Assembly: GCA_965247505.1 (NCBI GenBank) | Contig: OZ252020.1 | Coordinates: 2,539,719 to 2,603,718, forward strand | Direction of reading: 5' to 3' | Source of the DNA: Micropepsaceae bacterium | GTDB lineage: Bacteria; Pseudomonadota; Alphaproteobacteria; Micropepsales; Micropepsaceae | Length of the DNA stretch: 64,000 nt | The notes under the pieces: model-generated | What the model saw: the letters and a program-made list of their open reading frames with translations, nothing else | What the model was told of the DNA's origin: nothing | Databases searched by the model: none | Translations under genes and position numbers: made by a program | In this document: positions 1 to 64,000 of the stretch, in pieces | Numbering within the stretch: the first letter of the stretch is position 1 | How the letters are laid out: every line of letters starts with the position of its first letter

Positions 1-172
1 GATAAACATCGGCCGGAAATGAGGCGAGGTACTCTGCTTCCGTCATATTCCACGTGCCTTCGGGCGCCTGCGCGAGGGCAGGTGCAAGCAGATACCCACC
101 TGCAAGGCCAAGCGCCAGAGCAAGCGTAGGGGCAGAGCCAAATGCTCGTGCAAAACCAAACCGTCTCATGTC
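1..172 (-). CDS. Partial (5' end only) secreted protein, probable member of the expanded WYGESxGH paralog family. It starts at the ATG at 170-172 and runs off the window start.
   Basis: The minus-strand ATG at 170-172 is preceded by GGAGG (rc of 176-180). Translation is MRRFGFARAFGSAPTLALALGLAGGYLLAPALAQAPEGTWNMTEAEY, a signal peptide followed by Q-A-P-E-G-T-W. This resembles the mature N-termini of the other family members (PDFSGLW, PNFTGYW, ISGVWW). Confidence 0.4.
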
Positions 173-517
173 GTGCCTCCAAATAATCCAACAATCCCTT
201 GAAAATTCCACTCTCGATTTCCCAACTCCGGCCGAATTCTACGCCGGTTCGAAAGCCATGCACAAACCCTTTACCGGGCAAGTTTCGATATGAGCGGTCG
301 CCGGCTCCAGCAAAAAGAACACAAATTTAATCGTAAAATGAAATTCAACCAAAATTGACCTGTCCATCGCACGCAAAGCACTGGTGTATCTAACCGTTTA
401 GTGTGTTATAATAAGCGTCAAAGCAGCCAGACTCGGCTGGCAAATCGCTATGAGGGTGACGACCGGGCAACAAAGTCCGGAAAAACACTTTCAAGCGTTA
501 TCGAAAGGGCTAGTACA

Positions 518-1144
518 ATGCGTATTCGTCTTCTAGCGTTCGCATGTCTCACATTGGGTTTGCTTAGCTCTCCAAGCCAGGCGCAAATTATCGTCGTCGG
601 CAGTGGTGCCGCCACCGCCTGTTGGCGTGCAGCAGAATTCGGCTTGGGCAATATGAATGTTGGTTTTACAGAATGCTCTCGTGCCATAGCGCAACCATCG
701 ATCTCGTCCTACAACAAAGCAGCGACCTATGTGAATCGTGCGGTGCTTCGTATGCGTGCAGGCGATAACAGTGGCGCACTGGCCGATGCCGATGCGGCAG
801 CCGGCCTCAATCCGTATATGGGTGAGGCTCACGTTAATCGCGGGGCGGCCCTATTAAACCTGATGCGGCCGGAGCAGGCGCTTAGCGCAATTGATCTCGG
901 CCTGGATCGGGGCACAAAACGATTGCACCTCGTCTATTTCAACCGCGCAGCGGCCAAATATTTATTGGGTGATATCCCCGGCGCTTACTACGACTATCTC
1001 GCCTCGAGCGAAGCTGATCCGGAATATGCTCCGTCTATCGAAGCGCTTTCGCATTTCGAAGTCATCACGCAGCCTTCTGCGGATGCGGGCGAGGAAGTCA
1101 TCTTGGACGTTATCGCGCTTAGCGATCCCGTCGACGCGCCTTAA
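518..1144 (+). CDS. TPR-repeat secreted protein (hypothetical)
   Basis: ATG at 518 gives MRIRLLAFACLTLGLLSSPSQAQ, a signal peptide. Downstream are degenerate TPR-like repeats (AATYVNRAVLRMRAGD..., AHVNRGAALLNLMRPEQA...). The upstream extension to 401 is unlikely. Confidence 0.45.
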   Translation: MRIRLLAFACLTLGLLSSPSQAQIIVVGSGAATACWRAAEFGLGNMNVGFTECSRAIAQPSISSYNKAATYVNRAVLRMRAGDNSGALADADAAAGLNPYMGEAHVNRGAALLNLMRPEQALSAIDLGLDRGTKRLHLVYFNRAAAKYLLGDIPGAYYDYLASSEADPEYAPSIEALSHFEVITQPSADAGEEVILDVIALSDPVDAP

Positions 1145-2408
1145 TAAGGATTGCCCGGAAGTCATTGACGTTGGTGCGGGTTGGGCCCGTGCGAATGAGC
1201 GCGTCTGAGGTTTCGAAAAACCTATAGCTGTCGTTGCGCACAAGATAATCTCGCGGGTCTAGGCCGCGCGCCCGCGCGCGCGAAAGCGTATCGGGCGAGA
1301 AAATTGCGCCGGCGTTGTCCCCCGTTCCATCAACTCCATCCGTATCGCATGCGAGTGCCCATAGGTTTGAAATGGGTTCAAGCGCCAAGGCCAGGGCGAG
1401 CAAGAATTCAGTATTTGGACCCCCCATACCAATATCGCCTCCGCCATTGCCGCCAAGCGCGACGGTTACTTCGCCGCCCGAAAGCAGCACGGTTGGCGGA
1501 GCATTTCCCTCATTTAAAATTTGGCGCGCTGCGTTCGCGTGTGATGCGGCGGCACTGCATGCGTCTGCCTCCACTGCGCTATCGAGTATAATTGCGCGCA
1601 CGCCGTCCTCATTGGCTTTGCGCGCCGCTTCATTCAATGCATCCTTTGCCGTCGCGACAATAATATTCTTCACGCAATTGAAACGCGCGTGGTCTTGCTT
1701 TGGCGTTTCGAAACGCGGATCGCCGAGATGTGTCTTGACGCTTTCGGGAATTGTGACGCCATAGCGCTCCAGTACCGCGCGCGCGTCTTGGCGTGCCGTT
1801 GGATCGGGCACAGTTAGACCCGAAGCGATAACTGCCGGGTCGTCATTTGCCACATCCGAAATGAGGAGCCCATGCAGACTTGCCGGCGCCGCAGCTAGCG
1901 CAAGATGGCCGCCTTTTATCCTTGAGAGATGCTTACGAACGCAGTTGATTTCGCCTATGGCGGCGCCACGGCTAAGAAGCGCGCTTGTGATTGCTTGCTT
2001 GTCTTTTAGTGAAATTCCTCCGGCAGGGAGGCACAATAGTGACGACCCTCCGCCCGAGCCCAAAAAGAGCACCAAATCGTCCTTAGAGAGTCCTTGGACA
2101 AGCGCCAACATCTTGCCGGCGGCGGCTATTCCGGCTGCATCCGGAATCGGATGAGCCGCCTCAAGCACCTCGATGTTTCGACACGCAACAGAGTGTCCAT
2201 AACGCGTCACCACAAGCCCGGACAAATCGCCTTGCCAATGTTCCTCTACGGCACGTGCCATGGAAGCAGCCGCTTTGCCGGCGCCCACGACGACCGTCCG
2301 ACCTTTTGGGTGCGATGGGAGATGAGGCGGCACACAAGCCATAGGGTCGACGGCGAGAAGCGCAGCGTTAAACAAACCTTCGAGAAAGTGCTGTGGATTC
2401 GTGCTCAA
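1119..2408 (-). CDS. Glycerate 2-kinase / hydroxypyruvate reductase-like (MOFRL family, TtuD/GckA type)
   Basis: 429 aa with the VVVGAGKAAASMARAVEE and LGSGGGSSLL motifs typical of the MOFRL glycerate kinase family. It lies adjacent to a tartronate-semialdehyde-reductase-like gene. Confidence 0.75.
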   Translation of the reverse strand: MSTNPQHFLEGLFNAALLAVDPMACVPPHLPSHPKGRTVVVGAGKAAASMARAVEEHWQGDLSGLVVTRYGHSVACRNIEVLEAAHPIPDAAGIAAAGKMLALVQGLSKDDLVLFLGSGGGSSLLCLPAGGISLKDKQAITSALLSRGAAIGEINCVRKHLSRIKGGHLALAAAPASLHGLLISDVANDDPAVIASGLTVPDPTARQDARAVLERYGVTIPESVKTHLGDPRFETPKQDHARFNCVKNIIVATAKDALNEAARKANEDGVRAIILDSAVEADACSAAASHANAARQILNEGNAPPTVLLSGGEVTVALGGNGGGDIGMGGPNTEFLLALALALEPISNLWALACDTDGVDGTGDNAGAIFSPDTLSRARARGLDPRDYLVRNDSYRFFETSDALIRTGPTRTNVNDFRAILIKARRRDR

Positions 2409-3304
2409 CTCTTTGCGGCCAATGAACCCAATTCGTGATTGGCAAGACCCTCGAGAACTTTAAGAATAGCGGAATCGTCAAGCGCCCCGTCTCCGGCGGC
2501 CAGCGCGGCATTGAACATCTCCTGGCACAGGGCCGTGTGGGGCAGGGACATCTGCAGCCGTTTCGCGCCATCCAGTGCGATCGCCAAGTCTTTGTGATGA
2601 AGCTCCAGTTTAAACCCAGGCGTAAATGTGTGACTGAGCATACGCAACGCGTGCACTTCTAAAATACGCGAGCCCGCAAACCCGCCCATCAGCGCTTCTC
2701 GCACCTTGGCCGGGTCTGCCCCAGCTTTGGAAGCAAAGAGGAGCGCTTCCGAAATTGCCGCAAGTGTCAGCGCAACAATGATTTGGTTTGCAACCTTCGC
2801 CGTCTGTCCGGCACCGTTTTCGCCGATGCGCGTGATCGATTTCCCCATGATCGCGAAAAACGGTTCTATCTTCTTAAATGTCTCCTCCGGCCCGCCGACC
2901 ATGATCGTCAGCGTTCCGGCTTTGGCGCCGATATCACCACCTGAAACCGGCGCGTCGAGATAGGAACAACCGAGCTTTTCGATCCGCGCTGCAAAATCGC
3001 GCGTCGCAATGGGTGAGATCGAACTCATATCGACAATGATTTTTCCCGGAGACAGACCGGCAGCGACACTGTCTGCGCCGAATAGCACCTCTTCCACATC
3101 CGGCGTGTCGGAAACAATTGCAAAAACGATCTCGGATTTCTCCGCGACTTCTTTTCGCGACTCGCAGGCAATACCGCCTAGATCAAGAAGCTCTTGCGGT
3201 ACGCCGCTTCTGTTGTGAAGAAAAGCGCGGTGTCCAGCATCGATCAGGCGCCCCGCCATGGGATGGCCCATCAGGCCAAGTCCGATAAATCCAATGTCCG
3301 TCAT
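2405..3304 (-). CDS. 2-hydroxy-3-oxopropionate (tartronate semialdehyde) reductase / 3-hydroxyisobutyrate dehydrogenase family
   Basis: N-terminal NAD-binding motif IGFIGLGLMGHPMAGRL, 299 aa. Its stop overlaps the downstream glycerate kinase start by 4 bp, which suggests an operon. Confidence 0.75.
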   Translation of the reverse strand: MTDIGFIGLGLMGHPMAGRLIDAGHRAFLHNRSGVPQELLDLGGIACESRKEVAEKSEIVFAIVSDTPDVEEVLFGADSVAAGLSPGKIIVDMSSISPIATRDFAARIEKLGCSYLDAPVSGGDIGAKAGTLTIMVGGPEETFKKIEPFFAIMGKSITRIGENGAGQTAKVANQIIVALTLAAISEALLFASKAGADPAKVREALMGGFAGSRILEVHALRMLSHTFTPGFKLELHHKDLAIALDGAKRLQMSLPHTALCQEMFNAALAAGDGALDDSAILKVLEGLANHELGSLAAKS

Positions 3305-3327
3305 TCTGTCTGCTCCTCAGACCAGAT

Positions 3328-4464
3328 TCATATCTGGTGTACCAAGCGAATTTCCTGTCCAAGCCGCGCAGACTCCAGAACGGCTGCGCAAATCTCCAAG
3401 ATGGCCGCGCCCCAGTGACCTGTGTGGACCACGCCCCCTTCCCCACTGATCGCATTTGCAAACTCTTCCAGCACCAAATATCTGGGCGATATATTGCCTT
3501 CCAGCTTAACTTCCTCCCGGCCCTTGTCGGTGTAAATGATTAGGCCATCAGGCGATTGCCTCATTTCCCCACCCGCGCAGCTGACAATCGTCAAACCGAA
3601 ATGCGGTTGATGCGGTGCGCGGTCTGGAATGGCGTTTATGGCGCGGTCTTGCTTTCTTCGACGCTCCGCTTCTTCGTCACCTGGATTTTGAGCCTTTTGG
3701 TGCGGGCGGGCTTGGGTTTCCACAGAGCCCCATTCACCAATGCCGCCGGTGAGTTCCGTGGACAAAAAGCGCCCATAGCCATTGTAAATGGCGGTTCCCA
3801 CCGCTCCTCCGCTAAATTTAAGCATTGCCACTTGAGCGCCAATAGTTGGGCGCAAAGGGTCCCAGTCAAATGTCGTAGCGGACACCGATTCCACCGGCGC
3901 ACCCACGAGATAGCGCATGATATCGAATTGATGCGATCCCTGCCGGAAAGTAACGCTGCCGCCTAATTCCGGCTGCAGCTCGGCAGCGCGACGCGGGCGA
4001 TAGACCCAATCGCTATAGCACCAGTTATGAATCATCCGGATCTCGCCTAGGCGACCCGAAGAAATAATTTCCCGCATGGAATGTATGGGTAAATCATGAC
4101 TATGCGAGTGTCCCACGATCAGCGAAAGTCCAGCCGCGTCGGCGGCTTGGGCCATCTCCAACGCATCGGACACGCTTGTCGCAACCGGCTTCTCAACCAA
4201 CACATGCTTTCCCGCCGCGAGAGATGTGAGCACATGATCGTGGTGTAAATCGGTTGGCGTAGCGATATAGACAGCGTCAAGCGATTCATCGGCCAGCATC
4301 TCATTCAGATCGCCATGCGACTGAATACCAAGTTCACCAAGCGACTCGCGTGCTTTGGGCGAGATATCGCATGCTGCCGCGAGATCGAATTTAGGATGCG
4401 CAGATATTGCCGGTAGGAATGCTCGCTCCGCTGCGCCCAAGCCAACAAGACCAATTCTGATCAA
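3328..4464 (-). CDS. Gfo/Idh/MocA family NAD(P)-dependent oxidoreductase
   Basis: N-terminal Rossmann motif MIRIGLVGLGAAERAFLPAI and the EKP motif (HVLVEKPVA) typical of Gfo/Idh/MocA enzymes. Confidence 0.7.
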   Translation of the reverse strand: MIRIGLVGLGAAERAFLPAISAHPKFDLAAACDISPKARESLGELGIQSHGDLNEMLADESLDAVYIATPTDLHHDHVLTSLAAGKHVLVEKPVATSVSDALEMAQAADAAGLSLIVGHSHSHDLPIHSMREIISSGRLGEIRMIHNWCYSDWVYRPRRAAELQPELGGSVTFRQGSHQFDIMRYLVGAPVESVSATTFDWDPLRPTIGAQVAMLKFSGGAVGTAIYNGYGRFLSTELTGGIGEWGSVETQARPHQKAQNPGDEEAERRRKQDRAINAIPDRAPHQPHFGLTIVSCAGGEMRQSPDGLIIYTDKGREEVKLEGNISPRYLVLEEFANAISGEGGVVHTGHWGAAILEICAAVLESARLGQEIRLVHQI

Positions 4465-4477
4465 AACGGATTCCTCA

Positions 4478-4567
4478 CCAACTTGTTGGGGACCAACTTG
4501 TTGGGGACCAAATTGTCGGGGGCCAAAGTGCCAGGGGTCAAAGTGCCAGAGCTCAAATTGCCAAGTG
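4478..4567. repeat. Six degenerate tandem copies of a 15-bp unit (CCAACTTGTTGGGGA consensus). They lie immediately upstream of the start codon of the MocA-family oxidoreductase gene.
   Basis: Units at 4478-4492, 4493-4507, 4508-4522, 4523-4537, 4538-4552 and 4553-4567, read directly from the sequence. The first two are identical and later copies degrade progressively. Confidence 0.8.
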
Positions 4568-4596
4568 CGGATATGTCATTCGCCGAAGTTGATGTC

Positions 4597-5910
4597 TTAG
4601 GCTTGAGATCTAACCTTATCTTGCGCTTGCGCGGGTTCATATAACTCAACCAAATCATCTAAGATTGGCGCGTAACGCACATGGGTGCGCGCCAACCAGC
4701 TCCTCATGCCTTCACTATTGTGATGCTTCTTACGTTCATTGGGAAGATCGATCCGCTGATTGTTAGCCTCGTCGCGGATCGTCATTATGGGATCCTCACC
4801 TGCCTCGACTTTTTCCATCTCCCGAAAAAGCATGCGCCGATATATGGCGACACCCTGATCGGACGAACCCAAATTCTCGCGCGTCCTGTCGGCTATTTCT
4901 CCCTGAGAAATCCAGGCCATCATGTCCTGTCCATCGACATTATCTACAATATGCTCACCGTTCTCGTCCCAGATAGGGACCTCATAGGTATGCACTTTAT
5001 CTGTCAGATGGGCCGGCACGCTTGCACCGCGGGGCGGCACATAAGCCGTGTACCAAATGTGTAGCGTGTGGGTGTCGTCCACCGGCACTCTAATTTGGAA
5101 GGCATAATACCGAGAATTCTCATCACCGTTTCCAACGGAAAGGATGTTCGGAAACACGATTGGGTGGCCTATTTGCCAGTCGTCCGAATCCTCCGACTGG
5201 CCGGCCAGCAAACGATGCTTGGTAATGCCATATTCAAATTCCTTGAAGGCAATTTTTAGATGCGGAGCGCTGATCGCAACTTTAACACCCTCTTTTTCCT
5301 TCACGAATTCGTAAAGGTGACCGTGGAGCCATTCGGTGTGTACTGGGTCCAGTGAATTTTCCATGGCTTGAAGCCAGTTAATTGGAAGCATCGTACGGCC
5401 CACCATTCGGATACAGCCGTCTTCGACAAAACCGTCTAACCGCGGAAGCAGCGGAACAGGTTCCGGCCCCATATAGGCGAAGATTAATCCACCAAGTTCC
5501 TGAACCTTGTAAGCCCTCGCTTTGACGTTTTGATGAAAGGATCTGTTGCCAAGCGGGTTTGGTTGCTCAAGACACGCGCCGTCACGGCCAAACACCCATC
5601 CGTGATACGCGCAGCGTATCCCTTCATCGGTTGGGATGCCGTTCACCAGCGATGCGCGCCGATGGGGACAATGACGCTCCAAAAGCCCCAGCTTCGAGCT
5701 ACGATCGCGGAAAAGCACTAGATCTTCGCCTAAGAGCCTTATGGGTATGGCCCATTTCTCTTTTAAGTCGTCAACAACGGCGATTGGATGCCAATAGCGG
5801 CGCATGAGATTCCCGGCTTGGGTTCCGGGGCCGATTCTCGTCAGTGCAATATTTTGCTCGTGTGTAACCGTCACCGCACGCCCCTTCTTAAAGTCCTCAC
5901 GCCCTACCAC
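4597..5910 (-). CDS. Rieske non-heme iron aromatic-ring-hydroxylating oxygenase, alpha subunit
   Basis: Rieske [2Fe-2S] motif CPHRRASL...(17 residues)...CAYHGW, followed by a catalytic domain with conserved His/Asp residues. 437 aa. Confidence 0.8.
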   Translation of the reverse strand: MVGREDFKKGRAVTVTHEQNIALTRIGPGTQAGNLMRRYWHPIAVVDDLKEKWAIPIRLLGEDLVLFRDRSSKLGLLERHCPHRRASLVNGIPTDEGIRCAYHGWVFGRDGACLEQPNPLGNRSFHQNVKARAYKVQELGGLIFAYMGPEPVPLLPRLDGFVEDGCIRMVGRTMLPINWLQAMENSLDPVHTEWLHGHLYEFVKEKEGVKVAISAPHLKIAFKEFEYGITKHRLLAGQSEDSDDWQIGHPIVFPNILSVGNGDENSRYYAFQIRVPVDDTHTLHIWYTAYVPPRGASVPAHLTDKVHTYEVPIWDENGEHIVDNVDGQDMMAWISQGEIADRTRENLGSSDQGVAIYRRMLFREMEKVEAGEDPIMTIRDEANNQRIDLPNERKKHHNSEGMRSWLARTHVRYAPILDDLVELYEPAQAQDKVRSQA

Positions 5911-6073
5911 AGCCTAAGTATCCGACGATTTGCCCTCGCCCCGGACTATTGTGATGCGCATAAGAATATTGTTATGTGATTAACAAAATCACGTGCTCCG
6001 GGTCAAGGCTAGGCCGGGTTTGGATGGAGCAATGAATTAATTGGCCGGTGAAAAAAGAGGCTGCCTCTCTCAA

Positions 6074-6559
6074 ATGCCACATGCGCGCCGCAGCCAAAGG
6101 CAAACCGTCGAATCCAAACAATTCGACAGAGCCGCCCACCTTCTCAAACTGGCAAGCAAAACCACCGCTCGCGCGATGCAGGATCGGCTGGCGCAATATT
6201 CGGTGGCCTACGGCCATTGGACGTTCTTGCGAATATTGTGGCGCGAGGAAGGTCTAAGCGTAACGGAGCTCAGCAAAAGGGCCAGTGTCGCCAAGCCGGC
6301 AACCGTTACAGCAATCCGTTCGATGGAGGATCTTGGTTATGTCCGCCGTAGGAAAAAAGGTACAAACCAAAAAAACATCTACATTGATCTCACGGCGAAC
6401 GGTCGGGCATTGGAAAAAATCTTAGTCACGCTGGCATTAGAGGTGAATGAATTAGCGATGCGCGGAATAAGTAAGGCGAACCAAAAAATCTTCAAAGAGG
6501 CTTTGACTTCGGTCATTCACAATCTTGAATCCGAATCCGAGCTACCGCCAAGCAAATAA
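6074..6559 (+). CDS. MarR family transcriptional regulator
   Basis: Winged-helix region LSVTELSKRASVAKPATVTAIRSMEDLGYVRRRK...DLTANGR is typical of MarR. It is divergent from the Rieske oxygenase gene. The ATG at 6074 is preferred over the TTG at 6041. Confidence 0.7.
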   Translation: MPHARRSQRQTVESKQFDRAAHLLKLASKTTARAMQDRLAQYSVAYGHWTFLRILWREEGLSVTELSKRASVAKPATVTAIRSMEDLGYVRRRKKGTNQKNIYIDLTANGRALEKILVTLALEVNELAMRGISKANQKIFKEALTSVIHNLESESELPPSK

Positions 6560-6911
6560 AATATGCATGGTGTTTTATCTGGGTTTAAGACCGCCAGCTA
6601 CCGCCCGCACTGTACCGAACTCGGATTTCTTAGCTCAGGCGCAAGCTGTGCGCTTGGCGCCGAAGCGGACATGGCGCTTCGCTCTGCAGAAATGGATTGC
6701 TCATCAGGAATACCGTCTCAGGCAGTCGACACAATTTTTAGAAGGGCGAGGAAAAGAGTAGTGCGTCGTAAGCCATACCGAGACAGACATAGCCCGCAAT
6801 CAACGCTATCGCGAAGACGAGTCGCGCAAGTGACCCTTTAGTGCCGTTTAATTGCATCGCTAAATACTCCTTGGCGTCGCGAGCCTCAGCTCACAATCAA
6901 ACGCGTCTCGT

Positions 6912-7397
6912 TCAGGCAGTGTATAATTGACCAACATAGGCGGTGAGCCGCCCCATGATTAGAACGCCCGCCCAAAAAAGCGCCGCGACAGTGGCAAACC
7001 TTATGCCGTTGGCCGAGACGCTGTTCGTCTCCTGCCAGCCCTCCGCTTCGCGCTTCAAGATTATCTGAAGATAAAGGGTGGCCGCTATACCGGCGACAAC
7101 CAGGCCAAGCTTCCACTGGAAAAGGCCGTCACCCAAATAGCGTGCAGGCTTAGTCAGAAACAAGGAAAAGCCGCTCAACGCCTGGACCACGACGCCGATC
7201 CAGATGAGTGGAATGAGCCTCTGCATCAAAGTATAGGGAAGCGGGCGGAAGGTCCCCAACATTCGCAAGGCAATGATGACAATGATGCCGATGACAATTG
7301 CGTTCCCAAACGCATGGATGGTCAGCATGATCGCCCATCCATAAATCGATTCTAGAATCCAAATTGCGTAGGGTGTATTGCCCAGCCATTCGAGCAT
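6912..7397 (-). CDS. Hypothetical integral membrane protein
   Basis: 161 aa with at least four hydrophobic helices. It is co-directional with two other membrane protein genes. Confidence 0.45.
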   Translation of the reverse strand: MLEWLGNTPYAIWILESIYGWAIMLTIHAFGNAIVIGIIVIIALRMLGTFRPLPYTLMQRLIPLIWIGVVVQALSGFSLFLTKPARYLGDGLFQWKLGLVVAGIAATLYLQIILKREAEGWQETNSVSANGIRFATVAALFWAGVLIMGRLTAYVGQLYTA

Positions 7398-7438
7398 TGT
7401 TCACATTCCTCGATTGTTATGTTCCAAATCCAGATCTG

Positions 7439-7543
7439 TTAGTGATCGCCCTTATCCGCAGCGTTGTTCAACATAAAAATTCCGGCGAATATCGCACCGA
7501 GTGCGACGACCGCGAAGGCGACGACCAAAAGCAGCAATTGCAT
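7439..7543 (-). CDS. Small hydrophobic protein (34 aa) absent from the ORF track
   Basis: Minus-strand ATG (rc of 7541-7543) to TAA (rc of 7439-7441). Translation is MQLLLLVVAFAVVALGAIFAGIFMLNNAADKGDH. It lies between two co-directional membrane protein genes. A small-membrane-protein call is tentative. Confidence 0.3.
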   Translation of the reverse strand: MQLLLLVVAFAVVALGAIFAGIFMLNNAADKGDH

Positions 7544-7558
7544 ATGTAAGGCCTCCGA

Positions 7559-8962
7559 TTACAGATAGGGTAGCAGGCGTCCGCCCATGATTACGCCGGT
7601 CCAAGCCGCGAGAATTAGAATAGACGTCAGTTTAGCGCTGATCGCGGCATCGTCGCCCGCCTTTAAACTCCAAAGGTGGCTCGACGTGGTGTAGTAAAGT
7701 GCCGCCACGCCGCCGATGGCGAGAAACGCGACCTTGGGCGCAAATGTCGTATTGTTCACATAGCGATAGGTGTCGGCCAACAATATAAGCATGCCGCTGA
7801 ATACGTTTATCAGAAATCCAAAGAAGGCGAGCGGAAGCACGCGATGGACGGACGAATAGGGTAGGAATTTCCAAAGACCCAAAATACGCAGCGTAATAAA
7901 CAGCACCGAGCCGAATAAAAGCGAATAGCCGAAGAAATGCAGCGTCTGCCAGGGCACGAACCAGGTGATGTTATTGATCGCCGTTTCGATGGCGGGGCTC
8001 CAGAAACCGGTAATGGCATCTTCGGGAAAGACATCCGATGCCGAGCGTATTTCGGGGTGACTAATAAGGCCGCCGCGATGCCCGGTTTCCGCCATGATGC
8101 CTAATGTGATCAGCGCAGAGCCCAAAACGACATAAAGGGCGCGATTGCAAAAACGCTCGACATGCCGGTAGCGCCATAGCTCCATCCAGGCCAAACCGCC
8201 GGTGATGGCCAGGCCGAAAAGCGTCAACAACGCCATGTCACGATGGGCATTAATCGCGCTTGCGGAAAACTCAGGAATCGGCGGCAAGGTCAGCGCCCAC
8301 ATGGATGCCGCGCCCGTGACATAAGTCGGAGCGCCCAGAACAGCGCAGATTGCGAAAATCGCTAGCCCAATTCGTTTTAACGTGTCGTCATCTTTTAGAA
8401 GCGCCGTGATGAAAAGCGCTAGACCAATCACAAACCCAGCTGTTGGGAAGTGATTTAAAATCATATGGACATGCGACCAGCTTTGCGGAGTTCCACCGGA
8501 TTCAAAATCCGGACTAAGTTCGATGTGATTAATTTCCCAACCATTTAGTCCGACCAACGCCATCAAAGCGAGCGTAGCGACCGCCAAGCCCAGAACGACA
8601 AGAAGGATTTGGTTGGAGAGCTGCCCACCGCGCCGAATACGCCAGATCTCATAGGCGCTCGCGACGCCCGTGGCGACCAATATGGCAAGCGCCACCAATC
8701 CCCAATTGTAATGCGTGTCCATCATGGCCTGAGAAATATCAGGGACGGTGGAAAGCGCCGTCATCGAGCCGAGGCCGCTGACATAGGTCGGAATAGCCAA
8801 TAGCCCCAGAACACCAAAAAGTACCAGGCAAATCCGTTTGGTCAGCTCGCTATTGGTGATGAGCCCGGTGAGATAAGCGCCGAGAACAAATACAAGCCCG
8901 ATAGATGGAAATATGCTGACCAGAAGATGAAGATGCGACCAAGATGCCGGAATAATATGCAT
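7559..8962 (-). CDS. Polytopic membrane protein of unknown function with an internal duplication
   Basis: 467 aa with about 12 predicted TM helices. The internal repeat PTYVSGLGSMTALSTVPDISQAMMDTHYNWGLVALAI versus PTYVTGAASMWALTLPPIPEFSASAINAHRDMALLTLFGLAI indicates a tandemly duplicated domain. Confidence 0.55.
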   Translation of the reverse strand: MHIIPASWSHLHLLVSIFPSIGLVFVLGAYLTGLITNSELTKRICLVLFGVLGLLAIPTYVSGLGSMTALSTVPDISQAMMDTHYNWGLVALAILVATGVASAYEIWRIRRGGQLSNQILLVVLGLAVATLALMALVGLNGWEINHIELSPDFESGGTPQSWSHVHMILNHFPTAGFVIGLALFITALLKDDDTLKRIGLAIFAICAVLGAPTYVTGAASMWALTLPPIPEFSASAINAHRDMALLTLFGLAITGGLAWMELWRYRHVERFCNRALYVVLGSALITLGIMAETGHRGGLISHPEIRSASDVFPEDAITGFWSPAIETAINNITWFVPWQTLHFFGYSLLFGSVLFITLRILGLWKFLPYSSVHRVLPLAFFGFLINVFSGMLILLADTYRYVNNTTFAPKVAFLAIGGVAALYYTTSSHLWSLKAGDDAAISAKLTSILILAAWTGVIMGGRLLPYL

Positions 8963-9386
8963 GAAGCCCCCGAGCCCGATTGACGCCGGACCGTCTTATT
9001 GAAGTGCGCAGTGTAGAATATCGGGTCGATATTGGTGCCCGGTCAACGGAATTATTGTCTCGGAGCTGGGAATGTGGGCTTGCGGGAGACAATTGAGCGC
9101 CCGGCGTAATAGGTCATGGATGCTTCCTGCCATATGCAGGCATTGCCCTGGTGAGTTGTGGCGACCGCAAAGTACCGCGGTCTCAGTATAATGGTGGCGG
9201 GAGAAATCAGCGCGGCTTCAGCGCGTTGGGGAAGACGGAATTGTCGGTTCGTGGATCGCGAGCATCCAGCCTCTTGCGATCTTGCTGTTGGCCGGGGCGA
9301 CAAACGCTCAAAGCGGCGTAGAGATGCCCCAGCCCTTCTGCTAGGATAAAGGCGCCCAAGAATTAGTCGGTTAGCGGGGGAACGCT

Positions 9387-9860
9387 ATGGCAATTGATCT
9401 CAACGTGAATGGGGTTCAGCATTCAGTCGATGTAGCGCCGTATACGCCGCTGCTCTGGGTGATCCGGGATCACTTTAAGCTGAAAGGGACCAAATTCAGC
9501 TGCGGCATCGCCCAATGCGGCGCCTGCACGCTGCATATCGATGGTCAACCAGCGCGCTCCTGCAGCGTTCCGGTCTCGGCCGCGGCAGGCAAGGCCGTGA
9601 CCACGATCGAAGGCGTATCAGCCGATGGTTTGAATGCCGTGCAAGAGGCATGGGTCGAGCTCGACGTCCCGCAATGTGGCTACTGCCAATCGGGTCAAAT
9701 CATGAGCGCGGTCGCATTGCTTCGCAGACACCCAAATCCGAGTGATGCGGATATCGACGCCGGGATGACCAATGCATGCCGCTGCGCAACCTATTACCGC
9801 ATCCGCCAGGCAATCCATTTGGCTGCCTCAAAGATTTCCGCGGAAGGGGGGACGCTGTGA
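9387..9860 (+). CDS. (2Fe-2S)-binding small subunit of a molybdenum hydroxylase (IorA / aldehyde oxidoreductase small-subunit type)
   Basis: Two [2Fe-2S] cysteine clusters, [12 protein letters not shown] and the [11 protein letters not shown] motif. 157 aa. Confidence 0.85.
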
Positions 9861-12220
9861 TGAACAAGGATGCTCTCCCAAGCTCTGATCTTTCGGGCTC
9901 CGATCTTTCCCGGCGCGATATGCTTTCCGCGGCAGCGGCCGGCGCGCTCGTTATCGGTTTCCGGGTCCCGCGCGCGAAGGCGCAAATCATAGATCCGGAA
10001 GGCGCCGCATGGGCCAATGAGCCCGAATTCGACGAAGTGAATGCCTGGGTGGTCGTCGCGCCCGACAATAGCGTGACCATCCGTATCGCGCAGACCGAGA
10101 TCGGCCAGGGCGTATGGACCTCCAATGCCATGATGGTGGCCGAAGAGCTGCAATGCGACTGGAGCAAGGTCAGGCCCGAATATGCCTCCATCAATCGAGA
10201 CGCGCGCGAAATGGCGCCGGAATGGACGCTCAACGTGATGGGCGATGGCGCGCAAGACCCTAATGGCGGCGGCGAACCAGAGTTCCGCGACCGCAACCCG
10301 ACCGGCACAAATGGAATCCCGGACAGCCTTTATCGGCGCATGCGGACAAACGCCGCCGCATCCGTGCGCGATGGCCGTTACTATCTTCAACTGGCCGGCG
10401 CCGAAGCGCGCGAGCGACTATTATTAGCCGCCGCCAGGGTCTGGCGCGTTCCCGTCGAAGAGGTGAGTTCGGCCAACAGCCTGATCAGCCATGGGCCCAC
10501 TGGGCGCAGCATTACCTATGGACAGGTTGCATCGATTGCCGCGCAAATACCCCATCCGAATCCCGAAGGCATCCGCATCAAGCCGCCTTCGGGATGGACA
10601 TTGATGGGGACCGAGCGGAAAAACCTCGATGTTCCGTTCAAAATCTCCGGCAAGACCGTTTACGGCATCGATGTTGACCTGCCGGGCATGAAATGGGCGG
10701 CAGTGCGGTCCTGCCCGGTCTATGGCGGCACCGTGCGCAGTTATGATTTCGAGCAGATTCGAAACGAGCCGGGAATCATCTCGGCGACCGATTTCCCGAT
10801 CCCCGATCCGTCATTGATCCGCGGCCGCTTGTTTAGCGGGGGCGTCGCCGTTATCGCCGATAGCTGGTACCAGGCCAACACGGCGATCGATAAAATGCCG
10901 ATCGAGTGGGATATCCCGCCGGAAAACGCCGCATGGAATACCGCCAATATGCGCGCGGCGCTGATGGAATCATTGGACGAACCCGGCACTGTTCAAGCCA
11001 ACACCGGCGACTTCGATAGCGCCTTTGCGGGCGGTGCGAAAATAGTCGAAGCAGTTTACACAACGCCCTATCTCCCGCGCGCCCGGATGGAGCCCGGCAA
11101 CGCGACCGTGCTTGTCACCGACGACAGGGTCGATATCTGGGTCGGCGATCAGAGCCCGCAGGAGACGCGCCATTCGGCATCCCGTATTACAGGCATCCCG
11201 GAAGAGAACGTCCATCTTCATTTGTGCCATCTTGGCGGCGGCTATGGCCGCAATGGCAACGGCCCACAAGCCGAACAGACGATTCTTTTGGCCAACCAAA
11301 ACCGCGGCACGCCGATCCATATGCTTTGGACCCGCGAGGAAGACTTCGTCAGCACCACTTATCGTTCCATGGGCGTCGCGCGGCTGCGCGCGGCTCTCGA
11401 TGACGATGGCTGGCCGATCGCTTGGGAAGTCAAAACAGCCATGGACGAAAAGGCGCCCGGCTCCACCGCGGGCTTCGACATCGCCCCGCGCTACTTTGTG
11501 CCCAATTACCGTTTCTCGACCCACTCTGTGGCGTTCCACATTCCCGTAGGCACGCGGCGCGGCGTCGGCGCCCCTGCCATGAATTTTTATCGCGAGAGCT
11601 TCATAAACGAACTGGCCCACGCTGCCGGGATGGACCCGTATCAGTACCGCCGCGAGCTGATTTCGCGCGGCGACCTCCCCTACAAGGCCGACATGATCAA
11701 AGCGCTGGACATGGCAGCCGAAATGTCGGGCTGGGGCACGCCTCTGCCTGAAGGTACCGCGCGCGCCATCGCCTTCGAAGAACGCGGGGCCGAGGCCGAC
11801 GGCCATGCAACGTTCAGCGCCCAAGTCCATACCGTCTCGCTCAGTCGCGAGGGCGAAGTAAGCCTTGTTTGCGTCGATATCGCGCATGACGAAGGCTTCG
11901 GTCTGGTCAACCCGCTCAGCGTGAGAAAACAAATCGAAGGCCAGATTCCGTGGTTCTACAACGACGTGATGTATCAAGAATGTAACGTTAGCGAGGGCCG
12001 CATCGTCGAAAACAATTTCGATAGATTTCCCTTGGGCCGTATCGGCGACAATCCGCCCGAGATCAACATTTCCTTTTTCAAGTCGGAGCATTGGCTCGAC
12101 GGCATGGGGCATGATCGCGGCGTCTCGCTTCAATCCACTATTGCTGACGCCATCTTTCAGATCACCGGAAGGCGTTACCGCGACCTGCCCTTCCGCCATC
12201 ACGATTTGAGTTGGGGGTGA
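9860..12220 (+). CDS. Molybdopterin-binding large subunit of the molybdenum hydroxylase (IorB-like), with a Tat signal peptide
   Basis: The ATG at 9860 overlaps the stop of the upstream gene (ATGA). The N-terminus contains RRDMLSAAAAGALVIGF, a twin-arginine signal. The roughly 786 aa show similarity to the aldehyde oxidase/xanthine dehydrogenase Mo-binding domain. Confidence 0.85.
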   Translation: MNKDALPSSDLSGSDLSRRDMLSAAAAGALVIGFRVPRAKAQIIDPEGAAWANEPEFDEVNAWVVVAPDNSVTIRIAQTEIGQGVWTSNAMMVAEELQCDWSKVRPEYASINRDAREMAPEWTLNVMGDGAQDPNGGGEPEFRDRNPTGTNGIPDSLYRRMRTNAAASVRDGRYYLQLAGAEARERLLLAAARVWRVPVEEVSSANSLISHGPTGRSITYGQVASIAAQIPHPNPEGIRIKPPSGWTLMGTERKNLDVPFKISGKTVYGIDVDLPGMKWAAVRSCPVYGGTVRSYDFEQIRNEPGIISATDFPIPDPSLIRGRLFSGGVAVIADSWYQANTAIDKMPIEWDIPPENAAWNTANMRAALMESLDEPGTVQANTGDFDSAFAGGAKIVEAVYTTPYLPRARMEPGNATVLVTDDRVDIWVGDQSPQETRHSASRITGIPEENVHLHLCHLGGGYGRNGNGPQAEQTILLANQNRGTPIHMLWTREEDFVSTTYRSMGVARLRAALDDDGWPIAWEVKTAMDEKAPGSTAGFDIAPRYFVPNYRFSTHSVAFHIPVGTRRGVGAPAMNFYRESFINELAHAAGMDPYQYRRELISRGDLPYKADMIKALDMAAEMSGWGTPLPEGTARAIAFEERGAEADGHATFSAQVHTVSLSREGEVSLVCVDIAHDEGFGLVNPLSVRKQIEGQIPWFYNDVMYQECNVSEGRIVENNFDRFPLGRIGDNPPEINISFFKSEHWLDGMGHDRGVSLQSTIADAIFQITGRRYRDLPFRHHDLSWG

Positions 12221-12261
12221 AGCTGCTTTCAGGCAAACGCGATTTTCACGGAGGCTCTACG

Positions 12262-13152
12262 ATGCGCAGACGCTCGATTGCGGCTCTCATGGTTGGAATC
12301 TGTGTATGCACACTCGCCTGGCCGGTTCACGCCCAGGAGCGCGCGCTCCTCGGCGACGCTGCGCTACCCGATTTTTCCGGCCTGTGGGGACATACGCTCC
12401 TTGAAGTCGAACCGCCCTTTTCGGGCGCCGGGCCGGTGACAAATTCGAGCCAGATCCCGGGTCTTAACGCTGGGGATCACACCAATCCGATCCTCAGGCC
12501 CTGGGCGGCGGAGATCGTCAAGCGCAATGCCGAACTCGCGCTGAGCGGCCTGCCCCGTCCAACGCTGCACAATATGTGCGATCTGGAAGGCGTGCCCCTA
12601 ATTGTCACCGTAAAGGAAGTAAAGTTCCTGCAGACTCCCGGGCAAGTCACGATGCTCTATTATTCAAATCACCAAGTGCGTTTCGTCGCCATGAATGTTG
12701 CGCACACAGTGAATCCTGAGCCCACATGGTTCGGAGAGTCCGTCGGCCATTACGAAGGCAATGACACGCTGGTGATCGACACGATCGGCATAAAGAGGAC
12801 AGACGATACCGAGGTCGATTGGTTCGGCACGCCCCACACGGACGCCCTGCATGTCGTCGAGCGCTATCGCTTGGTCGACAGCGAGGAAGTGGTCAGAGCG
12901 CCGGAACCAGACCGGCGGCGCGAAGGCAGGGTCGGCACCTATTACCGCCCGCTACCCGGAGGCAAGACGCTGGGAGTGCAATACAATGTGGAGGACCAGG
13001 GCGCTTTCACGAAGCCGTGGGGGGCAGTCGTGCACAATGAAATAACGCCGGACAGAGACAACTCGCTGGAGCATGTCTGCGCCGAGAATAATCGCTTCTT
13101 CTTCCGCGAGGAATTGTTCCCGATGACGAGTGCCGGCGATCCGGACTTCTGA
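12262..13152 (+). CDS. Secreted protein, member of the WYGESxGHYEGD paralog family. It sits directly downstream of the Mo-oxidoreductase genes.
   Basis: Signal peptide MRRRSIAALMVGICVCTLAWPVHAQ. The family motifs WFGESVGHYEGNDTLVIDTIG and FGTPHTDALHVVERY are present. The gap to the upstream gene is only 42 bp. Confidence 0.6.
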   Translation: MRRRSIAALMVGICVCTLAWPVHAQERALLGDAALPDFSGLWGHTLLEVEPPFSGAGPVTNSSQIPGLNAGDHTNPILRPWAAEIVKRNAELALSGLPRPTLHNMCDLEGVPLIVTVKEVKFLQTPGQVTMLYYSNHQVRFVAMNVAHTVNPEPTWFGESVGHYEGNDTLVIDTIGIKRTDDTEVDWFGTPHTDALHVVERYRLVDSEEVVRAPEPDRRREGRVGTYYRPLPGGKTLGVQYNVEDQGAFTKPWGAVVHNEITPDRDNSLEHVCAENNRFFFREELFPMTSAGDPDF

Positions 13153-13275
13153 GGGACGCACCATGTTATATAGACTAGATGTGCTCCAGGTCGGGGCTGA
13201 CGAGGAGATAGATTTCGACGATTAGCGCAGCGCACCGAAAAACCGAAAATGCAGAAACAACATGCGGGGGTCAGT

Positions 13276-14049
13276 ATGAGCCAAGAGATAGCGGTTGTTG
13301 TCATACACGGCATGGGATCTCAGGAAGCGAATTTCTCGCATCCCCTCCGGGATGAGATAAACAATAGACTCGGCAGCCAGAAGGCGAGTCAGGTTAGTTG
13401 GGGAGAAATTTTTTGTGCTGACATCTTAGCGCCAAGACAAGCAGCGTATTTTCAGCGGGCCAAATCGAGGAATGATCTTGATTTCGTTCGGCTACGAAAA
13501 TTCATGTTGGAGGCATTCGGAGATGCATCTGCCTATAGAAAGACAGGTGATCGCAGCAATACCGCTTACCGGGACATTCACGAGAGAGTGACCGCGAGCA
13601 TAATGGGGCTTGATGATCCGGCTAAGCCTAAGAAGCCTCTAGTCATAATGGCGCATTCTCTCGGCGGACACATCATGTCAAATTACATCTATGACATGCA
13701 GAAGCGACAACCGAGGCAACCAGGAATTAGTGCCTTTCGGTATATGAAGACGGTGGCAGGTCTCATTACATTCGGCTGCAATATCCCGTTTTTCACATTC
13801 GCCTTTGAGAAGGACGATATTCAACCAATCAAATTCCCTGGCTCTGCGTTGTCTCAGGAGAACAAAGCTCGGGCGCGTTGGCTGAATTTTTACGACCCGG
13901 ATGATGTTCTTGGTTATCCGCTGAAGCCGATCAATAAAGCATATCGAGCAGTCGTAAATAGAGATATACCAATCAATGTCGGCGGGATCTTATCTAGCTG
14001 GAATCCACTGTCCCATAACAAATATTGGACAGATAACGACTTTAACTAA
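13276..14049 (+). CDS. Alpha/beta-fold hydrolase (lipase/esterase-like)
   Basis: The IHGMGSQ motif and the GXSXG nucleophile elbow AHSLGGH are present. Local GC is lower than the surroundings. The start could be 13249 or 13276. Confidence 0.5.
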   Translation: MSQEIAVVVIHGMGSQEANFSHPLRDEINNRLGSQKASQVSWGEIFCADILAPRQAAYFQRAKSRNDLDFVRLRKFMLEAFGDASAYRKTGDRSNTAYRDIHERVTASIMGLDDPAKPKKPLVIMAHSLGGHIMSNYIYDMQKRQPRQPGISAFRYMKTVAGLITFGCNIPFFTFAFEKDDIQPIKFPGSALSQENKARARWLNFYDPDDVLGYPLKPINKAYRAVVNRDIPINVGGILSSWNPLSHNKYWTDNDFN

Positions 14050-14104
14050 GCCGGTTGCGAGATTCATAAGCAGCTTATTGTCATAGCCAACGCCCGCTTT
14101 GGGT

Positions 14105-15769
14105 CCAGGCTGTGTGAAAACGCGTTGGCTGGTATGATTCTTCTGTGATTTGGTGGAGGGGTCGATGAAGCGCTTTGTAGTTGGCGATGATCGCAGTTAA
14201 AGCACTCTTTTTCCTGAGCGGCTGGATGAGTATTTGGGCGATGACAACCCGGTTCGGGCGATTGATGTCTTGGTTGATGAGCTTGATCTGGGGGAATTGG
14301 GCTTTAGCGGGGTTGAGCCGGAGGCGACGGGAAGGCCTGCCTACCATCCGGCGACGCTGCTGAAGATCTACGTCTATGGATACCTCAATCGGGTCCAATC
14401 GAGCCGTCGCCTAGAGCGGGAGTGCCAGCGCAATCTCGAGCTCCTATGGCTGACCGGCCGCCTGATGCCGGATTTCAAAACTATCGCCGATTTCCGCAAG
14501 GACAACGGCGGGGCCATCCGCAAGGTCTGCCGTGCGTTCGTAGTGTTGTGCCGTCGCCTTGAGCTGTTCAGTGAGGCGAGCGTTGCGATCGATGGCAGCA
14601 AGTTCAAAGCGGTCAATGCGTGGGATCGGAACTTCACGCAGGCCAAGATGCAGCGGCGGTTGAAGCAGATCGACGAGAGCATTGCGCGCTACCTCTCGCA
14701 GCTTGATAGCGCCGATCGCCAGGGCGAAGCGGTGCCGGAGGCCAAGATCACGCGGCTCAACGAGAAGATTGCGATGCTGCGCCAAGAGATACAGCGCCTG
14801 AATGCACTGAACGTTCAGATGATGCAGAGCGAGGACAAGCAGATCTCCCTGACAGATCCCGATGCGCGCTCGATGGCCACGAGCGGCCGGGGCAGCGGGA
14901 TGGTCGGTTATAATGTGCAAAATTCCGTGGACACGACGCATCATCTGATCGTTTCCCATGAGGTGACCAACAAAGGCTCTGATCGGGGTCAGTTGTCGGG
15001 CGCTGCCGCGCAGGCGCGCACGGCCATTGGTTCTGAAACCATCGAGGCTGTTGCCGATCGCGGCTATTACGCCGGCGAAGAGATCCTGGCCTGCGAGGAG
15101 GCCGGCATAACGGTCTATCTCCCGAAGCCCCTGACCTCAGGGGCCAAAGCCGCAGGGCGTTTCGGCAAGCAGGACTTCGTCTATGTCGCCGAAGACGATG
15201 TCTATCTTTGTCCCAACGGTGAGCAGCTCACCTATCGCTATACCAACGAAGAGGCCGGTAAGATGCTGCGCCGCTATTGGACGGCTGCCTGTCAGGCGTG
15301 TGCGCTGAAAAGCAAGTGCACGACGGCTCGGGAGCGCCGGATCTCACGTTGGGAACACGAAGCCGTCCTTGAGAGAGTTCAGGCGCGGCTCGATCGAAAT
15401 CCGGACAAGATGCGCGTGCGCCGCCAGACCGTGGAGCATCCCTTCGGTACGATAAAGTCGTGGATGGGAGCGACGCACTTCCAGATGAAAACGCTCGAGC
15501 ACGTCGGCACCGAAATGGCGCTGCACGTTCTGGCCTACAACATGAAACGCGTGATGAAGATTCTTGGCGTTGGCGGATTGATAGAGGCGATCCACGCATG
15601 AGACGGGCTCAGGGGGCCCCATAACCCAGCATTCTTCGCATCAAGGAGCCGTTAGGCATCTCCGCGGACCGATTTTACTGAATTGGACGCGTCGGGTCGC
15701 ATAATCCCGCCCCGACCTCCGCTTACGCTACCAACCACCAGACCCGACCACCTTTTCACACAGCCTGGG
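14105..15769 (+). mobile_element. IS1182-family insertion sequence
   Basis: Terminal inverted repeats CCAGGCTGTGTGAAAA (14105-14120) and TTTTCACACAGCCTGG (15754-15769) flank a single transposase gene. The N-terminal signature MKRFVVGDDR.STLFPERLDEYLGDDNPVRAIDVLVDELDL and the C-terminal HPFGTIK motif are those of the IS1182 family. Confidence 0.7.
14165..15601 (+). pseudogene. IS1182-family transposase interrupted by an in-frame TAA at codon 12 (14198-14200)
   Basis: The ATG at 14165 reads MKRFVVGDDRS-TAA-STLFPERLDEYLGDDNPVRAID. The stop replaces the conserved Gln (CAA) of the family N-terminus. The remaining 467 codons are intact (the track ORF restarts at TTG 14234). Confidence 0.65.
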
Positions 15770-15775
15770 TCAGGA

Positions 15776-15838
15776 GCGGACATCCATGTTGCAGTGCAAT
15801 AAGTCTGCTAAGTGCCACAAGCGGACATTGGTGTGAGC
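15776..15838. repeat. 60-bp imperfect inverted repeat, left copy. Its partner is at 17787-17845.
   Basis: The reverse complement of 15776-15838 matches 17787-17845 (ATGTCCGCTT.TGGCACT.AGCAGAC.TATTGCACTGCAACATGGATGTCCGCTC) with about 3 mismatches in 58 bp. It contains the palindrome TTGCACTGCAA and two GGATGTCCGC direct repeats. Confidence 0.7.
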
Positions 15839-15920
15839 AGCCGCCGATTTGGCTCAAGATTTATAAGAGCAATGCTATTTAAAGCGGTGGCCCACAAGTC
15901 AGTTTCGCTCATTTTAGGCG

Positions 15921-16718
15921 CTAAAAATCATGCGCCGAGGCTGTAGGAATATCGAATACTCCGCCTGAAGGGTCCTTGTTGTTCTCTGCACACGCAGACT
16001 CGTGAAATGGCGCCGCGGGCCAATAGGTCGCGCGCGCTGACCAGGGTGTGGTGAACAGTTCAGGGTCTTCAATAGTGAGTTCTATTGCAATCGCGCTGCG
16101 GTCGGGCGCAATCGTATATCGTTCGACAATGTGCAAATTCTCGCTTCGTGGCGTGCCAAAGCGGTCTACGAGTGCGACGTCATTCTGGCCGATCGTATCG
16201 ATAACCAAACTATCAGAGCCTTCGTAATGGCCGGTAGAATGGCCGTACCATGTCCGGGGAGAATTATTGGCATGCCCTTCGTTGAGATAGACATGCCGCA
16301 CTTGATTGTCGCGCTCGTAAATGATCGTCACCTTGTCGGGCGACTGAAGAAATTGCAGTGGATCGTTCATGTTGACCACTAACGGCACGCCGGGCGGCCA
16401 GCACAAGACCCAAGCGGGCTGACTAATGTTTCCCGAACGGCCGATTGCCGCATGCGCCGTAACTGCCGCCAGGGCCTCTGGTCCAAGTATGCGGTTGTCC
16501 AAATCCGCGATCCAGAAGGGGCCCGAATCCGCCGCGCGCATCATCGGCCCCGGCCCGCTTTCGGGAGCTTGGAACGATCGCCCTTCGGCGCTATCTGAAC
16601 GCGTCCAATAGCCGGTGAAATTCGGGATTTCAGTTTCTTGTGCGGCGATACTCGCCGGAGAAATCAAGACGAACAGTCCGGACAGTATTAGGAGATGGCG
16701 GCAAATCGATCTGCGCAT
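15921..16718 (-). CDS. Secreted protein, member of the WYGESxGHYEGD paralog family
   Basis: Signal peptide MRRSICRHLLILSGLFVLISPASIAAQ. Family motifs WYGHSTGHYEGSDSLVIDTIG and FGTPRSENLHIVERY are present. Confidence 0.6.
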   Translation of the reverse strand: MRRSICRHLLILSGLFVLISPASIAAQETEIPNFTGYWTRSDSAEGRSFQAPESGPGPMMRAADSGPFWIADLDNRILGPEALAAVTAHAAIGRSGNISQPAWVLCWPPGVPLVVNMNDPLQFLQSPDKVTIIYERDNQVRHVYLNEGHANNSPRTWYGHSTGHYEGSDSLVIDTIGQNDVALVDRFGTPRSENLHIVERYTIAPDRSAIAIELTIEDPELFTTPWSARATYWPAAPFHESACAENNKDPSGGVFDIPTASAHDF

Positions 16719-16846
16719 TGCGATGCCCTCGGAGCCGCCCAGTTAAGCAAAACCATATTATCGCGGCTCAGCGTAGCGCAGTTTGGCCTGACGGCTCCTT
16801 TAGTACCAGCGGTTTAGGGTGCGACATGTCCGCTTTACCTTTGCGG
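16671..16846. repeat. 176-bp direct repeat, copy 1. Copy 2 is at 17575-17750 and is nearly identical.
   Basis: Two mismatches over 176 bp. Copy 1 covers the start codon, the signal-peptide-coding 5' end and the upstream region of the family gene 15921-16718. Confidence 0.85.
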
Positions 16847-17160
16847 TCTCAATGGATCAACGCAACACTAGCGGCAGGCCTCTCTGCCGGGGGTTAGAAC
16901 CTCAAAGTCTTTCAGGACCGTTCTTGAGCCGTCCGGCCACTTTTCTCGGATGCGAGAGCGAATAGACCGAAAACACAGCACTCTTCAGAAAGCGTTATCA
17001 GAGCAGGCGTTTGACGTTCCCATTGGAGCTGGGCTGGCAGTGATTCCACGGCCCAGGCTTCTCGTGCAAGGTGAACCACGGACTATGCCTTTGGCTCGTA
17101 AGCACAAACTCAGACTCCTCCGTTTGCGCCAAGGTGTTGCGTCGACCGGTTGAGGCGGCA
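16842..17160. repeat. Roughly 320-bp inverted repeat, copy A. Copy B is at 22579-22888 in reverse complement.
   Basis: Identical 67-aa and 63-aa spurious ORFs appear in both copies (16950-17153 + equals 22576-22779 -). Nucleotide identity is near 100 percent across the core. The two copies flank a 5.4-kb gene block. Confidence 0.85.
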
Positions 17161-17221
17161 CTTTGAGAGCGGACATCGGTGCTGCACCAATTAGGACACT
17201 TAGCTAGAGAAATTAGGACGC

Positions 17222-17536
17222 TCACTCAAGATTCCGCTGGCCTTTTCGCAGGCCACAATTGAAACATTGTTTGTTGAAAGCGGTAACCCCTCCTAGGAAC
17301 CCCCATTTAAAAGAAAAGGGTTCGCCACATTTGGGGCATAGGAATGCAGAGTGCCACAGGAAGGGAACAAAAAGTGCGACAACGTCCCATGGAGCGAAAT
17401 AGGCCCAATCAATATTTTGAAAAAAGAATGGGCCAGCGAACCACGTGGTCACAAAAGAGACGAAAGTGCCCAACAGGAGGGCGCGCCTAAAATCTAGGTC
17501 GCGCCACGCTCGCTGGTATAGGACTTCTTTCGTCAA
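17222..17536 (-). CDS. Small membrane protein with a C-terminal zinc-ribbon (CPKCG...CFNCG)
   Basis: 104 aa with two hydrophobic helices followed by two CxxC pairs. The segment is AT-rich. Confidence 0.4.
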   Translation of the reverse strand: MTKEVLYQRAWRDLDFRRALLLGTFVSFVTTWFAGPFFFQNIDWAYFAPWDVVALFVPFLWHSAFLCPKCGEPFSFKWGFLGGVTAFNKQCFNCGLRKGQRNLE

Positions 17537-17574
17537 AACTGCCCGCCCTCAATTACCCTGAACCGAACAGTCCG

Positions 17575-17750
17575 GACAGTATTAGGAGATGGCGGCAAAT
17601 CGATCTGCGCATTGCGATACCCTCGGAGCCGCCCAGTTAAGCAAAACCATATTATCGCGGCTCAGCGTAGCGCAGTTTGGCCTGACGGCTCCTTTAGTAC
17701 CAGCGGTCTAGGGTGCGACATGTCCGCTTTACCTTTGCGACCTCAGGTGA
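17575..17750. repeat. 176-bp direct repeat, copy 2, carrying a truncated remnant of the family gene 5' end
   Basis: On the minus strand it encodes MRRSICRHLLILSGLFGSG-stop, i.e. only the signal peptide of the 15921-16718 paralog. Confidence 0.8.
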
Positions 17751-17786
17751 TCGATGCACCGCAGCATGGATGTCCGCTTATGGCAC

Positions 17787-17845
17787 TAAGCAGACATATT
17801 GCACTGCAACATGGATGTCTGCTCTCGGGGGCAAAGTGGACATTC
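17787..17845. repeat. 60-bp imperfect inverted repeat, right copy. Its partner is at 15776-15838.
   Basis: See the left copy. Together they bracket the 15839-17786 segment. Confidence 0.7.
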
Positions 17846-17981
17846 GGCTCGGTCCTAGAAAAGAGGCCGGTAAAGCGTTTTCGGCATGAGGCGATGTTCA
17901 TCGACTCTGGGGCGTGATGAATTAGCAGTGAATTCGCAATGACACTCGGCGGTTCTGGCGCCTGATGGAGCCAGGTGCGAT

Positions 17982-18911
17982 TTACGGGACTGCACCCGTG
18001 AGCTCTTGATAAATCCTGCGCACCATGACTTCCCTTTGCGGGAGGGTGCCGCCTCCAAACAAATCATATCCAGTCATGCCTTCATATTGTTGAAGGAGAA
18101 TACGAGCCGCGACTTCGTCTTCTGTCGCTCCTTGCGCAATCTCTCTCTCAACGGCATCGCGCGCTTCGACCATAATTTGGCGGGATCGAACCAGCGCCTG
18201 CCGGGTTACTTCAGGCTCGTTCACCGTCCATGCTCCGTTTCCGGGAACGATAATGTCGGCCTCGAGGTTCAAGATGAAATCGATCGCGTTTATCCAGTTG
18301 AGAGTTCCTGAGTCCATGAACGGAAACCGCTCGTAGAAAAACACCTCACTCGTATAGACGATCCGGTCTTGAGGAACGAAAACGATGCTGTCGCCCCGCG
18401 TGTGCGCGGGGCCAACATGGATAATCTGAATTTCCTTGTCACCGACGTGAAGCGTCATGCGCTCAGCGTAGGTCAGATCGGGAAGTATGGCCTCTTGTTG
18501 CGGTGTCGGAACATCATTGCCTCCTAGCAGATCGGCCTTGTAGTCCTCCTGGCCAATATTAATGGCATCTTGATAGGCGACGTTACCGCGCGAATAATTG
18601 CCGTGGTTTGATGAGGAAATCAGATAGCGAACAGGCTGCCCAATAATATCGGATATCAGTTGCCGTTCATGCATCGCCATGGCTTCGTTGCTTAAAGCAT
18701 CAACCACCACGACTCCTTCGTTTGTGACAATTACGCCGCTGATACGGGGATCGGAAAGATACGCATAGTGACCGGGGATAATCTGTTCGAGGGTTCCGGA
18801 TTGTGCGTCGTTGGAGGCTTGCGCGAGTGCGCGATTGAGCTGCGCATCCGTTACGAAGATGCCGAGGCTCAAGGGGAGTAAAAAAACGAGAAACATCATC
18901 GATTTGGGCAC
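17982..18911 (-). CDS. Secreted MBL-fold metallo-hydrolase (metallo-beta-lactamase superfamily)
   Basis: Signal peptide MPKSMMFLVFLLPLSLGIFVTDAQ. The motifs HVGPAHTRGD and SSNHGNY (His/Asp metal ligands) are present. 309 aa. Confidence 0.7.
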   Translation of the reverse strand: MPKSMMFLVFLLPLSLGIFVTDAQLNRALAQASNDAQSGTLEQIIPGHYAYLSDPRISGVIVTNEGVVVVDALSNEAMAMHERQLISDIIGQPVRYLISSSNHGNYSRGNVAYQDAINIGQEDYKADLLGGNDVPTPQQEAILPDLTYAERMTLHVGDKEIQIIHVGPAHTRGDSIVFVPQDRIVYTSEVFFYERFPFMDSGTLNWINAIDFILNLEADIIVPGNGAWTVNEPEVTRQALVRSRQIMVEARDAVEREIAQGATEDEVAARILLQQYEGMTGYDLFGGGTLPQREVMVRRIYQELTGAVP

Positions 18912-19052
18912 GACTATGTCCTCCTGTCGAAAAACGCACTAGCCAAACAAGATCGCATTTCCAGGAAAGTCGGTCTATCCGACCTTCCCACTGCTTAGCC
19001 GCTCTAGCTAGTGAGATCGATCTCGCGAATGGTCTTGTCCGCACGCAGAACA

Positions 19053-20153
19053 TTATTCCCAGTGCGGTGTTCCACCCGCCTCGAGATAATCTTGGAACCG
19101 CCTGTCGCTCTCGTCGTAAAACGTGCCCCAGGGGCGCGGATCAGTGGCGTCCCAGTCGAGCTGCTCGCCCGGAACGCGATGGTTGAGAAAACCGTTCTCG
19201 TCCAAATAGACTGTTGGTGACGGGCCGTTGGTGTCGGTGCACGTCACATAGAGCGGCCGAAATTCGGGACGCGTCTCCGTCTCGAGCCTGAAATTGTGCT
19301 TGGCGTGGTAGGGACGCACAAAGACCTCCGGGTCGTAGAGCGTGACTTCGCCCTCGATAATATCGCCCACGCGCCGGTAGCGCTCCACCGTCTCCAGATT
19401 GTCGGTGTGTTCCGAGGGCCCACCGAACCATCCTTTCACCTGATTGGTGTGAATGATGAGGGCATCGCCGTCCCAGAAGCCTACCGATTCGCCGTGCCAT
19501 TTGGGATATTGCAACTCCTGCGAACTGTGTCCACTGCCGTCGGTGTATATCCAGCGGATGTAGTTCACGCCGACGCTTGAGGCCAAGGTCCAAACCTTTT
19601 CCGGCGTTACGATGAATTCATCGACATTCGTTAGCGCAGACATGAACCCGCCGGGCAGGCAAAAGGCGCCCGCCCACCAGGGACGCGCTTGGGCTTCGGC
19701 CCGCACGTCCTGAATGAAATATTCCTGATGTTGCGGCGTCAGTAATGCGACGGTCGAACTTACGGGGTTCTGTCCGCCACCGAACGCGCCCCGCTCGTGC
19801 GCCCAAACGCCGCTCCAATCTGGGATCGTATCCTTGGTATGTTGTGTGCCGCCGTCTGCCTCCTCGCGCCAAGCCTGGTAGTGCTCCCAGGCCGTGGCAA
19901 AAGAATAGGGGCTCGTATGTTCGCGCGAGCCAGGCACGCCCGTGCCCGTCGTGCCGTAGGATGCGGGATCTTCGCCCATCCCACGCATCTCGCTGTTGGT
20001 ATTGTGCCGATAATAGGCCGGATCGGTCCAGTGTTCGCGGTCTGCACGAAAATCCTCGGTCGTGAAGATGTCTTGCGCGGTTGCGCTATAGGCAAAACCC
20101 GCGAACAGCGTAACCAGCGAAACCGTCGCCGACAGAGAAGCCCGCATGATCAT
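19053..20153 (-). CDS. Secreted protein, long (about 370 aa) subtype of the paralog family
   Basis: The start at MIMRASLSATVSLVTLFAGFAYSATAQ (ATG 20153) follows a GGAGG RBS. The motifs KWHGESVGFWDGDALIIHTNQ and EHTDNLETVERYRRV are present. It is paralogous to 57341-58501 (EEHYNAWLEAADGGTEH versus WEHYQAWREEADGGTQH). Confidence 0.6.
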   Translation of the reverse strand: MIMRASLSATVSLVTLFAGFAYSATAQDIFTTEDFRADREHWTDPAYYRHNTNSEMRGMGEDPASYGTTGTGVPGSREHTSPYSFATAWEHYQAWREEADGGTQHTKDTIPDWSGVWAHERGAFGGGQNPVSSTVALLTPQHQEYFIQDVRAEAQARPWWAGAFCLPGGFMSALTNVDEFIVTPEKVWTLASSVGVNYIRWIYTDGSGHSSQELQYPKWHGESVGFWDGDALIIHTNQVKGWFGGPSEHTDNLETVERYRRVGDIIEGEVTLYDPEVFVRPYHAKHNFRLETETRPEFRPLYVTCTDTNGPSPTVYLDENGFLNHRVPGEQLDWDATDPRPWGTFYDESDRRFQDYLEAGGTPHWE

Positions 20154-20219
20154 TCCTCCTGTCTGAATCCGGACATATGGCTTTTGCCCCGGAGGGCACC
20201 TGTTATTCGTAGATGCCAA

Positions 20220-20588
20220 TTATTCGTGGATGTAAGTATTCCCATCGGCGCTGGTGATCGTCGTGAAGCTTCCGCCCGGGCGGCCGTCTCTTAAGGGGTG
20301 CATGTTCACACTAACTGCGTCACCATCCGCGAATGTGTTTAAGTTCATTCCCCCGCGGAGCATGGTCGGAATGTTCACCATCTCGATCCAATATTGCACG
20401 GTCTCGCCGTTTTCCTCTTCGACATCGACATAGAGGAAGGCGTGCGGATTGCTGAACACATATCCGGACACGGTCCCGTTGATGGTCACATCACTAGTGT
20501 TGTCGAACATCGCGTGGCTGTGGTGCGCTAATGCTGCCGGCGCGACCAGCAAAGGCCAGGTGAGTATTACGAAATAGATGCCTCTCAT
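20220..20588 (-). CDS. Small secreted protein whose predicted mature N-terminus is HHSHAMFD (unknown family). It lies immediately upstream of a paralog-family gene.
   Basis: Signal peptide MRGIYFVILTWPLLVAPAALA, then HHSHAMFDNTSDVTINGTVSGYVFSNPHAFLYVDV... Total length is 122 aa. It is paralogous to 25838-26219. Confidence 0.55.
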   Translation of the reverse strand: MRGIYFVILTWPLLVAPAALAHHSHAMFDNTSDVTINGTVSGYVFSNPHAFLYVDVEEENGETVQYWIEMVNIPTMLRGGMNLNTFADGDAVSVNMHPLRDGRPGGSFTTITSADGNTYIHE

Positions 20589-20712
20589 AGCTCGGTCCTC
20601 TGGGTGCTAATGCGATCTTTGGCGGTGGGGAGCAAGACTACTGCACTATGGGCACCTCATCCAGGGATTTTAGATGTCCGGGAACCGGAAACGGAGATCC
20701 TCAGAGCGATAT

Positions 20713-22437
20713 CTATCGCACTTGCACTTTCACGATTTGCGAGGGCGGACGATAGGAGGGGATCCAAAGCGTCGGCCGTTCGGTGCCGGGCTCCACCGTT
20801 AAATCGCGCATCACATAGGGGCGCGGCATAAAATATTCGACCGACTCGCCGGTTTCCATATCGATGCGGAAGAGGCGATTGGCGTTGAAGTCCGTCGTCC
20901 AAACCCATCCGTTTTCATCATCCACCGAAAGCGTATAGGGCGCGGCATAGGGCGGGTCATAGGCCTCGGTTCCGGGAAACATAGGATATTCTTTCATCTC
21001 ACCGTTGTCGGGATTGAAGCGCATAATCCGTCCCGCATAAAAAAGCGGCGTCCAGAAATTTCCCTCGGCGTCCATCTCGCCACGCCGCGGTCCCGATTCC
21101 GGCGTTGAAATTTCATAGAGTTTGTATTCGTCGTTCGTGGGATCGAAGACGCCGATTTGGCCGCCCCGCCATATATTGATGATGGTTCGGGCTTTCGAAT
21201 CCGTCTCCATGTCATAGACGCCGTCATTATAGGGGATGGGGTGTGTGATCACCTCGCCATTGTTCAGATTGAGCTCGAAGAGCGGGCCGCCTTCATTGGT
21301 GTGCCAAACATGATCATTGGAATCGAGCCCGAACATGCTGGCGCCCGACGGCCATTCGTCGAATATTTCGGTAACGGGATTGTAGCGCACCGTTGCCATG
21401 TCCATACCGATAATGAGATTGCCTTGGCTGTCGGCCAATAGATCGTGGGACCCGCCACCGGGATTGCCGGCGCGAATTTCACCCGGCGCCGCGTCCGTCA
21501 CCCGACCGCCGCCCGGCGGAATGGCATAGGCAAGTTCGACCACCTCGCCGGTGTTCTTGTCCAACCGTCCCAAAGCATTGGAAAAATGATCCGTGTACCA
21601 AGCATATTGCTCGTCGATGACAACATCATGCGGCCAAACATGGCGTGCGTCGCCGCGCAGCATGAAAAGCTCGCGCTCGCCGCCACGCGGCAGATCATAT
21701 TCGGTCAGGACAAGGCGCGTGGCCTCCTCGGAGGTCGGGCGCGGGCGCAATTCAAAGGGGATGACATCGGACGATCCCGGCCCGCGAATAGAGGTGATGT
21801 ATTCCGCGAGCGGCTCGATGAAGCGCATCTGGCTAAAATTCAAGGATTTAGGGAAGTTCTGTGACGTTCTTGCCCGCCCGCCCATGAGGTGAATAATTTC
21901 TGTCCAGCCCGCCTGATCATATTCGAAGCGCAATGCGCGCTGAATCGAGTGGCAGGTGCTGTATTGCGAAAACAACACTTTCTCACGGTCCGTCCCGGGA
22001 AGCGCCGCCACAATCTCCGATGCGGTCGCGTCTTCGATCGAGGGCTCGCGCGCGATCAGCGCGAAATCCGCATGCGCGGAAGACCCCTCGCTCAGCGCGA
22101 CGGCGTCTTGGTGAACATGCCCATAATCGGGAAGCTCTATGGAAAGCGTATGCGCGCCCGCGGACAAATCGGACCAAGCGGGGAAGGAATAGATTCCATC
22201 GCCATTGCTATAGACAACGACGCTGAAACTCTTGCCGTCTCCGCGAGCACGTATGGGAATGCCGGCGAGCGCGTTGCCGTCTTGCGATGTAATGCGGCCA
22301 TAAAGAAGCGCGTCTTGTTCGACGCCTGCGAATTCGTCACTCGGCGAGCAATTCGAAACAATTGCGAGAAGTGCAAAAGCAGCTATAGCCCGCAAGGCAC
22401 CGCGGCTCCTAAATATCGACAATGGCATGATTTCCAT
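20713..22437 (-). CDS. Secreted protein with an N-terminal carboxypeptidase-regulatory-like beta-sandwich and a C-terminal beta-propeller (Vgb-lyase/NHL-like)
   Basis: 574 aa with a signal peptide. The segment LYGRITSQDGNALAGIPIRARGDGKSFSVVVYSNGDGIYSF resembles the CarboxypepD_reg fold. The downstream repeated blades are Gly/Asp/Trp-rich. Confidence 0.5.
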   Translation of the reverse strand: MEIMPLSIFRSRGALRAIAAFALLAIVSNCSPSDEFAGVEQDALLYGRITSQDGNALAGIPIRARGDGKSFSVVVYSNGDGIYSFPAWSDLSAGAHTLSIELPDYGHVHQDAVALSEGSSAHADFALIAREPSIEDATASEIVAALPGTDREKVLFSQYSTCHSIQRALRFEYDQAGWTEIIHLMGGRARTSQNFPKSLNFSQMRFIEPLAEYITSIRGPGSSDVIPFELRPRPTSEEATRLVLTEYDLPRGGERELFMLRGDARHVWPHDVVIDEQYAWYTDHFSNALGRLDKNTGEVVELAYAIPPGGGRVTDAAPGEIRAGNPGGGSHDLLADSQGNLIIGMDMATVRYNPVTEIFDEWPSGASMFGLDSNDHVWHTNEGGPLFELNLNNGEVITHPIPYNDGVYDMETDSKARTIINIWRGGQIGVFDPTNDEYKLYEISTPESGPRRGEMDAEGNFWTPLFYAGRIMRFNPDNGEMKEYPMFPGTEAYDPPYAAPYTLSVDDENGWVWTTDFNANRLFRIDMETGESVEYFMPRPYVMRDLTVEPGTERPTLWIPSYRPPSQIVKVQVR

Positions 22438-22578
22438 AAAGCTAAACTTTCATGAGCGTTCCGGTACCGGGCCGTATTCTCGACATCCATAGTCCGAGCA
22501 CTGAATGCTACGCTTGGGGAGGGACCTGCTTCAAGCAGCGCTGCGGTGGCCCAATGTCCGCTCTTGGCTGCCGCCTCA

Positions 22579-22888
22579 ACCGGTCGACGCAACACCTTGG
22601 CGCAAACGGAGGAGTCTGAGTTTGTGCTTACGAGCCAAAGGCATAGTCCGTGGTTCACCTTGCACGAGAAGCCTGGGCCGTGGAATCACTGCCAGCCCAG
22701 CTCCAATGGGAACGTCAAACGCCTGCTCTGATAACGCTTTCTGAAGAGTGCTGTGTTTTCGATCTATTCGCTCTCGCATCCGAGAAAAGTGGCCGGACGG
22801 CTCAAGAACGGTCCTGAAAGACTTTGAGGTTCTAACCCCCGGCAGAGAGGCCTGCCGCTAGTGTTGCGTTGATGCATTGAGACCGCAG
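22579..22888. repeat. Roughly 320-bp inverted repeat, copy B (partner 16842-17160)
   Basis: Reverse-complement identity to copy A. Confidence 0.85.
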
Positions 22889-23056
22889 CACTCAGCGAAC
22901 ATCCCTAGTCATCTGGGTAACGTCTGCGTCCGGCAGGCAGTGCGGATATGGGGACTAAAATCCGGGGAATTTATTGGTTTTCGATGTGGGTTGCGCGCTC
23001 CGCCTATGCGCCCCTATAGCTCACTGTGTTACTGATAGGCTTAATTTGGAGCCGCC

Positions 23057-24154
23057 ATGAATCGATTTATTGCCCTCGCTATTGCTGTTTTTGGCGCTTG
23101 CGCTAGTGCTTCAATATTGAGCGCACAAACTGCCGATTACCAGCGCCTGCCAAGAGAGGTGCTCGATGTCATGCCGCCGACGGAGCGGGTAAGGGGTATC
23201 CCTGGGCAGATGACTATGCGTCCGCTTGCCTGTCAGAATATGCCAATCGCAGAATCGCGCAGGCGCATTGTGGACATAGCGGTCCAGGAGTGGGGTTTTT
23301 TCGGGTTTCCGATAACCGACCTGACGGATTTCGACGACGAATTGCCTTCTCAAAGAACCGCGGCGCTTTCCAATCAGGCAAACATCTACGGATTTTCTTT
23401 TAATCCATTGCGCAGGGGCGGGCGCTTCCCGGCACTTCCCCAAGAAGAGACTTCGCGTGTTGCAAGCTCGGTTGCAGGCTATTGGGCTGCCACGCCGCGC
23501 GGGGCCGCGATGATTGAACGGCAGAACCAAGAGTGGAACGGGCCTCGGGGTTTGGCAGGGCGATGGGCCGACCCCTGGTCTGCCGCATTCGTGTCCTGGG
23601 TGATGTGCGAAGGCGGTCTGGGGGATAGCGGCCAATTTCAGCGCGCAATTGCGCATTGGACCTATATTGATCAGGCGATTAACGCGCGCGACGGACGTGC
23701 ACCGCAAAGCGGTTTTGTTGCTTATGATTTGGGAGAGCAGCCCATCGAGCCGGGAGATCTTCTATGCAGTGGCCGTCGGCCCGCTTACCGCAACATTGCG
23801 CAGCGCCGTCGGCAGCTTGGAGTAGGCACGAGGACACATTGCGATATTGTCGTCAAGCTTGACGAGTCCCAAGAGCGGATATTTACGGTCGGCGGAAATG
23901 TGCGCCGCGCGGTAACTCTAAAGCTCTTCTCAGCCGAACGGGATGCAAGCGGAAAATTACGTCCCGCCGAACCTCCGGAGAATGGCGATATGCGTCCGCT
24001 TTTCGCGCACCTAAAGCTTCGCGCCGATCCCATTGGGCCGGGCGCGCTTGATAGCAGTCCAACCATCAGCGCCCTGGACTGCGAATTTAAGTTTGAAGAA
24101 CGCCATCCCGCGTATAATCTTATGCCCGTAAGCTTGGCCGAAGGTGAGTGCTAA
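23057..24154 (+). CDS. Hypothetical secreted protein
   Basis: Signal peptide MNRFIALAIAVFGACASASILSAQ. 365 aa with a conserved-looking HCDIVVKLD segment. No confident family assignment. Confidence 0.45.
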   Translation: MNRFIALAIAVFGACASASILSAQTADYQRLPREVLDVMPPTERVRGIPGQMTMRPLACQNMPIAESRRRIVDIAVQEWGFFGFPITDLTDFDDELPSQRTAALSNQANIYGFSFNPLRRGGRFPALPQEETSRVASSVAGYWAATPRGAAMIERQNQEWNGPRGLAGRWADPWSAAFVSWVMCEGGLGDSGQFQRAIAHWTYIDQAINARDGRAPQSGFVAYDLGEQPIEPGDLLCSGRRPAYRNIAQRRRQLGVGTRTHCDIVVKLDESQERIFTVGGNVRRAVTLKLFSAERDASGKLRPAEPPENGDMRPLFAHLKLRADPIGPGALDSSPTISALDCEFKFEERHPAYNLMPVSLAEGEC

Positions 24155-24208
24155 GCCTGCGTGCGCCAGGGTGAGCGAACATCTATAGATTTCGGAGTTT
24201 ACCGGGCC

Positions 24209-25060
24209 TCAGAAATCCAGCCTGGTTGCGGTCGGCATTGGATATTCGCCGCCCGTCAAGATATCGAGATTGCTCTCGGCACAATAAAATTCTTCGAACA
24301 TGGGCGCCCCCATTATCCGGTGCAGAATACGCGAGCCAGTCCAAACTTCCGTGAACGCCTCCGGATCGTCGACACTATATTGAACCTCAATTGTCTCACC
24401 ATCTTCTAGTAGAGCGTAGCGTTCGACGACATGCAGCTTTTCGCTGTGCGGCGTCTGAAAATCATCCACCACCGTTCTGTCGTTCATGCCGATGGTGTCC
24501 ACTACCAGTGTGTTGCCTTCGAAGTGACCGACCGATTCGCCGTACCAGCTGGGCGTAATGTTTTCGGAATGAGATACATCCAGATAGATGTATCGCATCT
24601 CCGGACCCTCCATATGATGGATTGTTACCTGGTTCTCTGTCTGCAGAAACTCGATGGGCTGACCGCCAAGCTCAACAATTGCGGGAACACCGTTGGGCCA
24701 GCAAAGTGATCGGGCCGGCAGAATGACTTCCCCCGCGATTCGTCTGTCGACTACGTCCTTCAATGCTTCCGCGGTCCTTGGCTGGAGAAGCGGATCCGTC
24801 ACATCCGCTATTGCCGGGACCGGCGCCTGCCGGACGCCGCCCACACCGCGGCTGCCCCTTTGCTCGTAATCCGGGTGCCGGCGAACACCAGACCGACCGG
24901 GAGGCTCGGCATCCTCGGCGCGCCAAATACCGGAGAAATCAGGGCCAAGAATCGTCGAAACATTGTTGGGTTGGGCTTGGGCCTCGGCGAAAACGACTGC
25001 GCCGATAGCGACGATAATCGCGGTACTTATTAGCGAGTAAAACCTTGTCACTTCCGGCAC
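24209..25060 (-). CDS. Secreted protein, member of the WYGESxGHYEGD paralog family
   Basis: Signal peptide, then LCWPNGVP, WYGESVGHFEGNTLVVDTIG and FQTPHSEKLHVVERY. Confidence 0.6.
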   Translation of the reverse strand: MPEVTRFYSLISTAIIVAIGAVVFAEAQAQPNNVSTILGPDFSGIWRAEDAEPPGRSGVRRHPDYEQRGSRGVGGVRQAPVPAIADVTDPLLQPRTAEALKDVVDRRIAGEVILPARSLCWPNGVPAIVELGGQPIEFLQTENQVTIHHMEGPEMRYIYLDVSHSENITPSWYGESVGHFEGNTLVVDTIGMNDRTVVDDFQTPHSEKLHVVERYALLEDGETIEVQYSVDDPEAFTEVWTGSRILHRIMGAPMFEEFYCAESNLDILTGGEYPMPTATRLDF

Positions 25061-25075
25061 TCCTTCCCGCGAGGC

Positions 25076-25810
25076 TCAATTCGGCGCGTTCACGCCTGGA
25101 ATATGTGAAATATCACGATGTTCGTCTCCGCAAACATATTCCTGAAGACGAATATCGGGATGCAGATCGTAGACAAAACGTGCGCTCCAGGCCTCAGTAA
25201 AGACTATGGGATCGTCTACCGTCACCATTATTTCAAGGCTATCGCTGCCCAGCTTGCGGACACGTTCCACCGTGCGCATCTCGGCGCTATGCGGCACACC
25301 TGTCGCGTCAATGAATGTCTTATCCTTGTAGCCGGCGGTTTCGATCACAAGGGTATCGCCTTCCCACTGGCCAACGGAGTAACCCGAATAGAATGGAATA
25401 TTTTCGAGGAGTTCCTCCGACGGCATGGGAATGTCGAGCATCACGCGCCGCATCACTCGGTTAAGTTCATAGGCCATACTGACCTGTCCGGGGGTCTGAA
25501 TGATCTGGAACGGGTAGGGATTGCCCAAAATACGCGGCACGCCGTCGGGCAGACAGAGTCTGCGCGCCTCGTCGCTCAACGGGTCTTCCTGAAGGGCAGA
25601 CATATTGCTCTCATATTGCGCCCGTCCAATCTCGGTGAACGGAAGCGCATTCTCACCGACCAGACGGATCGCCGGGCTATAGCTCTGTGTCCACCACACG
25701 CCTGAAATGCTCTGTGCTTCAGCCGGCTCGGCGCTGTCGGCAGATCCGGTCAGCAAGGACACGACCATCATGGCTGACGCCAATGATATTGTGAGCGTTT
25801 TTTCGGTCAT
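25076..25810 (-). CDS. Secreted protein, member of the WYGESxGHYEGD paralog family (divergent copy)
   Basis: Signal peptide MTEKTLTISLASAMMVVSLLTGSADSA, then LCLPDGVP, YSGYSVGQWEGDTLVIETAG and GVPHSAEMRTVERV. Confidence 0.6.
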   Translation of the reverse strand: MTEKTLTISLASAMMVVSLLTGSADSAEPAEAQSISGVWWTQSYSPAIRLVGENALPFTEIGRAQYESNMSALQEDPLSDEARRLCLPDGVPRILGNPYPFQIIQTPGQVSMAYELNRVMRRVMLDIPMPSEELLENIPFYSGYSVGQWEGDTLVIETAGYKDKTFIDATGVPHSAEMRTVERVRKLGSDSLEIMVTVDDPIVFTEAWSARFVYDLHPDIRLQEYVCGDEHRDISHIPGVNAPN

Positions 25811-25837
25811 GATAATTTCGTTTCGAAATACTATTTT

Positions 25838-26219
25838 CTAATCGTACTCTTCCGCCAACGCTCTTCCGTCCGGAAGCGTAATCGAGTCAAGCGTCCCGGC
25901 ATAATCGCCATCATGCGTTGGAAAAATGGATACCGAAATCTCATCGCCTGCGACAACGGTATCGCTTCTCCAACCCCTGCGAAACAGGCGGGACGGATTA
26001 CTCATTTCGATCACATATTCAACCGACTCACCATTTTCATTGGCAGCCATTACGCGCAGCCAGCTATGGGGGTTAGTCCACTCGAAACTCGATACGGTGC
26101 CCTCTACCGCTACCGTCCTGGTGAAGTCAAACATCGCATGCGAATGATGTCCAAATGCGGGCACCGCCAAGAATACAAATCCTATGCTAGCTAGGCTTAA
26201 GGTCTTCGTGTTCATCATT
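25838..26219 (-). CDS. Small secreted protein whose predicted mature N-terminus is HHSHAMFD. It is paralogous to 20220-20588 and lies immediately upstream of two family genes.
   Basis: The ATGATG at 26214-26219 follows a GGGAGG RBS. The signal peptide MMNTKTLSLASIGFVFLAVPAFG is followed by HHSHAMFDFTRTVAVEGTVSSFEWTNPHSW... Confidence 0.55.
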
Positions 26220-26445
26220 ATCCTCCCGGCAGAGCTAATAAAAACCCCACAAATGGAACCAACCTGTCTCATAATATACGCAGATTAGGGGTTCCACAAT
26301 CGCGGCTTAACAAGTGTGATTCCAGCCGGCCTATTGTCGGGAAACAAGGCTTCGCCATTGGCGATTTTGGCCGCCGGATAGCTGCTCGGGAAAACAGCCG
26401 GTCCTGCTTACCTAAGGCTATCCATCCGATCTTACCGATGGGAAA

Positions 26446-26522
26446 TGGTACAGTTGGGTGGGTTTGAACCGCCGACCTCCGGATCCACAATCCGGCGCTC
26501 TAACCAACTGAGCTACAACTGC
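26446..26522 (-). tRNA. tRNA-His (anticodon GTG), alphaproteobacterial type with no encoded G-1 and an A73 discriminator
   Basis: The reverse complement gives GCAGTTG-TA-GCTC-AGTTGGTTA-GAGC-G-CCGGA-TTGTGGA-TCCGG-AGGTC-GGCGG-TTCAAAC-CCACC-CAACTGT-A-CCA, a cloverleaf with a GTG anticodon. The T-stem has one C-A mismatch. The upstream nucleotide is T, not G. Confidence 0.8.
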
Positions 26523-26676
26523 ACAAGACTTCCAAACAAGCTTATCGCTAAACCGCGGTGAAACTATGTACGCGCCTGTGTAAAAGCAAGCCACCTGCGC
26601 GAAATCGCGCGCTCTTCGGCCCATTGCAGCATAGACTCACCGCCAATGCCGAGGGGGGCCTCGGAAGGTTTGGGGC

Positions 26677-27594
26677 ATGGCGGAAGATCTCGCAAAAATA
26701 GCAGCAAATTTGGAGCGAAGTGGCCAGCCGCTCTGGTTGTGGGAGCCAAAGCGGCGGCGAATCATATGGGCCAATGGCGCGGGCCGCGAATTCTGGGGCT
26801 CGCAGTCACTATTCGATCTCGCCGCTCGCTCTTTTGCCGCTCAAGGCCCGGAAGCCCGCACCATGGCGATGACCGGCTCCAATATCGAGACCAGTTTGAG
26901 CCTCCCCGGCGGGCGGGTCTCGGCCTTGCTCGATATCGCCGAGATCGAATTGCCCGAATTAGGTGAAGCCCGGCTGGTTCGCCTCTCGCGCATTCAGCCG
27001 GCGCCCGCCAAGCCTTCGGGCGCGCATGCGAGCGATCTTTTTCAAACCGCCCCGATCGGACTTTGTCTTATGGATCCGCAAGGGCGGCCGCTCGATGAAA
27101 ATCGTGCTTGGGGCAAGCTTACGGGCGGTCCGCGGCGCGCGCTTGGCGCTTTGGCCGGCGAAGAGGTGGCGGCTCGCTTTCTTCTTAGTTGCATCACAAA
27201 TGGCCGTGCGGAATTCAGTATCCAAATTGAATCCAGGCGGCTTCGCCTTTTTGGAAAACGGCTCAAGCAGGCCGACGGTTCGATGCCGCTCATCTATGTT
27301 CGCGGCGAAGACGTAACGGTGGGACACGCGCTGGGAATGCTGTTGACGCAATTGGCACAAAACGCGTCTGCTGGAGATGAGGATTCTGCAATGACTGATC
27401 CGGCGCAATTGCCGGCGTCCGGTCAAGTGTTGCCCCTTGCAAAAACAGCGGGTAACGGCGAAGCAAAATCCGATTTTGTCTCGCTGCTCAGCCATGAAAT
27501 GCGAAACCCCCTTTATGAGATTATTGGATTTTCCGAGATCATGCAGCAGGGGCATTTCGGCCCCTTAGGCAATGCGCGTTACGAGGCCTATTCG
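26677..27594 (+). pseudogene. PAS-domain sensor histidine kinase, 5' portion, interrupted by an IS256-family insertion
   Basis: It ends in the HisKA H-box SLLSHEMRNPLYEIIGFSEIM...NARYEAYSR. The reading frame continues seamlessly at 29045 once the IS and one TSD copy are removed. Confidence 0.7.
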
Positions 27595-29044
27595 AGGGGA
27601 TGTCCCGGTCGATGTTGAAAAGTTGAGGTAGGTGTCGCTCTCCTGGAGCCGTTAGGCTCCGGGTGCTGCAAACCCAAAAGGGAGAACGACACCATGGGAA
27701 ATAATATCCGTAGTTCCAGCCGCCCGAAAGCCCTTGCCCCCTCGATTCCTATGCCGCCGCTGGCGGACGCGATGGACGCAGTCCATCTCAGCGTGGATCG
27801 GTTTTGTCTTCTGGCCGGGGTCTAGGCCTTGGCCGAGATGATGGAGGAGGACGCCACGACCGTGTGCGGGGCCCGACATCGCCGCCATGGGGACCGTCGA
27901 GGTTATCGCTGGGGCAGGACACATAGCGAGATCGGCTACCACGGCGGCAAAGTGAAGGTGGCCCGGCCACGGGTTCGTGACCGGGCGGGCAAAGAGGTGA
28001 GCTTGGAGAGTTGGCAGGCGCTACGCGATGCCAACCTGCTACTCGAGTGGGCGCTCAACCTGATGGTGCTGAACGTGTCGATCCGCAAGTACCACCGCGC
28101 GGTCCGTCTGCCCGAGGGCGACCTGGCGAAAGCGCGTGGCGACGGCACCTCGAAGTCGGCCGTTTCCCGGCGCTTTGTGGCGCTGTCACGCAAGAAGATG
28201 AAGGCCTGGCTCGCCTCGGATCTCTCGGAACTCGACCTGCTAGTCATCCAGATCGACGGTCTGCATGTCGGCGACCATGTCCTGATGGCGGCGATCGGCG
28301 TCGATGGCAACGGCGACAAGCATGTCCTGGCCGTGGTCGAGGGGGCGACGGAGAACACGGTCGTCGTCCAGGCCTTGATCGACAATCTCCTCGCCAGGGG
28401 GCTCGATCCGACACTGCCGCGGCTGTTCATCGTCGATGGCGCGAAGGCACTCAGCAAAGCGATCCGAAACACCTTCGGTGTGGCCGCCGCCATCCAGCGC
28501 TGCCAGGTCCACAAGGGCCGTAACATCATCGGGCGCCTGCCCCAACATTTGCACGCGAGCGTCAAGAAGGCGCTCCGTCAGGCCTGGGACCAGGACGACG
28601 CAAACAAGGCCGAGCGGCTCTTGCGCAACCTGGTCCGGCGTCTGGAGCATGAGGAACCGGGCGTCTCGGGCAGCATCCTGGAGGGGCTGGAGGAGATCCT
28701 CACCGTCATCCGCCTCGGCCTACCGCACGAACTCCGGCGCTCGCTCGCCTGCACTAACATCGTCGAGAACGCGCTCGGCACGGTGCGCCAGGTCACCCGC
28801 AACGTCAAACGCTGGAGACACGCCGAGATGGCGCTCAGATGGACCGCCGCCGGCCTGCTGGAGGCCCAGAAAACCTTCCGTCGCCTCAAGGCCTATCGCC
28901 AGCTGCCCATCCTCCGAAATGCTCTCCAGGAACACTTGAGAAAGGCTCAGGCCGACAGTGCCATTGAAACCATCATGAAGGCAGCATAGCATCATCAACC
29001 AGCGACGCCTGCCCCACGAATTTCAACAGAGATAGGGACATCGC
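27595..29044 (+). mobile_element. IS256-family insertion sequence with an 8-bp target site duplication CCTATTCG
   Basis: Direct repeats CCTATTCG at 27587-27594 and 29045-29052. The imperfect terminal IRs are TGTCCCGGTCGATGTTGAAAAG... and ...CTTTCAACAGAGATAGGGACA. The transposase is of the mutator/IS256 type (GYRWGRTHSEIGYHGGKVKVARPRVRD). Confidence 0.7.
27694..28989 (+). pseudogene. IS256-family transposase with an in-frame TAG at 27823-27825
   Basis: The ATG at 27694 reads MGNNIRSS...LSVDRFCLLAGV-TAG-ALAEMMEEDATTVCGAR. The stop falls within the conserved N-terminal region of the family, and the downstream 386 codons are intact. Confidence 0.6.
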
Positions 29045-29658
29045 CCTATTCGCGCGATATCCGTCTCAGTGCAGAACGTCTTCTCACCTTGGTGAACGAA
29101 TTGCTGGACTTGGCGCGCATCGAAGCCGGTCAACTTAAGCTGGAGTCTAATGATGTCGCGCTGGAGCCATTGGTTGAGGAGTGTGTGCGGCTACTTCAAC
29201 CCGAGGCGACGAAGTATTCTCTCACCCTCGAGAAAGAAATTTCGACCGAGCTTCCCAATGTCATTGGTGACTTGCGTTCGCTCCGTCAGGTGCTGATCAA
29301 TCTAGTTACCAACGCGATTAGATTTACCGGCGAGGGCGGGTGCATAAGCGTGTCAGCCCAGCTGGCCGATGACGGCGCGCTGATTGTTTGCGTCGCCGAT
29401 ACCGGCATCGGCATGAGCAACCGCGAAGTGCAACAGGCGTTAGAGCCGTTCGGGCAGATCGAGGGAGCCGCTCAGCATGGAGACGAAGGGCCGGGCTTGG
29501 GCCTTTGCGTTGCCAAAGCGCTGGCGGAAGCGAACATGGCCGAGTTTCGGATCATGGGCGAGCCGCGCCGCGGCACTCAGGTTGAATTGCGCTTTCCGCC
29601 CGAACGGGTTCAAGAAGTGAAAGAAGGCGGCTCCGACGCCACTGCAGCCACCGGATAG
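29045..29658 (+). pseudogene. Sensor histidine kinase, 3' portion (HATPase_c), continuation of 26677-27594
   Basis: AYSRDIRLSAERLLTLVNELLDLARIEAG (X-box), then the N-box LINLVTNAIRF and the G-boxes DTGIGM and GLGL. Confidence 0.7.
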
Positions 29659-29776
29659 GCTCCGCTTTGGCCTCGCAGCGCCTTTTGCCGGATTTGTGCT
29701 AGATCAAATTATTCGGCTAAATGTCTTGGGATATTGATCCGACGCCCAGCCAAAATGCGGGCGCATTGGAGGCACC

Positions 29777-29884
29777 ATGTTCCCACTGGATTTTATGGAA
29801 TCTTACTTGATGCTAGTTTTCATTATTTTCATGACCCTTATTGTCATTGGCGTCGGTACGCTTGCGCGCAAGGGCGGGGAATAA
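29777..29884 (+). CDS. Small hydrophobic peptide (35 aa), hypothetical
   Basis: GGAGG lies 5 nt upstream of the ATG at 29777. Translation is MFPLDFMESYLMLVFIIFMTLIVIGVGTLARKGGE. The segment is AT-rich and is followed by a hairpin plus T-tract at 29983-30013. Confidence 0.3.
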   Translation: MFPLDFMESYLMLVFIIFMTLIVIGVGTLARKGGE

Positions 29885-29982
29885 TAGGAAACAGAATAAT
29901 TCGCGATAGCGAAAAATCATTCGCTCAATCGCTGAGGACGGCCCGGCAGTTGGCAGTTGGCAATGGGCTGGGGGCGAATAAG

Positions 29983-30013
29983 GGCCGGGAATTTCCCGGT
30001 CCTTATTTGTTGT
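29983..30013 (+). terminator. Rho-independent terminator-like hairpin (GGCCGGGAATTTCCCGGTCC followed by TTATTTGTTGT)
   Basis: Perfect 7-bp stem with an AATTT loop, followed by a T-rich tract. Confidence 0.45.
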
Positions 30014-30099
30014 GGGCCTGTGGGTCGGCTTTTTTCGGTCTTCATTTGCGCGTCCCCCCCTTCCGTTCGCCTCAGCCCTGCGGGCTGTTCCGAACACCT

Positions 30100-30155
30100 G
30101 CCCCCTCAAGGGGGGAAGGAAAGTTCGAGTGGTTCCTCCCCCCTTGAGGGGGAGG
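30100..30155. repeat. GC-rich inverted repeat or hairpin downstream of the minus-strand gene 30180-30620
   Basis: Arms of about 18 bp (CCCCTCAAGGGGGGAAGG and CCTCCCCCCTTGAGGGG) separated by about 15 bp. It could be a terminator or a REP-like element. Confidence 0.5.
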
Positions 30156-30179
30156 ATGCCCGAAGGGCAGGAGGGGGGT

Positions 30180-30620
30180 CTACAAGCCCGTCTCACGGGT
30201 CTGCATAATACGCCAGCCGGAGTTTCGTCCCACGGCTTGGGCGGGGACTTCCTCGCCATTGGGAAAACGCATGATTCCGCTTCCCGGAAACCGTCCTTCA
30301 TAGGACCAGCCCTCTGCGGTCTCGATTTTGCCTTGGCCCAAAAGTCTCCCCTCGGAAAAATTTCCCGAATCGCGCCCAAGAAATTCATCGACCTCATACC
30401 AGGTGAGAACGCCTTCGCCTTCGATAAGACCGTTCACGCAGGCCCCACTCCAGACGATGGTCTCATTTGGAACCGGCGAGGGATTGGCGGCAAGACAGCC
30501 CGTGGCTTTATCCGCGATCCAATAGGGATCCTCGGCGGAAAGAGCGTCTTGTGCGTAGGCATTGGATGCAATGCCGGCACAAAGAATCGCTGCGATCATT
30601 AATGAGTTGCGACAAATCAT
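30180..30620 (-). CDS. Secreted protein with MORN-like repeats (hypothetical)
   Basis: Signal peptide MICRNSLMIAAILCAGIASNAYAQ. Gly/Trp/Tyr-rich repeats GEGVLTWYEV, GQGKIETAEGWSYEGRF and GSGIMRFPNGEE follow. Confidence 0.45.
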   Translation of the reverse strand: MICRNSLMIAAILCAGIASNAYAQDALSAEDPYWIADKATGCLAANPSPVPNETIVWSGACVNGLIEGEGVLTWYEVDEFLGRDSGNFSEGRLLGQGKIETAEGWSYEGRFPGSGIMRFPNGEEVPAQAVGRNSGWRIMQTRETGL

Positions 30621-30637
30621 TTGCGCTCAATAGCATA

Positions 30638-31030
30638 TTATCGCTCGCCTGGCCTTAGCCAAATCCAAAACCAGATAGTGAGGCCCAGGCCTAGGAGATA
30701 AAGCGGGGCAAAAATCGCTAGCGGGATCGGCCAGTATACGGCAGCAGAAATAAACGCATCGATCCAGAAGGGCTCGCGCGGCGCAGCACTTGCGCGCTCA
30801 AAGGCGCTCGTAATTGCCGTCAGAAAACAATATTGGCCCAAAGCTGCCTGCACTGCGACCAGCGCCATGGAAATAACATGCAGCGCCCGCCACCAAAAGA
30901 CGCGCACAAAACGCCAGGCAAAGATTTTTCCAAGCGGGATGAAGATGAGCCCGCCAATATTGAACACGACCACAGCAAAGTGAAGATAAAGCGTCAGCCG
31001 CGCGAGCATCAATGCGAGATCTGGATCCAT
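30638..31030 (-). CDS. Small integral membrane protein (hypothetical)
   Basis: 130 aa with four hydrophobic helices. Any DUF assignment is tentative. Confidence 0.5.
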   Translation of the reverse strand: MDPDLALMLARLTLYLHFAVVVFNIGGLIFIPLGKIFAWRFVRVFWWRALHVISMALVAVQAALGQYCFLTAITSAFERASAAPREPFWIDAFISAAVYWPIPLAIFAPLYLLGLGLTIWFWIWLRPGER

Positions 31031-31047
31031 TCGCGTTCACCGTTCTT

Positions 31048-31102
31048 TGTCATTCCCGGCCCAGCCACTCAGCACGCCTGAGTGGCTGGGCCGGGAATGA
31101 CA
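31048..31102. promoter_or_regulatory. Perfect 25-bp inverted repeat with a 5-nt spacer, in a divergent intergenic region
   Basis: TGTCATTCCCGGCCCAGCCACTCAG-CACGC-CTGAGTGGCTGGGCCGGGAATGACA. It lies 18 bp upstream of the start of the minus-strand membrane protein gene. Confidence 0.6.
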
Positions 31103-31306
31103 GAGTATTTGTTGCGTCGCTATCGTGCTCCCAGGTTGTCGTTAGCGAAGCTATCCTTCTGTTTCGGCGGCCCAATCGACCGGCCATCCAGGGAGTGTCG
31201 GGCTCTACAAGCTTCACGGAATGTATGTGCCATGCCATCTAAATCCACCGACAATCCATGGACATCATTTTAGGTCCGTTCCTCACTCAACAAGAAGAAG
31301 AAGAAA

Positions 31307-32695
31307 ATGAACAGCTTCTCTGATGCCGCCGTAGTATTGGTTTTAGTTGCGGTGGGGTGGATTTGCCTCTCCATCCTCTTTCGTTCCGTTGTCCCCACCA
31401 ACACGGTCCACATTGTGCAGTCGCGCAAGAAGACCACGTCCTATGGCACCGGCCGGTCCGGCAGCAATGTCTACTATGCTTGGCCACGGTGGCTTCCGAT
31501 TATCGGTGTCACTGTGATCAGGCTTCCGGTCTCAAACTTCGATTTGTCGCTCCTGGAATACGAAGCCTACGACTTGGACCGGGTTCCTTTTATGGTCGAT
31601 GTCGTGGCGTTCTTCAGTATCGAGAAAACGGGCATCGCCGCACAACGCGTCGAAAGCATAGAAGAGCTCGAATCCCAACTCACGCAAATCGTGCAGGGCG
31701 CGGTTCGTAAAGTTCTCGCTTCTGCGATAATCGACAAGATCATGCTCGAGCGTGCACAATTCAGGCAAGCATTTACTGACGAAGTATCCGCACAACTAGA
31801 AGAATGGGGCGTGGAGCCCGTCAAATCCATGGAACTCATGGACATCCGCGACGGTCACGGCAGTCAGGTCATCTCCAATATCATGGCGAAGAAAATGTCG
31901 CACATCGAGATGGAGAGCCGTTCGGAAGTCGCCAACAATATGAAGACGGCTGAAACAGCGGAAATCGAAGCCAAACAGATTGTTGATGTTCGTCGACAAG
32001 AAGCCGAACAAGTCGTCGGCGAGCGCACGGCCGAGAAAGAAAAGGCCGTCGGAATTGCTGAGCAACAATCGCGTCAGGAAGTACTGACTCAGGAAAAAGA
32101 AACTCGGACGCGTGATATGCTTGTTACGCGTGTGGAGCAGGTCAATCAGGCGGAAATCACCAGAGACGAACAAGTGGTTGTCGCAGAACAAGACCGGAAG
32201 ACTCGGGTCATCGTCGCCGAAGGGATGCTCGAAGCTAAGCGGCGCGAAGCAGAAGGTATCGAGGTTGAAGGATCGGCTCTAGCGACCGCTGAAAAACTCA
32301 TGCAGCTTGCTCCGGTGGAAGCGCAAATCGTGCTTGCCAAAGAAATCGGTCAAAATCCGCGCTACCAAAACTATCTCGCCATTATCGAAGCCGTCAAAGC
32401 GCACATCATCGTGGGCAGCAAGCAAGCGGACGCTCTGACTGCAGCCGAGATAAAGGTCATCGCCAATACGGGCTCGCCCTCCGAAGGGGTAAGCGACGTG
32501 ATGGACCTACTCTCCACCGAGGGCGGTACTAAAATGGCGGGTATGGTTGAGGCATTTGCTCAGACCCCGATGGGAAAGATGGTTTTTTCTAAAATCGGTA
32601 TTGCAGAGGACACTCCGGAGGACACTCCGGAGTCGGCTCCGACGGGCGTGTACACCGTGAAGATGTCTGACAAAGATTTCCAGTCGTCTGAATAA
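31307..32695 (+). CDS. Flotillin-like SPFH/band-7 domain protein
   Basis: N-terminal TM segment, SPFH domain and a long coiled-coil region rich in EA/EQ repeats. The C-terminal EDTPEDTPES is encoded by a 12-bp tandem duplication. Confidence 0.8.
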   Translation: MNSFSDAAVVLVLVAVGWICLSILFRSVVPTNTVHIVQSRKKTTSYGTGRSGSNVYYAWPRWLPIIGVTVIRLPVSNFDLSLLEYEAYDLDRVPFMVDVVAFFSIEKTGIAAQRVESIEELESQLTQIVQGAVRKVLASAIIDKIMLERAQFRQAFTDEVSAQLEEWGVEPVKSMELMDIRDGHGSQVISNIMAKKMSHIEMESRSEVANNMKTAETAEIEAKQIVDVRRQEAEQVVGERTAEKEKAVGIAEQQSRQEVLTQEKETRTRDMLVTRVEQVNQAEITRDEQVVVAEQDRKTRVIVAEGMLEAKRREAEGIEVEGSALATAEKLMQLAPVEAQIVLAKEIGQNPRYQNYLAIIEAVKAHIIVGSKQADALTAAEIKVIANTGSPSEGVSDVMDLLSTEGGTKMAGMVEAFAQTPMGKMVFSKIGIAEDTPEDTPESAPTGVYTVKMSDKDFQSSE

Positions 32696-32841
32696 TTCTC
32701 AAAAACTTTCGAGAAATTGTCAAGATATTGAATTGCGCACCGCATGTTTAAACCCGCGGCGGGCCGGAAGCTGTCAGTTCATTACTGTCTTAGCACAACC
32801 CGTGCCCTCCGTTTTTGATCAGACCTAACCAAGGAGCGCGG

Positions 32842-33129
32842 TCACGTACATACAATCTCCTGTCTTAGAAATCCTCCATCCGGTTGCCTCGTAAAGAGTT
32901 CATATATTCCATTGCAAGTCTCGTCCGACCCCATATTGTAACAAATTAGATAATCACCATTAGAATTTACAAACCAATCTGAGGATTCCGAAATCGGAGC
33001 GATTTCATGATTGGATTTCGGCTCAACGCGCACCCAAATAGGTGAAGCCAAATCAAACTCACATGAACTAGATCCAGCTGCCGCACACCCTGCAGCAACA
33101 AAACAGACAATGATAATTAAGCTCCTCAT
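32842..33129 (-). CDS. Small secreted/lipoprotein-like protein in an AT-rich islet (hypothetical)
   Basis: MRSLIIIVCFVAAGCAAAGSSSCEF is a signal peptide with a lipobox-like AGC. The surrounding 32.7-33.4 kb has visibly lower GC than its flanks. Confidence 0.35.
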   Translation of the reverse strand: MRSLIIIVCFVAAGCAAAGSSSCEFDLASPIWVRVEPKSNHEIAPISESSDWFVNSNGDYLICYNMGSDETCNGIYELFTRQPDGGFLRQEIVCT

Positions 33130-33399
33130 GGCGTCCAATCCGCACCTATAGTGGGGCAGCTCCAGCTAGTTGCGGTCGAATTCCCACAACTCTGAGTTCG
33201 GCGTCCGAATAATCCTGGACCGCGAGGTCCGTACCGATGATTCCCATGACTATCGAACACGTAAACATCTTTGCAGTTAACATGATTATCTCCCAAATTG
33301 AGATGGGAGTCTTTATCGTGATCCAATAAGCAGGGGTCCATCTTTCTGAAACCGGCGCTGGTCGAGAATTCTCGCCACGCGTCGCGTGCGTTAAATGGC

Positions 33400-34018
33400 T
33401 CACTCCCTTGGTCTCTGCGCTACCAAATCGATCAGCGCCGATAATCCGCTATGACGTTTGCCCTCGTTGATCTCGCAATCATATTCGGCGATGTCGATAA
33501 TTTCCCAATCGGAGAAACGCTCTTCTAAAAGCTCTCTTGTGGTGAGCTGTTCCAAGATTTCGGGTCCGCCGGTTTTATATTCCATCTGTTTGGGGCCATA
33601 GCCTTCCATCAAGATAAGCCCGCCCGGCTTCACAGCGCGTTTCATGTCTGAAAATAATTGTCGGCGCTCATCGGGCGTGGCGAATTGAATGAAGATGGCG
33701 ACAATCGCGTCGTAGCGGCTTGTAGGCCAATCCCAACTAAGAACATCGGCTTTCTCGATTTGCATGGCCACATTGCGCGCTTCGGCGAGGCGTCTCGCCT
33801 TGGCGATGGCATTGTCGGAAAAATCGACGGAATGAACCTTCATGCCTTTTTCGGCGAGATAGACGCCGTTGCGTCCCTCGCCATCGGCAAGCGCGAGCAC
33901 TGCGCTTGCCGGCTTGAGGCGCCGCGTTTCGGCCCTCAAAAACCGTTGGGCGCGGTTCCGAAAAGGTAATCGCGAATGGCGTAGCGCGTGTTCCAGCGCT
34001 CATAATCAGCCTTGCTCA
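33400..34018 (-). pseudogene. Class-I SAM-dependent methyltransferase (TehB-like) with an apparent frameshift at an A5 homopolymer (33938-33942)
   Basis: The ATG at 34018 reads MSKADYERWNTRYAIRDYLFGTAPNGF-stop. The +2 frame continues as LRAETRRLKPASAVLALADGEGRNGVYLAEKG...GGLILMEGYG, a SAM-binding fold. One extra T in the coding-strand T5 run would fuse the two frames. Confidence 0.5.
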
Positions 34019-34144
34019 TAGGCGTGCCCCCCAGGGCAACTGGTCAAGCTAGTAGACCCAGTATGACAAGCGGACGCCGCTAGGCAAAAGAAAAAGGGCC
34101 GGAATTTCTTCCGGCCCTCATCAACTTTAGCGCTAAAGGCTGGA

Positions 34145-35851
<1,707 letters not shown>

Positions 35852-36166
35852 TTAGCGGGATTTTTTCTTAGCCTTACCGGCCTCGATGACGCCCATGATG
35901 TCGGACTCCTTCATAATGATGAGGTCCTCGCCGTCGATTTTCACTTCGGTGCCCGACCATTTGCCGAACAACACGCGCTCGCCGGCTTTGACTTCCGGGG
36001 CGACGCGTTTGCCCTTGTCGTCGAGTGCTCCAGGGCCGACCGAGACGATCTCGCCTTCCTGCGGCTTCTCTTGGGCGGTGTCGGGGATAATGATCCCGCC
36101 GGCGGTCTTTTGCTCCTCCTGGACGCGGCGGACGACCACACGGTCTCCGAGCGGACGAAATTTCAT
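35852..36166 (-). CDS. groS: Co-chaperonin GroES
   Basis: 104 aa of GroES sequence ([14 protein letters not shown]...), located upstream of groL. Confidence 0.95.
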
Positions 36167-36224
36167 AGGGATGCTCCCTCCGTTAGAATTAGAAATATCA
36201 ATGGGTTAAGGTCTTTTTCCCAAA

Positions 36225-36254
36225 TTGGCAGCACTCTCACCTAGAGAGTGCTAA
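36225..36254. promoter_or_regulatory. CIRCE operator (HrcA binding site) upstream of groES
   Basis: TTGGCAGCACTC-N9-GAGTGCTAA matches the CIRCE consensus TTAGCACTC-N9-GAGTGCTAA. It lies about 60-90 bp upstream of the groES start. Confidence 0.8.
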
Positions 36255-36484
36255 CCCATGAGCGGGTAGTTAGGGTGAGGCAGGGGCATCGTCAAGGGAC
36301 GCGCAGGCGTTTTTTGGAAGATTTATTGCTGGAGTGAGGGAGGAAAGAGGGCCGAAGGCCCGACTGGGGCGCCGAGCGAGCCCTAAATTTGGCCCCACAG
36401 AAGCTGACGAATTTGTTCAGATTGGGTTCAGTCAGAGGGCATTATCGTGAGAGATGTGCAGGGTTATATGAGAGGAGATGAGCC

Positions 36485-36997
36485 ATGAAATCCCTCGTTA
36501 AAATCGCTTTCGGAGCGTTGATATTGAGTGTTTCGGCGTTGGCCGCAGCCCAGCCCGCCAATGCGGCCTCAAGTTTTAGCTTTTCATATGGCTATGGTGG
36601 TCCGCCGGGCGCCGTTCACCATAATCCGTGTTATCGGCCATATTATGCGCGTCCGCGCTATTGCCGCTATCCGCTCTATCGAGGGCGGGTCTTCTTCGGC
36701 GGCGCCTGGCATCACGGTCCGTTTCACTTTCGCGACTATGGTGGCCATCGCCATTATTGGCATGGCGGGCGCTGGAATCGCGGCTCTTTGCGCGCGGGCC
36801 CGAGATTTCGCAGAAACTTTAACGGTGGCGTTAATCGCGGTTTCAACCGTGGCCCTAACCGTGGCTTCAATCGCGGCTACAACCGTGGGCCTAATCGTGG
36901 CTACAACCGGGGCTATAACCGAGGCTTCAGTCGTGGCTTCAATCGCGGGAACCGCGGTCAGCGCGGTCAGCGTGGGTATCGGCGCGGCAGGCGATAA
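36485..36997 (+). CDS. Secreted low-complexity protein with a C-terminal [FYP]-N-R-G tetrapeptide repeat array
   Basis: Signal peptide MKSLVKIAFGALILSVSALAAAQPANA. A His/Tyr/Arg-rich middle region is followed by NRGFNRGPNRGFNRGYNRGPNRGYNRGYNRGFSRGFNRG. These are 12-bp tandem DNA repeats at roughly 36830-36960. Confidence 0.5.
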   Translation: MKSLVKIAFGALILSVSALAAAQPANAASSFSFSYGYGGPPGAVHHNPCYRPYYARPRYCRYPLYRGRVFFGGAWHHGPFHFRDYGGHRHYWHGGRWNRGSLRAGPRFRRNFNGGVNRGFNRGPNRGFNRGYNRGPNRGYNRGYNRGFSRGFNRGNRGQRGQRGYRRGRR

Positions 36998-37134
36998 GCC
37001 AAAGCGATAGCGCATCCGATAAGGCGTCTAGGGAAACCAGGCGCCTTATCTTTTGGTTGGACTCTCTCGGAGGCTTTTTGCGCCCGTGAAACCGCGCGCC
37101 TCGTCTGCTAGCGTATCAAGGCAATAAGAACCTA

Positions 37135-38490
37135 GTGCCCACGGACATACCCGCTTCCATGACCTCTCCCAACACACCGAATAATCTTGATGCGTTTTGG
37201 ATTCCCTTCACGCCAAATCGCCATTTCAAGAGCCATCCGCGCCTTTTGGCCAGTGCTTCGGGCATGTATTACGAAGACCAATCGGGCCGAAAAGTTCTCG
37301 ACGGTATTGCCGGTCTCTGGTGCGTGAATGGAGGCCATTCGCCCAAACCGATCGCCGAAGCCGTAGCGCGCCAGGCGCGTGAGCTGGATTTTGCTCCTTG
37401 TTTTCAGTTTGCTCATCCCAAGGCTTTTGAACTTGCGACGCGCATCGCCGCTCTTGCACCCGAAGGTCTGGATCATGTTTTCTTCGTCAATTCCGGTTCG
37501 GAAGCCGCCGATACAGCCTTGAAGATCGCCCGCGCTTATTGTGGCCGAACGGGCGAGGGCACGCGCTATCGCCTCATTGGGCGCGAGCGTTCCTATCACG
37601 GAGTTAATTTTGGTGGCATTTCGGTTGGTGGCATCGGCAATAACCGTCAGGCGTTCGGTCCACTTATTCCGGGTACGGACGATCATCTGCCCTTGCCCTA
37701 TAATCATACGCGCGACGTCTTCACCGAGGGCGAATATGGCTATGATGATTCCTATGCCGAGGAATTGGAGAGTCTTGTCGCGCTGCAAGGCGCATCCACG
37801 ATTGCAGCCGTGATTGTTGAGCCGATGACGGGGTCCGGCGGTGTTTTCCCGACGCGTCGCGGTTATCTGCAGCGGCTTCGCGAGATATGCGACAAATATG
37901 AAATTCTGTTGGTTTTCGACGAGGTGATTACGGCGTTCGGGCGTCTTGGACATGGTTTTGCGGCCGAACGCTACGGCGTGGTTCCCGACATGATCTGTTT
38001 TGCCAAGGGCGTTACCAATGGAACGATTCCGCTTGGTGGGGTGGTCGTATCTAAGAAAATCTACCAGGCGTTTTTGCAAGAAGCCGATCATGCCATCGAT
38101 ATTTTTCATGGCCACACCTATAGCGGCCATCCGATGGCCATGGCGGCGGGATTGGCTGCGCTTGAGTATTATCGCGACGAAAATCTTTTCGAACGGGCTA
38201 AGGAGATGGAGCCGGTGCTGTGCCAGGCCGTGCATGCTTTGGAGCGCGATCCCCATGTGCACGATATCCGCAATGTCGGGATGGCCGCCGCGATCGAGCT
38301 TCGCCCCGACAAAGAGGCGCCCGGAAAGCGCGGCTATGAGGCAATGATAAGCTGTTTCGAGGAGGAAAATCTGGTGGTGCGCCTCTCGGGCGATACTTTG
38401 GTCCTTTCGCCGGCATTGATCGCCAGCGAAGACGAAATTGGCCGAATGGCCGAGGCGATCCATGCCGTGTTGGGGCGTATGGCCGAGTAA
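37135..38490 (+). CDS. Class-III (omega) aminotransferase, beta-alanine/omega-amino acid--pyruvate transaminase type
   Basis: 451 aa with a PLP-binding region containing the Lys-bearing motif DEVITAFGRLG. The architecture is the typical class-III fold. Confidence 0.85.
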   Translation: MPTDIPASMTSPNTPNNLDAFWIPFTPNRHFKSHPRLLASASGMYYEDQSGRKVLDGIAGLWCVNGGHSPKPIAEAVARQARELDFAPCFQFAHPKAFELATRIAALAPEGLDHVFFVNSGSEAADTALKIARAYCGRTGEGTRYRLIGRERSYHGVNFGGISVGGIGNNRQAFGPLIPGTDDHLPLPYNHTRDVFTEGEYGYDDSYAEELESLVALQGASTIAAVIVEPMTGSGGVFPTRRGYLQRLREICDKYEILLVFDEVITAFGRLGHGFAAERYGVVPDMICFAKGVTNGTIPLGGVVVSKKIYQAFLQEADHAIDIFHGHTYSGHPMAMAAGLAALEYYRDENLFERAKEMEPVLCQAVHALERDPHVHDIRNVGMAAAIELRPDKEAPGKRGYEAMISCFEEENLVVRLSGDTLVLSPALIASEDEIGRMAEAIHAVLGRMAE

Positions 38491-38677
38491 AATCCGGCAG
38501 TTTTATTGCCGTTAGGAGATTTATTTTGCTGATCTGGTCATAAATCTGCCGCACCTTGTGGCATAGTGGAACGGCACGAAGTGTTCCTGGAGGGGATCAA
38601 CCCCGTGCGCGCATCGTTATGCAACGCGAACGGAATTCATGAGGTCATATTTTAGATATCGAATTGGAGATTGAGTG

Positions 38678-39343
38678 ATGCGCAATAAAGCAAAAGCGAT
38701 GGCCATCGGACTTGTCTGTGCAATGACATTGGCCGCTTGCCAGACAACGAACCCCTATTCGGGTGAGCAGCAGACATCGAACGCGACGCGCGGGGCCGTC
38801 ATTGGAGCTGCGGGCGGCGCCGTTGTCGGCGCTCTGACCAACCGCAACCAGTCAGGCCGCAATGCGTTGATCGGCGCCGGGATCGGCGCGCTCGCCGGCG
38901 GTCTCGGCGGCAATTACATGGACAATCAGGAGGCGGAACTACGCAATCGCCTACAGGCCTCGGGTGTCTCGGTGACCCGGGTAGGCGATAATATTTATCT
39001 CAATATGGAGAACGATATTCTCTTCGATTCAGGCTCGGCCTTTCTCTATCCGCAAGCCGAAGATATTATTTCTTCGGTTTCAATTGTGCTGATGGAATAC
39101 TGCCAGACCTATGTGAATGTGAATGGCTTTGCCGACACGGTAGGTGCACGCGCCTTCAACCAAACTCTCTCGCAGCAGCGCGCGGAAGGCGTTGCGGATT
39201 CTCTCGTTCGCGGTGGCGTCGAGCCGGTACGTATCAGCCCGCGCGGATATGGCGAAACGAATTTGCAGGTTCCGACCCCCGATGGCGTAGACGAACCGCG
39301 CAACCGGAGGGTCGAAATCGTGCTCGAGCCCTTTAGGGGTTAG
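38678..39343 (+). CDS. OmpA-family lipoprotein (glycine-zipper N-terminal region plus OmpA C-terminal domain)
   Basis: The lipobox LAAC is present. The OmpA-like domain contains the motifs NxxLSxxRA and RRVEIVL. Confidence 0.7.
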   Translation: MRNKAKAMAIGLVCAMTLAACQTTNPYSGEQQTSNATRGAVIGAAGGAVVGALTNRNQSGRNALIGAGIGALAGGLGGNYMDNQEAELRNRLQASGVSVTRVGDNIYLNMENDILFDSGSAFLYPQAEDIISSVSIVLMEYCQTYVNVNGFADTVGARAFNQTLSQQRAEGVADSLVRGGVEPVRISPRGYGETNLQVPTPDGVDEPRNRRVEIVLEPFRG

Positions 39344-39424
39344 ATAATCGGCCAGGGCACAAAATCTTTAGTTTGCACACCTTTAGTTTGACGGCGGCTC
39401 GCACCTCGTGCGAGCCGTCTTTTT

Positions 39425-40300
39425 ATGAATAGGTTCCAATTGCCAACCGAGATCGATGGTCTTTGCGCCATTGCCGATAATTATGACGCGCTGATCTGCG
39501 ATGTCTGGGGTGTGCTGCATAATGGCCGCGCACCCTTTATGGCCACGGTCGAGGCGCTGCGAAGTTTTCGAAAAAACCATGGCCCCGTGGTGTTGCTCAC
39601 CAACGCACCGCGACTGGCGGCCGATGTCGAACTTCAATTCGACCGCATAGGCGTTCCGCACGATTGTTATGATGCTCTTATAACCTCGGGCGAAGGCGCG
39701 CGAGCCGAGCTGATTGGGCACATCTCGAACCATGAGCCGCTTAAACTATACAATCTTGGTCCGGATCGAGACCGCGCGGTCCGCGATGGCCTGGACATCG
39801 TCCTGACCGAGCCCGAGGAAACAGATCTTGTATTGTGCACCGGCCTCTTCGATGACGAGACGGAAGGGCCGGAAGATTATCGGGCGCTTCTTGAAGGATT
39901 TCACGCGCGGGGGCTGGTATTTCTATGCGCCAATCCCGACCTTGTCGTGCGCCGTGGCGATACGATTGTTTATTGTGCCGGTGCGATCGCCCGCGTCTAT
40001 GAAGAGATCGGCGGCGAAGTGAAATATTTCGGTAAACCACACCCCCCGATGCTCAAGCTGGCGAAGGCACGCGCCCAAGCTCTCGGCTCGGTCAAAAAGC
40101 CGCTCATCGTCGGGGACGCTCTGGAGACGGATATAAAAGGCGCAAACACCATGGGATGGGATGCACTTTTTGTGCTGGGCGGCGTTCATGGGGTCGAAAT
40201 CGGCGATCTTTCCACTCCAGCAGCGAAGGCACGTTTGAGCGGACTCTTTGAGAAAATTGGCGCTAACGCGAAATGGTCGATTTCGGAGCTATGCTGGTAG
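39425..40300 (+). CDS. HAD-superfamily class IIA hydrolase (TIGR01459-like)
   Basis: DVWGVLHNG at the N-terminus (the nucleophile Asp motif). The subfamily is common in alphaproteobacteria. Confidence 0.65.
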   Translation: MNRFQLPTEIDGLCAIADNYDALICDVWGVLHNGRAPFMATVEALRSFRKNHGPVVLLTNAPRLAADVELQFDRIGVPHDCYDALITSGEGARAELIGHISNHEPLKLYNLGPDRDRAVRDGLDIVLTEPEETDLVLCTGLFDDETEGPEDYRALLEGFHARGLVFLCANPDLVVRRGDTIVYCAGAIARVYEEIGGEVKYFGKPHPPMLKLAKARAQALGSVKKPLIVGDALETDIKGANTMGWDALFVLGGVHGVEIGDLSTPAAKARLSGLFEKIGANAKWSISELCW

Positions 40301-40370
40301 AGAGGATGCCGCGTTTAAGGTTTCTTGCCCGAACACCCTATGACCGATAAGACAAGTTTAGTTCACCACG

Positions 40371-40835
40371 ATGGCTGCGGCAGGGAGCGGATATATGGCT
40401 TCGTCGGAAGAGCCGACACGGTATTACATTGAAGAACTAAAGCCGGGGATGTCTGAGAGTTATTCGCGTACCGTGACGGAAGAGGACATCCAAAAATTCG
40501 GCGAGGTGAGCGGTGACTTTAATCCCGTCCATTTCGACGAGGACTATGCCAAGGTGACGATTTTCCGTGGCCGCATCGCGCACGGCTTGCTTACAGCCGG
40601 TTACATCTCCACCGTGCTGGGCACTAAACTCCCCGGCGCGGGTTCGATCTTCATGGCAGCGACGATTCGCTTCAAGGCGCCGGTTCGCATTGGCGATATT
40701 GTGACTGCGATTTGTACTGTGCGCGAGGTGATCGCGGAAAAGAAGCGAGTCATATGCGATTGTATTTGCAAAGTCGGCGAGATTGCCGTGATCGAAGGAG
40801 AAGCCACGCTGCTGGTTCCTTCACGTCCCGATTGA
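40371..40835 (+). CDS. MaoC-like (R)-specific enoyl-CoA hydratase / hot-dog fold dehydratase
   Basis: The NPVHFDEDYAK and GRIAHG motifs of the MaoC dehydratase hot-dog fold are present. Confidence 0.7.
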   Translation: MAAAGSGYMASSEEPTRYYIEELKPGMSESYSRTVTEEDIQKFGEVSGDFNPVHFDEDYAKVTIFRGRIAHGLLTAGYISTVLGTKLPGAGSIFMAATIRFKAPVRIGDIVTAICTVREVIAEKKRVICDCICKVGEIAVIEGEATLLVPSRPD

Positions 40836-40856
40836 CGACACCCAAATAGGCGATAG

Positions 40857-41816
40857 ATGCGAATTTTAAAGCACTATCGCGATGTTCCGGTGGCTGGACG
40901 CGGAACGATCGCAGCTCTCGGCAATTTCGACGGGGCGCATCTAGGGCATCGCGCGTTATTGAATGAGGCCGCGCGGCTGGCCCAGGAAAAGGGTACGCTT
41001 TTCGCCGTATTCGTCTTTGAACCCTATCCGCGCGAATTCTTTCGCCCTGACGGCGATCCCTTTCGCCTGACGCCTTTTCGCGCCAAGGCGCGGCTCTTGG
41101 AAGAAATCGGGGCCGATGTCCTTTTGGTGTTTCCGTTCGATGCCGCTTTGGCCGGAACGTCCGCGGAAGACTTCGTGCTCGAGATCTTAGTGGAAGAATT
41201 AGAGGTCAAACATGTCGTGGTGGGCGAGGACTTTCGCTACGGCAAAGGCAGGGCAGGCGATGCCACCACGCTTGCCTATATGGGCGAAATGGAGGGCTTC
41301 GGGGTCACGACATTGCCGCATCTCACCGATGGCGAGGGTACGAAAATATCCTCCTCGCGAATAAGATCTGCGCTTCGGGACGGCAAACCTGACGAGGCAG
41401 CACGCTATTTGGGGCATTGGTGGAGTGTCGAGGCCCATGTCAGTGAGGGGGACAAGCGCGGCCGGACGCTGGGTTTTCCGACCGCCAATCTCAAACTTGA
41501 TGGAACCCTTTCACCCGCTTTCGGCGTCTATGCGGTGCGGGCTTATATTCGCGGCCTGGGCCAGCCCCATGACGGGGTCGCAAATTATGGCATCCGACCG
41601 ACTTTCGAGATCCCCGCGCCTCTTTTGGAAGTTCATCTTTTCGATTTTGTCGGCGATCTATATGGCCAGCTTTTGCGGGTCGAACTCATTTCTTACTTAA
41701 GGCCTGAGGTTAAATTTGACGCTCTGGAGGTGCTTAAAAGCCAATTGGCCGCCGACCGCGACGCGGCAAAGGCGGCTCTGACATCCAATGCTTCAGTTCC
41801 GGCGCTAGACCCTTAA
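40857..41816 (+). CDS. ribF: Bifunctional riboflavin kinase / FMN adenylyltransferase
   Basis: N-terminal nucleotidyltransferase motif GNFDGAHLGH. The C-terminal riboflavin kinase domain contains GRTLGFPTANL. Confidence 0.9.
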   Translation: MRILKHYRDVPVAGRGTIAALGNFDGAHLGHRALLNEAARLAQEKGTLFAVFVFEPYPREFFRPDGDPFRLTPFRAKARLLEEIGADVLLVFPFDAALAGTSAEDFVLEILVEELEVKHVVVGEDFRYGKGRAGDATTLAYMGEMEGFGVTTLPHLTDGEGTKISSSRIRSALRDGKPDEAARYLGHWWSVEAHVSEGDKRGRTLGFPTANLKLDGTLSPAFGVYAVRAYIRGLGQPHDGVANYGIRPTFEIPAPLLEVHLFDFVGDLYGQLLRVELISYLRPEVKFDALEVLKSQLAADRDAAKAALTSNASVPALDP

Positions 41817-41990
41817 AGATGGGGCTGATAGAAACGCCGGGCTTAAGGAGCTGCGATTCATGGTCGCGAGGACGACAAAAACCATACGAATTCGCCGCCC
41901 GGCGGCCTAACGCCCCTGCTTTTACGCGAGGTCTTTCGCCGCCGGGAACTCGTTCTTCGTCCTCCAACTTAATTTTGGACCTCGTGATCC

Positions 41991-44843
41991 ATGACCACCG
42001 ATTCCGACGCTAAACGCGACTACCGCCCGACTCTCTTTCTGCCCTCAACCGATTTTCCGATGAAGGCTGGTCTTGCCAAAGCCGAGCCCAATTGGCTCGC
42101 GCGCTGGGAGGAGATGAAACTCTATGAGCGTCTTCGAGCTAAATCCGAAGGCCGCCCCCAATTCATCCTTCATGACGGCCCGCCCTATGCCAATGGCGAC
42201 ATTCATATCGGCACCGCGCTGAACAAAATTTTGAAGGACTTCGTCGTGCGCAGCCAAAACATGCTGGGCTTCGATGCGCCTTATATCCCAGGCTGGGATT
42301 GTCATGGTCTTCCCATCGAATGGAAGATCGAGGAAGCCTATCGCGCCAAAGGCAAATCCAAGGATGAAGTTCCGGTTGCCGAATTGCGCACCGAATGCCG
42401 AAACTTCGCGGAAAAATGGATCACTATTCAACGCGAACAATTCAAACGCCTAGGCAGCCTTGGCGATTGGGCGCGGCCCTACACGACGATGGCCTATGCC
42501 GCGGAAGCGCAGATCGTGCGCGAGCTGCACAAGTTTTTGGACAATGGGCTTTTGTATCGCGGCTTTCGCCCAGTGATGTGGTCGCCCGTCGAGAAAACAG
42601 CCCTCGCGGAAGCCGAGGTCGAATATCACGAAAAGAAATCGCCTTGGATCTACGTAAAGTTTCCTGTTCAGAACGGCCCCGATGCGCTGCGAAACGCCAG
42701 CGTGGTGATTTGGACCACCACGCCTTGGACGATCCCCGGCAATCGCGCGATCGCTTATGCGCCGGATCTTCGCTACGGGCTCTATGAGATCGAAGGCGCC
42801 GCTGAGAAAAGCTTTGCGAAAGCCGGCGAACAGCTTGTGCTGGGCGACGATCTCGCCGAGGCCTGCTCCCGCGATGCGGGTGTCAGCCTCAAGCGCCTTG
42901 ATGATGTGAATCCGGAAGGGTTTATCTGCCACCACCCATTTCACGGCGCGGGGTATGATTTCGATGTTCCCCTATTGCCAGGCGAGCATGTCACGGCGGA
43001 AACCGGCACTTGCTTCGTCCATACTGCGCCCGGCCATGGCGAAGACGATTTCGAACTTGGGCTCAAATTCAAACTCGAAGTTCCCAAAACCGTCGACGAA
43101 GACGGCGTCTTTATTGAGCAGGTTCCACTCTTTGCAGGCAAGCGCGTGTTAACGCCCGACGGTAAAGATGGCGACGCCACTGGCGCAGTAATCAAGGAAT
43201 TGATCACCCGAGGCGCGCTTCTCGCCAAAGGCTCGCTGCGCCACCAATATCCCCATAGCTGGCGTTCCAAAGCGCCGGTGATTTTTCGCGCCACGCCGCA
43301 ATGGTTCGTTGCGGTTGATGAACCGCTCAAGGAATTCGAAGGCAAGACTCTACGCGCGCTTGCGTTAAAGGCGATCGAACAAACGCGCTGGTATCCCGCG
43401 CAAGCTCAGAATCGTATTGGCGCGATGGTACGCGATCGTCCCGATTGGGTGCTGTCGCGTCAGCGTGCCTGGGGTGTGCCGATCGCTGTGTTCGTGAGAA
43501 AATCCGACGGCAAACTTCTTGAAGATAAAGAAGTCAATCTCCGGATTGCCGAGGCGTTCGCGAGCGAAGGCGCGGATGCCTGGTTCAACTCCGAACCGTC
43601 TCGTTTTCTTGGAAATCATTCGCCGGACGAATATGAGCAGATCACGGATATTCTCGATGTCTGGTTTGATTCCGGCTCGACTCACGTCTTTGTCGTCGAA
43701 GATCCTATCGATCCGGCCTGGCCCAGCGCGACGCATGCCGATCTTTATTTGGAAGGCTCCGATCAGCATCGCGGCTGGTTTCAGTCCTCGCTCCTTGAAT
43801 CCTGCGGCACCCGCGGGCGGGCACCTTATGATGCGGTGCTGACCCATGGCTTCGTGCTCGACGAGCAGGGACGCAAAATGGCGAAGTCTTTGGGCAACAC
43901 GCTTTCGCCGCAAAAGATCACGGATCAAAACGGCGCGGAGATCTTGCGCCTCTGGACGGCAAGTTCCGATTATACCCAAGACCTTCGTATCGGCGGTGAA
44001 ATCATCAAAGGCACGGTCGATGGCTATCGCCGCTTGCGCAATACGATCCGCTTCATGCTCGGCAATCTTGCAGATTTCGATGAAGCCGAGCGTGTTTCCT
44101 ATGACGAGATGCCGGAACTGGAGCGCTGGGTACTTGCGAGGATGGCGCAAATCGATGCCGACGTCCGCGAGGGTTATGCCGAGTTCGACTTCAATCGCGT
44201 CTATTCGCAGCTTTTCAATTTTACCACCAACGAGCTTTCGGCATTCTATTTCGATATTCGAAAGGACACTCTTTATTGTGACGTGAAGGACTCAAAACGC
44301 CGCCGCGCTGCGCGTACGGTCATCGACGCACTTTTTACGCGCCTGGTTACTTGGCTGGCGCCGATATTGTGCTTCACCATGGAAGAGGCTTGGGTCACGC
44401 GTTTTGGTGCTGATTCAAGCGTTCATCTTGAAACTTTCCCTACGACGCCCTCCGAATGGGCGAATGAAGAACTGCTCGCGAAATGGGAGCGTATTAGAAG
44501 CCTACGCCGTCTTGTAACGGGCGCGCTGGAGATCGCGCGGCGCGACAAGATTATCGGCGCAAGCCTTGAGGCTGCGCCCGTTCTGTATGTTGATGCGCAG
44601 GAAGATGCGGATCTTTTCAGCGGTTCGGACCTTGCGGAGCTGACCATCACCTCTGCAGCCAAAATCGAAATTGGTGACGGAGGGCAGGAGGCATTTCGTC
44701 TTGCCGATGTTGCCGGGGCCGCAACCCTATTCGCACGCGCGTCCGGTGATAAATGCGGCCGCTGCTGGATGGTCCTTCCCGAAGTCGGAAAACATGCCAA
44801 ATATGACGATCTGTGCAATCGCTGCGCCGAGGCGGTTGGATGA
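41991..44843 (+). CDS. ileS: Isoleucine--tRNA ligase
   Basis: 950 aa with the HIGH-type motif ([15 protein letters not shown]), KMSKS (KMAKSLGN) and a C-terminal zinc-binding CxxC...CxxC. Confidence 0.97.
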
Positions 44844-45343
44844 GAGATGTACGCCGCATCGGCTTTATTGTCGCCGGATTGGCGATGGCTGTGGATCAGC
44901 TGTTCAAAAACTTACTGCTTTATGAGTTCGAGTTCATTGTTATGCGCCCTTTCGAGCGCGTGGAAGTATTGCCCTTCTTTGACCTCGTGATGGTGTGGAA
45001 CCGAGGTATTTCTTACGGTCTCTTGCAAGCCGACAGCATGTTGTTCACGCGTTTGCTGACGCTTTTTCAACTTTCCGCGGTGGCGCTCTTGACCTGGTGG
45101 CTATTACGGGCCGACCGCAAATTCCTTGGTTTAGGCCTTGGTTTGGTGATTGGCGGGGCGCTCGGAAACGTGATCGACCGCATCCGATTCAGTGCTGTGG
45201 CCGATTTTTTCCATTTTCACGCTGGAAACTTCAGTTTTTATGTATTCAATATTGCCGACGCAGCAATTACTGTAGGTGTTATAGTGCTCTTGCTGGACGC
45301 ATTCTTGCGTCCGGAAGGAAAGAGTGGGAACAAGAGTTCCTAA
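44840..45343 (+). CDS. lspA: Lipoprotein signal peptidase II
   Basis: The start overlaps the ileS stop (ATGA). It is a four-TM protein with the conserved Asn/Asp of signal peptidase II (GNVIDR). The ileS-lspA synteny is canonical. Confidence 0.85.
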
Positions 45344-45387
45344 ACGGACAATTCCGGTATTCGAGCCGGAAAACTGGGAGTGAGTTG

Positions 45388-45882
45388 ATGGCCACATGGC
45401 TGGAAATTCCAGACTTAAAGATTCCGAACTGGACCAAGCTGGCAATGATTGCCGGTCTCGGTGTTGCGCTTTGTGGTTGTCAAAGCGTGCGCGAGGCGAC
45501 AGGCGTCGCCAAATTGGCGCCCGATGAATTCACGATTCTGACCAAGGCGCCGCTGATTGTTCCGCCCGACTATAATTTGCGTCCGCCACAGCCCGGCGCT
45601 GCGGATCGCAACTTAAGTTCGCCGGCCGATATGGCGCGCGCGGCTCTTTTCCAACAGCAGGATGCTTCGACCGCCGCCGCGCGATTGGGCCAAGACTATA
45701 GCGAGAGCGAAAGGCTTCTTCTTGCGCGCTCCGGGGGCTCGCTTGCCGATCCCGCCATCCGCCAACAGATTGGGATTGACTCAAGCCAATCCGATCAGGG
45801 CGAGGAATTCGCACGTGACATTATTTTCCCCGACGGCGGCGCGCCCGATCTGGACGCGCCAGATGTTCGCGGCACACAATAG
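45388..45882 (+). CDS. Lipoprotein of unknown function (DUF3035-like)
   Basis: ATG at 45388 follows a GGGAG RBS. The lipobox is LCGC. 164 aa. The DUF3035 label is from recollection only. Confidence 0.55.
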   Translation: MATWLEIPDLKIPNWTKLAMIAGLGVALCGCQSVREATGVAKLAPDEFTILTKAPLIVPPDYNLRPPQPGAADRNLSSPADMARAALFQQQDASTAAARLGQDYSESERLLLARSGGSLADPAIRQQIGIDSSQSDQGEEFARDIIFPDGGAPDLDAPDVRGTQ

Positions 45883-45901
45883 ACGCAATAGGATTTGAGC
45901 A

Positions 45902-47317
45902 ATGGAAAACGGCATCGGCGCCCGCATAGCGGCGATCGCCGCGATTCTTGTTGGCTTTGTGGCGCTTGTATTTATCGGGCAACCGGGTGGCGCCCCGGAT
46001 ATTTCTGCGACGGCGGCCGGTGAGATTGACCCCGCAGTCTCGGGCGTCGTAGGGGACAGCAATGTCGCGCAGTTCACGCTCGACAATGGAATGCGTATTC
46101 TCGTTATCCCGGATCATCGGGCCCCGGTGGTATCGCATATGGTGTGGTACCGCGTAGGCGGCGTAGACGATCCGCCGGGTCTTTCCGGCATCGCACATTT
46201 TTTCGAACATTTGATGTTCAAAGGCACCGACAAAGTCGCGCCGGGTGATATCTCTCGTATCGTCGCGCGCAATGGCGGGACGGATAATGCTTTCACCGGC
46301 CATGATTACACCGCCTATTTTCAGCGCATTGCGCGCGACCGCCTTGCCTTGGTTATGGAGCTGGAGGCGGACCGCATGGAAAATTTAGTTCTCTCGGAAG
46401 AAAATGTGCTGACCGAGCGAGAGGTGGTGCGCGAAGAGCGCAATTTGCGCGTTGAATCCGATCCCTCATCGCAATTCCGCGAACAGATGTCGGCGGCGCT
46501 TTTTCTCTCCCATCCTTATGGCCGACCGGTCATCGGTTGGGACGAGGAAATTCAACAAATCGGCCGTGAAGCAGCGATAGACTTTTATTCGCATCATTAT
46601 GCACCTAATAACGCGATGCTGGTCGTAACCGGCGATGTCGAGCCGATGGAAGTTTTGACTCTCGCCCAAGAGACCTATGGGCTGGTTGCCGCGCGTGAGC
46701 TTGCACCGCGCTCCCGTCCCGCGCAGCCGCCTCGGCTTTCTGAATCGCGCATCGATATGACCCATCCCGACACCCGTCTTCCCATATTCATGCGGATGTA
46801 TCGTGTTCCTACGTATAGAACTGGGGAACCAGGCGTTGCAGAAGCATTCGATATGCTGACCACCATGTTGGGTGGTGGGGCGACAAGCCGTTTGTACCGG
46901 GCGTTGGTGGTTGAGCAACAAATCGCAGTTTCTGCCGGCTCCTATTATGACGGCAGCGCAGCGAATCTTTCGGAATTCGGCGTTTATGCCTATCCAGCCG
47001 AGGGCGTGAGCTTCGATGAGGTTGAAGCGGCCATCGATGAAGTGCTCGCAGAGATGATGGCCGCGCCCCCTGAGCCCGGTGAATTCGAGCGCGCACGCAC
47101 GCGCCTTGTTGCCGCGCACATCTATGAGCAGGACAGCCAATTCGCCCTGGCAATGGATTATGGCCTTTCGCTGACCATAGGATTGACGGTCGAAGACGTT
47201 GAAACCTGGCCCGACCGAATAGAATTAGTCACACCGGAAGATGTTCAGAACGTCGCGCGCGATTATTTAATCAAGAAGGAGGCGGTGACCGGAACCTTGG
47301 CGCCGTTAACGCCATGA
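45902..47317 (+). CDS. M16 family zinc peptidase (pitrilysin-like), catalytic subunit
   Basis: Inverted zinc-binding motif HFFEHLMFKGT (HxxEH) plus the downstream E of the M16 family. Confidence 0.85.
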   Translation: MENGIGARIAAIAAILVGFVALVFIGQPGGAPDISATAAGEIDPAVSGVVGDSNVAQFTLDNGMRILVIPDHRAPVVSHMVWYRVGGVDDPPGLSGIAHFFEHLMFKGTDKVAPGDISRIVARNGGTDNAFTGHDYTAYFQRIARDRLALVMELEADRMENLVLSEENVLTEREVVREERNLRVESDPSSQFREQMSAALFLSHPYGRPVIGWDEEIQQIGREAAIDFYSHHYAPNNAMLVVTGDVEPMEVLTLAQETYGLVAARELAPRSRPAQPPRLSESRIDMTHPDTRLPIFMRMYRVPTYRTGEPGVAEAFDMLTTMLGGGATSRLYRALVVEQQIAVSAGSYYDGSAANLSEFGVYAYPAEGVSFDEVEAAIDEVLAEMMAAPPEPGEFERARTRLVAAHIYEQDSQFALAMDYGLSLTIGLTVEDVETWPDRIELVTPEDVQNVARDYLIKKEAVTGTLAPLTP

Positions 47318-48657
47318 GAAATTTACATCGGGCAATCCTAGCCGTGGCGCTTTTCCTTGCGCCATCTTTAGGCCAAGCGGCGGAAGTTGTGGTGGTCGAC
47401 GCGCCGGAGGGCGTCGAAGCCTGGCTGTCTGAAGAACACACCATTCCGATGATCGCCTTTAGATTGTCCATTCCGGGCGGAGCGGCTTACGATCCAGCCG
47501 ATTTGCCGGGGGTCGCCTCGATGGCGTCGGCGCTCCTGGACGAGGGCGCGGGCGATTTGGATGATGCGGCATTCAAAGAGGCTTTGGAGACCTATGCCAT
47601 TCGCCTCGGCTTCGGCGGCGGGCGCGAATATCTCTCGGTGAGCATGTCGACCCTCACAGAAAATGCGGATGAAGCCTTTCGTCTCATGGCCTTGGCGCTA
47701 CACGCGCCGCGTTTCGACGCAGCGCCCATTGAGCGCGTGCGCGCGCAAACTCTCGCGGGGCTACGTCAGGACGAGGAAGACCCCGGCACGATCGCGGCAA
47801 AGGCCTGGGCAAGTCATTATTTTTTGGATCACCCTTACGCACATGATTCGAGTGGGACATTCGAAAGCGTCGCCGCGATCAGCGCAGCGGACATTCGTGC
47901 CTATGCCGAACAGCACCTTGTGCGCGGCGGAGCAAAAGTTGCAGTCGCTGGAGATATCACTGAAGAGCAACTCGGCATCTATTTGAAACAAATTTTCGGG
48001 CCGATGCCACTTGGCAATGTGGAGCCGGTCGCGCCACCGGCTGCATTCGGTGAGCCCGGAACCGAGATCATCGAAATGGATATTCCCCAGCCGGCAGTAA
48101 TCTTCGGGACCATAGGACCAATGCGTCACGATCCGGATTTTATTCCTGCCTATGTTGCAAATTATGTTTTGGGCGGCGGCGGGTTTTCTTCGCGGCTGAT
48201 GGACGAGGTTCGTGAGAAGCGCGGCCTCACCTATGGCATCCGCACCGGGCTGCAGGATTACCGCACCACGGCTTTGATCCGGGGCTCGGTTCAAAGCGAA
48301 CGCACGAAAGTGCTGACCGCATTGGAGGTCACGCGCCAAGAAATGGCGGAGTTTGCGTTAGACGGCGTGACCGAAATGGAGCTCGCCGACGCCAAGACAT
48401 ATCTCACCGGCTCGTTTCCATTGAGCCTCGATTCGAATTCGAAAATCGCGGGAGCGTTAAATGGGTTTCAGACTGCCGGGCTTGGCCCGGAATATGTGAT
48501 CGAGCGCAACGGGCTTATCGAGGCTGTGACCTTGGAGCGCGTGAACGAAGTCGCCGCACGATATTATGGGCCCGACCAGCTTGTAGTCGTTATTGCGGGC
48601 ACGCCTGCGTCGGCAGAAGAGACGGCAGCTGCGGAAGTGGCCCCTGCGGCGCAATAG
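47314..48657 (+). CDS. M16 family peptidase, second (probably non-catalytic) subunit with a signal peptide
   Basis: Start overlaps the upstream stop. The M16 fold is present without an intact HxxEH motif. Signal peptide MRNLHRAILAVALFLAPSLGQA. Confidence 0.8.
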   Translation: MRNLHRAILAVALFLAPSLGQAAEVVVVDAPEGVEAWLSEEHTIPMIAFRLSIPGGAAYDPADLPGVASMASALLDEGAGDLDDAAFKEALETYAIRLGFGGGREYLSVSMSTLTENADEAFRLMALALHAPRFDAAPIERVRAQTLAGLRQDEEDPGTIAAKAWASHYFLDHPYAHDSSGTFESVAAISAADIRAYAEQHLVRGGAKVAVAGDITEEQLGIYLKQIFGPMPLGNVEPVAPPAAFGEPGTEIIEMDIPQPAVIFGTIGPMRHDPDFIPAYVANYVLGGGGFSSRLMDEVREKRGLTYGIRTGLQDYRTTALIRGSVQSERTKVLTALEVTRQEMAEFALDGVTEMELADAKTYLTGSFPLSLDSNSKIAGALNGFQTAGLGPEYVIERNGLIEAVTLERVNEVAARYYGPDQLVVVIAGTPASAEETAAAEVAPAAQ

Positions 48658-48741
48658 GCACGCCCTTTGTCGTGCTGGATTGTTCCGCGTCCAGGATGAC
48701 AAAATATTTTTTCATTCAACCAGCCGGCAAAACCCCCTAGG

Positions 48742-50034
48742 TTGCTCTCAATGTCGGCAAAGCTTCCCTTTGAAACTTCCTTCTCCCTGGCGCTGACCGG
48801 CGATGGCGCGCCGGATCGCGCAGCATTTAATGCTGCGCTGGGCGAGTCCAAGGCTCATCTCATGGAGCTGCTTGACGCCCCTGATCCGCTTGAGCTGCTA
48901 ACCATATTGGACCGCGAGGACGATTTGGCCGCTGCGGCGGACTTTGCGAAGAATTTTAGCAAGCACGCGGACAAGATATTTGTGTTGGGGATCGGTGGGT
49001 CGAGCGCCGGCGGTCACGCGCTTTCCTACCTCTTGCCCTACGCAAATGAGCGTGTGCCGCGTGTGATGTTCTTTAGCAATTTAGATCATTCGGTATTTGC
49101 GGCAGCACTGGCCGGATGCGATCCGGCAAAGACCAAGTTTCTCTCGATTTCAAAATCGGGCGGTACCGCCGAGACGCTGATTCAGACGCTGGCTGCCGCT
49201 GCTTTCCTGCGCGATAAAATAGAGCAGAAAAACATTGCGGATCATTTTGCCGTCGTGACGGACGCGAGGCCAAGCCCATTGCGCCAATTTGCCGAAGATA
49301 TTGGCTGCCCGGTTCTCGATCACCCGTTGGGCATTGGTGGACGCTATTCGGTGTTGAGTATTGTCGGCCTATTGCCCGCAATTTTAATGGGTTTGGATGC
49401 GAAAGCCTTCCGAGCGGGCGCCAAAGCTGTCATCGACAATGCGCGCGCAAATCCTGACGCCGATGAAAGTCCGGCTGCAGGCGCGGCACTACACGCAGCG
49501 TTGTTGCGCTCTGAGCGCTTACGCGAAACGGTATTATGGTCTTACGCCGACAAGCTCGGGTTGTTTGGCGCTTGGTGGCGTCAACTCTGGGCGGAGAGCC
49601 TGGGCAAGGGCGGGCAGGGCACGACGCCGGTCACGGCCCTTGGCTCGGCAGATCAACACAGCCAGTTGCAGCTTTTCTTGGATGGGCCTGGCGGAGCGCT
49701 GTTCACGCTGATCTCGCTGGCCTCTGCCGGTGAGGGGCCGCGTGTTTTAAGTGAGGATGCTGAAAAGCTAGGACTTTCCTACCTTGCCGAAAAATCATTG
49801 GGCGATCTCGTCGCCGCCGGCGCGCAGGCAACCGCACAGACCTTGGCACGCCGGGGGCGAGCTGTTCGGGTCATTCAGCTGGGGACAGTGAATGAGTTCG
49901 CGTTGGGAGCGCTCTTCATGCACTTTATACTGGAGACGATTCTGATGGCTCGCCTGACGTCCGTCGATCCATTCGGTCAGCCCGCAGTGGAAGAGGGTAA
50001 GGCGCTGACACGGAAAATCTTAGCAGGGAAGTAA
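48742..50034 (+). CDS. pgi: Glucose-6-phosphate isomerase (short, about 430 aa form)
   Basis: SIS-domain motifs LGIGGSSAG, ISKSGGTAET and the PGI signature GGRYSVLSIVG. The C-terminal segment DPFGQPAVEEGK is also present. Confidence 0.7.
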   Translation: MLSMSAKLPFETSFSLALTGDGAPDRAAFNAALGESKAHLMELLDAPDPLELLTILDREDDLAAAADFAKNFSKHADKIFVLGIGGSSAGGHALSYLLPYANERVPRVMFFSNLDHSVFAAALAGCDPAKTKFLSISKSGGTAETLIQTLAAAAFLRDKIEQKNIADHFAVVTDARPSPLRQFAEDIGCPVLDHPLGIGGRYSVLSIVGLLPAILMGLDAKAFRAGAKAVIDNARANPDADESPAAGAALHAALLRSERLRETVLWSYADKLGLFGAWWRQLWAESLGKGGQGTTPVTALGSADQHSQLQLFLDGPGGALFTLISLASAGEGPRVLSEDAEKLGLSYLAEKSLGDLVAAGAQATAQTLARRGRAVRVIQLGTVNEFALGALFMHFILETILMARLTSVDPFGQPAVEEGKALTRKILAGK

Positions 50035-50038
50035 TCGC

Positions 50039-51913
50039 TTGAGCGCGAACTCCATACGGCGTCTTTCGGAAGGCACGATCAATCAGATCGCAGCCGGCGA
50101 AGTGGTCGAGCGTCCGGCGTCCGCGGTGAAGGAGCTTGCCGAGAACGCACTTGATGCCGGTGCAACGCGCGTTGCAATTACGATTTCCGATGGCGGTGCC
50201 TCGCTCATATTGGTCGAGGATGACGGTATCGGCATGAACGCCGATAGCTTGAAGCTTGCGATCGAACGCCATGCAACCTCGAAACTACCCGCCCGCACCG
50301 ACGGCGCCGACGATCTCACCCATATTGAAACCATGGGATTTCGCGGTGAGGCGCTGCCCTCTATCGGCGCGGTGGCGCGACTTTCGGTCTTGAGCCGTAC
50401 CATTGAGAGCGATGCCCATAGTATTCGTGTCGATGGCGGTAAGGTTTCGGGGCCTGAACCGGCGGCCTATCTTGCAAAGGGTCAGCACGGTACGCGCGTT
50501 GAGGTGCACGATCTTTTCTTTGCCACACCCGCGCGATTGAAATTCATGAAGTCGGTGCGGAGCGAGACTTTGGCCGTGATCGATGTCGTGAAGCGCTTGG
50601 CAATGGCGCGCCCGGATGTCGCATTTAGCCTGACGGCGGACGGGCGGGTGTCGCTCTCCTTGGCGGCGGAATCGGTTCTCTTTGACGGTAAGCTCAGGCG
50701 GCTTGCACGCGTTCTGGGGCGCGATTTCGCCGGCAACGTCGCGCCTATCGATGCTATGCGCGAAAACGTCCGCCTGTCCGGTTTTGCCGGGCTTCCAACC
50801 TATCATCGCGGCAATGCGCAGATGCAATTTCTCTTCGTCAATAATAGACCCGTGCGCGATCGCATGCTGCTGGGCGCGGTGCGCGGCGCCTATGGCGATA
50901 CCATCGTAAAGGGCCGTTACCCGGCGATGGCACTCTTTATCGATTGCGACCCCGCCTTTGTCGATGTGAATGTCCATCCCGCCAAAAGCGAGGTGCGGTT
51001 TCGCGATATCGGTTTGGTGCGCGGCCTGATCGTGGGCGCGCTCAAAAGCGCTTTGCATGAAGAAGCCCATCGCGCCTCTTCCACCATTGCGGACGCAACG
51101 ATCTCGGCTTTTCGTAGCCCCAATGGCGCGCAAGCGGGGATGTCTTTTACACCTCGTATTGGTGCGCTTCCCGAACATGGTCACGGTTCTCGCGGCTTTA
51201 ATGAAGGGGCGCGCGAATTCTACGCGCCGCTGCGCGGTGGCCCGGACTTACGCATTGTCGAAAATGTCCCGCAAGCAGATGGTCCTGAAGATGACGCTAA
51301 ACATGAGAGCAGTGAAGGGCATGATCATGAAGGACCCGCATTGGGACTTGCGCGCGGTCAGGTTCACGACACTTATATTGTCGCCCAAACCTCAGACGGC
51401 ATGGTGATCGTCGATCAGCATGCTGCTCATGAACGTATTGTCTATGAGCGGATGAAGGAATTGGCGGAGGCTGGCGGTATTGCGCGCCAGAAACTGCTTG
51501 TTCCCGAAGTCGTGGAGCTGGACGAGGGTGGCGCGGAGCGAATTGTCGCGCGTGCCGAAGAGCTCTCAAAGCTTGGCCTGATCGTCGAGAATTTCGGGAG
51601 CGGAACCGTGCTCATTCGCGAGACGCCCGCGCTTCTCGGCGAGATCGATGTCAAACCCTTGCTGCGCGATATTGCGGACGAGCTCAGCGAAAGCGGCACG
51701 GCAAATACGATTAAGGAAAAACTCGATCATGTTCTTGCGACCATGGCCTGTCATGGCAGCGTACGCGCGGGCCGCAAGCTCAGAAATGATGAAATGAACG
51801 CGCTTCTGCGCGATATGGAGGGAACGCCCAATACGGGACAGTGTAATCACGGCCGCCCCACCTATGTGGAGCTGAAACTGGCTGATATCGAGCGGCTTTT
51901 CGGACGCCGATAG
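50039..51913 (+). CDS. mutL: DNA mismatch repair protein MutL
   Basis: N-terminal GHKL ATPase motifs (IAAGEVVERPASAVKELAENALDAGAT, DDGIGM). A C-terminal dimerisation domain is present. Confidence 0.95.
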   Translation: MSANSIRRLSEGTINQIAAGEVVERPASAVKELAENALDAGATRVAITISDGGASLILVEDDGIGMNADSLKLAIERHATSKLPARTDGADDLTHIETMGFRGEALPSIGAVARLSVLSRTIESDAHSIRVDGGKVSGPEPAAYLAKGQHGTRVEVHDLFFATPARLKFMKSVRSETLAVIDVVKRLAMARPDVAFSLTADGRVSLSLAAESVLFDGKLRRLARVLGRDFAGNVAPIDAMRENVRLSGFAGLPTYHRGNAQMQFLFVNNRPVRDRMLLGAVRGAYGDTIVKGRYPAMALFIDCDPAFVDVNVHPAKSEVRFRDIGLVRGLIVGALKSALHEEAHRASSTIADATISAFRSPNGAQAGMSFTPRIGALPEHGHGSRGFNEGAREFYAPLRGGPDLRIVENVPQADGPEDDAKHESSEGHDHEGPALGLARGQVHDTYIVAQTSDGMVIVDQHAAHERIVYERMKELAEAGGIARQKLLVPEVVELDEGGAERIVARAEELSKLGLIVENFGSGTVLIRETPALLGEIDVKPLLRDIADELSESGTANTIKEKLDHVLATMACHGSVRAGRKLRNDEMNALLRDMEGTPNTGQCNHGRPTYVELKLADIERLFGRR

Positions 51914-52041
51914 AGTTCCGACGCTTAGCCGAAAACGGCCATGGAATTGCCAAACTTGGGTGAGATTCTAGTTGACGTTGAGTGGGCTTATCCTGTTTTA
52001 AGGTCGTCCTGATCTAAATGGGGATGCTTGAGCGAAAAACC

Positions 52042-52719
52042 ATGAAGAAAACGATTGCCGCAATATCGTCTCTCCTCTTGCCCGTCTTTCTGTGGTCCGC
52101 CACAGCCGACGCCGCCTCCTTTCGAGAAGATGGAAAGGTGCAAGTCGAAGATACGCGCGTTTCCGATGCGTTAAGAGGCGCGCTAGGCACGCAGGCGGTC
52201 TCCGAAGAGATTGGACGCACCATCGGCATCCTCATGTATCAGGACAATTATCTGACCCTGTTAGAATCAGAACTGATTCTCGAATTGCTCAAAAGCATGG
52301 GCAGAAATGTCGAAATCACCGATCCTGGCGGAGAAATTTTCTTCGTTCCTGCATTGTCTCAGGGCGCGCATGATTTTCTTAGCCTCAGCGACACACCGGA
52401 TATTGCTATTTTCTGGCTTGCCGGTCCCGTTGGGATGAAAAAGCTGTCCGATATAACGGTCTTGAATCCGAACATCCGTGATGAGGTGCAGCATTTTATT
52501 GCGAATCAGCTTTATCTTCGCTGGCGGACAAGTACTTACATCAATGGCTATAGCCCGCTGCGCACGACTTTGAGCACGGCCTTCGTGCAATGGCGCGATG
52601 CCGGGCCCGAGACGCTGAAAGTCGCGCGCGAGATTCTCTACGACGCGCTGGTCGAGCTCGACATGGCGGTGAATGACGACGTGCCGGACGAAATGTATGA
52701 GCGCCTGAGAGAAGGCTAA
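52042..52719 (+). CDS. Hypothetical secreted protein
   Basis: The ATG at 52042 gives MKKTIAAISSLLLPVFLWSATADA, a signal peptide. No recognisable family. Confidence 0.4.
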   Translation: MKKTIAAISSLLLPVFLWSATADAASFREDGKVQVEDTRVSDALRGALGTQAVSEEIGRTIGILMYQDNYLTLLESELILELLKSMGRNVEITDPGGEIFFVPALSQGAHDFLSLSDTPDIAIFWLAGPVGMKKLSDITVLNPNIRDEVQHFIANQLYLRWRTSTYINGYSPLRTTLSTAFVQWRDAGPETLKVAREILYDALVELDMAVNDDVPDEMYERLREG

Positions 52720-53291
52720 GTATTATCGGTATCGCTTGGGCGCAGGAACGCCACGCGCGTCTCTCCATAAAGCCGTTCATCGAGAATCTGGTAATCATCC
52801 GTAGACGGAATATTTGTGTCCCGCGCGGCTTCCGCCACGACAATAGCATGCGGTTGCAGCCAGCCGCCCGCATGGAGCGAGGCAAGCGCGGGCGCCAGCA
52901 GATTCTGACCATAGGGCGGATCCAGAAAAGTGAGATCGAAAGGCTTGTTGATATTGCGCCCAAGATCACTCGCATCGCGGCGCCAAATTTTGGTTTTTCC
53001 GGTCAAACCCATGACCTCGACATTGCGCCGCAATGTGGCGCGGCTTGTCGCCGAATTATCGATAAGAAAGGCGTAGGCTGCACCGCGCGAGAGCGCTTCT
53101 ATTCCCAGCGCACCGGTACCGGCAAAGAGGTCGATGACGCGCGCATCGTCAAGCCCGAAATCGGCCCCAAAATCGCGGTGCTCCAGGACATTGAAAATGG
53201 CCTGGCGGACCTTGTCTGATGTCGGCCTGACATTGAGCCCTTGAGGGGCGGAAAGAGGGCGGCCTTTTAACGCGCCGGCGGTAATCCGCAT
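52716..53291 (-). CDS. rsmD: 16S rRNA (guanine966-N2)-methyltransferase RsmD
   Basis: MRITAGALKGRPL...PTSDKVRQAIFNVL...DLFAGTGALGIEALSRGA is the RsmD signature. The start is assigned to the internal ATG at 53291. Confidence 0.8.
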   Translation of the reverse strand: MRITAGALKGRPLSAPQGLNVRPTSDKVRQAIFNVLEHRDFGADFGLDDARVIDLFAGTGALGIEALSRGAAYAFLIDNSATSRATLRRNVEVMGLTGKTKIWRRDASDLGRNINKPFDLTFLDPPYGQNLLAPALASLHAGGWLQPHAIVVAEAARDTNIPSTDDYQILDERLYGETRVAFLRPSDTDNT

Positions 53292-53435
53292 GGTTTTTCC
53301 TGTGATTTTGGAAGCGCCGGCCATCGATACCCCATGGAGGGCTTGGGCGCGAGAAGTGCTCACAAATTCTCACTTTTTCGAAAGACAAACACGCTAGGCT
53401 TTGGAAGCTGCCAGCTTGGGAGTATAGATTAGCCT

Positions 53436-55550
53436 ATGCGGAGCATTTGGGCCTTAACGATTGTTTTCCTAGGACTTCTTGTCCTGGGGGCGCCGGCGCG
53501 CGCGCAAAATGCGCTCCCCCCTGACAATTTGCCCAAGGTTCAGGCACAATTTGTGCCCGAGCGGAGCGAAATCCGCCCCGGCGAAACGGTCACCGTCGCT
53601 TTGCATAAAGTCATCCGGGAGGGCTGGCACACCTATTGGCTCAACCCCGGCGATTCGGGCGCGCCGACCTTTATCGAGTGGGAGCTGCCCGAAGGATGGT
53701 CCACCGGCGATATTCAATGGCCCTATCCGATGCGTCTGCCGATCGGGCCGCTGATGAATTACGGCTATGAACACGAGGTCGCGCTTCTCGTGGACGTTAC
53801 TGTCCCTGAGGATGCAACGCCCGGCGAGACTCTGACATTTCCGACCGATGTCGGCTGGCTGGTCTGCGCGGATGTTTGTATTCCGGAAGATGCCACGGTC
53901 GATCTCAATTTGACGATCTCAAATAGTCCTGCTCCGCCCAGCGCCGAAACCGAACAGTTTTTTGCCGGGGCGCGGGAGAAGCTTCCGTTAGATGCAAGCT
54001 TTACATCTCGCTTTGATGCCGACAATGCCCGCTTTGCGCTTCTTATAGAAAATAACGCGTTTGTCGCCGCCCCGCCGCGTGATGCGGTTTTTTATCCGTA
54101 TACGGATGGAATTGTCGAGCCGCCCGCCGCGCAAAATTTACGTACAGTGCAAAATGGGCTGGTACTCGAGACCACTGCCGGGTGGGAGATAGCCGATCCC
54201 GAAAAACGGCCCAGCTTCGAAGATGTTTCCGGCGTGCTGGTGCTCACTTCGGCAGGTGGGCAGACGGAATCATTTTCGCTCACCGCAACACCGGGAATCA
54301 TTCCCGTAGCGGTCCCCTTAGCGCTCGCCGATGTCGGGTTCCTTTCCGCTTTGCTTTTCGCTTTTTTGGGCGGCATCATTCTCAACCTAATGCCTTGCGT
54401 GCTGCCCGTACTTTCGATGAAGGCGCTTGCGCTCGCAAATAAGGCGGGTACTCCCACGGAAGCCAAATATGAGGCCTTGGCCTATGCCGCCGGCGTCGTT
54501 TCGACCTTTGTGGTTTTGGCCTTGGTGCTGATCGGAGTTCGCGCCGGCGGATCGGCCGTGGGCTGGGGCTTTCAATTGCAGCAACCGATTTTTGTTGCGG
54601 CGCTGGCGCTCCTGATGTTTGCGGTCGGCCTCAATCTTGCAGGGCTATTTGAGATTAGCGCCGGACGGTTTGCGGGGACGGGGCAAAATCTCACCGGCAA
54701 AGGCGGCGCGACGGGAAGCTTTTTCACCGGTACGCTCGCCGTTGTAGTGGCCACGCCTTGCACGGCGCCCTTTATGGCAGCCGCACTTGGTTATGCAGCG
54801 ACCCAAAGTGCTGTGATTTCGCTATCGGTCTTTCTCGCGCTTGCCCTAGGGTTCGCGCTGCCCTTTGTCATTCTTGGGTTTTCTCCATCGGTGTTGAAGC
54901 ATTTGCCGCGCCCTGGCGCTTGGATGGATGTCTTTAAACAGGTGCTGGCTTTTCCGATGTTCGGCGCCGCGCTCTGGCTTGTTTGGGTGCTGGCACAGCA
55001 AACCGGACCCGATGGGCTTTTCGCGGTTTTCGGCGCCGGCCTCGCATTGGCCTTTGCTCTTTGGGCCTTTGGCGCCAGCAGCAAAGCGAGCGGGAAGGGC
55101 AGTAGGCTGGGGCTTGCGAGCGCAGTTATTGCGCTTATCCTTGTGGCGCTCCTCACGGCGCGGGTCGGTGGCAGTAGCGCGGTTCAGGCCGAGGCCTCCG
55201 GTGGTGGTGTGTTGGGCTATGAGCCTTACAGCGTCTCGCGCATCGCGGAATTGCGCGTAGCGGGAACACCGGTTTTCGTGAACGTGACTGCGGCGTGGTG
55301 CATTACCTGCCTCGTCAATGAGCAAATCGCGCTCTCGGGCAAGACGTTGAAAAATGCCTTTGCCGAAAATAGTGTGGTCGCCCTTAAAGCGGACTGGACC
55401 AATCAAAATCCGGAAATCACGGCGTTGCTCGCAGAATATGGCCGCAATGGCGTGCCGCTTTATCTTTACTACGCTCCCAATGCACAAACTGCGGAAATTC
55501 TTCCGCAAATCCTCACCGAATCCATCGTTCTCGCGGCGCTTGAATCTTAA
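53436..55550 (+). CDS. dsbD: Thiol:disulfide interchange protein DsbD (protein-disulfide reductase)
   Basis: An N-terminal periplasmic domain, a central TM domain with the LMPCVLPVLS and TPCTAPF cysteines, and a C-terminal thioredoxin domain with the AAWCITC (CxxC) motif. Confidence 0.9.
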   Translation: MRSIWALTIVFLGLLVLGAPARAQNALPPDNLPKVQAQFVPERSEIRPGETVTVALHKVIREGWHTYWLNPGDSGAPTFIEWELPEGWSTGDIQWPYPMRLPIGPLMNYGYEHEVALLVDVTVPEDATPGETLTFPTDVGWLVCADVCIPEDATVDLNLTISNSPAPPSAETEQFFAGAREKLPLDASFTSRFDADNARFALLIENNAFVAAPPRDAVFYPYTDGIVEPPAAQNLRTVQNGLVLETTAGWEIADPEKRPSFEDVSGVLVLTSAGGQTESFSLTATPGIIPVAVPLALADVGFLSALLFAFLGGIILNLMPCVLPVLSMKALALANKAGTPTEAKYEALAYAAGVVSTFVVLALVLIGVRAGGSAVGWGFQLQQPIFVAALALLMFAVGLNLAGLFEISAGRFAGTGQNLTGKGGATGSFFTGTLAVVVATPCTAPFMAAALGYAATQSAVISLSVFLALALGFALPFVILGFSPSVLKHLPRPGAWMDVFKQVLAFPMFGAALWLVWVLAQQTGPDGLFAVFGAGLALAFALWAFGASSKASGKGSRLGLASAVIALILVALLTARVGGSSAVQAEASGGGVLGYEPYSVSRIAELRVAGTPVFVNVTAAWCITCLVNEQIALSGKTLKNAFAENSVVALKADWTNQNPEITALLAEYGRNGVPLYLYYAPNAQTAEILPQILTESIVLAALES

Positions 55551-55580
55551 GCGCTGGAACGGAGCACTATAGGAAACGCG

Positions 55581-55730
55581 CTATAGGAGCTGCGGCCAAA
55601 GCCCGCTCACGCCTACGAAAATCAAATAAATCGCTATGAAATAGTTCAATAGGCGCGGGACAAGAAGAATCAAGACCCCAATGACCAGCGCGACGAGCGG
55701 CTGAAGGGCAAAGATATTTGCAGCATCCAT
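55581..55730 (-). CDS. Small two-helix membrane protein (49 aa, DUF3096-like), absent from the ORF track
   Basis: Minus-strand ATG at 55728-55730. Translation is MDAANIFALQPLVALVIGVLILLVPRLLNYFIAIYLIFVGVSGLWPQLL. Confidence 0.4.
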   Translation of the reverse strand: MDAANIFALQPLVALVIGVLILLVPRLLNYFIAIYLIFVGVSGLWPQLL

Positions 55731-55824
55731 TTGGCTCTCCTAAAAAATATTCTGATGCGTTTCCTATGACGAAGTGGCCTAGAAGGCCAGGGTATGCGGT
55801 CGCTAGCTCTAAATCCGTCGATCG

Positions 55825-57126
55825 TTATTCAATCGCGGTGTCGTCCGAAAATGGCAAGGCTTTGCCTGCACGTTCCACTAGGTAGAAAGCAGCCACAATC
55901 CCAACCGTTGCGCCAAACATCACATAGAAAACTGGGGCTATCGGCGAGCCAGTGGCCTCGATCAACCATGTGACGAAGAACAGCGCGAAGCCGCCGAACG
56001 CCAGAACCGCCACGTTATATGCAATTGCGAGACCGGTTGAACGCACGCGGACCGGAAACTGCTCCGCCAGTGCTGTCGAAAGCGGGCCGGCGAATGCCCC
56101 GAGCACACTGCACAGAATGACTTGCATGATTATTAGATTGTTGAGGTTGGGGCTTACATGCACCCAAGAAAATAACGGGTACGCCAGCCCGAGAAGGAGC
56201 AAGAGCGTGCCGATAATAATTGGTTTTCGACCAATGCGATCCGACAACGCACCAGATAACGGTACCAGAATCATGAAACATGTGAGGCCAATCGACTGGG
56301 CGACAAAGGCCGCGCTCATCGGCAATTGTAGTTGCGTGCTTGCGAAGGTCGGCATGTAAAGCAGTATCACGTAGAAAGAGATCGTTGTGTCAGTGACGAT
56401 GCCCATACACACCAGCACTTCCTTAAGATGGGTAACGAGCGCGGTGAAGACGCCATATTTTTCTTTCGGCGCTCGGCGTGCCTCGAGAAAAGCCTCAGTC
56501 TCTTCGAGATGGCGGCGAATATAGAGGCCCACCGGGCCAATCAACAGGCCGAACAGGAAAGGGATGCGCCAACCCCAGCCCTCAAACGCACTGGGCGCAA
56601 GGCTGTAGGTTAAAAGCGCGCCGATGAGAGCGCCTGTGAACGTGGCTAAGCCTTGGCCGAACATCTGCCAAGATCCATAAAAACCGCGACTTTGAGACGG
56701 CGCGCTTTCAATGAGAAATGCGGTGGCGCTCGCAAATTCTCCGCCTGCTGAAAAGCCTTGAAGAAGCCGCGCAATCACGATGATCACGGGTGCCGCGACC
56801 CCGATGGCAGCGTAAGTAGGCGCGAACGCAATCATTGCGATTGCCAAAGTCATCAGGCTGATAATCAATTGAAGAGCGGCCTTTCGGCCGTTTCGATCCG
56901 CATAGATCCCCAGAAGAATCCCTCCAACCGGACGCATGAAGAAGCCTGCACCGAAAGTCGCGGTTGCCAGCAGAAGCGACGCGTATTCGCTGTGGGTCGG
57001 AAAGAATAATTGGGAAATGATAACCGTTGAGAAGCCGAAAATGATGAAGTCGTACCACTCGAGTGCGTTTCCGATCACTGCGGCGGCAATTTGGTACGTT
57101 TTTGGTTTGGGATCGTTGGCAGACAT
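55825..57126 (-). CDS. MFS transporter, metabolite:H+ symporter family (ProP-like)
   Basis: 433 aa with 12 TM helices and the MHS-family N-terminal motif ALEWYDFIIFGF. Confidence 0.85.
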   Translation of the reverse strand: MSANDPKPKTYQIAAAVIGNALEWYDFIIFGFSTVIISQLFFPTHSEYASLLLATATFGAGFFMRPVGGILLGIYADRNGRKAALQLIISLMTLAIAMIAFAPTYAAIGVAAPVIIVIARLLQGFSAGGEFASATAFLIESAPSQSRGFYGSWQMFGQGLATFTGALIGALLTYSLAPSAFEGWGWRIPFLFGLLIGPVGLYIRRHLEETEAFLEARRAPKEKYGVFTALVTHLKEVLVCMGIVTDTTISFYVILLYMPTFASTQLQLPMSAAFVAQSIGLTCFMILVPLSGALSDRIGRKPIIIGTLLLLLGLAYPLFSWVHVSPNLNNLIIMQVILCSVLGAFAGPLSTALAEQFPVRVRSTGLAIAYNVAVLAFGGFALFFVTWLIEATGSPIAPVFYVMFGATVGIVAAFYLVERAGKALPFSDDTAIE

Positions 57127-57340
57127 CGTCGCTCACATTGGCTAGCCTGCCGGATCCTTTGGCCCGGTGGTTTGAGAGCCTAACGCATGGATGGATGCCC
57201 ATCCAGGCGCGCTAAACGCCCTCGCTAATTGCACCGGCGCACTCGGCATGGGGCGCAATTTTCGCTAGCTTGTCCCTAGGGGTAGGGCAGCAGCGCAATT
57301 TGCCGGTATAAGAAGCAGGTCGGAGAGGGAGAATGTCGAG

Positions 57341-58501
57341 ATGAGAATTATATGGATGAGTCTTGTAGCGGCGCTTGGGCTTGCAGCGAGTTTTGGCATG
57401 GTGTCCGTCTACGGCCAGCAGCAAGATCTGGACTTCGATCCGGCAGACCCCTTTGCCAGCACCAGCTCCGCCGAAGAGTGGAGGGGGCTGTTCGCGACCG
57501 GCGTTCCCGCAATAGATCCGAATGACCGCTTTCGAAACTTGACTGGGCGCGAATGGACCGAAACCGGCGAATACCAAACCGCGGAGCAGCTGGGATTGTC
57601 CAGTGAAGCTTTTTTGGCCACCTTTGACGGCTCGGGCGGCACCGGCGTGCAAATCGGCAGCCCCTATCCCTATGACAACGCCGAAGAGCATTACAATGCG
57701 TGGCTTGAAGCAGCCGATGGCGGCACCGAACATGACCGCATGAGCCTTCCCGACTGGAGCGGCAGCTGGCAAGGCACCGCTCAAGGCGTGCTTCGCCAAA
57801 CCGCACTGGTGCGCGACGTATGGGACGCGATTACCGAGGAATATCGCCCCGGCTTTCAGCAACTCTTAACGGCAGAGCTGGAATCACGGCATTGGTGGCC
57901 GGCCGATACCTGTCTTCCCGAGGGGTTCGGGCGGTTCTATGCGCTTAACGGCGCCGTGTTTCATTTTATGATGGATCCCACGATGGTCCTGATCCACAAG
58001 GACCGTCCCCAAAGCGAAACGCGATATATTTTTACCGACGGACGCGGCTTCTTGCCGCCCGACTATCGTTTCCCCGCATGGATTGGACACTCGCAAGCCT
58101 TCTGGGAGGGCGATGAACTTGTCATTTGGACAAACGACATCATTCCCTGGGTGCTCACCCATGGCCTTGGAGAATATAGCGACGAGCTACAGGCCGTCGA
58201 ACGGGTGAAGAAAATCGGCGATTCCATCTTGCTCGATATCACGCTTTACGATCCTGAAGCCTTCGCTTTTCCCTGGCACGATGTCGTGGAGTTTCGACGG
58301 CTTGAGGATTGGACCACCGCGCCGCAGACATTTAATGAATGCACCTCAACCAATAATGTTTATCACGACGAAAATGGGCTTCTGAGGGAATACACCCCGG
58401 GCGATCCAAACTATCGCGACGCGACGGATCCACGGCCATGGGCAAGTGTCTTCGAGCGTGGAGAAAGAGCAAACGCTGAAGGTGGTGCCGCCGGCGAATA
58501 A
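57341..58501 (+). CDS. Secreted protein, long subtype of the paralog family
   Basis: Signal peptide MRIIWMSLVAALGLAASFGMVSVYGQQ. The motifs AWIGHSQAFWEGDELVIWTND and EYSDELQAVERVKKI are present. It is paralogous to 19053-20153. Confidence 0.6.
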   Translation: MRIIWMSLVAALGLAASFGMVSVYGQQQDLDFDPADPFASTSSAEEWRGLFATGVPAIDPNDRFRNLTGREWTETGEYQTAEQLGLSSEAFLATFDGSGGTGVQIGSPYPYDNAEEHYNAWLEAADGGTEHDRMSLPDWSGSWQGTAQGVLRQTALVRDVWDAITEEYRPGFQQLLTAELESRHWWPADTCLPEGFGRFYALNGAVFHFMMDPTMVLIHKDRPQSETRYIFTDGRGFLPPDYRFPAWIGHSQAFWEGDELVIWTNDIIPWVLTHGLGEYSDELQAVERVKKIGDSILLDITLYDPEAFAFPWHDVVEFRRLEDWTTAPQTFNECTSTNNVYHDENGLLREYTPGDPNYRDATDPRPWASVFERGERANAEGGAAGE

Positions 58502-58633
58502 GGAAAGCTGTTTGCCCATACCGAACGCACCGATGAGGGCGAAATAGGCGGAGCTGAACGCCATCTCTGGACCCTTTTTCTTGGTGTGGTAGCCTGTAAA
58601 AACAAGAAAACGTTTTTCGAATAAAGGAGCACT

Positions 58634-59722
58634 TTGATGTCGATGTCAGCCAGTCCGAGATATGGGTTATTTGCGGCAATTGCCCTTTTGATGGCCATGC
58701 CGGTAAGCCAGGCCCAGACGCCGGACATTGCGCCGGTCAATGAGGGCGACAATCCCTATCGCACCATCCGCGATTGGGCCGGGCGCGACATAGACGGACG
58801 GCCCTGGGGCGGCTCCAATGGCGTCGCCATTGACCGCGATGGCGTGACGGTATGGGCGACCGACCGCTGCTCGCGGCGGATTACGCCGGGCTGTCTCGCG
58901 ACCGATGCAAATCCGGTCCATCACATCGACGAAAACGGCGAGGAAATTATCAGCTTCGGCGGCGGTATGTTTGTGTGGCCGCATGGCATTCATGTCGATC
59001 AGGACGGCAATGTCTGGGTGACCGACGCGCGCGTGGCAACTGCGGAAGAACTCGAAACGATGCCCGGCGAAAACAATAAGGGAAGCGTTGCGGTGAAGTT
59101 TAGTCCGCAAGGCGAGGTCCTGATGACACTGGGGCAACCAGGCGTGCTGGGAAATCCGCCGGAGGCGCTGACCGCGCCGACCGATGTCGTTACCGATCCG
59201 GATAATGGCGATATTTACGTCGCGGAGAGCCATACCAATGTCGCGGACCCAAATCTTATCGGCCGCATCTCGGTGTTCGATAGCGAGGGAAATTTTCTTA
59301 GAACAATCGGCAGCACGGGAACCGGGCCGGGCCAATTTCGGACACCGCACGCAATCGAGTTTGATTCCCAAGGAAGGCTGATCGTTGCCGACCGCCATAA
59401 TCACCGCGTTCAAATCCTCACAAAACAAGGTGAGTATATCGGTGAGTATCCGGAGTTTAGCCGTTCAAGCGGGCTGGCGGTCGATGCAGACGACAATATT
59501 TACACCGCCGATTCCGAATCCGATCCGGAAAGGCACCCAGGCTGGCGCAGGGGCATCCGCATCGGGAATTTGAGCGATGGCCAAGTGACTATCTTTATCC
59601 CGCCACATGATAACGGCACTGAAGTAGGTGCGATGGGAGAAGGGATTGCAATCGATCCTGCAGGCAATCTCTATACCGCGGAAGCCAATTTGGGGGGCTT
59701 GTCGAAATATGTACGGGAATAG
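58634..59722 (+). CDS. Secreted NHL-repeat beta-propeller protein
   Basis: Signal peptide MMSMSASPRYGLFAAIALLMAMPVSQAQ. Repeated blades with NHL signatures (VTDARV..., VADRHNHRVQIL, YTADSESD). Confidence 0.65.
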   Translation: MMSMSASPRYGLFAAIALLMAMPVSQAQTPDIAPVNEGDNPYRTIRDWAGRDIDGRPWGGSNGVAIDRDGVTVWATDRCSRRITPGCLATDANPVHHIDENGEEIISFGGGMFVWPHGIHVDQDGNVWVTDARVATAEELETMPGENNKGSVAVKFSPQGEVLMTLGQPGVLGNPPEALTAPTDVVTDPDNGDIYVAESHTNVADPNLIGRISVFDSEGNFLRTIGSTGTGPGQFRTPHAIEFDSQGRLIVADRHNHRVQILTKQGEYIGEYPEFSRSSGLAVDADDNIYTADSESDPERHPGWRRGIRIGNLSDGQVTIFIPPHDNGTEVGAMGEGIAIDPAGNLYTAEANLGGLSKYVRE

Positions 59723-59760
59723 ATGCGGGCGAGAATAGATACCGGAGGGAATAGAGAGGC

Positions 59761-60642
59761 ATGCCAAACTCGGCTCAAAGAACAATGTCCAAATTCGCTT
59801 CAACAAACGCGCTGGCTATTAGCGGCGCTTGTCTGCTGGCCATTGCAGCTTCCATTGCCGTTGTCCCAACACAAACAATTGCACAAACAACCGCGTCCAT
59901 TCCCGATCTGTCATCAAATGGGATGAGTTGGGGCGGCGCGAACGGCCGCGAGTTTCTTGTTGTCCCTGGCTCGCCTCCCGCCGTGACGTTCGATCCAGAA
60001 CATCCTTACATCAACAACGCCATCAATCGGCAGACTGGGCAGCAGCCGACCTACCACATTTCCGATTTGAGCAACCCAAATTTGATGCAATGGGCCAAGG
60101 ACTTCATGAAAGTCGATAATGACGAGGTTCTTGCCGGAAAAATCGCCTATATGCCGGGGCAATCCTGCAAACCTTGGGGCACGCCAGCCGTGCTGCAATC
60201 GGGCGGCCCGTTCATCATCATTCAATCGCCGACGGAAGTTGTGGTCATCGAAGAGGGCGAACGTCTCGCGCGCCATATCTATTTGAATGTGCCCCATTCG
60301 GCGAACCCCAAACCGTCTTGGTACGGAGAATCTATCGGTCATTACGAGGACAATGCCCTCGTCATCGATACGATCGGGATAAATAATGAGACCTATGTCG
60401 ATTTTTTCCGCACGCCGCATACCGAGCAGCTACATGTCATGGAACGCTGGCAGCTAAGCGACGACGGAACCGAGCTTGATATTCTCATCACGGTTGACGA
60501 CCCGGGCACTTATTATGAGCCCTGGCAGGTTATGCGCCATTTAGAGCGCGACGAGGAAGAATTGGGCGAGAATATTTGCCGCGAAGGCAATTTCATACTC
60601 TTCGACTACGGTATCCCGATCGACGAAACACCGGATTTTTAG
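59761..60642 (+). CDS. Secreted protein, member of the WYGESxGHYEGD paralog family
   Basis: Signal peptide, then WYGESIGHYEDNALVIDTIG and FRTPHTEQLHVMERW. Alternative starts exist at 59761 and 59785. Confidence 0.6.
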   Translation: MPNSAQRTMSKFASTNALAISGACLLAIAASIAVVPTQTIAQTTASIPDLSSNGMSWGGANGREFLVVPGSPPAVTFDPEHPYINNAINRQTGQQPTYHISDLSNPNLMQWAKDFMKVDNDEVLAGKIAYMPGQSCKPWGTPAVLQSGGPFIIIQSPTEVVVIEEGERLARHIYLNVPHSANPKPSWYGESIGHYEDNALVIDTIGINNETYVDFFRTPHTEQLHVMERWQLSDDGTELDILITVDDPGTYYEPWQVMRHLERDEEELGENICREGNFILFDYGIPIDETPDF

Positions 60643-60696
60643 CGCGAGCGCTCAATGCGCTTTGCATTGAAGCGTTCAGTCCGCCGCAAACAACAA

Positions 60697-61560
60697 CTAG
60701 CTCAAATGCTCCTCGAAGAACGCCAAGGAGCGGCTCCACGCGAGCGCGGCGGCTTGCGGATGGTAGCGCACCTGCGTGTCGTCGTTGAAGGCGTGCTGCG
60801 CGCCTTCATAAGTATGCAGCGTGTAGGATTTTCCTGCGGCCTGAAGTGCGGCTTCATAGCCCGGCAACATCGCGCCGATCCGCGTATCAATGGTGGGATC
60901 GGCATAGTTGAGCAGCAAAGGCGCTTGGATTTTGGGCACGTCCGCTGCATCCGGCACCGCGCCGTAATAGGGAACCGCGGCGCTTAACAGCGGATCGGCC
61001 ACCGCTGTGCGATTGACCACACCGCCGCCCCAGCAATAGCCGGTGATCCCGACCTTGCCGTTGGAGTCTGCTCGGCCGCGCAGCCAATTCGCCGTGGCAA
61101 CTGCGTCGGCCACGGTCTCAACCGGATCGAGATCGGAGGCGCGGCGTTCGGAATTAAACTCGGGCGCCGGCGTTCCACCCAGCGGCGAAAGGAAATCCAC
61201 GCCCAGGCCATTATAACCTTCCTTGGCAAAGCGCCGTGCAATGTCTTCGACATGGGCATTAAGCCCGCGATTGCCGTGAACGATGATGACCGAGCCGCGT
61301 TGGGCGGCGCCTTCGCGTGGCTGCGCCAAATAGCCCTTCACCTCGCCGGTTGCGCCGGGATAGCTCACATTTTCGGTGCTGATCGTCGGATCGTCTTCCG
61401 GGACCGTTACGGCCAGCGCGTCATTAGAGAAGAACAAGGGCAGCACGGCCGCGGCAGCCGCGGTGCTCCCCAACAATTTCGCAGCGCGGCTCAAAAACAG
61501 CCGGCGGTCGAAATGGGTATGTTCGAAATCGTCGTAAAGATCGATGAGCCGTTGGTCCAT
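60697..61560 (-). CDS. Dienelactone hydrolase family protein with a Tat signal
   Basis: The start is assigned to the ATG at 61560 (MDQRLIDLY...). The sequence RRLFLSRAAKLLGSTAAAAAVLPLFF is a twin-arginine signal. The nucleophile motif GYCWGG is present. Confidence 0.75.
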   Translation of the reverse strand: MDQRLIDLYDDFEHTHFDRRLFLSRAAKLLGSTAAAAAVLPLFFSNDALAVTVPEDDPTISTENVSYPGATGEVKGYLAQPREGAAQRGSVIIVHGNRGLNAHVEDIARRFAKEGYNGLGVDFLSPLGGTPAPEFNSERRASDLDPVETVADAVATANWLRGRADSNGKVGITGYCWGGGVVNRTAVADPLLSAAVPYYGAVPDAADVPKIQAPLLLNYADPTIDTRIGAMLPGYEAALQAAGKSYTLHTYEGAQHAFNDDTQVRYHPQAAALAWSRSLAFFEEHLS

Positions 61561-61865
61561 GACGCGTATCCTTCTCTGTTCCCTGTGTAGCCTATAGCAC
61601 AATTAAAACCGCGCCGGGACTGACCAAAACCGTGTTGCTAGCACCATTTTGAATGCGAAACGCGAGGAGCGTCTCTCCAATAAATGTCCCTTTGAGAGTG
61701 TTGGTTTGGCGCCGTTCTATCCCACATCGAAAGGGGGTGTAGCCCTTAAGAAAATGCCAGCCCGTATCCCGTAGATTGTGCCACCTAAGTCTCACCTATC
61801 GGCTTTTGGCCAAAAGCGGACAAATTGCGTTGCTCGGGAGCCCAGACAAAAGCGGTAGGCCGGAT

Positions 61866-62606
61866 TCAACGGACCGAAAATGCATAGGTCAATCCAAAAC
61901 GCACCTCGGTCTCGGGAGCGCCATTTACATCGGCCTGCCGCACGGCGAAATCGAAAGCGAGATCATCGCGAGCCTCCCAGATGAACCCGGCAAGGGCGGC
62001 AAAAACTTCCGTGGCATGAAACTCGCGCTCATACACGACTTCCGCAACGGGGCGGACAACCCAATTGCTTGGACCCTCGATAATCGTGCCGAGAAATATT
62101 TCGGCCTTCTCGTCTCGGTTGAGGGCTGCGGCGAAATTGAAGTGAATCGCACCCCAGTCGGCTTCGTGGCCAATGATGCCGGCCCATTCAAGTCCGAGCC
62201 CCGCTTCGTCATTGACGCCCGGCAGTAATACGCCGAATTCGGTGGCAATGCTCGGTCCCAACTTCCCTTGAAGCGAACCCTCATGCACCACCGTTTTGAG
62301 AAAAAACGCATTGCCGACCAATGTGCTGGAGGCCCCGGCGCTTTGCGGATGCTCGACTTCTCCCTCTAGGACGAGCTCCCAATACTCCGCAAATCCATAG
62401 TTGAATTTCAGTGCCGGCCCGATCCAAACATCACCCGAATCGTCATGGCGAAAGCTAAACGGGCTCGCTTCAATTTCGAACTCGCCGGGATCTGCCACCG
62501 AGGGGTCGGTCGAATCGAAAGGCCGGTAGGCAAAGGCAGGCGAATACCAGCCAACCACTCCGGCCGCGAGCATTGCGAAAAACGAAACTTTACTTATCGC
62601 GCGCAT
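61866..62606 (-). CDS. Probable outer-membrane beta-barrel protein (phenol-degradation MetA-like, tentative)
   Basis: Signal peptide MRAISKVSFFAMLAAGVVGWYSPAFA. Alternating amphipathic strands, ending in an aromatic-rich C-terminal strand (LTYAFSVR). Confidence 0.4.
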   Translation of the reverse strand: MRAISKVSFFAMLAAGVVGWYSPAFAYRPFDSTDPSVADPGEFEIEASPFSFRHDDSGDVWIGPALKFNYGFAEYWELVLEGEVEHPQSAGASSTLVGNAFFLKTVVHEGSLQGKLGPSIATEFGVLLPGVNDEAGLGLEWAGIIGHEADWGAIHFNFAAALNRDEKAEIFLGTIIEGPSNWVVRPVAEVVYEREFHATEVFAALAGFIWEARDDLAFDFAVRQADVNGAPETEVRFGLTYAFSVR

Positions 62607-62644
62607 TAACGCCCTTCCACCTGCCGACATATTTATCATTACCG

Positions 62645-64000
62645 TCAGGGAGCAACGCGCCAGGGGGATCTATCCAACCACGTTCTCAAGGCCGCGCTTG
62701 CCCATGCGGTTGTTTCGTCTGTGTGGCAAACATTGCATGCGTTTGGAATGTCCAACCCGTCTGTCTCGCTTGGCGGCACGAAGTGAAAGGTATGGCTACT
62801 CACACTGACATTGGCGATTGTCCGCGCAATTTTTGGCATGTGGCAGGCGACGCACTCGCTACCGGTACTTCCCGGTTCGTGATGCGTGTGCTCCTCAATC
62901 GAGGCGGCGCGAGGTCCGTTCTGTGCGTTCGGTGCATGACAGCTCATGCATATTTCGTTGGCCGGCTGACGCAGCATCGCCTCGTTCTCGGTGCCGTGGG
63001 GATCGTGACAGGAAAAGCAAGTGACGCCGCGCTCATACATTGCGCTCTGCACATAATCATTGCCCTGCATCCGGTTCTTGTGGGCAGTCCCGTCGGCATA
63101 GTGGGTGAAACTTTCTTCGCCGAGCTCATGCTCTTCAAGCTTCCAGAAATCGGCCAAGTCCAACCCCACATGATAGCCAACAGCCCAGTCGTAATAGGTA
63201 TCGGAAATCGGGTTATCGAGAGGCTGGCCCTGGGAATGGCAACGGATGCAGGTGTCGTTGGCCTGAACATAGTCCATCAATGCCGGATTGAGGATGTTGG
63301 CACGAAGGGGCTCCTCGACATGCGCCGAGCCGGCGCCGTGGCAACCCTCACAGCCGACATTCCATTCGGTCACTGTCTTGGTTGCGATGTCATAATTTAC
63401 CGAGTGACAACCATCGCATAAAGGGCCGGTGGGACGCTGAAAATTATCCGGCGGGTAATGCTCGGTCCACCAATCGGTACCATCGGCTACGAAATACCGA
63501 CGCCATGTTTCATTTTCAATGTCCCATTGTGCAGGGTAGGGGAAGAAATCGTCTCCAATCCTGGTGAAGTAACGTTGCTTCCAGCCGCTCCCATAGACGA
63601 GCGCAATATCGTCTTCAGTAAAATTGAGCAGCGGATCGGGAATAGAGAGATCGGGGATAATCGCGTCGGGATGTTCCCTCGGGTCGCGAACGACATTTGC
63701 CATCCGCGAATTGCTCCAACGCTCATAGGTTTCTTCGTGGCATTCCTGACAGGTAGATGATCCGACATAGTCTGCAGCCAAAACGGCTTCCTGCTGAGCC
63801 GTCACAATCGCGTCGGGAGAAAGTGGAGCAACGCTTGGCAAATTGCGTATGAACGTGACGAGCTGCCACAATTCCTCATCGGGCATATCCCAGGCGGGCA
63901 TCCCGGTGTTCCGGATGCCATTTCTGATATGATAGAAAATTTCGCCAGCGGCTATCGACGCAAGACTCATTGAGCGCAGCGTTGGCGTCCGCGGAAATTG
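62645..64000 (-). CDS. Multiheme cytochrome c with 8 CxxCH motifs in view. The N-terminus lies beyond the window end.
   Basis: CQECH, CDGCH, CEGCH, CIRCH, CFSCH, CMSCH, CVACH and CNVCH are all present. The reading frame stays open upstream of the ATG at 63970, through a monoheme-cytochrome-like ...NTGMPAW segment to position 64000. Confidence 0.75.
   Translation of the reverse strand, partial: QFPRTPTLRSMSLASIAAGEIFYHIRNGIRNTGMPAWDMPDEELWQLVTFIRNLPSVAPLSPDAIVTAQQEAVLAADYVGSSTCQECHEETYERWSNSRMANVVRDPREHPDAIIPDLSIPDPLLNFTEDDIALVYGSGWKQRYFTRIGDDFFPYPAQWDIENETWRRYFVADGTDWWTEHYPPDNFQRPTGPLCDGCHSVNYDIATKTVTEWNVGCEGCHGAGSAHVEEPLRANILNPALMDYVQANDTCIRCHSQGQPLDNPISDTYYDWAVGYHVGLDLADFWKLEEHELGEESFTHYADGTAHKNRMQGNDYVQSAMYERGVTCFSCHDPHGTENEAMLRQPANEICMSCHAPNAQNGPRAASIEEHTHHEPGSTGSECVACHMPKIARTIANVSVSSHTFHFVPPSETDGLDIPNACNVCHTDETTAWASAALRTWLDRSPWRVAP

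Follow-up and report, generated by a model that had tools for sequence, protein, structure and literature searches.

The genes at 9387-12220 of the stretch analysed here (64,000 nt of Micropepsaceae DNA, hereafter the window) encode a molybdenum hydroxylase of the xanthine oxidase family, which is of the two-gene IorAB type and predicted to be periplasmic. We favour, with moderate confidence, a reading in which this conserved two-gene enzyme is followed by the gene of a lineage-specific, probably co-transcribed barrel protein, which would be neither a subunit nor an electron acceptor nor a maturation factor of IorAB.

Gene content of the iorAB locus

The three open reading frames lie where the initial annotation had placed them, all on the same strand (Table 1). 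The iorA product consists of two [2Fe-2S] domains, an N-terminal plant-type domain and a C-terminal Fer2_2 domain (Pfam scores of 27.2 bits for Fer2, with a cut-off of 21, and of 94 bits for Fer2_2, E 6.1e-27, with a cut-off of 30.3), while its NCBIfam matches to the XDH, PaoA and glyceraldehyde-DH small subunits were all below cut-off. The iorB product matches MoCoBD_1 (E 1.5e-35, 123 bits) and MoCoBD_2 (61.9 bits), the Pfam cut-off being 27 for both, and its orthologues carry the JGI name “isoquinoline 1-oxidoreductase beta subunit”. For the pair, every NCBIfam equivalog score was far under its cut-off. The Tat signal reported earlier for the molybdopterin subunit is indeed present, with a twin-arginine motif (SRRDML) followed by a hydrophobic stretch and then AKA/Q, and both arginines, R18 and R19, are invariant across 26 orthologues; this predicted signal points to a periplasmic location of IorB. 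Two details of the gene structure had to be corrected. The iorA and iorB genes do not share a four-base ATGA overlap, since the TGA at 9858-9860 and the ATG at 9860-9862 have one base in common (TGATG), and the gap between iorB and the third gene is 41 nt rather than 42 bp.

The third gene was rightly described as closely spaced with iorAB, and it has its own Shine-Dalgarno sequence, which ends 7 nt before the ATG. A promoter or terminator between 12220 and 12262, which would have spoken for independent expression, was not recognised: the spacer contains no promoter- or terminator-like site, the consensus promoter scan covering σ70-type sites alone, and no unusually stable hairpin (RNA fold z-score +0.73). 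As GC3 is also equal for iorB and the third gene (0.71), co-transcription of the trio is plausible, and the third gene is probably read from the iorAB transcript. The α/β-hydrolase-like gene that comes next has a low GC content (GC/GC3 of 0.47/0.51, compared with 0.60/0.71), which sets the compositional limit of the iorA-iorB-family unit. In blastn comparisons, DNA homology to other iorAB loci stops at 12220-12227, i.e. at the iorB stop codon, and homology to other loci of the family starts at 12246, the segment 12246-13159 being 84-89% identical to copies found in other contexts. Faster intergenic divergence can explain such sharp boundaries. IS elements and repeats abound in the region.

Table 1 Features of the window discussed in the text.
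Feature	Position	Strand	Evidence or remark
iorA-like small subunit, 157 aa	9387-9860	+	Fer2_2 and Fer2; no signal peptide
iorB-like molybdopterin-binding large subunit, 786 aa	9860-12220	+	MoCoBD_1 and MoCoBD_2; Tat signal
Spacer, 41 nt	12221-12261	+	GGAGG Shine-Dalgarno at 12250-12254
Family gene, 296 aa, exported (predicted)	12262-13152	+	Signal peptide, residues 1-24
α/β-hydrolase-like gene, no signal peptide	13249-14049	+	Sub-threshold Hydrolase_4 and Abhydrolase_6 matches
IS, after the 13249-14049 gene	14234-15601		Transposase matches DDE_Tnp_1_6 and DUF772
Family paralog, 265 aa	15921-16718	-	blastp E 2e-35 to the 12262 gene; HMM 272.7 bits
Distant family member, 388 aa	19053-20219	-	HMM 49.6 bits, E 3e-14; blastp E 3e-9
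Tandem family paralogs, 15 nt apart	25076-25810, 24209-25060	-	blastp and HMM
Marginal family match	57341-58501	+	blastp/HMM
Family paralog	59761-60642	+	blastp E 9e-32

Product of the third gene

The start of the third gene is backed by orthologues beginning with MRR(R)SIAAL, and its product has the signal peptide MRRRSIAALMVGICVCTLAWPVHA/QE. N-terminal signal peptides are present across the family; only 15 of the 196 full-length members have a strict Tat motif, the RR pair shows visible decay in relatives and most signals are Sec-type, so that most members are probably exported unfolded. On these counts, Tat export of the family, with cofactor loading as its consequence, was rejected. The model of the protein shows a well-modelled N-terminal extension with one helix (80 residues, conserved), followed by an antiparallel β-barrel of the calycin/FABP-like class, which superimposes on known calycins. 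Identity to any solved structure is only 8-15%. A profile of 51 sequences matched nothing in the PDB at E <= 1, and no Pfam or NCBIfam family matched at E <= 0.01, so that homology to a known calycin family was not seen at the sequence level. The best fold matches are ligand carriers, and the matched superfamily also contains enzymes and a haem-binding member. Of the four cysteines, two are inside the signal peptide, and those of the mature protein (C106 and C273) are conserved and probably form a periplasmic disulfide. The C-terminus is conserved in the family and ends in ...PDF. The protein contains no CxxCH, and neither Pfam nor NCBIfam detects an FAD_binding_5/CO_deh_flav_C domain (E <= 0.01) or an XdhC_CoxI (XdhC/PaoD) domain in it. 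The dN/dS of the gene is 0.24-0.48, compared with 0.05-0.12 for iorA and iorB.

Conservation of gene order around iorB

We compared 80 species-level orthologous iorAB loci. The iorA gene lies next to iorB, on its upstream side, in 74 of them, and each of the other neighbours seen in the window recurs in 0-8, which makes iorA the sole gene conserved beside iorB across species. A canonical family gene directly downstream of iorB was found in none of the 80 loci, and a divergent DUF6152 fusion or family-like gene in 7. The downstream gene is otherwise variable (α/β-hydrolase, LCM methyltransferase, β-propeller, Amidohydro_2, esterase, Oxidored_molyb), with no cluster larger than 7 of the 62 downstream ORFs. 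Behind the nearest iorB orthologues (92, 91 and 88% aa identity) there is either nothing or an Oxidored_molyb gene, and no family gene. The trio is shared only with a 99.6%-identical strain, in which the downstream IS content differs. The linkage in other genomes on which the proposed partnership depended thus largely fails to appear, and the comparison argues against a conserved or obligate third subunit of IorAB. Since the trio is confined to the lineage of the window's strain, its third product probably serves as a local accessory rather than as an enzyme subunit.

Family members are also juxtaposed with iorB genes elsewhere. One case is a second iorB paralog (49% aa identity), which is followed after 163 nt by a family paralog (L001-L003); it lies on a 4.4-Mb contig where an identical iorB is present as well. 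In five closely related gammaproteobacterial (Rariloculus-like) loci, a fusion of DUF6152 with the family core lies directly after the orthologous iorB (the ORF at 8652-9779 of L075 was used in the comparison of fusions), and a divergent locus (L064) has such a fusion after an iorB that is 77% identical, the third gene being only 30% identical. In two further loci (L010 and L024), two family genes lie immediately upstream, on the same strand. These analogous arrangements in other lineages leave room for a loose functional affinity between IorAB and the family. Overall, the surroundings of the 80 iorAB loci contain 44 family matches, of which 12 are immediate neighbours; a uniform spread would give roughly 6-7, by a rough estimate that is uncorrected for shared ancestry, and this count speaks against the reading that we favour. 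The number of IorB-adjacent members is within chance expectation. In a neighbor-joining tree these members are scattered over the family, and a dedicated IorB-associated subclade was accordingly rejected. Literature searches gave no useful result for DUF6152 or for IorAB in combination with Tat and cytochrome c.

The family in the window and at large

The label of family paralog given to the third gene is correct, as canonical paralogs were found in the window by both blastp and HMM. The tandem pair matches with E 3e-39 and 4e-16 (HMM 272.5 and 186.9 bits). An NHL/SGL β-propeller gene (58634-59722) lies 38 nt upstream of the paralog at 59761-60642, which is convergent with a dienelactone-hydrolase gene (60697-61602), and the distant member has a Vgb_lyase/SGL-like propeller gene (20713-22437) on one side and a metallo-β-lactamase-fold gene (17982-18911) on the other, all these neighbours being assigned with Pfam. 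Mobilisation of the third gene by flanking repeats was rejected: the 55-nt inverted repeats at 15774-15828 and 17770-17824 bracket the 15921-16718 paralog instead. Family members make up about 10% of the window's genes, and several adjacencies are therefore expected by chance.

The family has no Pfam model, comprises about 14,000 clusters at 50% identity and is common in soil Alphaproteobacteria, Acidobacteriota and Gammaproteobacteria. In a family-centred sample of 80 soil-metagenome loci (377 kb), 125 family genes were found, with tandem or multiple copies in 28 loci, and an IorB-like gene was present at a single locus. The 80 immediate non-family neighbours match 66 different Pfam families, none more than twice, by which a conserved genomic partner of any kind was rejected. 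Three proteins from other contexts (P0003, P0009 and P0016, with 86, 75 and 63% aa identity) were considered as orthologues of the third gene product and discarded: the 4.4-Mb contig with the identical iorB holds at least three further members of the subfamily, in the same 90% clusters, so that these proteins are recent paralogs and are of no use as a test of orthologue synteny. The true orthologues (77-88%) are on contigs of 1-2.8 kb.

Interpretation of the locus

In the reading that we favour, the two-gene periplasmic IorAB is the conserved functional unit, with IorB bearing the Tat signal and IorA presumably hitch-hiking, and a copy of a recently amplified subfamily has landed directly behind iorB in the lineage of the window's strain. 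Its product, predicted to be exported, is a calycin/FABP-like barrel with one probable disulfide and no recognisable redox cofactor site. Judging from the fold, its likeliest role is to bind a small hydrophobic or aromatic molecule in the periplasm, or to convert it without a cofactor, and the many fast-evolving paralogs could have diversified in ligand specificity. If it cooperates with IorAB at all, for instance by capturing a poorly soluble substrate or product, this would be local and opportunistic. Of the periplasmic partner proposed in the initial annotation, the shared compartment stands, as both products carry export signals, while the linkage expected of a partner is unconserved across the 80 loci; the more specific role in substrate delivery fits the modelled calycin/FABP-like fold and meets the same objection.

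An alternative holds that IorAB-type enzymes have in the family protein a true, dedicated partner in the periplasm, a barrel shuttling substrates or products, with different paralogs recruited to different IorAB paralogs. The independent co-directional juxtapositions (the window, the 163-nt arrangement of L001-L003, the five Rariloculus-like loci and L064) and the upstream pairs of L010 and L024 argue for it, and the shared compartment, identical GC3 and ligand-binding fold are in agreement with it. We nevertheless consider it unlikely, because the linkage is absent from at least 70 of the 80 orthologous loci, the closest relatives included, only one of the 80 family-centred loci has an IorB-like gene and the family has no preferred neighbour, the IorB-adjacent members form no clade, and the third gene has a dN/dS 5-8 times that of iorAB. 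If such a partner were real, periplasmic molybdenum hydroxylases would gain a new accessory component, and a very large unannotated protein family its first functional handle. A still wider proposal, which we regard as doubtful, makes the family a new class of exported calycin-like substrate-capture proteins beside diverse periplasmic catabolic enzymes, with iorA-iorB-family and iorA-iorB-DUF6152::family as true three-component Mo-hydroxylase systems. The paralogs would then hand poorly soluble substrates to neighbouring enzymes; those envisaged are IorAB-type enzymes, lactonase-like β-propellers, dienelactone and α/β hydrolases and MBL-fold enzymes. Another option is that the calycin barrel serves as the scaffold of a small periplasmic enzyme that needs no cofactor (such as an isomerase, cyclase, decarboxylase or hydrolase) and that would act on an intermediate of the catabolic route of IorAB instead of being a passive binder. 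This too seems improbable to us, as Pfam, NCBIfam and the PDB profile gave no sequence relation to characterised enzymes, binding proteins more typically show high dN/dS and massive paralogy, and the best fold matches are ligand carriers.

A further reading takes the family protein for a missing redox subunit of IorAB, e.g. a nitrobindin-like haem b or metal protein in place of the cytochrome c or FAD subunit of three-component relatives. This is very unlikely, and the electron acceptor first suggested is disfavoured with it: the protein has neither CxxCH nor an Fe-S cysteine pattern, its two mature cysteines look like a disulfide, no flavin, haem or other domain is matched in Pfam or NCBIfam, the signals of the family are mostly Sec-type, the gene is unconserved with iorAB, and the measured dN/dS does not indicate the strong constraint to be expected of an obligatory redox partner. 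Moco and Fe-S clusters are inserted in the cytoplasm, before Tat export, and a maturation factor is likewise disfavoured, since the third product is exported and has no XdhC/PaoD domain. At the other extreme, the adjacency could be purely fortuitous, the family gene having its own unrecognised promoter and being expressed independently of iorAB. The sharp homology boundaries of the family-gene module, its presence in unrelated contexts, the abundance of IS elements and repeats and the restriction of the promoter scan to σ70-type sites are all compatible with this; the 41-nt gap leaves scant room for a promoter and a 5'UTR, no terminator-like structure follows iorB, and the arrangement is intact in the 99.6%-identical strain despite its differing downstream IS content, which makes such independence quite improbable. 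On present evidence, the locus amounts to a normal iorAB pair to which a lineage-specific passenger has been added. Of more use is the description of the family as exported, calycin-like, highly paralogous and fast-evolving, with one conserved cysteine pair and without a fixed genomic partner, and the family merits a model of its own.

Comparison with known systems

The window's enzyme resembles known IorAB in its small subunit with two [2Fe-2S] domains, its large MoCoBD subunit with a Tat signal, its overlapping genes and a conserved unit of two genes. It differs in its NCBIfam equivalog scores, which are far below cut-off, and in the extra gene for an exported protein, appended in the window's lineage alone. 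Membrane-bound aldehyde dehydrogenases consist of Mo, FeS and cytochrome c subunits, and PaoABC, CoxMSL and Qor of Mo, FeS and FAD subunits. As in these three-component enzymes, the third gene comes immediately behind the catalytic genes in the same orientation, and the location of the enzyme is extracytoplasmic; unlike theirs, the third protein has no CxxCH, FAD_binding_5/CO_deh_flav_C or other Pfam domain, and its gene is not conserved with the catalytic ones. Compared with calycin binders (FABP/CRABP, the bacterial FABP-like Rv0813c, the nitrobindins Rv2717c/THAP4 and lipocalins), the 296-aa family protein is about twice the size, with an 80-residue N-terminal extension, a signal peptide, a conserved cysteine pair and the C-terminal ...PDF, and with 8-15% identity to solved structures and no PDB or Pfam profile match. 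Bug/TctC proteins are “orphan” periplasmic solute receptors with a Venus-flytrap α/β fold. Their fold is unrelated to that of the window's family, for which no transporter link is known; the likeness is in genomic behaviour only, both families being exported, about 300 aa long, massively amplified, arranged in tandem arrays and mostly without a fixed partner gene.

The iorAB pair and the third gene

The three open reading frames lie where the initial annotation had placed them, except that the ATGA overlap claimed for iorA and iorB is in fact a single common base (iorA stop/iorB start, TGATG). IorB opens with an N-terminal SRRDML, a hydrophobic segment and AKA/Q, and both arginines of the motif are invariant in 26 orthologues. 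Where sources name these orthologues, they are called isoquinoline 1-oxidoreductase β subunit; every NCBIfam equivalog scores far under its cut-off. IorAB is most likely a self-contained two-gene periplasmic molybdenum hydroxylase. The two membrane-protein genes divergent from iorAB do not represent a conserved redox partner of the enzyme, since they are kept together in only one of 80 orthologous iorAB loci (L023).

The close same-strand spacing proposed for the third gene holds, although the gene begins 41 nt past the iorB stop rather than 42. Its start codon is fixed by homologues beginning MRR(R)SIAAL. Co-transcription of the three genes is plausible, since a consensus scan of the spacer found none of the promoter- or terminator-like sites that would have spoken against the earlier proposal, the spacer RNA shows no excess of structure over shuffled controls (z = +0.73), and the third gene and iorB agree in GC/GC3 (0.598/0.710 and 0.603/0.710). 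The following α/β-hydrolase-like gene (0.473/0.506) is compositionally foreign and probably foreign DNA; an IS1182-like transposase gene comes after it.

Features of the window and of comparison loci (L numbers)
Feature	Position	Strand	Remarks
Membrane-protein gene pair	6912-8962	-	467-aa DUF2231 protein; 161-aa protein, no Pfam match
iorA	9387-9860	+	157 aa; Fer2, Fer2_2 domains
iorB	9860-12220	+	786 aa; MoCoBD_1, MoCoBD_2 domains
GGAGG	12250-12254		precedes third gene
Third gene (family member)	12262-13152	+	296 aa
α/β-Hydrolase-like gene	13249-14049		
IS1182-like transposase gene	14234-15601		
55-nt inverted repeats	15774-15828, 17770-17824		93% complementary
Canonical family paralog	15921-16718	-	blastp/HMM
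195-nt direct repeat	16670-16864, 17564-17758		95%
Distant family member	19053-20219	-	blastp/HMM
β-Propeller/family pair	19053-22437		
Canonical family paralog	24209-25060	-	blastp/HMM
Canonical family paralog	25076-25810	-	blastp/HMM
PAS/HisKA ORF	26677-27618	+	
Transposase_mut (IS256-type) gene	27829-28989	+	
HATPase_c ORF	29089-29658	+	
Marginal family match	57341-58501	+	blastp/HMM
β-Propeller/family pair	58634-60642		
Canonical family paralog	59761-60642	+	blastp/HMM
Multihaem cytochrome c gene	62645-63970	-	Paired_CXXCH_1, Cytochrome_C7, c3 matches
β-Propeller/family pair	L004:294-2588		
β-Propeller/family pair	L166:423-3142		
DUF6152 (PF19649)-family fusion gene	L047:10383-11441		directly after iorB

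Conservation of the arrangement

Among 80 iorB-centred loci from different species of Alphaproteobacteria, Acidobacteriota and Gammaproteobacteria (63-79% aa identity), iorA is upstream of iorB in 74, and a canonical family gene is directly downstream of iorB in none; the remaining window neighbours occur in 0-8 loci each and none is conserved. The ORFs downstream of iorB fall into many unrelated clusters, and the genes found there include α/β-hydrolase, LCM methyltransferase, β-propeller, Amidohydro_2 and esterase genes. Behind the closest iorB orthologues (92, 91 and 88% aa) there is either nothing or an Oxidored_molyb gene, and blastn homology to their loci spans about 9313 to 12220-12227 and then ends. 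Only one locus, L173, was found to have the same trio; it matches the window at 99.6% identity over 9.1 kb and differs in its IS content downstream. As a system the three genes are thus not conserved, and the arrangement that the initial annotation proposed to look for in other genomes is shared by this one near-identical locus only.

The same was seen from the family side. The 80 family-centred soil-metagenome loci (377 kb) hold 125 family genes, with more than one copy, frequently in tandem, in 28 of them. An IorB-like gene occurs in a single locus (L154), where an amidohydrolase gene separates it from two family genes. The 80 nearest non-family neighbours match 66 Pfam families, none more than twice, and the family is thus without a fixed partner gene. 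A same-strand pair consisting of an NHL/SGL/Vgb_lyase-like β-propeller gene and then a family member recurs, and is about as frequent in the data set as IorB linkage. Since paralogs adjoin lactonase-like β-propeller genes (58634→59761, 20713→19053, L004 and L166), dienelactone hydrolase (DLH) genes (L001, L174 and 60697) and an MBL-fold gene (17982), a generic accessory role in periplasmic catabolism is suggested, with no specific bond to the Mo enzyme.

Several recurrent juxtapositions keep a functional IorB-family link alive. L001-L003 carry a second iorB paralog (49% aa) and, 163 nt behind it, another family paralog, 36% identical to the 12262 product. In five closely related gammaproteobacterial loci (L043, L047, L051, L063 and L075, iorB 88-96% identical mutually), the orthologous iorB is followed by a gene for an N-terminal DUF6152 domain fused to a divergent but recognisable family core, in which SGxW, GxSVGxFExDGTLVVETTGF, ERY, VEDP and the two Cys are all kept; the gap is about 500 nt in L051 and within about 62 nt in the others. 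This architecture is repeated in L064 (iorB 77% identical), where the third gene is only 30% identical. In L027 a family-like gene lies 666 nt downstream, and in L010 and L024 two canonical members are directly upstream on the same strand. Stand-alone DUF6152 genes lie near family genes in L003, L166, L173 and L176. Overall, 44 family-HMM matches were found in 925 kb around the 80 iorAB loci, 12 of them immediate neighbours, against about 6-7 expected under uniform spread. With related loci collapsed, 4-6 independent adjacency events are left, which is within chance expectation because family members make up roughly 2-10% of the genes in such regions. The IorB-adjacent members are scattered in the NJ tree, which rules out a dedicated IorB-associated subclade.

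The family and the origin of the 12262 copy

The placement of the 12262 gene in a family of paralogs was borne out by blastp and an HMM built from 51 homologues, which find 5-7 members in the 64 kb of the window, in what is ordinary chromosome (GroEL, IleRS, RibF, MutL and DsbD are also encoded). No member matched a Pfam or NCBIfam model, and a family profile found no match in the PDB. A word-indexed search returned more than 6,889 significant homologues, each "hypothetical", and an exhaustive profile search 14,116 clusters at 50% identity (E ≤ 1e-3). Conserved in the alignment are a signal peptide, PDFSGxW, GDxTNPIL, WxGxSVGHYEGDTLVIDT, GTPHTxALHVVERYRL, VEDxGxFTxPW, a C-terminal PDF and two cysteines, C106 and the invariant C273; as these are the only two Cys of the mature 12262 protein, a periplasmic disulfide is suggested. 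Export is predicted to be mostly Sec-type, since no more than 15 of 196 full-length members have a strict Tat motif, and the motif is decayed in relatives (e.g. QRWDFLL, QRGNFLL).

Copies with 84-89% DNA identity to the segment 12246-13159 are present in L001, L004 and L174, in surroundings quite unlike those of the window gene (next to a DLH gene, a CusF-like gene, IS elements and an integrase). P0009 and members of the clusters of P0003 and P0016 are encoded on the same 4.4-Mb contig as an iorB identical to that of the window (P0003, P0009 and P0016 being homologues 86, 75 and 63% identical to the 12262 product); these and 12262 are recent paralogs of one amplified subfamily. The dS among recent family paralogs (0.27-0.30) is lower than that separating the window iorB from the nearest orthologues with known context (0.43-0.76), while dN/dS is 0.24-0.48 for the family gene and 0.05-0.12 for iorA/iorB, i.e. 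five to eight times higher. Against L001:8001-8891, L004:8001-8891 and L174:6047-6937, nucleotide identity (84-89%) equals or exceeds amino-acid identity (75-86%). Judged from these rates, the 12262 gene is functional, under constraint that is much weaker or more diversifying than on IorAB, which points to relaxed or diversifying selection after recent duplication.

Short inverted repeats bracket a 1.9-kb segment with the paralog 15921-16718, inside which the direct repeat lies. The short repeat was also seen in L004, L173 and L174, hinting at a MITE- or REP-like element by which family genes might be mobilised. Elsewhere in the window, 26677-29658 has the appearance of a sensor-kinase gene interrupted by an IS.

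Function of the third protein

An AlphaFold2 model of the 12262 protein, with the 51-sequence alignment as input (pLDDT 81.6, pTM 0.79), matches CRABP, FABP and avidin barrels of the PDB in Foldseek (probability 0.99-1.0, E about 3e-3, target-normalised TM-score 0.5-0.6). The protein is therefore modelled as a calycin-type barrel that has an additional, conserved N-terminal stretch of about 80 residues, and the family, large and unannotated, is structurally assignable at fold level only.

Two of the roles first considered for a periplasmic partner of the Mo enzyme, electron acceptor and maturation factor, are disfavoured. A cytochrome c is ruled out by the lack of CxxCH, and a flavoprotein subunit by the lack of Pfam/NCBIfam domain matches; as the gene is also not conserved with iorAB, we regard any electron-transfer role as highly improbable. 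The multihaem cytochrome c gene of the window is near the family-DLH cluster at its right end, far from iorAB. With no domain match, the 12262 protein is not an XdhC/PaoD-type chaperone either, and its export speaks against the proposed maturation factor, since Moco and Fe-S insertion precede Tat transport. Three conserved His in the family would fit a nitrobindin-like haem b protein, but this is unlikely because most members have Sec-type export and the gene is not conserved alongside iorAB. That the protein is a true dedicated IorAB partner is doubtful.

We consider it fairly probable that a self-contained IorAB stands beside a locally landed family barrel acting as a generic periplasmic catabolic accessory. 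A recent duplicate from a growing family of exported barrels of the calycin type would have landed behind iorB in this lineage, where it is probably co-transcribed with iorAB. The fold, the paralogy and the rate of evolution make periplasmic binding of small hydrophobic or aromatic molecules the likeliest function of the family, with a cofactor-free conversion of such molecules as a possible alternative.

The family itself is the more interesting by-product, rather than the three-gene arrangement, and the iorAB module belongs to an already known kind of enzyme. In the DUF6152 fusions (L043, L047, L051, L063, L064 and L075), the predicted mature N-terminus after the AHA cleavage site is HHS, which is reminiscent of N-terminal-histidine metal sites.

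Follow-up and report, generated by a model that had tools for sequence, protein, structure and literature searches.

The part of the window (the whole 64-kb stretch of DNA analysed here) between 14 and 23 kb contains an IS1182-family insertion sequence (IS), two inverted copies of a 319-bp repeat, a 195-bp direct repeat, and a series of short palindromes (Table 1). A 28-bp palindromic repeat that forms a hairpin, here called the module, has the motif GAGCGGACAT as its right arm and takes the form ATGTCCGCT-(10-11 nt loop)-AGCGGACAT; units are 28-29 bp, and the 9-bp arms extend to 11 bp with a TT/AA extension. There are a few loop types, which are TTGCCCCCGAG-like, TnTGGCACnA-like, or TTGGGTCRAA-like. 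Modules are either single or arranged in arrays with a 45-bp period, in which a spacer (CCATGYTGCRGTGCAAT) with a small palindrome lies between units, and they are found both singly and arrayed without any mobile element. The arrays are REP/BIME-like, and the earlier proposal that the motif belongs to a REP-like palindromic repeat holds. Every module lies between called genes, both in the window and in loci L001-L007, L089, L090, and L095; within the window all intact or split modules are at 14-23 kb, with none in the remaining ~55 kb.

Table 1. Coordinates of the modules, mobile elements, and repeats at 14-23 kb of the window
Feature	Position	Strand	Details
Left arm and half loop of module X, cut by IS1182	14090..14105	+	ACGCCCGCT TTGGGTC
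IS1182-family IS	14106..15767	+	CAGGCTGTGTGAAAA...TTTTCACACAGCCTG; NF033551, 434.8 bits (cut-off 270)
Target duplication, AGG, and right arm of module cut by IS1182	15768..15783	+	GGTC, AGG, AGCGGACAT
Array spacer and type-2 module	15784..15828	-	Spacer CCATGTTGCAGTGCAAT (small palindrome); module AAGTCTGCT-AAGTGCCACA-AGCGGACAT; layout as 17770-17843, opposite orientation
195-bp direct repeat, copy 1	16670..16864	+	95% identical to 17564-17758
Left arm and half loop of type-1 module split by copy A	16826..16841	+	ATGTCCGCT TTACCTT
319-bp MITE, copy A	16842..17160	-	99% identical to copy B; 3-bp duplication CTT on both sides
Half loop and right arm of module split by copy A	17161..17176	+	CTTTGAG AGCGGACAT
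195-bp direct repeat, copy 2	17564..17758	+	Ends in module left arm (17720-17735) and IS30-like stump
IS30-family end remnant (19 nt) and TGCA microhomology	17736..17758	+	Remnant TGCGACCTCAGGTGATCGA, 17736-17754
Module array	17759..17843	+	Spacer remnant; type-2 module 17770-17797; spacer 17798-17814 (TTGCACTGCAA); type-1 module 17815-17843; second arm of the inverted repeat
Left arm and half loop of type-2 module split by copy B	22554..22568	+	ATGTCCGCT CTTGGC
319-bp MITE, copy B	22569..22887	+	2-bp duplication GC
Half loop and right arm of module split by copy B	22888..22902	+	GCACTC AGCGAACAT
Clustered AGCGGACAT/ATGTCCGCT matches (seven)	15775, 15820, 16826, 17168, 17720, 17770, 22554		

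The original prediction hinged on the motif being more frequent than background, and across the 64-kb window it is enriched, with nine exact matches to AGCGGACAT/ATGTCCGCT where 0.52 are expected (0/100 shuffles reach nine); complete modules (ATGTCYRCT-N9-12-AGYRGACAT) number two, against 0.00 expected. Seven of the exact matches lie where they had been placed beforehand (Table 1). The motif sits immediately beyond the 319-bp unit, and a short way in from the end of the 195-bp unit. Some of the seven do not count as independent, since they are contained in or bordered by the 195-bp direct repeat and the two 319-bp copies. The other two are unrelated, the one at 6664 belonging to another small hairpin that follows a MarR gene and the one at 47886 lying inside a gene. 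A further occurrence claimed at 20166 is unsupported; this site (ATCCGGACAT) has one mismatch and no partner arm, and we dismiss it as a background match, such one-mismatch matches numbering 31 in the window against 17 expected.

A repeat search identified 15774-15828 and 17770-17824 as reverse complements over 55 nt (51/55, 93% identity), the first arm being composed of the spacer and type-2 module at 15784-15828 together with 15774-15783. The imperfect inverted repeat of ~60 bp described earlier is thus present, with four mismatches rather than about three, but its second interval, given as 17787-17845, was off by ~17-20 nt; only 34 nt align in those exact coordinates (32/34). The palindrome TTGCA(G/C)TGCAA lies in each copy, as had been reported (15789 and 17799; two matches versus 0.04 expected). 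Folding, proposed as a check, gave a divided answer, with DNA at 17765-17850 folding well (z = -3.75) and the first 60-nt unit alone folding no better than shuffles (z = -0.55). The two nested repeats, initially sized at 176 bp and 320 bp, are real but measure 195 bp (95% identity) and 319 bp (99%, inverted).

The 319-bp repeat has terminal inverted repeats matching at 20/27 positions, a longest stop-free frame of 93 codons, and no transposase. Its ends (TGCSGYCTCAA..., inward of the motif) share ~65% identity with each end of IS30-clade elements of 1.2 kb, and we found no autonomous IS nearer to it than ~65%; judged from these features, it is a MITE related to IS30-family IS elements. Copy B is present in the window and in L003, L005, and L006, and absent from L001, L002, L004, and L007. 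At the empty sites the flanking blastn blocks abut with a 2-bp overlap, and the L002 empty allele reads ATGTCCGCT-CTTGGCACTT-AGCGGACAT, a full perfect hairpin (ATGTCCGCTCTTGGCACTTAGCGGACAT). The duplications at five independent MITE sites are CTT, GC, CCT, GC, and AAG, each of them 4 nt from the arm or arms. We considered a composite transposon formed by the two inverted MITE copies around a 5.4-kb four-gene cluster, and rejected it, since this cluster is also present in sister genomes that lack copy B.

A complete 1,241-bp IS30-like IS is present in L003, L005, and L006, in the loop of a third module, at the position where the window has only a 19-nt end. Its transposase matches NF033563 (288 bits, cut-off 80), and the 1,241-bp IS of L002 and L003 has the transposase, terminal repeats, duplications, and target symmetry of the IS30 family; the copies in these two loci are without a matching duplication and have chimeric flanks. 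We then asked how general the target is among 73 unique IS30-clade elements from Alpha-, Beta-, and Gammaproteobacteria, Acidobacteriota, and others. Both arms (GTCCGCT and AGCGGAC) lie within 20 nt of 19 of the 73 elements, versus 0.16% of random sites, and at least one arm is present for 45 of the 73, versus 4.8% of random sites. In 18 of the 19 two-arm elements each arm is equally far from its element end (6/6 or 7/7), the exception being the rearranged L003 copy (6/7). A perfect duplication is present in 12 of the 19, of 2 bp where the distances are 6/6 and of 3 bp where they are 7/7. The geometry between the arms is 4 nt, the duplication, and another 4 nt. Palindromic flanks (at least 7/9) are found in 40 of 78 elements and in 3 of 78 controls. 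The IS30-like elements and the MITE would cut 4 nt inside each arm, and therefore leave a 2-bp duplication in a 10-nt loop and a 3-bp duplication in an 11-nt loop. This is a testable geometric rule, with a constant 4-nt offset and a duplication length set by loop length, and it points to a symmetric transposase complex recognising both arms; by analogy with IS30 hot spots, we predict that this would be a transposase multimer.

The IS1182-family element in the window has ends that match 15/15, and its transposase ORF (start 14165) carries a Gln12-to-stop change (TAA at codon 12) in comparison with the intact 478-aa P0001, which inactivates the window copy. The sister locus L095 has an intact module (ACGCCCGCT-TTGGGTCGAA-AGCCGACAT) at the same position, and the homology between 8276-14105 of the window and 1-5829 of L095 stops exactly at the module half cut by IS1182. 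All five IS1182 copies (one each in the window, L003, and L090, and two in L089) lie between module arms, and although their interiors are 99% identical, the arm sequences differ. GGTC is present on both sides of two complete copies in L089 and L090; of a third intact copy, only the left end is in the locus. Relatives with 84-86% protein identity have duplications of GGTC (L099) or GACC (L098). In the window and L003 copies the two arms come from different modules, such that the flanks are chimeric. The suggestion that the motif was the IS1182 target is borne out by the empty-site allele in L095 and by the arms flanking 5/5 copies, and the recommended comparison of insertion sites elsewhere agrees, with copies between arms and GGTC or GACC duplications in relatives.

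In sister genomes only, an IS110-family IS is found in CCCCC-type module loops. The sister-locus element has DEDD_Tnp_IS110 and Transposase_20 domains on record, and its 3' non-coding end contains ATGTCC and ATGTCCGCT. A bridge-RNA reading of this 3' region gained no support: an Rfam search of it gave no match and its fold is no better than shuffles (z = -0.95). A site-specific recombination target, one of the roles proposed for the motif, is loosely appropriate in that this DEDD-type element uses the loop in related genomes, but the junctions in the window are of the DDE type, because they have terminal inverted repeats and 2-4 bp target duplications.

Copy 1 of the 195-bp repeat contains the 5' end of a 265-aa gene with its upstream region, and runs on through the left arm of a module into the MITE, of which it includes the first ~23 nt; in copy 2 the gene fragment, as read from the sequence, is cut off after ~19 codons. 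The segment at 17736-17758 is a deletion scar and a rearrangement joint, and the joint at 17736-17769 connects DNA lying ~520 kb apart in a sister genome, in keeping with the original prediction that the motif is found at rearrangement junctions. The accompanying idea that the motif seeded the nested repeats does not stand, as these consist of the MITE and of a segmental duplication terminating in a module plus an IS30-type end.

We consider it very likely that these REP-like hairpins are hot spots for multiple transposons, with a loop centre preferred by at least three unrelated elements in this lineage, and that this explains the presence of the motif at boundaries and joints. What is observed directly is the anatomy, the alleles with and without insertions, the duplications, and the statistics across the clade. 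The IS30-family IS and its 319-bp MITE relative insert at the loop centre, 4 nt inside each arm; the IS1182-family IS enters at the loop GGTC and leaves a 4-bp duplication; and the IS110-family IS occupies CCCCC-type loops in sister genomes. Each insertion splits the hairpin into halves that bracket the element, which accounts for the motif at "segment boundaries." Subsequent deletion or recombination, either between IS copies or alongside them, would then have left the mismatched flanks and the 19-nt IS30 stump, and would have joined loci that are ~520 kb apart in a sister genome; extra rearrangements have to be assumed for the chimeric flanks of the IS30-like copies in L003 and L002 and of the IS1182 copies in the window and L003. 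The order of these rearrangement events, and any cellular role of the hairpins, we infer.

A rival reading makes the motif the outer end of the IS elements themselves or of a ~351-bp MITE; true terminal inverted repeats would then begin with ATGTCCGCT, and each element would carry the arms along. The 42-43-nt inverted repeats, arms included, around both 319-bp copies and the similar 15-nt flanks on all IS1182 copies can be read in this way, but we regard it as highly improbable: the empty alleles retain both arms as one intact hairpin, the target duplications are inside the arms, arm and loop sequences vary among elements that are 99% identical internally, and modules exist singly and in arrays without any element. 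The initial view of the motif as the terminus of a small non-autonomous element fails similarly, since the MITE ends inside the motif and, in the allele without it, the two arms persist as one undisturbed hairpin. The prospect that the motif recurs by chance, or through copying of a few large repeats, is close to negligible. Four of the seven local matches are indeed in or beside the duplicated 195-bp and 319-bp units, but nine matches are present where 0.52 are expected, the arms border insertions that are independent of one another, in unrelated genomic surroundings as well as in other genera, and exact 22-base versions of the hairpin are found in 63 viral contigs, versus ~0.01 expected (an estimate from the collection size).

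A further explanation is that the hairpins are att-like sites of site-specific recombination or cassette exchange, with crossover in the loop, such that transposons parasitise the site and the window boundaries are its products; we think this unlikely, and find it equally doubtful that the hairpin is a boundary site (att-like or a linker) for gene-cassette exchange across Proteobacteria, with crossovers within the loop and the IS30, IS1182, and IS110 elements as parasites. Genes or gene clusters at 14-23 kb are each bracketed by modules, and homology between the window and L001, L002, and L004 switches exactly at the edge of the module at 17770-17797. In lambdoid prophages the same hairpins bound variable cargo; homology is lost within the loop of one of them and at the opening base of the other, and one base of the loop changes together with the cargo. 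Use of the loop by an IS110-family recombinase in sister genomes also fits. Against this, no recombinase is linked to the cassettes, every resolvable boundary in the window is accounted for by an IS, by the MITE, or by what is left of an IS, with terminal inverted repeats and duplications, and the prophage pattern could also reflect short-homology recombination or template switching at identical stems. For cassette exchange the closest parallel is integron attC, likewise an imperfect palindrome at the boundaries of promoterless or variable cassettes, where hybrid sites are expected after in-site crossover; the resemblance goes no further, as here there is no IntI, there are no R/L core motifs, and there is no evidence of a dedicated recombinase. 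Cassette exchange and transposon hot spots are not mutually exclusive.

The hot-spot interpretation has precedents. REP sequences are targets of IS3, IS110, IS4, IS256, and IS5 family elements (Tobes & Pareja 2006, PMC1525189), including IS1397 and ISKpn1 in enterobacterial REP loops, and ISPpu9/ISPpu10, ISPa11, ISRm19, and ISRm22 (PMC1525189). As with those REP/BIME sequences, the modules are short extragenic palindromes, partly arrayed, and split in halves by several unrelated IS families. Unlike in that survey, the users here are IS30 (with its MITE) and IS1182, neither of which is among its five families (PMC1525189). The hairpin also differs in being without GTAG, which is absent from the module units, and without the typical CGTC tag, and it looks clumped in the DNA read. 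About 25 intact, split, or degenerate modules are present in ~125 kb read of the species, clumped in IS-rich DNA, and the repeat may be moderately abundant and clumped in such DNA, unlike classical high-copy REP. No Y1_Tnp domain (RAYT) was found among ~30 window ORFs scanned, and Rfam over the window region returned nothing at gathering or E-value thresholds. We also set aside a tRNA or attachment-site role, as the sole tRNA, at 26446-26522, is far from the motif. REP sequences are usually lineage-specific, whereas near-identical hairpins are found here across proteobacterial classes. Unexpectedly, the same hairpins bracket swappable cargo in Enterobacterales prophages and plasmids (DarT with a macro-domain protein, reverse transcriptase with a PRTase, and others), and in E. 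coli-type prophages the cargo they delimit is variable and defence-like.

Among alphaproteobacterial repeats, the CGTC-tagged REPs have an unpaired CGTC/TGTC head, an 8-9 bp stem starting with AT, a 4-5 nt loop, and a CCA tail, as described in the text of Di Nocera et al. (2013, PMC3733652). The modules resemble them in being alphaproteobacterial palindromes with the TGTC tag variant, with CCA after many units, and with no dedicated transposase known (PMC3733652). We do not place the modules in this family, since their TGTC is base-paired, their stems do not begin with AT, and their loops, of 6-11 nt according to how much of the stem extension is counted, exceed 4-5 nt. Br-REP1 and Br-REP2 of Bradyrhizobium also differ from the module in sequence.

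IS30 targets nearly palindromic hot spots, entering at their two central base pairs; it makes 2-bp duplications and generates deletions and inversions (PMC9333248). The system here shares with the IS30 hot-spot targeting of Olasz and co-workers (PMC9333248) the IS30-family transposase, the near-palindromic target, the central insertion, the 2-bp duplication, and the rearranged flanks; it differs in having a module with 9-bp arms and a variable loop, duplications of 2 or 3 bp by loop length, a 4-nt offset, and a 319-bp non-autonomous user. IS1272, of the IS1182 family, targets hairpins, reportedly without sequence specificity, deleting part of the hairpin and making no duplication (Furi et al. 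2016, PMC4923244). Like IS1272 and TnSha1 (PMC4923244), the element described here is an IS1182-family element that chooses hairpin or palindromic targets, but it inserts at a loop GGTC with a 4-bp duplication and the arms are retained. Hairpin and REP targeting by IS elements is thus already known, and it is these elements that are new to such behaviour; a literature search on the hairpin sequence and on IS30-family hairpin targeting yielded nothing specific.

One short hairpin accounts for the positions of a MITE, three IS families, and several rearrangement joints, and the nested repeats become readable as a history. The list of transposons that target REP-like hairpins gains the IS30 family, along with a non-autonomous derivative, and an IS1182 relative that leaves a clean 4-bp duplication. 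Were cassette exchange to prove true, the site would be kept because it mediates cassette flux. Should the prophage pattern reflect a shared mechanism, junctions of the flexible genome would in general be marked by this hairpin. As hot spots, the hairpins concentrate insertions outside genes and supply portable homology for large rearrangements.

The motif AGCGGACAT or its complement is found nine times in the 64-kb window where 0.52 matches are expected, and its recurrence at the places originally predicted holds, with seven copies between 15.7 and 22.6 kb; the copy reported at 20166 is a one-mismatch background match, and those at 6664 and 47886 are unrelated to what follows. The motif belongs to a palindromic module, ATGTCCGCT-(loop)-AGCGGACAT, as one of its two arms, and the complete-module pattern has two matches against 0.00 expected; the modules are strung into an array with a period of 45 bp by a 17-nt spacer that itself holds a small palindrome. 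The '60-bp inverted repeat' of the original prediction is two pieces of this array in opposite orientation: 15774-15828 matches the reverse complement of 17770-17824 at 51 of 55 nt, although the second interval had been placed about 17-20 nt away, and the palindrome TTGCA(G/C)TGCAA is present in both copies, as described. The larger repeats, put at 176 and 320 bp, are also real but measure 195 bp (direct, 95% identity) and 319 bp (inverted, 99%). Folded as single-stranded DNA, the array (17765-17850) beats all shuffles (z = -3.75) but its first unit alone does not stand out (z = -0.55), and Rfam has no match across the module region. The exact motif at 6664 is part of another small hairpin, GAAGCG-gacatgg-CGCTTC (window 6640-6690), directly 3' of a MarR-family gene, and this hairpin is no module.

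Several long metagenome-assembled contigs encode an identical copy of the DUF6152 protein of 20220-20588; these contigs are 99.4-99.9% identical to the window DNA and differ in mobile-element content; further copies of the array lie at non-homologous places on these sister contigs. Copy B of the 319-bp repeat is absent from four sister loci (L001, L002, L004, and L007), where the alignments to its two sides meet and overlap by 2 bp. Without the insertion the site is a perfect module, cccaATGTCCGCT-CTTGGCACTT-AGCGGACATccc, whose loop is interrupted at its centre in the window by the 319-bp unit, with GC on either side, so the repeat is a mobile insertion, and the motif, which had been proposed as an element terminus, is its target and not its end. 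The unit has terminal inverted repeats matching at 20/27 positions (TGCCGCCTCAACCGGTCGACGCAACAC / TGCGGTCTCAATGCATCAACGCAACAC) and carries no transposase. Over ~50-130 bp on the left and ~200 bp on the right it is ~65% identical to both ends of 1.2-kb elements that occur in the sister contigs and many other genomes, and whose 391-aa protein is an IS30-family transposase (NF033563, 288 bits); on this likeness we assign it as a MITE derived from an IS30-clade element, with the exact parent not found among the sister contigs and other genomes compared. Five independent MITE sites were identified, with duplications of 2 or 3 bp.

We searched with the transposase in one genome per species and recovered 79 loci (59-79% identity; the source species is not among them) from Alpha-, Beta-, and Gammaproteobacteria, Acidobacteriota, and others, giving 73 unique elements with ends set by the conserved terminal repeat. 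Both arms (GTCCGCT / AGCGGAC, ≤1 mismatch, within 20 nt of the element ends) are present in 19 of the 73, compared with 0.16% of random sites, and at least one arm in 45 of the 73, compared with 4.8%; the arm-flanked elements include those of Variovorax, Comamonas, Thiobacillus, Halioglobus, a Woeseiaceae MAG, and Bradyrhizobium. The arm-to-end distance is equal on both sides (6/6 or 7/7) in 18/19, the lone unequal case (6/7) being the rearranged copy in sister locus L003, and 12/19 have a perfect duplication, of 2 bp with 6/6 and 3 bp with 7/7. The cuts thus fall 4 nt inside each arm, with loop length (10 or 11 nt) fixing the length of the duplication. Judged by these flanks, the targeting is common to the IS30 clade as a whole, and a transposase multimer would read both arms. 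IS30 itself inserts at the central 2 bp of nearly palindromic hot spots with 2-bp duplications, uses a copy-out-paste-in mechanism, and frequently generates deletions and inversions (PMC9333248); this established hot-spot behavior fits the insertions seen here. IS30-like relatives in Gammaproteobacteria and Acidobacteriota MAGs (L079, L082, L085, and L086) are centred in quite different perfect palindromes, such as TTTCCGATAACCCG|CGGGTTATCGGAA in Acidobacteriota. Dyad-centre insertion is conserved among IS30-like relatives while the recognized sequence changes.

The modules are also targets of a second family. At 14106-15767 lies an element whose transposase is of the IS1182 family (434.8 bits). 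Its gene has TAA at codon 12 (14165-14200), where intact copies (478 aa) have CAA/Gln; the element is inactivated by this Gln12-to-stop change and is probably non-autonomous. The sister contigs hold three more intact copies (two in L089 and one in L090), and the copy in L003/L005/L006 is broken by an IS3-family insertion. Module arms flank all five, as ...(A)TGTCCGCT-TTG-GGTC[IS]GGTC-AGG-AGCGGACAT; the arms vary among copies (AACGTCTGCT, AAGTCCGCT, ATGTCCGCT, ACGCCCGCT, ATGTCTCCT) and the IS interiors are 99% identical. The decisive allele is in L095, which has an intact module, ACGCCCGCT-TTGGGTCGAA-AGCCGACAT, 3' of the same hydrolase gene, and its homology to the window ends exactly at the IS1182 end; the suggestion that the motif was the IS1182 target is thus borne out by this allele and by the arms around every copy. 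IS1182 relatives (84-86% identity, one from a Reyranella MAG) have 4-bp GGTC or GACC duplications in palindromic contexts. IS1272, of the same family, likewise targets hairpins, but it deletes part of its target and makes no duplication (PMC4923244).

In L003/L005/L006 a complete 1,241-bp IS30-like element occupies the loop of a third module in the array. The window has lost this IS and the left half of the module through a deletion between two TGCA tetranucleotides, keeping 19 nt of the IS end (17736-17754), and it is because of this stump that the 195-bp repeat ends weakly like the MITE. Window segments 8276-14105 and 15772-17767 match a single locus, L095, on a 4.4-Mb sister contig, and 17770-26000 matches L002, ~520 kb away; the joint is the stump (17736-17769), and IS30-like copies lie at both distant places in inverted orientation. 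This separation implies that closely related strains differ by a large, IS-associated rearrangement, and it agrees with the prediction that the motif marks rearrangement joints, which we attribute to recombination or deletion by elements landing in modules. The IS1182 copies of the window and L003 agree in their right flank and differ in their left. In the window IS1182 takes the place of 2.5 kb of L095 that holds a MITE-bearing module, a 182-aa gene, and the IS110. No duplication flanks the IS30-like copies of L003 and L002, whose half-loops are of different types.

IS110-family elements lie within CCCCC-type loops in L089, L003, L002, and L095. Their ~290-nt 3' non-coding end holds ATGTCC and the target arm sequence ATGTCCGCT, and L002 has a 97-nt tandem duplication within this region. 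The 3' end could be a guide RNA, for which Rfam and folding gave no support. Elsewhere in the window, an IS256-family transposase gene (Transposase_mut, 27829-28989) splits a histidine kinase (26677-29658) into HisKA (26677-27618) and HATPase_c (29089-29658) parts, which form a single 507-aa gene in L002. Hairpin modules and IS elements often flank the several paralogous DUF6152 genes, which have different neighbors (20220-20588 and 25838-26272, and in L001, L089, and L090).

Coordinates and composition of modules, insertions, and cargo-bracketing hairpins
Feature	Location	Sequence or content
Module	17770-17797	ATGTCCGCT-TATGGCACTA-AGCAGACAT
Module	17815-17843	ATGTCTGCT-CTCGGGGGCAA-AGTGGACAT
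Third module with IS30-like element	L003/L005/L006	ATGTCCGCT-TAGTGC[IS]AAGGTAA-AGCGGACAT
MITE copy A	16842-17160	duplication CTT
MITE copy B	22569-22887	duplication GC
MITE	L004 13588	duplication CCT
MITE	L095 5873	duplication GC
MITE	L090 11805	duplication AAG
195-bp repeat, both copies, part 1		5' end and upstream region of 265-aa gene
195-bp repeat, both copies, part 2		left arm of CCCCC/TTACCTT-type module
195-bp repeat, both copies, part 3		start of IS30-type terminal repeat
IS110 in module	sister loci	ATGTCCGCT-TTATCCCGCC|GAAAGATGGGG...CGATTAGAGA|AGCGGACAT
IS110-family element	L089 11655-13090; L002 13912-15440; L095 6940-8376
Cargo-bracketing hairpins	L093 4298-6028; L092 3004-4486 (Enterobacterales); L100-L162 (viral contigs)
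Cargo		DarT and macro-domain protein
Cargo		reverse transcriptase and PRTase-CE
Cargo		DUF4365
Cargo		HAD and NUDIX
Cargo		proteins of unknown family

REPs are documented targets of IS3, IS110, IS4, IS256, and IS5 family elements (PMC1525189), a list without IS30 and IS1182, both of which the modules host. The modules lack the GTAG of REPs. They have TGTC and a CCA tail in common with alphaproteobacterial CGTC-REPs, but these have a head that is unpaired, stems beginning with AT, and loops of 4-5 nt (PMC3733652), and the modules have none of the three. No Y1 transposase was seen among the ~30 window ORFs scanned, and within the DNA sampled the modules cluster in stretches rich in IS elements. 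We file them as REP/BIME-like, in keeping with the REP-like repeat first proposed, and not as members of a named family.

Enterobacterales accessory DNA carries the TGGCAC-loop hairpin in nearly identical form, with a Leclercia plasmid version (aACGTCCGCTTATGGCACTAAGCGGACAT) and others on Pantoea megaplasmids, an E. coli plasmid, and a lambdoid prophage; it is present, mostly in single copy, in 187 of 5,426 E. coli genomes. Exact matches to the 22-base pattern GTCCGCTTNTGGCACNAAGCGGAC number 63 in viral contigs, against ~0.01 expected as estimated from collection size. Among 34 lambdoid loci, the right flank does not vary, and there are six unrelated left flanks. When five cargo types were aligned pairwise, homology always restarted at the first base of the TGGCAC-loop hairpin, one loop base of which co-varies with cargo, and on the opposite side alignments ended inside the loop of a second same-arm hairpin, GTCCGCT-TTGAGCG|.... 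In Enterobacterales prophages and plasmids, cassettes of variable cargo lie between the first of these hairpins (GTCCGCTTnTGGCACnAAGCGGAC) and a partner whose loop is ATGAGCG/TTGAGCG. Hairpin-cargo-hairpin units also occur as tandem arrays, there is no transposase among the cargo examined, and we found no description of hairpin-bounded variable cargo in the literature. The pattern may come from short-homology recombination or template switching at identical stems, from repeated IS traffic, or from a dedicated exchange mechanism. Part of the interest of these modules lies in the clean geometric rule and in a hairpin that spans proteobacterial classes.

Follow-up and report, generated by a model that had tools for sequence, protein, structure and literature searches.

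The inverted repeat and the genes between its arms

The window, as the whole 64-kb stretch of DNA analysed here is called, contains an inverted repeat with arms at 16842-17160 (copy A) and 22569-22887 (copy B), which a repeat search found to be 319 nt each, inverted, 99% complementary and separated by 5408 nt. Pairwise alignment gives two mismatches between the arms; there is no other long inverted repeat in the 64-kb window, and the 319-nt pair is far beyond chance. The near-identical repeat of the original prediction is thus real, with copy A (16842-17160) delimited exactly and copy B, placed at 22579-22888, about 10 nt off at its inner end. Gapped blastn lengthens the match to 16842-17179 and 22551-22887 (338 nt, 97.6%) because the half-palindrome AGCGGACAT comes after both copies; flanking identity ends at the ends of the element, generic palindrome arms excepted.

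The genes expected between the arms are all present: a 104-aa ORF, an MBL-fold protein (PF00753), a 388-aa family protein, a DUF6152 protein with the motif AHHSHAMF, and a 574-aa CarboxypepD_reg/Vgb_lyase-like protein. An exact look-up of the 574-aa protein returned no record, and the 99%-identical P0001, obtained by homology search, stood in for it. A 195-nt direct repeat also lies near the inverted arms.

The repeat itself is essentially non-coding, as had been proposed: its mirrored ORFs of 63-67 aa matched no protein family, and searches of Pfam and NCBIfam gave zero matches both for the repeat-internal ORF and for the 104-aa ORF. Rfam, which had been suggested as a way to reveal a non-coding RNA in the repeat, contained nothing relevant to the whole window at the gathering threshold or to the repeat region at E<=10; no match lies on the arms, and the sole permissive match, to a model of an unrelated lncRNA, is chance-level (15.8 bits, E = 1). 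Neither copy nor its flanks gave any site in promoter and terminator scans.

Identity of the 319-bp element

Each arm is very probably a complete, non-autonomous 319-bp element of the IS30 family, that is, a MITE, and the two arms represent, with the same high probability, two separate insertions. Copy A (16842-17160) is an internally deleted IS30-family element on the minus strand, where it carries a remnant of the transposase 3' end; copy B (22569-22887) is another copy of this 319-bp element, oppositely oriented, on the plus strand. The terminal inverted repeats are 27 bp long and imperfect. Read on the plus strand, copy A begins with the IRR-type repeat TGCGGTCTCAATGGATCAACGCAACAC (16842-16868), beside the transposase 3' remnant, and ends with the IRL-type repeat GTGTTGCGTCGACCGGTTGAGGCGGCA (17134-17160), which is the reverse complement of the degenerate end pattern; the corresponding repeats of copy B, read from the sequence and the arm alignment on the same strand, are at 22569-22595 (IRL-type) and 22861-22887 (IRR-type). 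The MITE end matches the left inverted repeat of E. coli IS30, TGTAGATTCAATTGGTCAACGCAACAG, at 20 of 27 positions.

A degenerate pattern describing both MITE ends retrieved 64 loci from Alphaproteobacteria, Gammaproteobacteria and Acidobacteriota, many of which lay at the ends of contigs. At those loci, ends of this kind bound elements of 1226-1228 bp with an ORF of 386-391 aa, the stop codon of which lies inside the right-hand repeat, as in the IS30 family; the full-length transposases finish with ...ACVAS(T/I)G* within the equivalent terminal repeat. In the MITE interior, a decayed transposase 3' end of about 200 bp is joined to some 125 bp from the 5' end; roughly 900 bp of the gene are gone. 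Over nucleotides 1 to ~200 (198/210), the MITE shares ~65% identity with the 3' end of full-length 1227-bp IS30-family elements, and over nucleotides ~190 (187/192) to 313 it shares ~64-67% with their 5' end; across many full-length elements, alignments of these two MITE parts span 60-71% identity. With tblastn, a remnant of transposase residues 328-370, interrupted by in-frame stops, was located at 17051-16914 in copy A.

A DDE transposase (N-terminal HTH and rve core, NCBIfam NF033563), which the full-length relatives possess, is absent from the MITE, and no IS30 transposase is encoded within the 64-kb window. Since all that is left is a decayed C-terminal remnant interrupted by stop codons, the MITE is a derivative and not an autonomous member of the IS30 family. 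It is short (MITEs being under ~600 bp) and non-coding, with terminal inverted repeats and with duplicated target sites on either side. Other taxa, such as Dyella solisilvae, also have short elements (204-320 bp) bounded by these ends. A scan of JGI metagenomes with a 30-mer of the MITE core gave 0 matches, and the lineage was found only in ENA, NCBI and Logan assemblies.

The ORF at 16950-17153, ending in ...GVASTG*, was considered as a transposase C-terminus and discarded, because the true remnant lies at the opposite end on the minus strand; the ending of this ORF merely runs into the IRL-type repeat.

That the repeat is a structured non-coding RNA gene or a regulatory element present in two copies would agree with its being non-coding, conserved between the copies and intergenic or promoter-proximal. 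Such a function is extremely unlikely: the end regions of an IS30 element account for its content, it is not accompanied by sites resembling promoters or terminators, Rfam offers only the chance-level match above, and copy B is dispensable, as strains without it exist.

Target sites and duplications

Both copies sit centrally in a REP-like palindrome, ATGTCCGCT-N10/11-AGCGGACAT, and each is flanked by its own short duplication. Copy A lies between two copies of CTT (16839-16841 and 17161-17163) and splits a palindrome with the left arm ATGTCCGCT at 16826-16834 and the right arm AGCGGACAT at 17168-17176. Copy B lies between two copies of GC (22567-22568 and 22888-22889) and splits a palindrome with the left arm ATGTCCGCT at 22554-22562 and the right arm AGCGAACAT, with one mismatch, at 22894-22902. 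The related assembly L065 preserves the empty site for copy B as ATGTCCGCTCTTG-GC-ACTTAGCGGACAT, with one GC; the blast segments at this site overlap by 2 bp, and without the insertion the site forms a perfect 9-N10-9 palindrome.

Among 29 complete elements, 22 have duplications of 2-4 bp (21 with 2 or 3 bp, one with 4 bp) and the other seven have no clean duplication of 2-4 bp; the flanks of these 29 elements form a palindrome approximating ATGTCCGCTnTTGG-N-CCAAnAGCGGACAT. Two unoccupied palindromic target units are found in the window at 17770-17797 and 17815-17843, with a 17-nt spacer between them. The REP-like units, which are often paired across a conserved 17-nt spacer, are present in Alphaproteobacteria and Gammaproteobacteria, and a looser variant is found in Acidobacteriota. 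An IS1182-family element in the window occupies the same kind of palindromic unit as the IS30-derived element.

A possible reading of these patterns, offered tentatively and with somewhat less than even confidence, is that IS30-family elements and the MITEs derived from them may include a clade specialised for the centre of the REP-like palindrome family ATGTCCGCT-N10/11-AGCGGACAT, that the 27-nt end motif finds this clade in Alphaproteobacteria, Gammaproteobacteria and Acidobacteriota, and that the units are shared with an IS1182-family element unrelated to the clade.

The possibility that ATGTCCGCT...AGCGGACAT form the outermost terminal repeats of the element itself, which would have originated from the neighbouring IS1182 element, was rejected. 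The 9-mers are not element ends because the spacers of 6-7 nt between 9-mer and core differ between the copies, because the empty site retains both 9-mers and unoccupied units are common, and because the end of E. coli IS30 falls at the position that corresponds to TGCGG.

Insertion polymorphism among related strains

The window was compared with closely related strains (~99.5% nucleotide identity) represented by long-read metagenome assemblies from different samples. Copy A is at its site in ten assemblies, the window included. Copy B is present in L069, L070/77, L072/79 and L073/80, and absent from four assemblies (L065/68/75, L071/78, L076 and L081), in which there is a precise empty site with an intact palindrome. 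The strain set has the identical 319-bp MITE at no fewer than four different sites (A, B, C and D), with the respective duplications CTT, GC, GC and CCT and with palindrome arms split at each; one 4.4-Mb genome has at least three MITE copies (sites A, C and D). This pattern of presence and absence suggests that the element has transposed in these strains.

A recent duplicative rearrangement, which the original prediction had raised, does not fit the two independent MITE insertions, each with its own 2-3-bp duplication and its own split palindrome, or the empty site for copy B in four assemblies. Nor is the repeat a gene fragment duplicated by assembly error, separate mobile-element insertions being found instead. 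In general, a segmental duplication or assembly artefact, in which a gene fragment was copied by rearrangement or the repeat was mis-joined, could explain why the copies are near-identical, and the nearby 195-nt direct repeat shows that local duplications occur; it is nevertheless most improbable, as terminal repeats of transposon type, accompanied by target duplications, mark the exact limits of the homology, the same arrangement appears in independent long-read assemblies of different samples, and the same element is found at other loci.

The two MITEs may also be imagined as the ends of a 6-kb composite transposon carrying the secreted-protein genes as cargo, because inverted copies surround genes in classic composite transposons as they do here. 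This arrangement has next to no probability: the outer flanks differ (CTT versus GC), each copy having a separate duplication, and in the four assemblies without copy B the block lies in the same context, beside a DUF2272 gene, with copy A ~536 kb distant.

A third explanation is that the 319-bp repeats recombine, by means of RecA or the IS30 transposase, and that the 5.4-kb block exists in both orientations at an appreciable frequency in the population. The repeat is formally a substrate for homologous recombination, as had been pointed out, since 319 bp at 99% identity is ample for that process, and the region is rearrangement-prone among strains. The IS30 transposase can also join the inverted repeats of distant copies and so create inversions (PMC9333248). 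Under inversion, the recombinant junction to be expected is the left flank of copy A followed by the MITE and GCCAAGAGCGG... However, four independent assemblies with both copies have the order and orientation of the window, a fifth that covers only the A side also has the window's orientation, and the inverted block was found in none of these four full and one partial assemblies, an outcome that, as far as these data go, is the one named in the original prediction as refuting inversion. Furthermore, the CTT/CTT and GC/GC duplications are intact and would be scrambled by one inversion between the copies, which argues against an odd number of inversions since insertion, and there is no recombinase among the ORFs between or beside the repeats. 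An appreciable frequency of inversion is therefore very unlikely; inversion mediated by RecA or transposase, including at low frequency within a population, is possible in principle and unsupported.

With separate insertions, an empty site and polymorphism among strains, the 5.4-kb block is neither a unit nor a composite transposon, nor is it a demonstrated invertible segment.

A full-length IS30-family element and a strain rearrangement

What remains of a full-length IS30-family element, IS30b, is a 23-nt stump on the plus strand at 17736-17758. The element is deleted in the window, where TGCGACCTCAGGTGATCGATGCA is fused straight to CCGCAGCATGG at a TGCA microhomology, and is whole at this point in L069, L070, L072-74 and L066. 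IS30b of the related strains is ~1225 bp long and encodes a 391-aa transposase that scores 290 bits (cutoff 80) against the NCBIfam model of the IS30 family transposase, NF033563; the IS30-family transposase of related strains is 46% identical to that of E. coli IS30. IS30b and the MITE share only ~65% identity over their common parts and 21 of 27 positions of their terminal repeats, and the searches turned up no close full-length relative of the MITE. Related genomes carry multiple full-length IS30 copies: for five 391-aa variants in the transposase cluster the longest contig listed is the 4.4-Mb one, and two 391-aa members of the cluster list a 4.7-Mb contig that is also given for proteins identical to the MBL and 265-aa proteins of the window.

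At one junction, the left edge of the block (~17,768) is a breakpoint of a large rearrangement between strains, adjoining a full-length IS30 copy; collinearity with the other strain haplotype begins exactly at 17770. Strains that are ~99.5% identical differ by insertions of MITE, IS3, IS30, IS256 and IS1182 elements; they also differ by a rearrangement that extends over about half a megabase.

Proposed history and mechanism

IS30 transposes by a copy-out-paste-in route into nearly palindromic hot spots with a 2-bp stagger, and a transposase-less IS30 element can be complemented in trans (PMC9333248). By analogy with the family, a full-length IS30-family transposase acting in trans presumably mobilised the MITE, although the source of the transposase is conjectural; the element would have formed a circle with abutted ends, and the transposase would have attacked the nearly palindromic hot spot with a stagger of 2-3 bp. 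Two separate insertions, opposite in orientation by chance and 5.4 kb apart, each entered the centre of a REP-like palindromic unit and produced its own duplication (CTT or GC). The near-identity of the copies would then reflect recent transposition from a common source and not duplication of the locus, and the enclosed genes would be bystanders. As for the order of events, copy A is probably ancestral to all sampled strains, and copy B occurs, among these strains, only in the haplotype in which a large rearrangement appears to have put the copy-A locus beside the block.

Relationship to known mobile elements

The MITE resembles members of the IS30 family (E. coli IS30, Neisseria IS1655 and relatives) in its homologous terminal repeats, its 2-3-bp target duplications and its central insertion in nearly palindromic hot spots (PMC9333248), but it has no transposase, ~900 bp of the gene having been deleted to leave a 3' remnant with stop codons, and its hot spot is an abundant REP-like repeat of the host rather than a sporadic site. 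Like other IS-derived bacterial MITEs (Correia elements, RUP and the Tn3-derived TIMEs), it is small and non-coding, has terminal repeats and duplications, occupies several sites per genome and is polymorphic for presence or absence among close strains; unlike them, its parent family is IS30, and its known copy number is low. A literature search found no paper on IS30-derived MITEs.

Insertion sequences surveyed as targeting REP sequences include IS1397 and ISKpn1 (IS3 family), IS621 and ISPpu9 (IS110 family), and members of the IS4, IS256 and IS5 families (Tobes & Pareja 2006, PMC1525189). The MITE likewise inserts centrally into units of an extragenic palindromic repeat, but that five-family survey includes neither IS30 nor IS1182 (PMC1525189). 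In contrast to a Hin/Gin/Fim-type switch or a shufflon, the block has no adjacent or internal gene for a site-specific recombinase.

Significance

The 319-bp pair is an ordinary mobile-element footprint, neither a switch nor a duplication. In annotation it should be labelled as two IS30-family MITE insertions; labels such as invertible cassette or duplication should be avoided, and none of the mirrored ORFs of 63-67 aa should count as a gene. The finding of two MITEs is of a known kind and leaves the current understanding of mobile elements unchanged. The empty and filled sites provide a clean natural example of palindrome-centred targeting by IS30-family elements, and the locus illustrates how fast insertion sequences remodel this lineage.

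The inverted repeat and its genes

The long inverted repeat that had been reported to bracket a block of secreted-protein genes was borne out: 319-nt arms at 16842-17160 (copy A) and 22569-22887 (copy B), 99% complementary and with two mismatches in their alignment, are separated by 5408 nt. One end of copy B had originally been misplaced by about 10 nt, and the bracketed genes match their earlier description. A gapped alignment of the arms continues to 17179 and 22551, and the window holds no other long inverted repeat. Neither arm had a match in Rfam, and the mirrored 63-67-aa ORFs of the arms had no protein family match.

Within and around the block, several paralogous signal-peptide proteins of 244-388 aa with no Pfam match (12211-13152, 15921-16718, 19053-20219, 24209-25060 and 25076-25810) have motifs in common such as ...VxERY... 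and ...TxPW..., and are interleaved with DUF6152 (HHSH) proteins (20220-20588 and 25838-26272). They look like an expanded family of secreted proteins. Elsewhere in the window, a tandem array within a coding region (36820-36948; 12-nt period, TAACCGTGGCTTCAATCGCGG-like, at least seven registers) probably encodes an N-R-G-F/Y-type tetrapeptide repeat.

An IS30-derived MITE

Each arm has imperfect terminal inverted repeats of 27 bp (TGCGGTCTCAATGGATCAACGCAACAC … GTGTTGCGTCGACCGGTTGAGGCGGCA), and directly outside the element lies a duplication, CTT/CTT for copy A and GC/GC for copy B. Both copies lie between ATGTCCGCT and AGCGGACAT, each 4-5 nt beyond the duplications; copies A and B differ in the spacers that separate them from these 9-mers, and therefore the 9-mers belong to the target rather than to the element.

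A degenerate pattern spanning both ends, scanned against one genome per species, matched 64 loci (many located at the ends of contigs) in Alphaproteobacteria, Gammaproteobacteria and Acidobacteriota. The partner end was 1226-1228 bp distant in 15 of the 64, and these longer elements encode an ORF of 386-391 aa with the motifs DRAVPGHWEGDL and NENTNGLLRQYFPKG, its stop codon (…ACVAS(T/I)G*) falling within the terminal repeat. The transposase from close relatives of the window scored 290 bits against the IS30 family transposase model NF033563 of NCBIfam (cutoff 80) and is 46% identical to the transposase of E. coli IS30, which likewise ends inside the right repeat; E. coli IS30 has a 2-bp duplication. 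The left end of E. coli IS30 (TGTAGATTCAATTGGTCAACGCAACAG, taken from a plasmid record) agrees with the end of the arm at 20 of 27 positions. Nucleotides 1 to about 200 of the arm share about 65% identity with the 3' ends of full-length elements, nucleotides from about 190 to 313 match the 5' ends, and in copy A tblastn detected a minus-strand remnant of transposase residues 328-370 with many stops. Because of these shared ends, the interior homology to both element ends and the transposase remnant, each arm is a MITE, a non-autonomous IS30-family element with an internal deletion. Other taxa, Dyella solisilvae and several MAGs among them, also have short elements (204-320 bp) bounded by these ends.

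IS30 is documented to transpose by a copy-out-paste-in mechanism, and copies that lack a transposase can be complemented in trans (PMC9333248). The source of the transposase that moves the MITE is the weak point of this reading: a scan of the window found no IS30 transposase, and the multi-copy resident element of related strains (IS30b) shares only about 65% identity with the MITE, its ends matching at 21 of 27 positions.

Palindromic target units

Among 29 complete elements, made up of the two window copies and 27 recovered by the scan, 22 are flanked by a duplication of 2-4 bp, and the flanks of the 29 give a palindrome of approximately ATGTCCGCTnTTGG-N-CCAAnAGCGGACAT. Four unoccupied units are present in the window (6646-6672, 15801-15828, 17770-17797 and 17815-17843), where about 0.2 would be expected by chance. 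In the other loci scanned, units of the form ATGTCCGCT-N10/11-AGCGGACAT have a density of about one per 14 kb (34 in 472 kb) and often come in pairs with a 17-nt spacer (CCATGTTGCAGTGCAAT). Alpha- and Gammaproteobacteria have them, as does a Bradyrhizobium plasmid, and a looser variant flanks elements in Acidobacteriota. The units behave like a REP-type repeat family.

IS30 is documented to attack nearly palindromic hot spots with a 2-bp stagger (PMC9333248), and targeting of REP sequences is on record for IS3, IS110, IS4, IS256 and IS5 (PMC1525189). Neither MITEs derived from IS30 nor REP-targeting by IS30 was the subject of any paper found in our literature searches. An IS1182-family element in the window (NF033551; 14106-15767, 1662 bp; transposase 14234-15601, plus strand), ending in perfect 15-bp terminal repeats (CAGGCTGTGTGAAAA) and flanked by a GGTC duplication (14102-14105 and 15768-15771), occupies the centre of a palindromic unit as the MITEs do; this unit is empty in one related locus (L066). 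Palindrome-specific targeting common to an IS30 clade and this IS1182 element is the only mildly novel thread.

Empty and filled sites in related strains

Long-read assemblies with 99.3-99.8% identity to the window were retrieved through exact-protein look-ups and fall into two haplotypes. For haplotype 1 (ERZ21829562, L065/68/75; ERZ28669063, L071/78; ERZ28763718, L076; and Logan ERR14231557, L081), the alignment covers window positions 17770-22568 and resumes from 22888 with a 2-bp overlap; it skips 22569-22887, and therefore copy B is absent. The empty site reads ATGTCCGCTCTTG-GC-ACTTAGCGGACAT, with the palindrome intact and GC single. Haplotype 2 (ERZ26694896, L069; ERZ25071132, L070/77; ERZ25069191, L072/79; ERZ25068966, L073/80; and, in part, ERZ25068833, L074) has both copies in the exact order and orientation of the window, from which it differs by an IS3 inside the IS1182 element (at about 14670) and a full-length IS30b between 17758 and 17770. 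Across the strain set an identical 319-bp element occupies four sites (A, B, C and D), with duplications of CTT, GC, GC and CCT, respectively, and splits the palindrome arms at each.

Copies A and B are thus independent insertions of one mobile element, nearly identical because transposition was recent, and not the product of a recent duplicative rearrangement as had been suggested. A composite transposon was rejected: the outer flanks have no common duplication, and haplotype 1, which lacks copy B, has the block in the same context. Nor are the arms an artefact of assembly, for the same arrangement was found again in independent assemblies.

The original prediction held that the block may invert between the repeats. 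Such inversion, whether homologous or transposase-mediated, is mechanistically possible, and an inverted block would read from the left flank of copy A (…CCGCTTTACCTT) through the MITE into GCCAAGAGCGGACATTGGG. However, an inverted block was seen in none of the assemblies and only one orientation was found, the target-site duplications of both copies are intact, and the genes of the block include no recombinase; inversion as a standing polymorphism is very improbable.

Rearrangement at the left edge of the block

Orientation does vary among strains, which echoes the original idea of a variable orientation, but at another scale and not via the 319-bp repeats. In ERZ28763718:ctg125566 (4.4 Mb, from a strain 99.2-99.7% identical), the segment 15772-17767 with IS30b is located at about 3.864 Mb (L066), and the block (17770-22568) lies 536 kb away at about 3.323-3.328 Mb (L076) in the opposite relative orientation. 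Haplotypes 1 and 2 are therefore separated by a large inversion or translocation, judged from the one junction examined, with its breakpoint at the left edge of the block (about 17768), where IS30b is found.

In related strains IS30b is a full-length IS30-family element of about 1225 bp with a 391-aa transposase at window position 17736-17769 (L069, reverse complement, 8525-9757; L066, reverse complement, about 11816-13069). A 23-nt stump of one end (17736-17758) is all that the window retains, and its junction with the downstream DNA lies at a TGCA microhomology; the loss looks like excision by illegitimate recombination, which took half a palindromic unit with it.

Other repeats and mobile elements were noted nearby. 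A 195-nt direct repeat (16670-16864 and 17564-17758, 95%) copies the upstream region and first 49 nt of gene 15921-16718 with the left half of a palindromic target; one copy adjoins MITE A and the other the IS30b stump at the identical position (after ...ACCTT), and the second codes for only a 19-aa truncated N-terminus. An IS256-family element (Transposase_mut; 27595-29044, about 1.45 kb, 8-bp duplication CCTATTCG) is strain-variable, its site being empty in L065 and L071/78 and the element lying 833 bp further along in L076. L065 instead has an IS3-family insertion at about window position 24204.

The locus is an ordinary mobile-element footprint, and the IS30-derived MITE that forms the inverted repeat is of a well-known kind.

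Follow-up and report, generated by a model that had tools for sequence, protein, structure and literature searches.

An IS256-family insertion in an orphan histidine kinase gene of a Micropepsaceae-like alphaproteobacterium, with a private stop codon in the inserted copy

In the 64,000-nt stretch of DNA analysed here (the window), the gene for a sensor histidine kinase is interrupted by a 1450-bp insertion sequence (IS) of the IS256 family. The IS is flanked by an 8-bp target duplication, two related public assemblies have the empty site, and the transposase frame carries a TAG that is private to this assembly (Table 1). We consider it very probable that the element entered an orphan kinase gene in one sub-lineage, knocked the gene out and later acquired its private stop. 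The element would have entered the reading frame of an orphan kinase that is soluble and has the domains PAS (putative), HisKA and HATPase_c, by copy-out/paste-in with a DDE transposase if family membership is a guide (PMC7780238), doubling the 8-bp target CTATTCGC. The insertion would have parted the helix that bears the phospho-acceptor His273 from both the other helix of the DHp domain and the ATP-binding domain, and so knocked out the kinase gene. The event would date to a single sub-lineage within a Micropepsaceae-like alphaproteobacterial species, the gene staying intact in sister lineages. Later, in the window's own lineage, a G>T change would have turned Glu44 (GAG) into TAG, and five further private substitutions would have accrued alongside it. 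The resulting copy would no longer yield a functional transposase, but with both ends preserved it could be moved in trans by the many intact copies elsewhere in such genomes.

Table 1. Features of the interrupted kinase gene, the inserted element and the second IS of the window
Feature	Position	Strand	Description and basis
IS1182-family element	~14100-15772		NF033551, 449 bits against a cutoff of 270
Kinase 5′ fragment	26677..27595	+	Codons 1-306 and the junction base; ORF list, Pfam on the rejoined protein
Left target duplication copy, CTATTCGA	27588..27595	.	Last base a private C>A; empty sites, sister assemblies
IS256-family insertion sequence, 1450 bp	27596..29045	+	Ends shared by 17 other full-length copies
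Left terminal inverted repeat, GGGGATGTCCCGGTCGATGTTGAAA	27596..27620	+	25 nt, 80% complementary to 29021-29045; contains subterminal motif TGTTGAAA
Leader stem-loop	27631..27693	+	Inverted repeat, 13 nt, 92% complementary
Transposase frame, 431 codons, broken at codon 44	27694..28989	+	PF00872; homology to P0125
In-frame TAG, GAG (Glu44) elsewhere	27823..27825	+	Other copies and same-site sister copies
Right terminal inverted repeat	29021..29045	-	Paired with the left end; copy comparison
Right target duplication copy, CTATTCGC	29046..29053	.	Comparison with other copies and sister assemblies
Kinase 3′ fragment	29046..29658	+	Second DHp helix and HATPase_c, to a TAG stop

The interrupted kinase gene and its uninterrupted relatives

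The open reading frame that begins at ATG 26677 encodes a histidine-kinase N-terminus and meets a stop at 27618, eight codons inside foreign DNA. The annotated 5′ stump includes this stretch of the IS (313 aa, C-terminus ...AYSRGCPGRC and then the stop), and the same 313-aa product is also found in public collections. The 3′ fragment is annotated elsewhere as a 188-aa product starting MNELLDL (P0264). Deletion of the insert and one copy of the repeat yielded an uninterrupted 507-aa ORF with the junction ...NARYEAYSRDIRLSAERLLTLVNELLDLARIEAG..., and Pfam placed HisKA across that junction (residues 263-332, E 9.5e-16), followed by HATPase_c (residues 378-490, E 2e-21). The two halves of the kinase thus rejoin in frame, as the earlier note on this DNA had proposed.

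The rejoined protein is a kinase of the HisKA class, in which a DHp domain with the phospho-acceptor His273 precedes a HATPase_c domain with N, G1, F and G2 boxes; its conserved boxes include SHEMRNPL (272-279), NLVTNAIRF (389-397), DTGIGM (422-427) and GPGLGL (452-457). The break after codon 306 lies 33 residues beyond His273, between the two DHp helices, which agrees with the note's placement of the split between the H-box and the X-box; as it stands in the window, the split gene cannot encode a full HisKA/HATPase_c protein. Pfam gave a marginal match to PAS_8 (22.4 bits against a cutoff of 21.8, no single stretch being significant), and precomputed PAS matches are present in several homologues. 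The highest mean Kyte-Doolittle hydropathy over 19-residue windows was 1.52, too low for a membrane helix, so the kinase is soluble. Among the called genes of the syntenic annotated locus, which covers window-equivalent 17.8-38.2 kb (about 9 kb on each side), none has a response-regulator domain. The kinase is therefore an orphan, and the absence of an adjacent regulator noted earlier extends over that distance.

Among the NCBIfam models, PdhS and DivJ are the most similar to the DHp-CA core of the kinase (residues 262-492). In both cases the catalytic core alone aligns and the score is far under the equivalog cutoff (223 bits against 2000 for PdhS, 138 bits against 1000 for DivJ), so the kinase belongs to neither; its more distant homologues are labelled PleC by JGI. 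The likeness to PleC/DivJ/PdhS-type kinases extends to the soluble state, a putative PAS-type N-terminus and the lack of an adjacent response regulator. Unlike that type, the kinase has 260 N-terminal residues that are restricted to a small clade of uncultured alphaproteobacteria.

Two public contigs, L001 (ENA ERZ28669063 ctg8133) and L002 (ENA ERZ28763718 ctg125566, a 4.40-Mb contig), align at 99.5-100% identity to the window up to 27594 and again from 29045 onwards, the alignments overlapping by exactly 8 bp. Both have the uninterrupted IS256 site with a single target copy, reading ...GGCCTATTCGCGCG..., and L002 encodes an intact 507-aa kinase (P0263); the earlier note had asked whether relatives keep the intact gene, and this one, in a public assembly, does. 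The 90%-identity kinase cluster comprises the intact 507-aa forms P0261 and P0263; the 313-aa and 188-aa split forms, from the window contig and four other assemblies; a 394-aa form in L001, truncated by an IS1595-family element at window-equivalent 29302; and a frameshift-like pair of 96 aa and 376 aa (P0265, P0262). The IS256 insertion is present in the window and four sister assemblies and absent from L001, L002 and the P0261 contig. The insertion is thus clade-specific, restricted to a single sub-clade of a Micropepsaceae-like alphaproteobacterium from soil, and the earlier suggestion of an old, fixed insertion does not stand, the site being polymorphic.

The same element occurs again in L002, 825 bp downstream (window-equivalent 29870-29877) and with its own 8-bp duplication. 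In the sister assemblies, the two halves of the kinase are on separate contigs with an IS copy beside each: unrelated sequence adjoins the right side of the copy at the 5′ half and the left side of the copy at the 3′ half. Either IS copies have recombined with one another, or the assemblies are chimeric at the repeat.

Near-identical assemblies thus contain three lesions of this gene: IS256 after codon 306, IS1595 at 29302 (L001) and the 96/376-aa frameshift. Within the species, differences in the kinase are mostly non-synonymous. From the lesions and these differences, kinase loss could be favoured or cost-free in some soil habitats, and the gene might be a recurrent target of inactivation in one species, although we think this unlikely. 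Alternatively, the three lesions are due to chance, the genomes being rich in IS and assembled from long reads at low coverage.

The stop codon in the transposase frame

Apart from the TAG at codon 44, the transposase frame is open from ATG 27694 to a TAG at 28987-89. Its product matches PF00872 (109 bits, cutoff 21, E 3e-31) and is 99% identical to P0125, an intact 431-aa protein that represents a 90%-identity cluster of 2208 members. This intact sister copy scores 223.9 bits with the NCBIfam IS256 equivalog NF033543 (cutoff 150), so the family assignment of the earlier note is confirmed by both models. The sole solved relative of P0125 is the ISCth4 transposase (6xg8). In the alignment with 6xg8_A, whose chain numbering equals the paper numbering plus 3, D248, C270/H273 and E358 stand opposite ISCth4 D241, C262/H265 and E348, residues whose roles in the D..D..E active site and the C/H motif we take from PMC7780238. 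The alignment begins past D175 of ISCth4, leaving the first aspartate outside the aligned stretch; going by the local motif only, the first catalytic aspartate is probably D181.

We scanned species-representative genomes with a 41-nt pattern around codon 44, obtaining 27 stretches in eight MAGs, and extracted 17 further full-length IS copies from the scan matches and other fetched loci. The variable base was G in all other pattern matches (29/29), giving GAG and Glu44. Copies at the same site in the sister assemblies also have GAG, whether it is the kinase 5′ half that adjoins them on the left (L030, L032 and L033) or the 3′ half that adjoins them on the right (L034-L036). The TAG, correctly read by the earlier note as in frame with ATG 27694, therefore stems from a private G>T substitution of this assembly. 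The 431-codon frame is open in 15 of the 17 other full-length copies. Relative to the copy consensus, the window copy has six private substitutions (E44stop, G113A, T130I, E280G and two synonymous changes), none of which hits a catalytic residue.

The N-terminal dimerisation domain of ISCth4 comprises residues 1-56 (PMC7780238). Judged by position and by similarity to IS256-family N-termini, with no alignment behind it, codon 44 would lie within the corresponding region, and a product restarted from TTG 27829 or ATG 27838 would be without it. With a stop at this point the window copy would have no working transposase and would be non-autonomous. As both ends of the element are intact, it could be mobilised in trans by intact copies.

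The second IS of the window, of the IS1182 family, bears an early stop too. The note's statement that both elements carry in-frame stops is correct, with a different codon and a different substitution in each: in the IS1182 transposase frame, the codon at 14198-14200 is TAA and corresponds to Gln12 of intact relatives of 478 aa (CAA>TAA). This change looks private as well; the intact IS1182 copy retrieved, in L037, sits at another locus than the window's.

Either the TAG is a real mutation, or the TAG at 27823, and perhaps also the IS1182 TAA, is a base-calling or polishing error in a transposase gene that is truly intact. After differences were polarised with the sister assemblies and L001/L002, 10.3 kb of flank in the window contained 22 private substitutions and a single 1-bp indel (about 0.2%). 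In the 1451 bp of the IS and its junction base there were 7 private changes; this density is about double that of the flank, a difference that is not significant (Fisher p = 0.08). Three sister assemblies (L030, L031 and L033) had zero private differences over 4.7 kb and were mutually identical, against about 0.2-0.5% private substitutions in the window. This discrepancy, the higher density within the IS, the finding of the TAG in this assembly alone and the nonsense changes in both IS copies are what sequence error would predict. So is the lack of a synonymous excess among the private changes, of which 10 were non-synonymous and 4 synonymous in the intact flanking genes.

However, variants of other lineages are similarly near-neutral (17 non-synonymous against 9 synonymous), so this ratio does not set the window apart and is uninformative as a test of error against mutation. 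Long-read sequencing errors are mostly indels, whereas the private differences of the window are 29 substitutions against 1 indel and rich in transitions (21, with 8 transversions), a spectrum that fits mutations better. Reads cross-mapped from other IS copies would restore GAG instead of producing TAG. No host selection keeps an IS intact, and one nonsense change in six or seven substitutions is not unlikely. The balance favours a real mutation over a consensus error, which we regard as improbable; the note's alternative of systematic base-call problems in IS copies is likewise not favoured.

Limits and anatomy of the element

Elements of the IS256 family, whose prototype is a Staphylococcus element, normally measure about 1.2-1.5 kb and have a single ORF, imperfect terminal inverted repeats and an 8-bp (sometimes 9-bp) target duplication. 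The 17 other full-length copies are about 98-99.4% identical, two of them differing by 2 bp in length, and the full-length copies have the ends GGGGATGTCCC...GGGACATCGCC in common, with the termini GGGG...CGCC. Irrespective of the flank, a C follows ...GGGACATCGC in 18 of 18 full-length copies, whereas the base preceding GGGGATGTCCC differs among copies and may be A, C, G or T. Once this terminal C is assigned to the IS, most copies have perfect 8-bp duplications (those in L002, L003, L006, L009, L019, L020, L021, L022 and L024). The invariant C and these duplications place the element at 27596-29045.

With these limits, the duplication in the window matches at 7 of 8 positions, the mismatch between CTATTCGA on the left and CTATTCGC on the right falling at 27595. 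Sister assemblies with the same insertion (L030-L033) have CTATTCGC directly followed by GGGG at the left junction, and base 27595 is therefore a private C>A. The earlier note had found the element and its place, and had the length of the duplication right; its limits need a shift of 1 bp, and the repeat that it took to be perfect gives way to a pair with one mismatch.

As first drawn, the element ran from 27595 to 29044 (A...CGC) between two copies of CCTATTCG. Both of those copies are indeed perfect, and deletion of 27595-29052 gives back the empty-site sequence equally well. Against this stand the C found after ...CGC in all 18 full-length copies, whatever their flank, the variable base ahead of GGGG, the perfect duplications gained in most copies by counting the C as part of the IS, and the left junction of the four sister assemblies. 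We consider the first-drawn limits very improbable; the perfect repeat of CCTATTCG, present at 27587-94 and 29045-52, arises by chance from the register chosen, the element's terminal C being identical to the base ahead of the target.

IS256-family members are copy-out/paste-in elements, and ISCth4 makes 8-bp target duplications (PMC7780238). The present element shares with ISCth4 and its family a single ORF of about 430 aa for a Mutator-type transposase with D..D..E and CxxH, an overall size near 1.45 kb, imperfect inverted repeats of roughly 25 bp at the termini, target duplications of 8 bp and a TGT..AAA-like subterminal motif in both ends (PMC7780238). Where the family has TGTAAA, the motif here is TGTTGAAA, at positions 18-25 of both element ends. 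Identity to ISCth4 is low, phmmer aligning residues 185-370 alone (E 6e-4), and the window copy differs from IS256-family elements in being inactivated by a nonsense codon.

The leader of the element folds unusually well (27596-27720, -49.6 kcal/mol, z = -3.4, 0 of 200 shuffles as good). The 3′ arm of the predicted stem-loop covers the GGGAGA ribosome-binding site just 5′ of ATG 27694, which suggests a putative function. A promoter and terminator scan of 26400-29800 gave one promoter-like site, facing outward close to the right IS end (28964-28992); shuffled sequence gives as many, and the site was rejected as evidence.

Neighbouring sequences and implications

An Rfam search of the whole window and of a 319-bp repeat returned nothing beyond tRNA-His and one chance-level match. 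Prompted by an adjoining IS110-type transposase gene in L002, we considered the 319-bp repeat as a non-coding, bridge-RNA-bearing end of an IS110 element. The idea found no support: in L002 all 319 bp form an independent unit bounded by inverted ends of its own, and the repeat folds no better than expected (z = -1.3).

Decoding of the in-frame TAG into a full-length transposase, whether by programmed read-through, a suppressor tRNA or pyrrolysine, has nothing direct in its favour, its sole basis being early in-frame stops in two transposase genes of one window, and we reject it as exceedingly improbable: the two stops differ in codon (TAG and TAA), all related copies have the sense codons GAG and CAA at those positions, TAG is a normal terminator of both the transposase and the kinase, and tRNA-His is the sole tRNA in the window.

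The insertion with its later private stop is a textbook case in which an IS disrupts a signalling gene that is not essential and the inserted copy then decays. This is a known kind of event, and it has little significance beyond annotation. For annotation, the 313-aa and 188-aa products in public collections are fragments of one disrupted 507-aa kinase, and the window transposase should be flagged as a pseudogene. Strains of this uncultured, Micropepsaceae-like bacterium from soil can be told apart by the insertion, by the private TAG and by polymorphic elements nearby. An IS256-family element of nearly identical sequence is spreading over several species-level alphaproteobacterial MAGs, where it reshapes loci or confuses assembly. 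If the kinase gene were a recurrent target of inactivation, insertion sequences would supply kinase-inactivating mutations in some soil habitats.

Insertions at the kinase locus

In a strain 99.5% identical to the window (L001), the histidine kinase lacks the IS256-family insertion; instead, an IS1595-family element truncates it within the N-box of HATPase_c (L001 ~7168-8201; window-equivalent 29302), and past this element the match of the contig to the window ends. In the related assembly with an intact kinase (L002), the same IS256-family element is found in a further copy that lies 825 bp further downstream, shortly after the kinase gene (L002 11745-13194; window-equivalent 29870-29877). 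This copy is bounded by the 8-bp duplication AGGGCGGA, and the matching unoccupied site in the window is AGGGCGGG.

Sister assemblies placed the two kinase halves on separate contigs (L030 and L032 versus L034 and L035), with each half adjoining an IS256 copy. On the far side of that copy the DNA is unrelated: L030 has molybdopterin oxidoreductase genes there, L032 has TonB-dependent receptor genes, and L034 and L035 have IS1595 plus a hydrolase gene. In addition, the copy in L030 has lost 108 bp internally. The split halves reflect either recombination between IS256 copies or mis-joining of the assemblies at the IS256 repeat.

In another sister assembly (L031/L036), the IS256 copy at the kinase site is split by a ~10.1-kb element, with a 14-bp repeat of IS256 sequence on each side and genes for a tyrosine integrase, an AlpA-like regulator, a portal protein and an S78 protease. 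In this one assembly, which has 3x coverage, the element would represent a small prophage or a satellite lying inside IS256, itself nested in the kinase.

Within the window, the leader of the IS256 element (27631-27693) forms a stable stem-loop (z = -3.4) with the transposase ribosome-binding site buried inside; as modelled, the fold could be a putative guard against translation of read-through transcripts from the host gene. Apart from tRNA-His (GTG), no RNA genes were found in the 64-kb window.

Positions of the tRNA gene, repeats and mobile elements (window coordinates unless another record is named)
Feature	Position	Orientation	Remarks
tRNA-His (GTG) gene	26446-26522	-	on the strand opposite to the kinase, whose start lies 155 bp away; upstream of the kinase
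IS1182-family element	~14100-15772		nonsense codon at 14198-14200
319-bp repeat, copy 1	22569-22887		
319-bp repeat, copy 2	16842-17160	reverse	
319-bp repeat, copy 3	L002 327-645		
REP-like motif, ATGTCCGCT...AGCGGACAT	15775, 15820, 16826, 17168, 17720, 17770, 22554; also 6664, 47886		
~10.1-kb element	ENA ERZ25068966 ctg557560, record 16500-26631		window-equivalent 27761-27774

A 319-bp repeat, IS1182 and REP-like hairpins

The three copies of a 319-bp repeat, two in the window and one in L002, are 99-100% identical and end in imperfect inverted repeats of ~27 bp (TGCCGCCTCAAC...GTTGAGACCGCA; termini TG...CA). Because copy 1 is present in four sister assemblies (L030-L033) and missing from L001 and L002, sequence comparison identifies the repeat as a strain-polymorphic, MITE-like element. 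Comparison with the empty site gave a 2-bp target duplication (GC) for copy 1, and 3-bp repeats lie on both sides of the remaining two copies. An Rfam search with the repeat returned no match, and its RNA fold was nothing unusual (z = -1.3).

The IS1182-family transposase in the window carries a nonsense change at codon 12 (CAA>TAA) and a second change, R>W (14617); intact relatives (P0276, P0277) are 478 aa. A copy at a different locus in a sister assembly (L037) is 99.3% identical.

A REP-like hairpin with a short palindromic motif is repeated across the intergenic DNA of the window. Its loop houses the 319-bp element in both window copies, and the motif also occurs on the right-hand side of the IS1182 copy, which suggests that these hairpins are preferred insertion sites.

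IS256 copies in other genomes

Among GTDB representative genomes (loci L003-L029), at least seven different MAGs at species level contain copies of this IS256 element with 98-99.4% identity, namely an uncultured Bauldia sp., five named 'Alphaproteobacteria bacterium' and one unclassified 'bacterium'; an eighth, JACZVL01, has a copy at 86% identity. Bauldia sp., CAUVXB02 and CBDFNA01 hold six to nine copies each, and several copies among these loci are without matching duplications. Together these observations point to an IS256 element that has recently spread horizontally and expanded.
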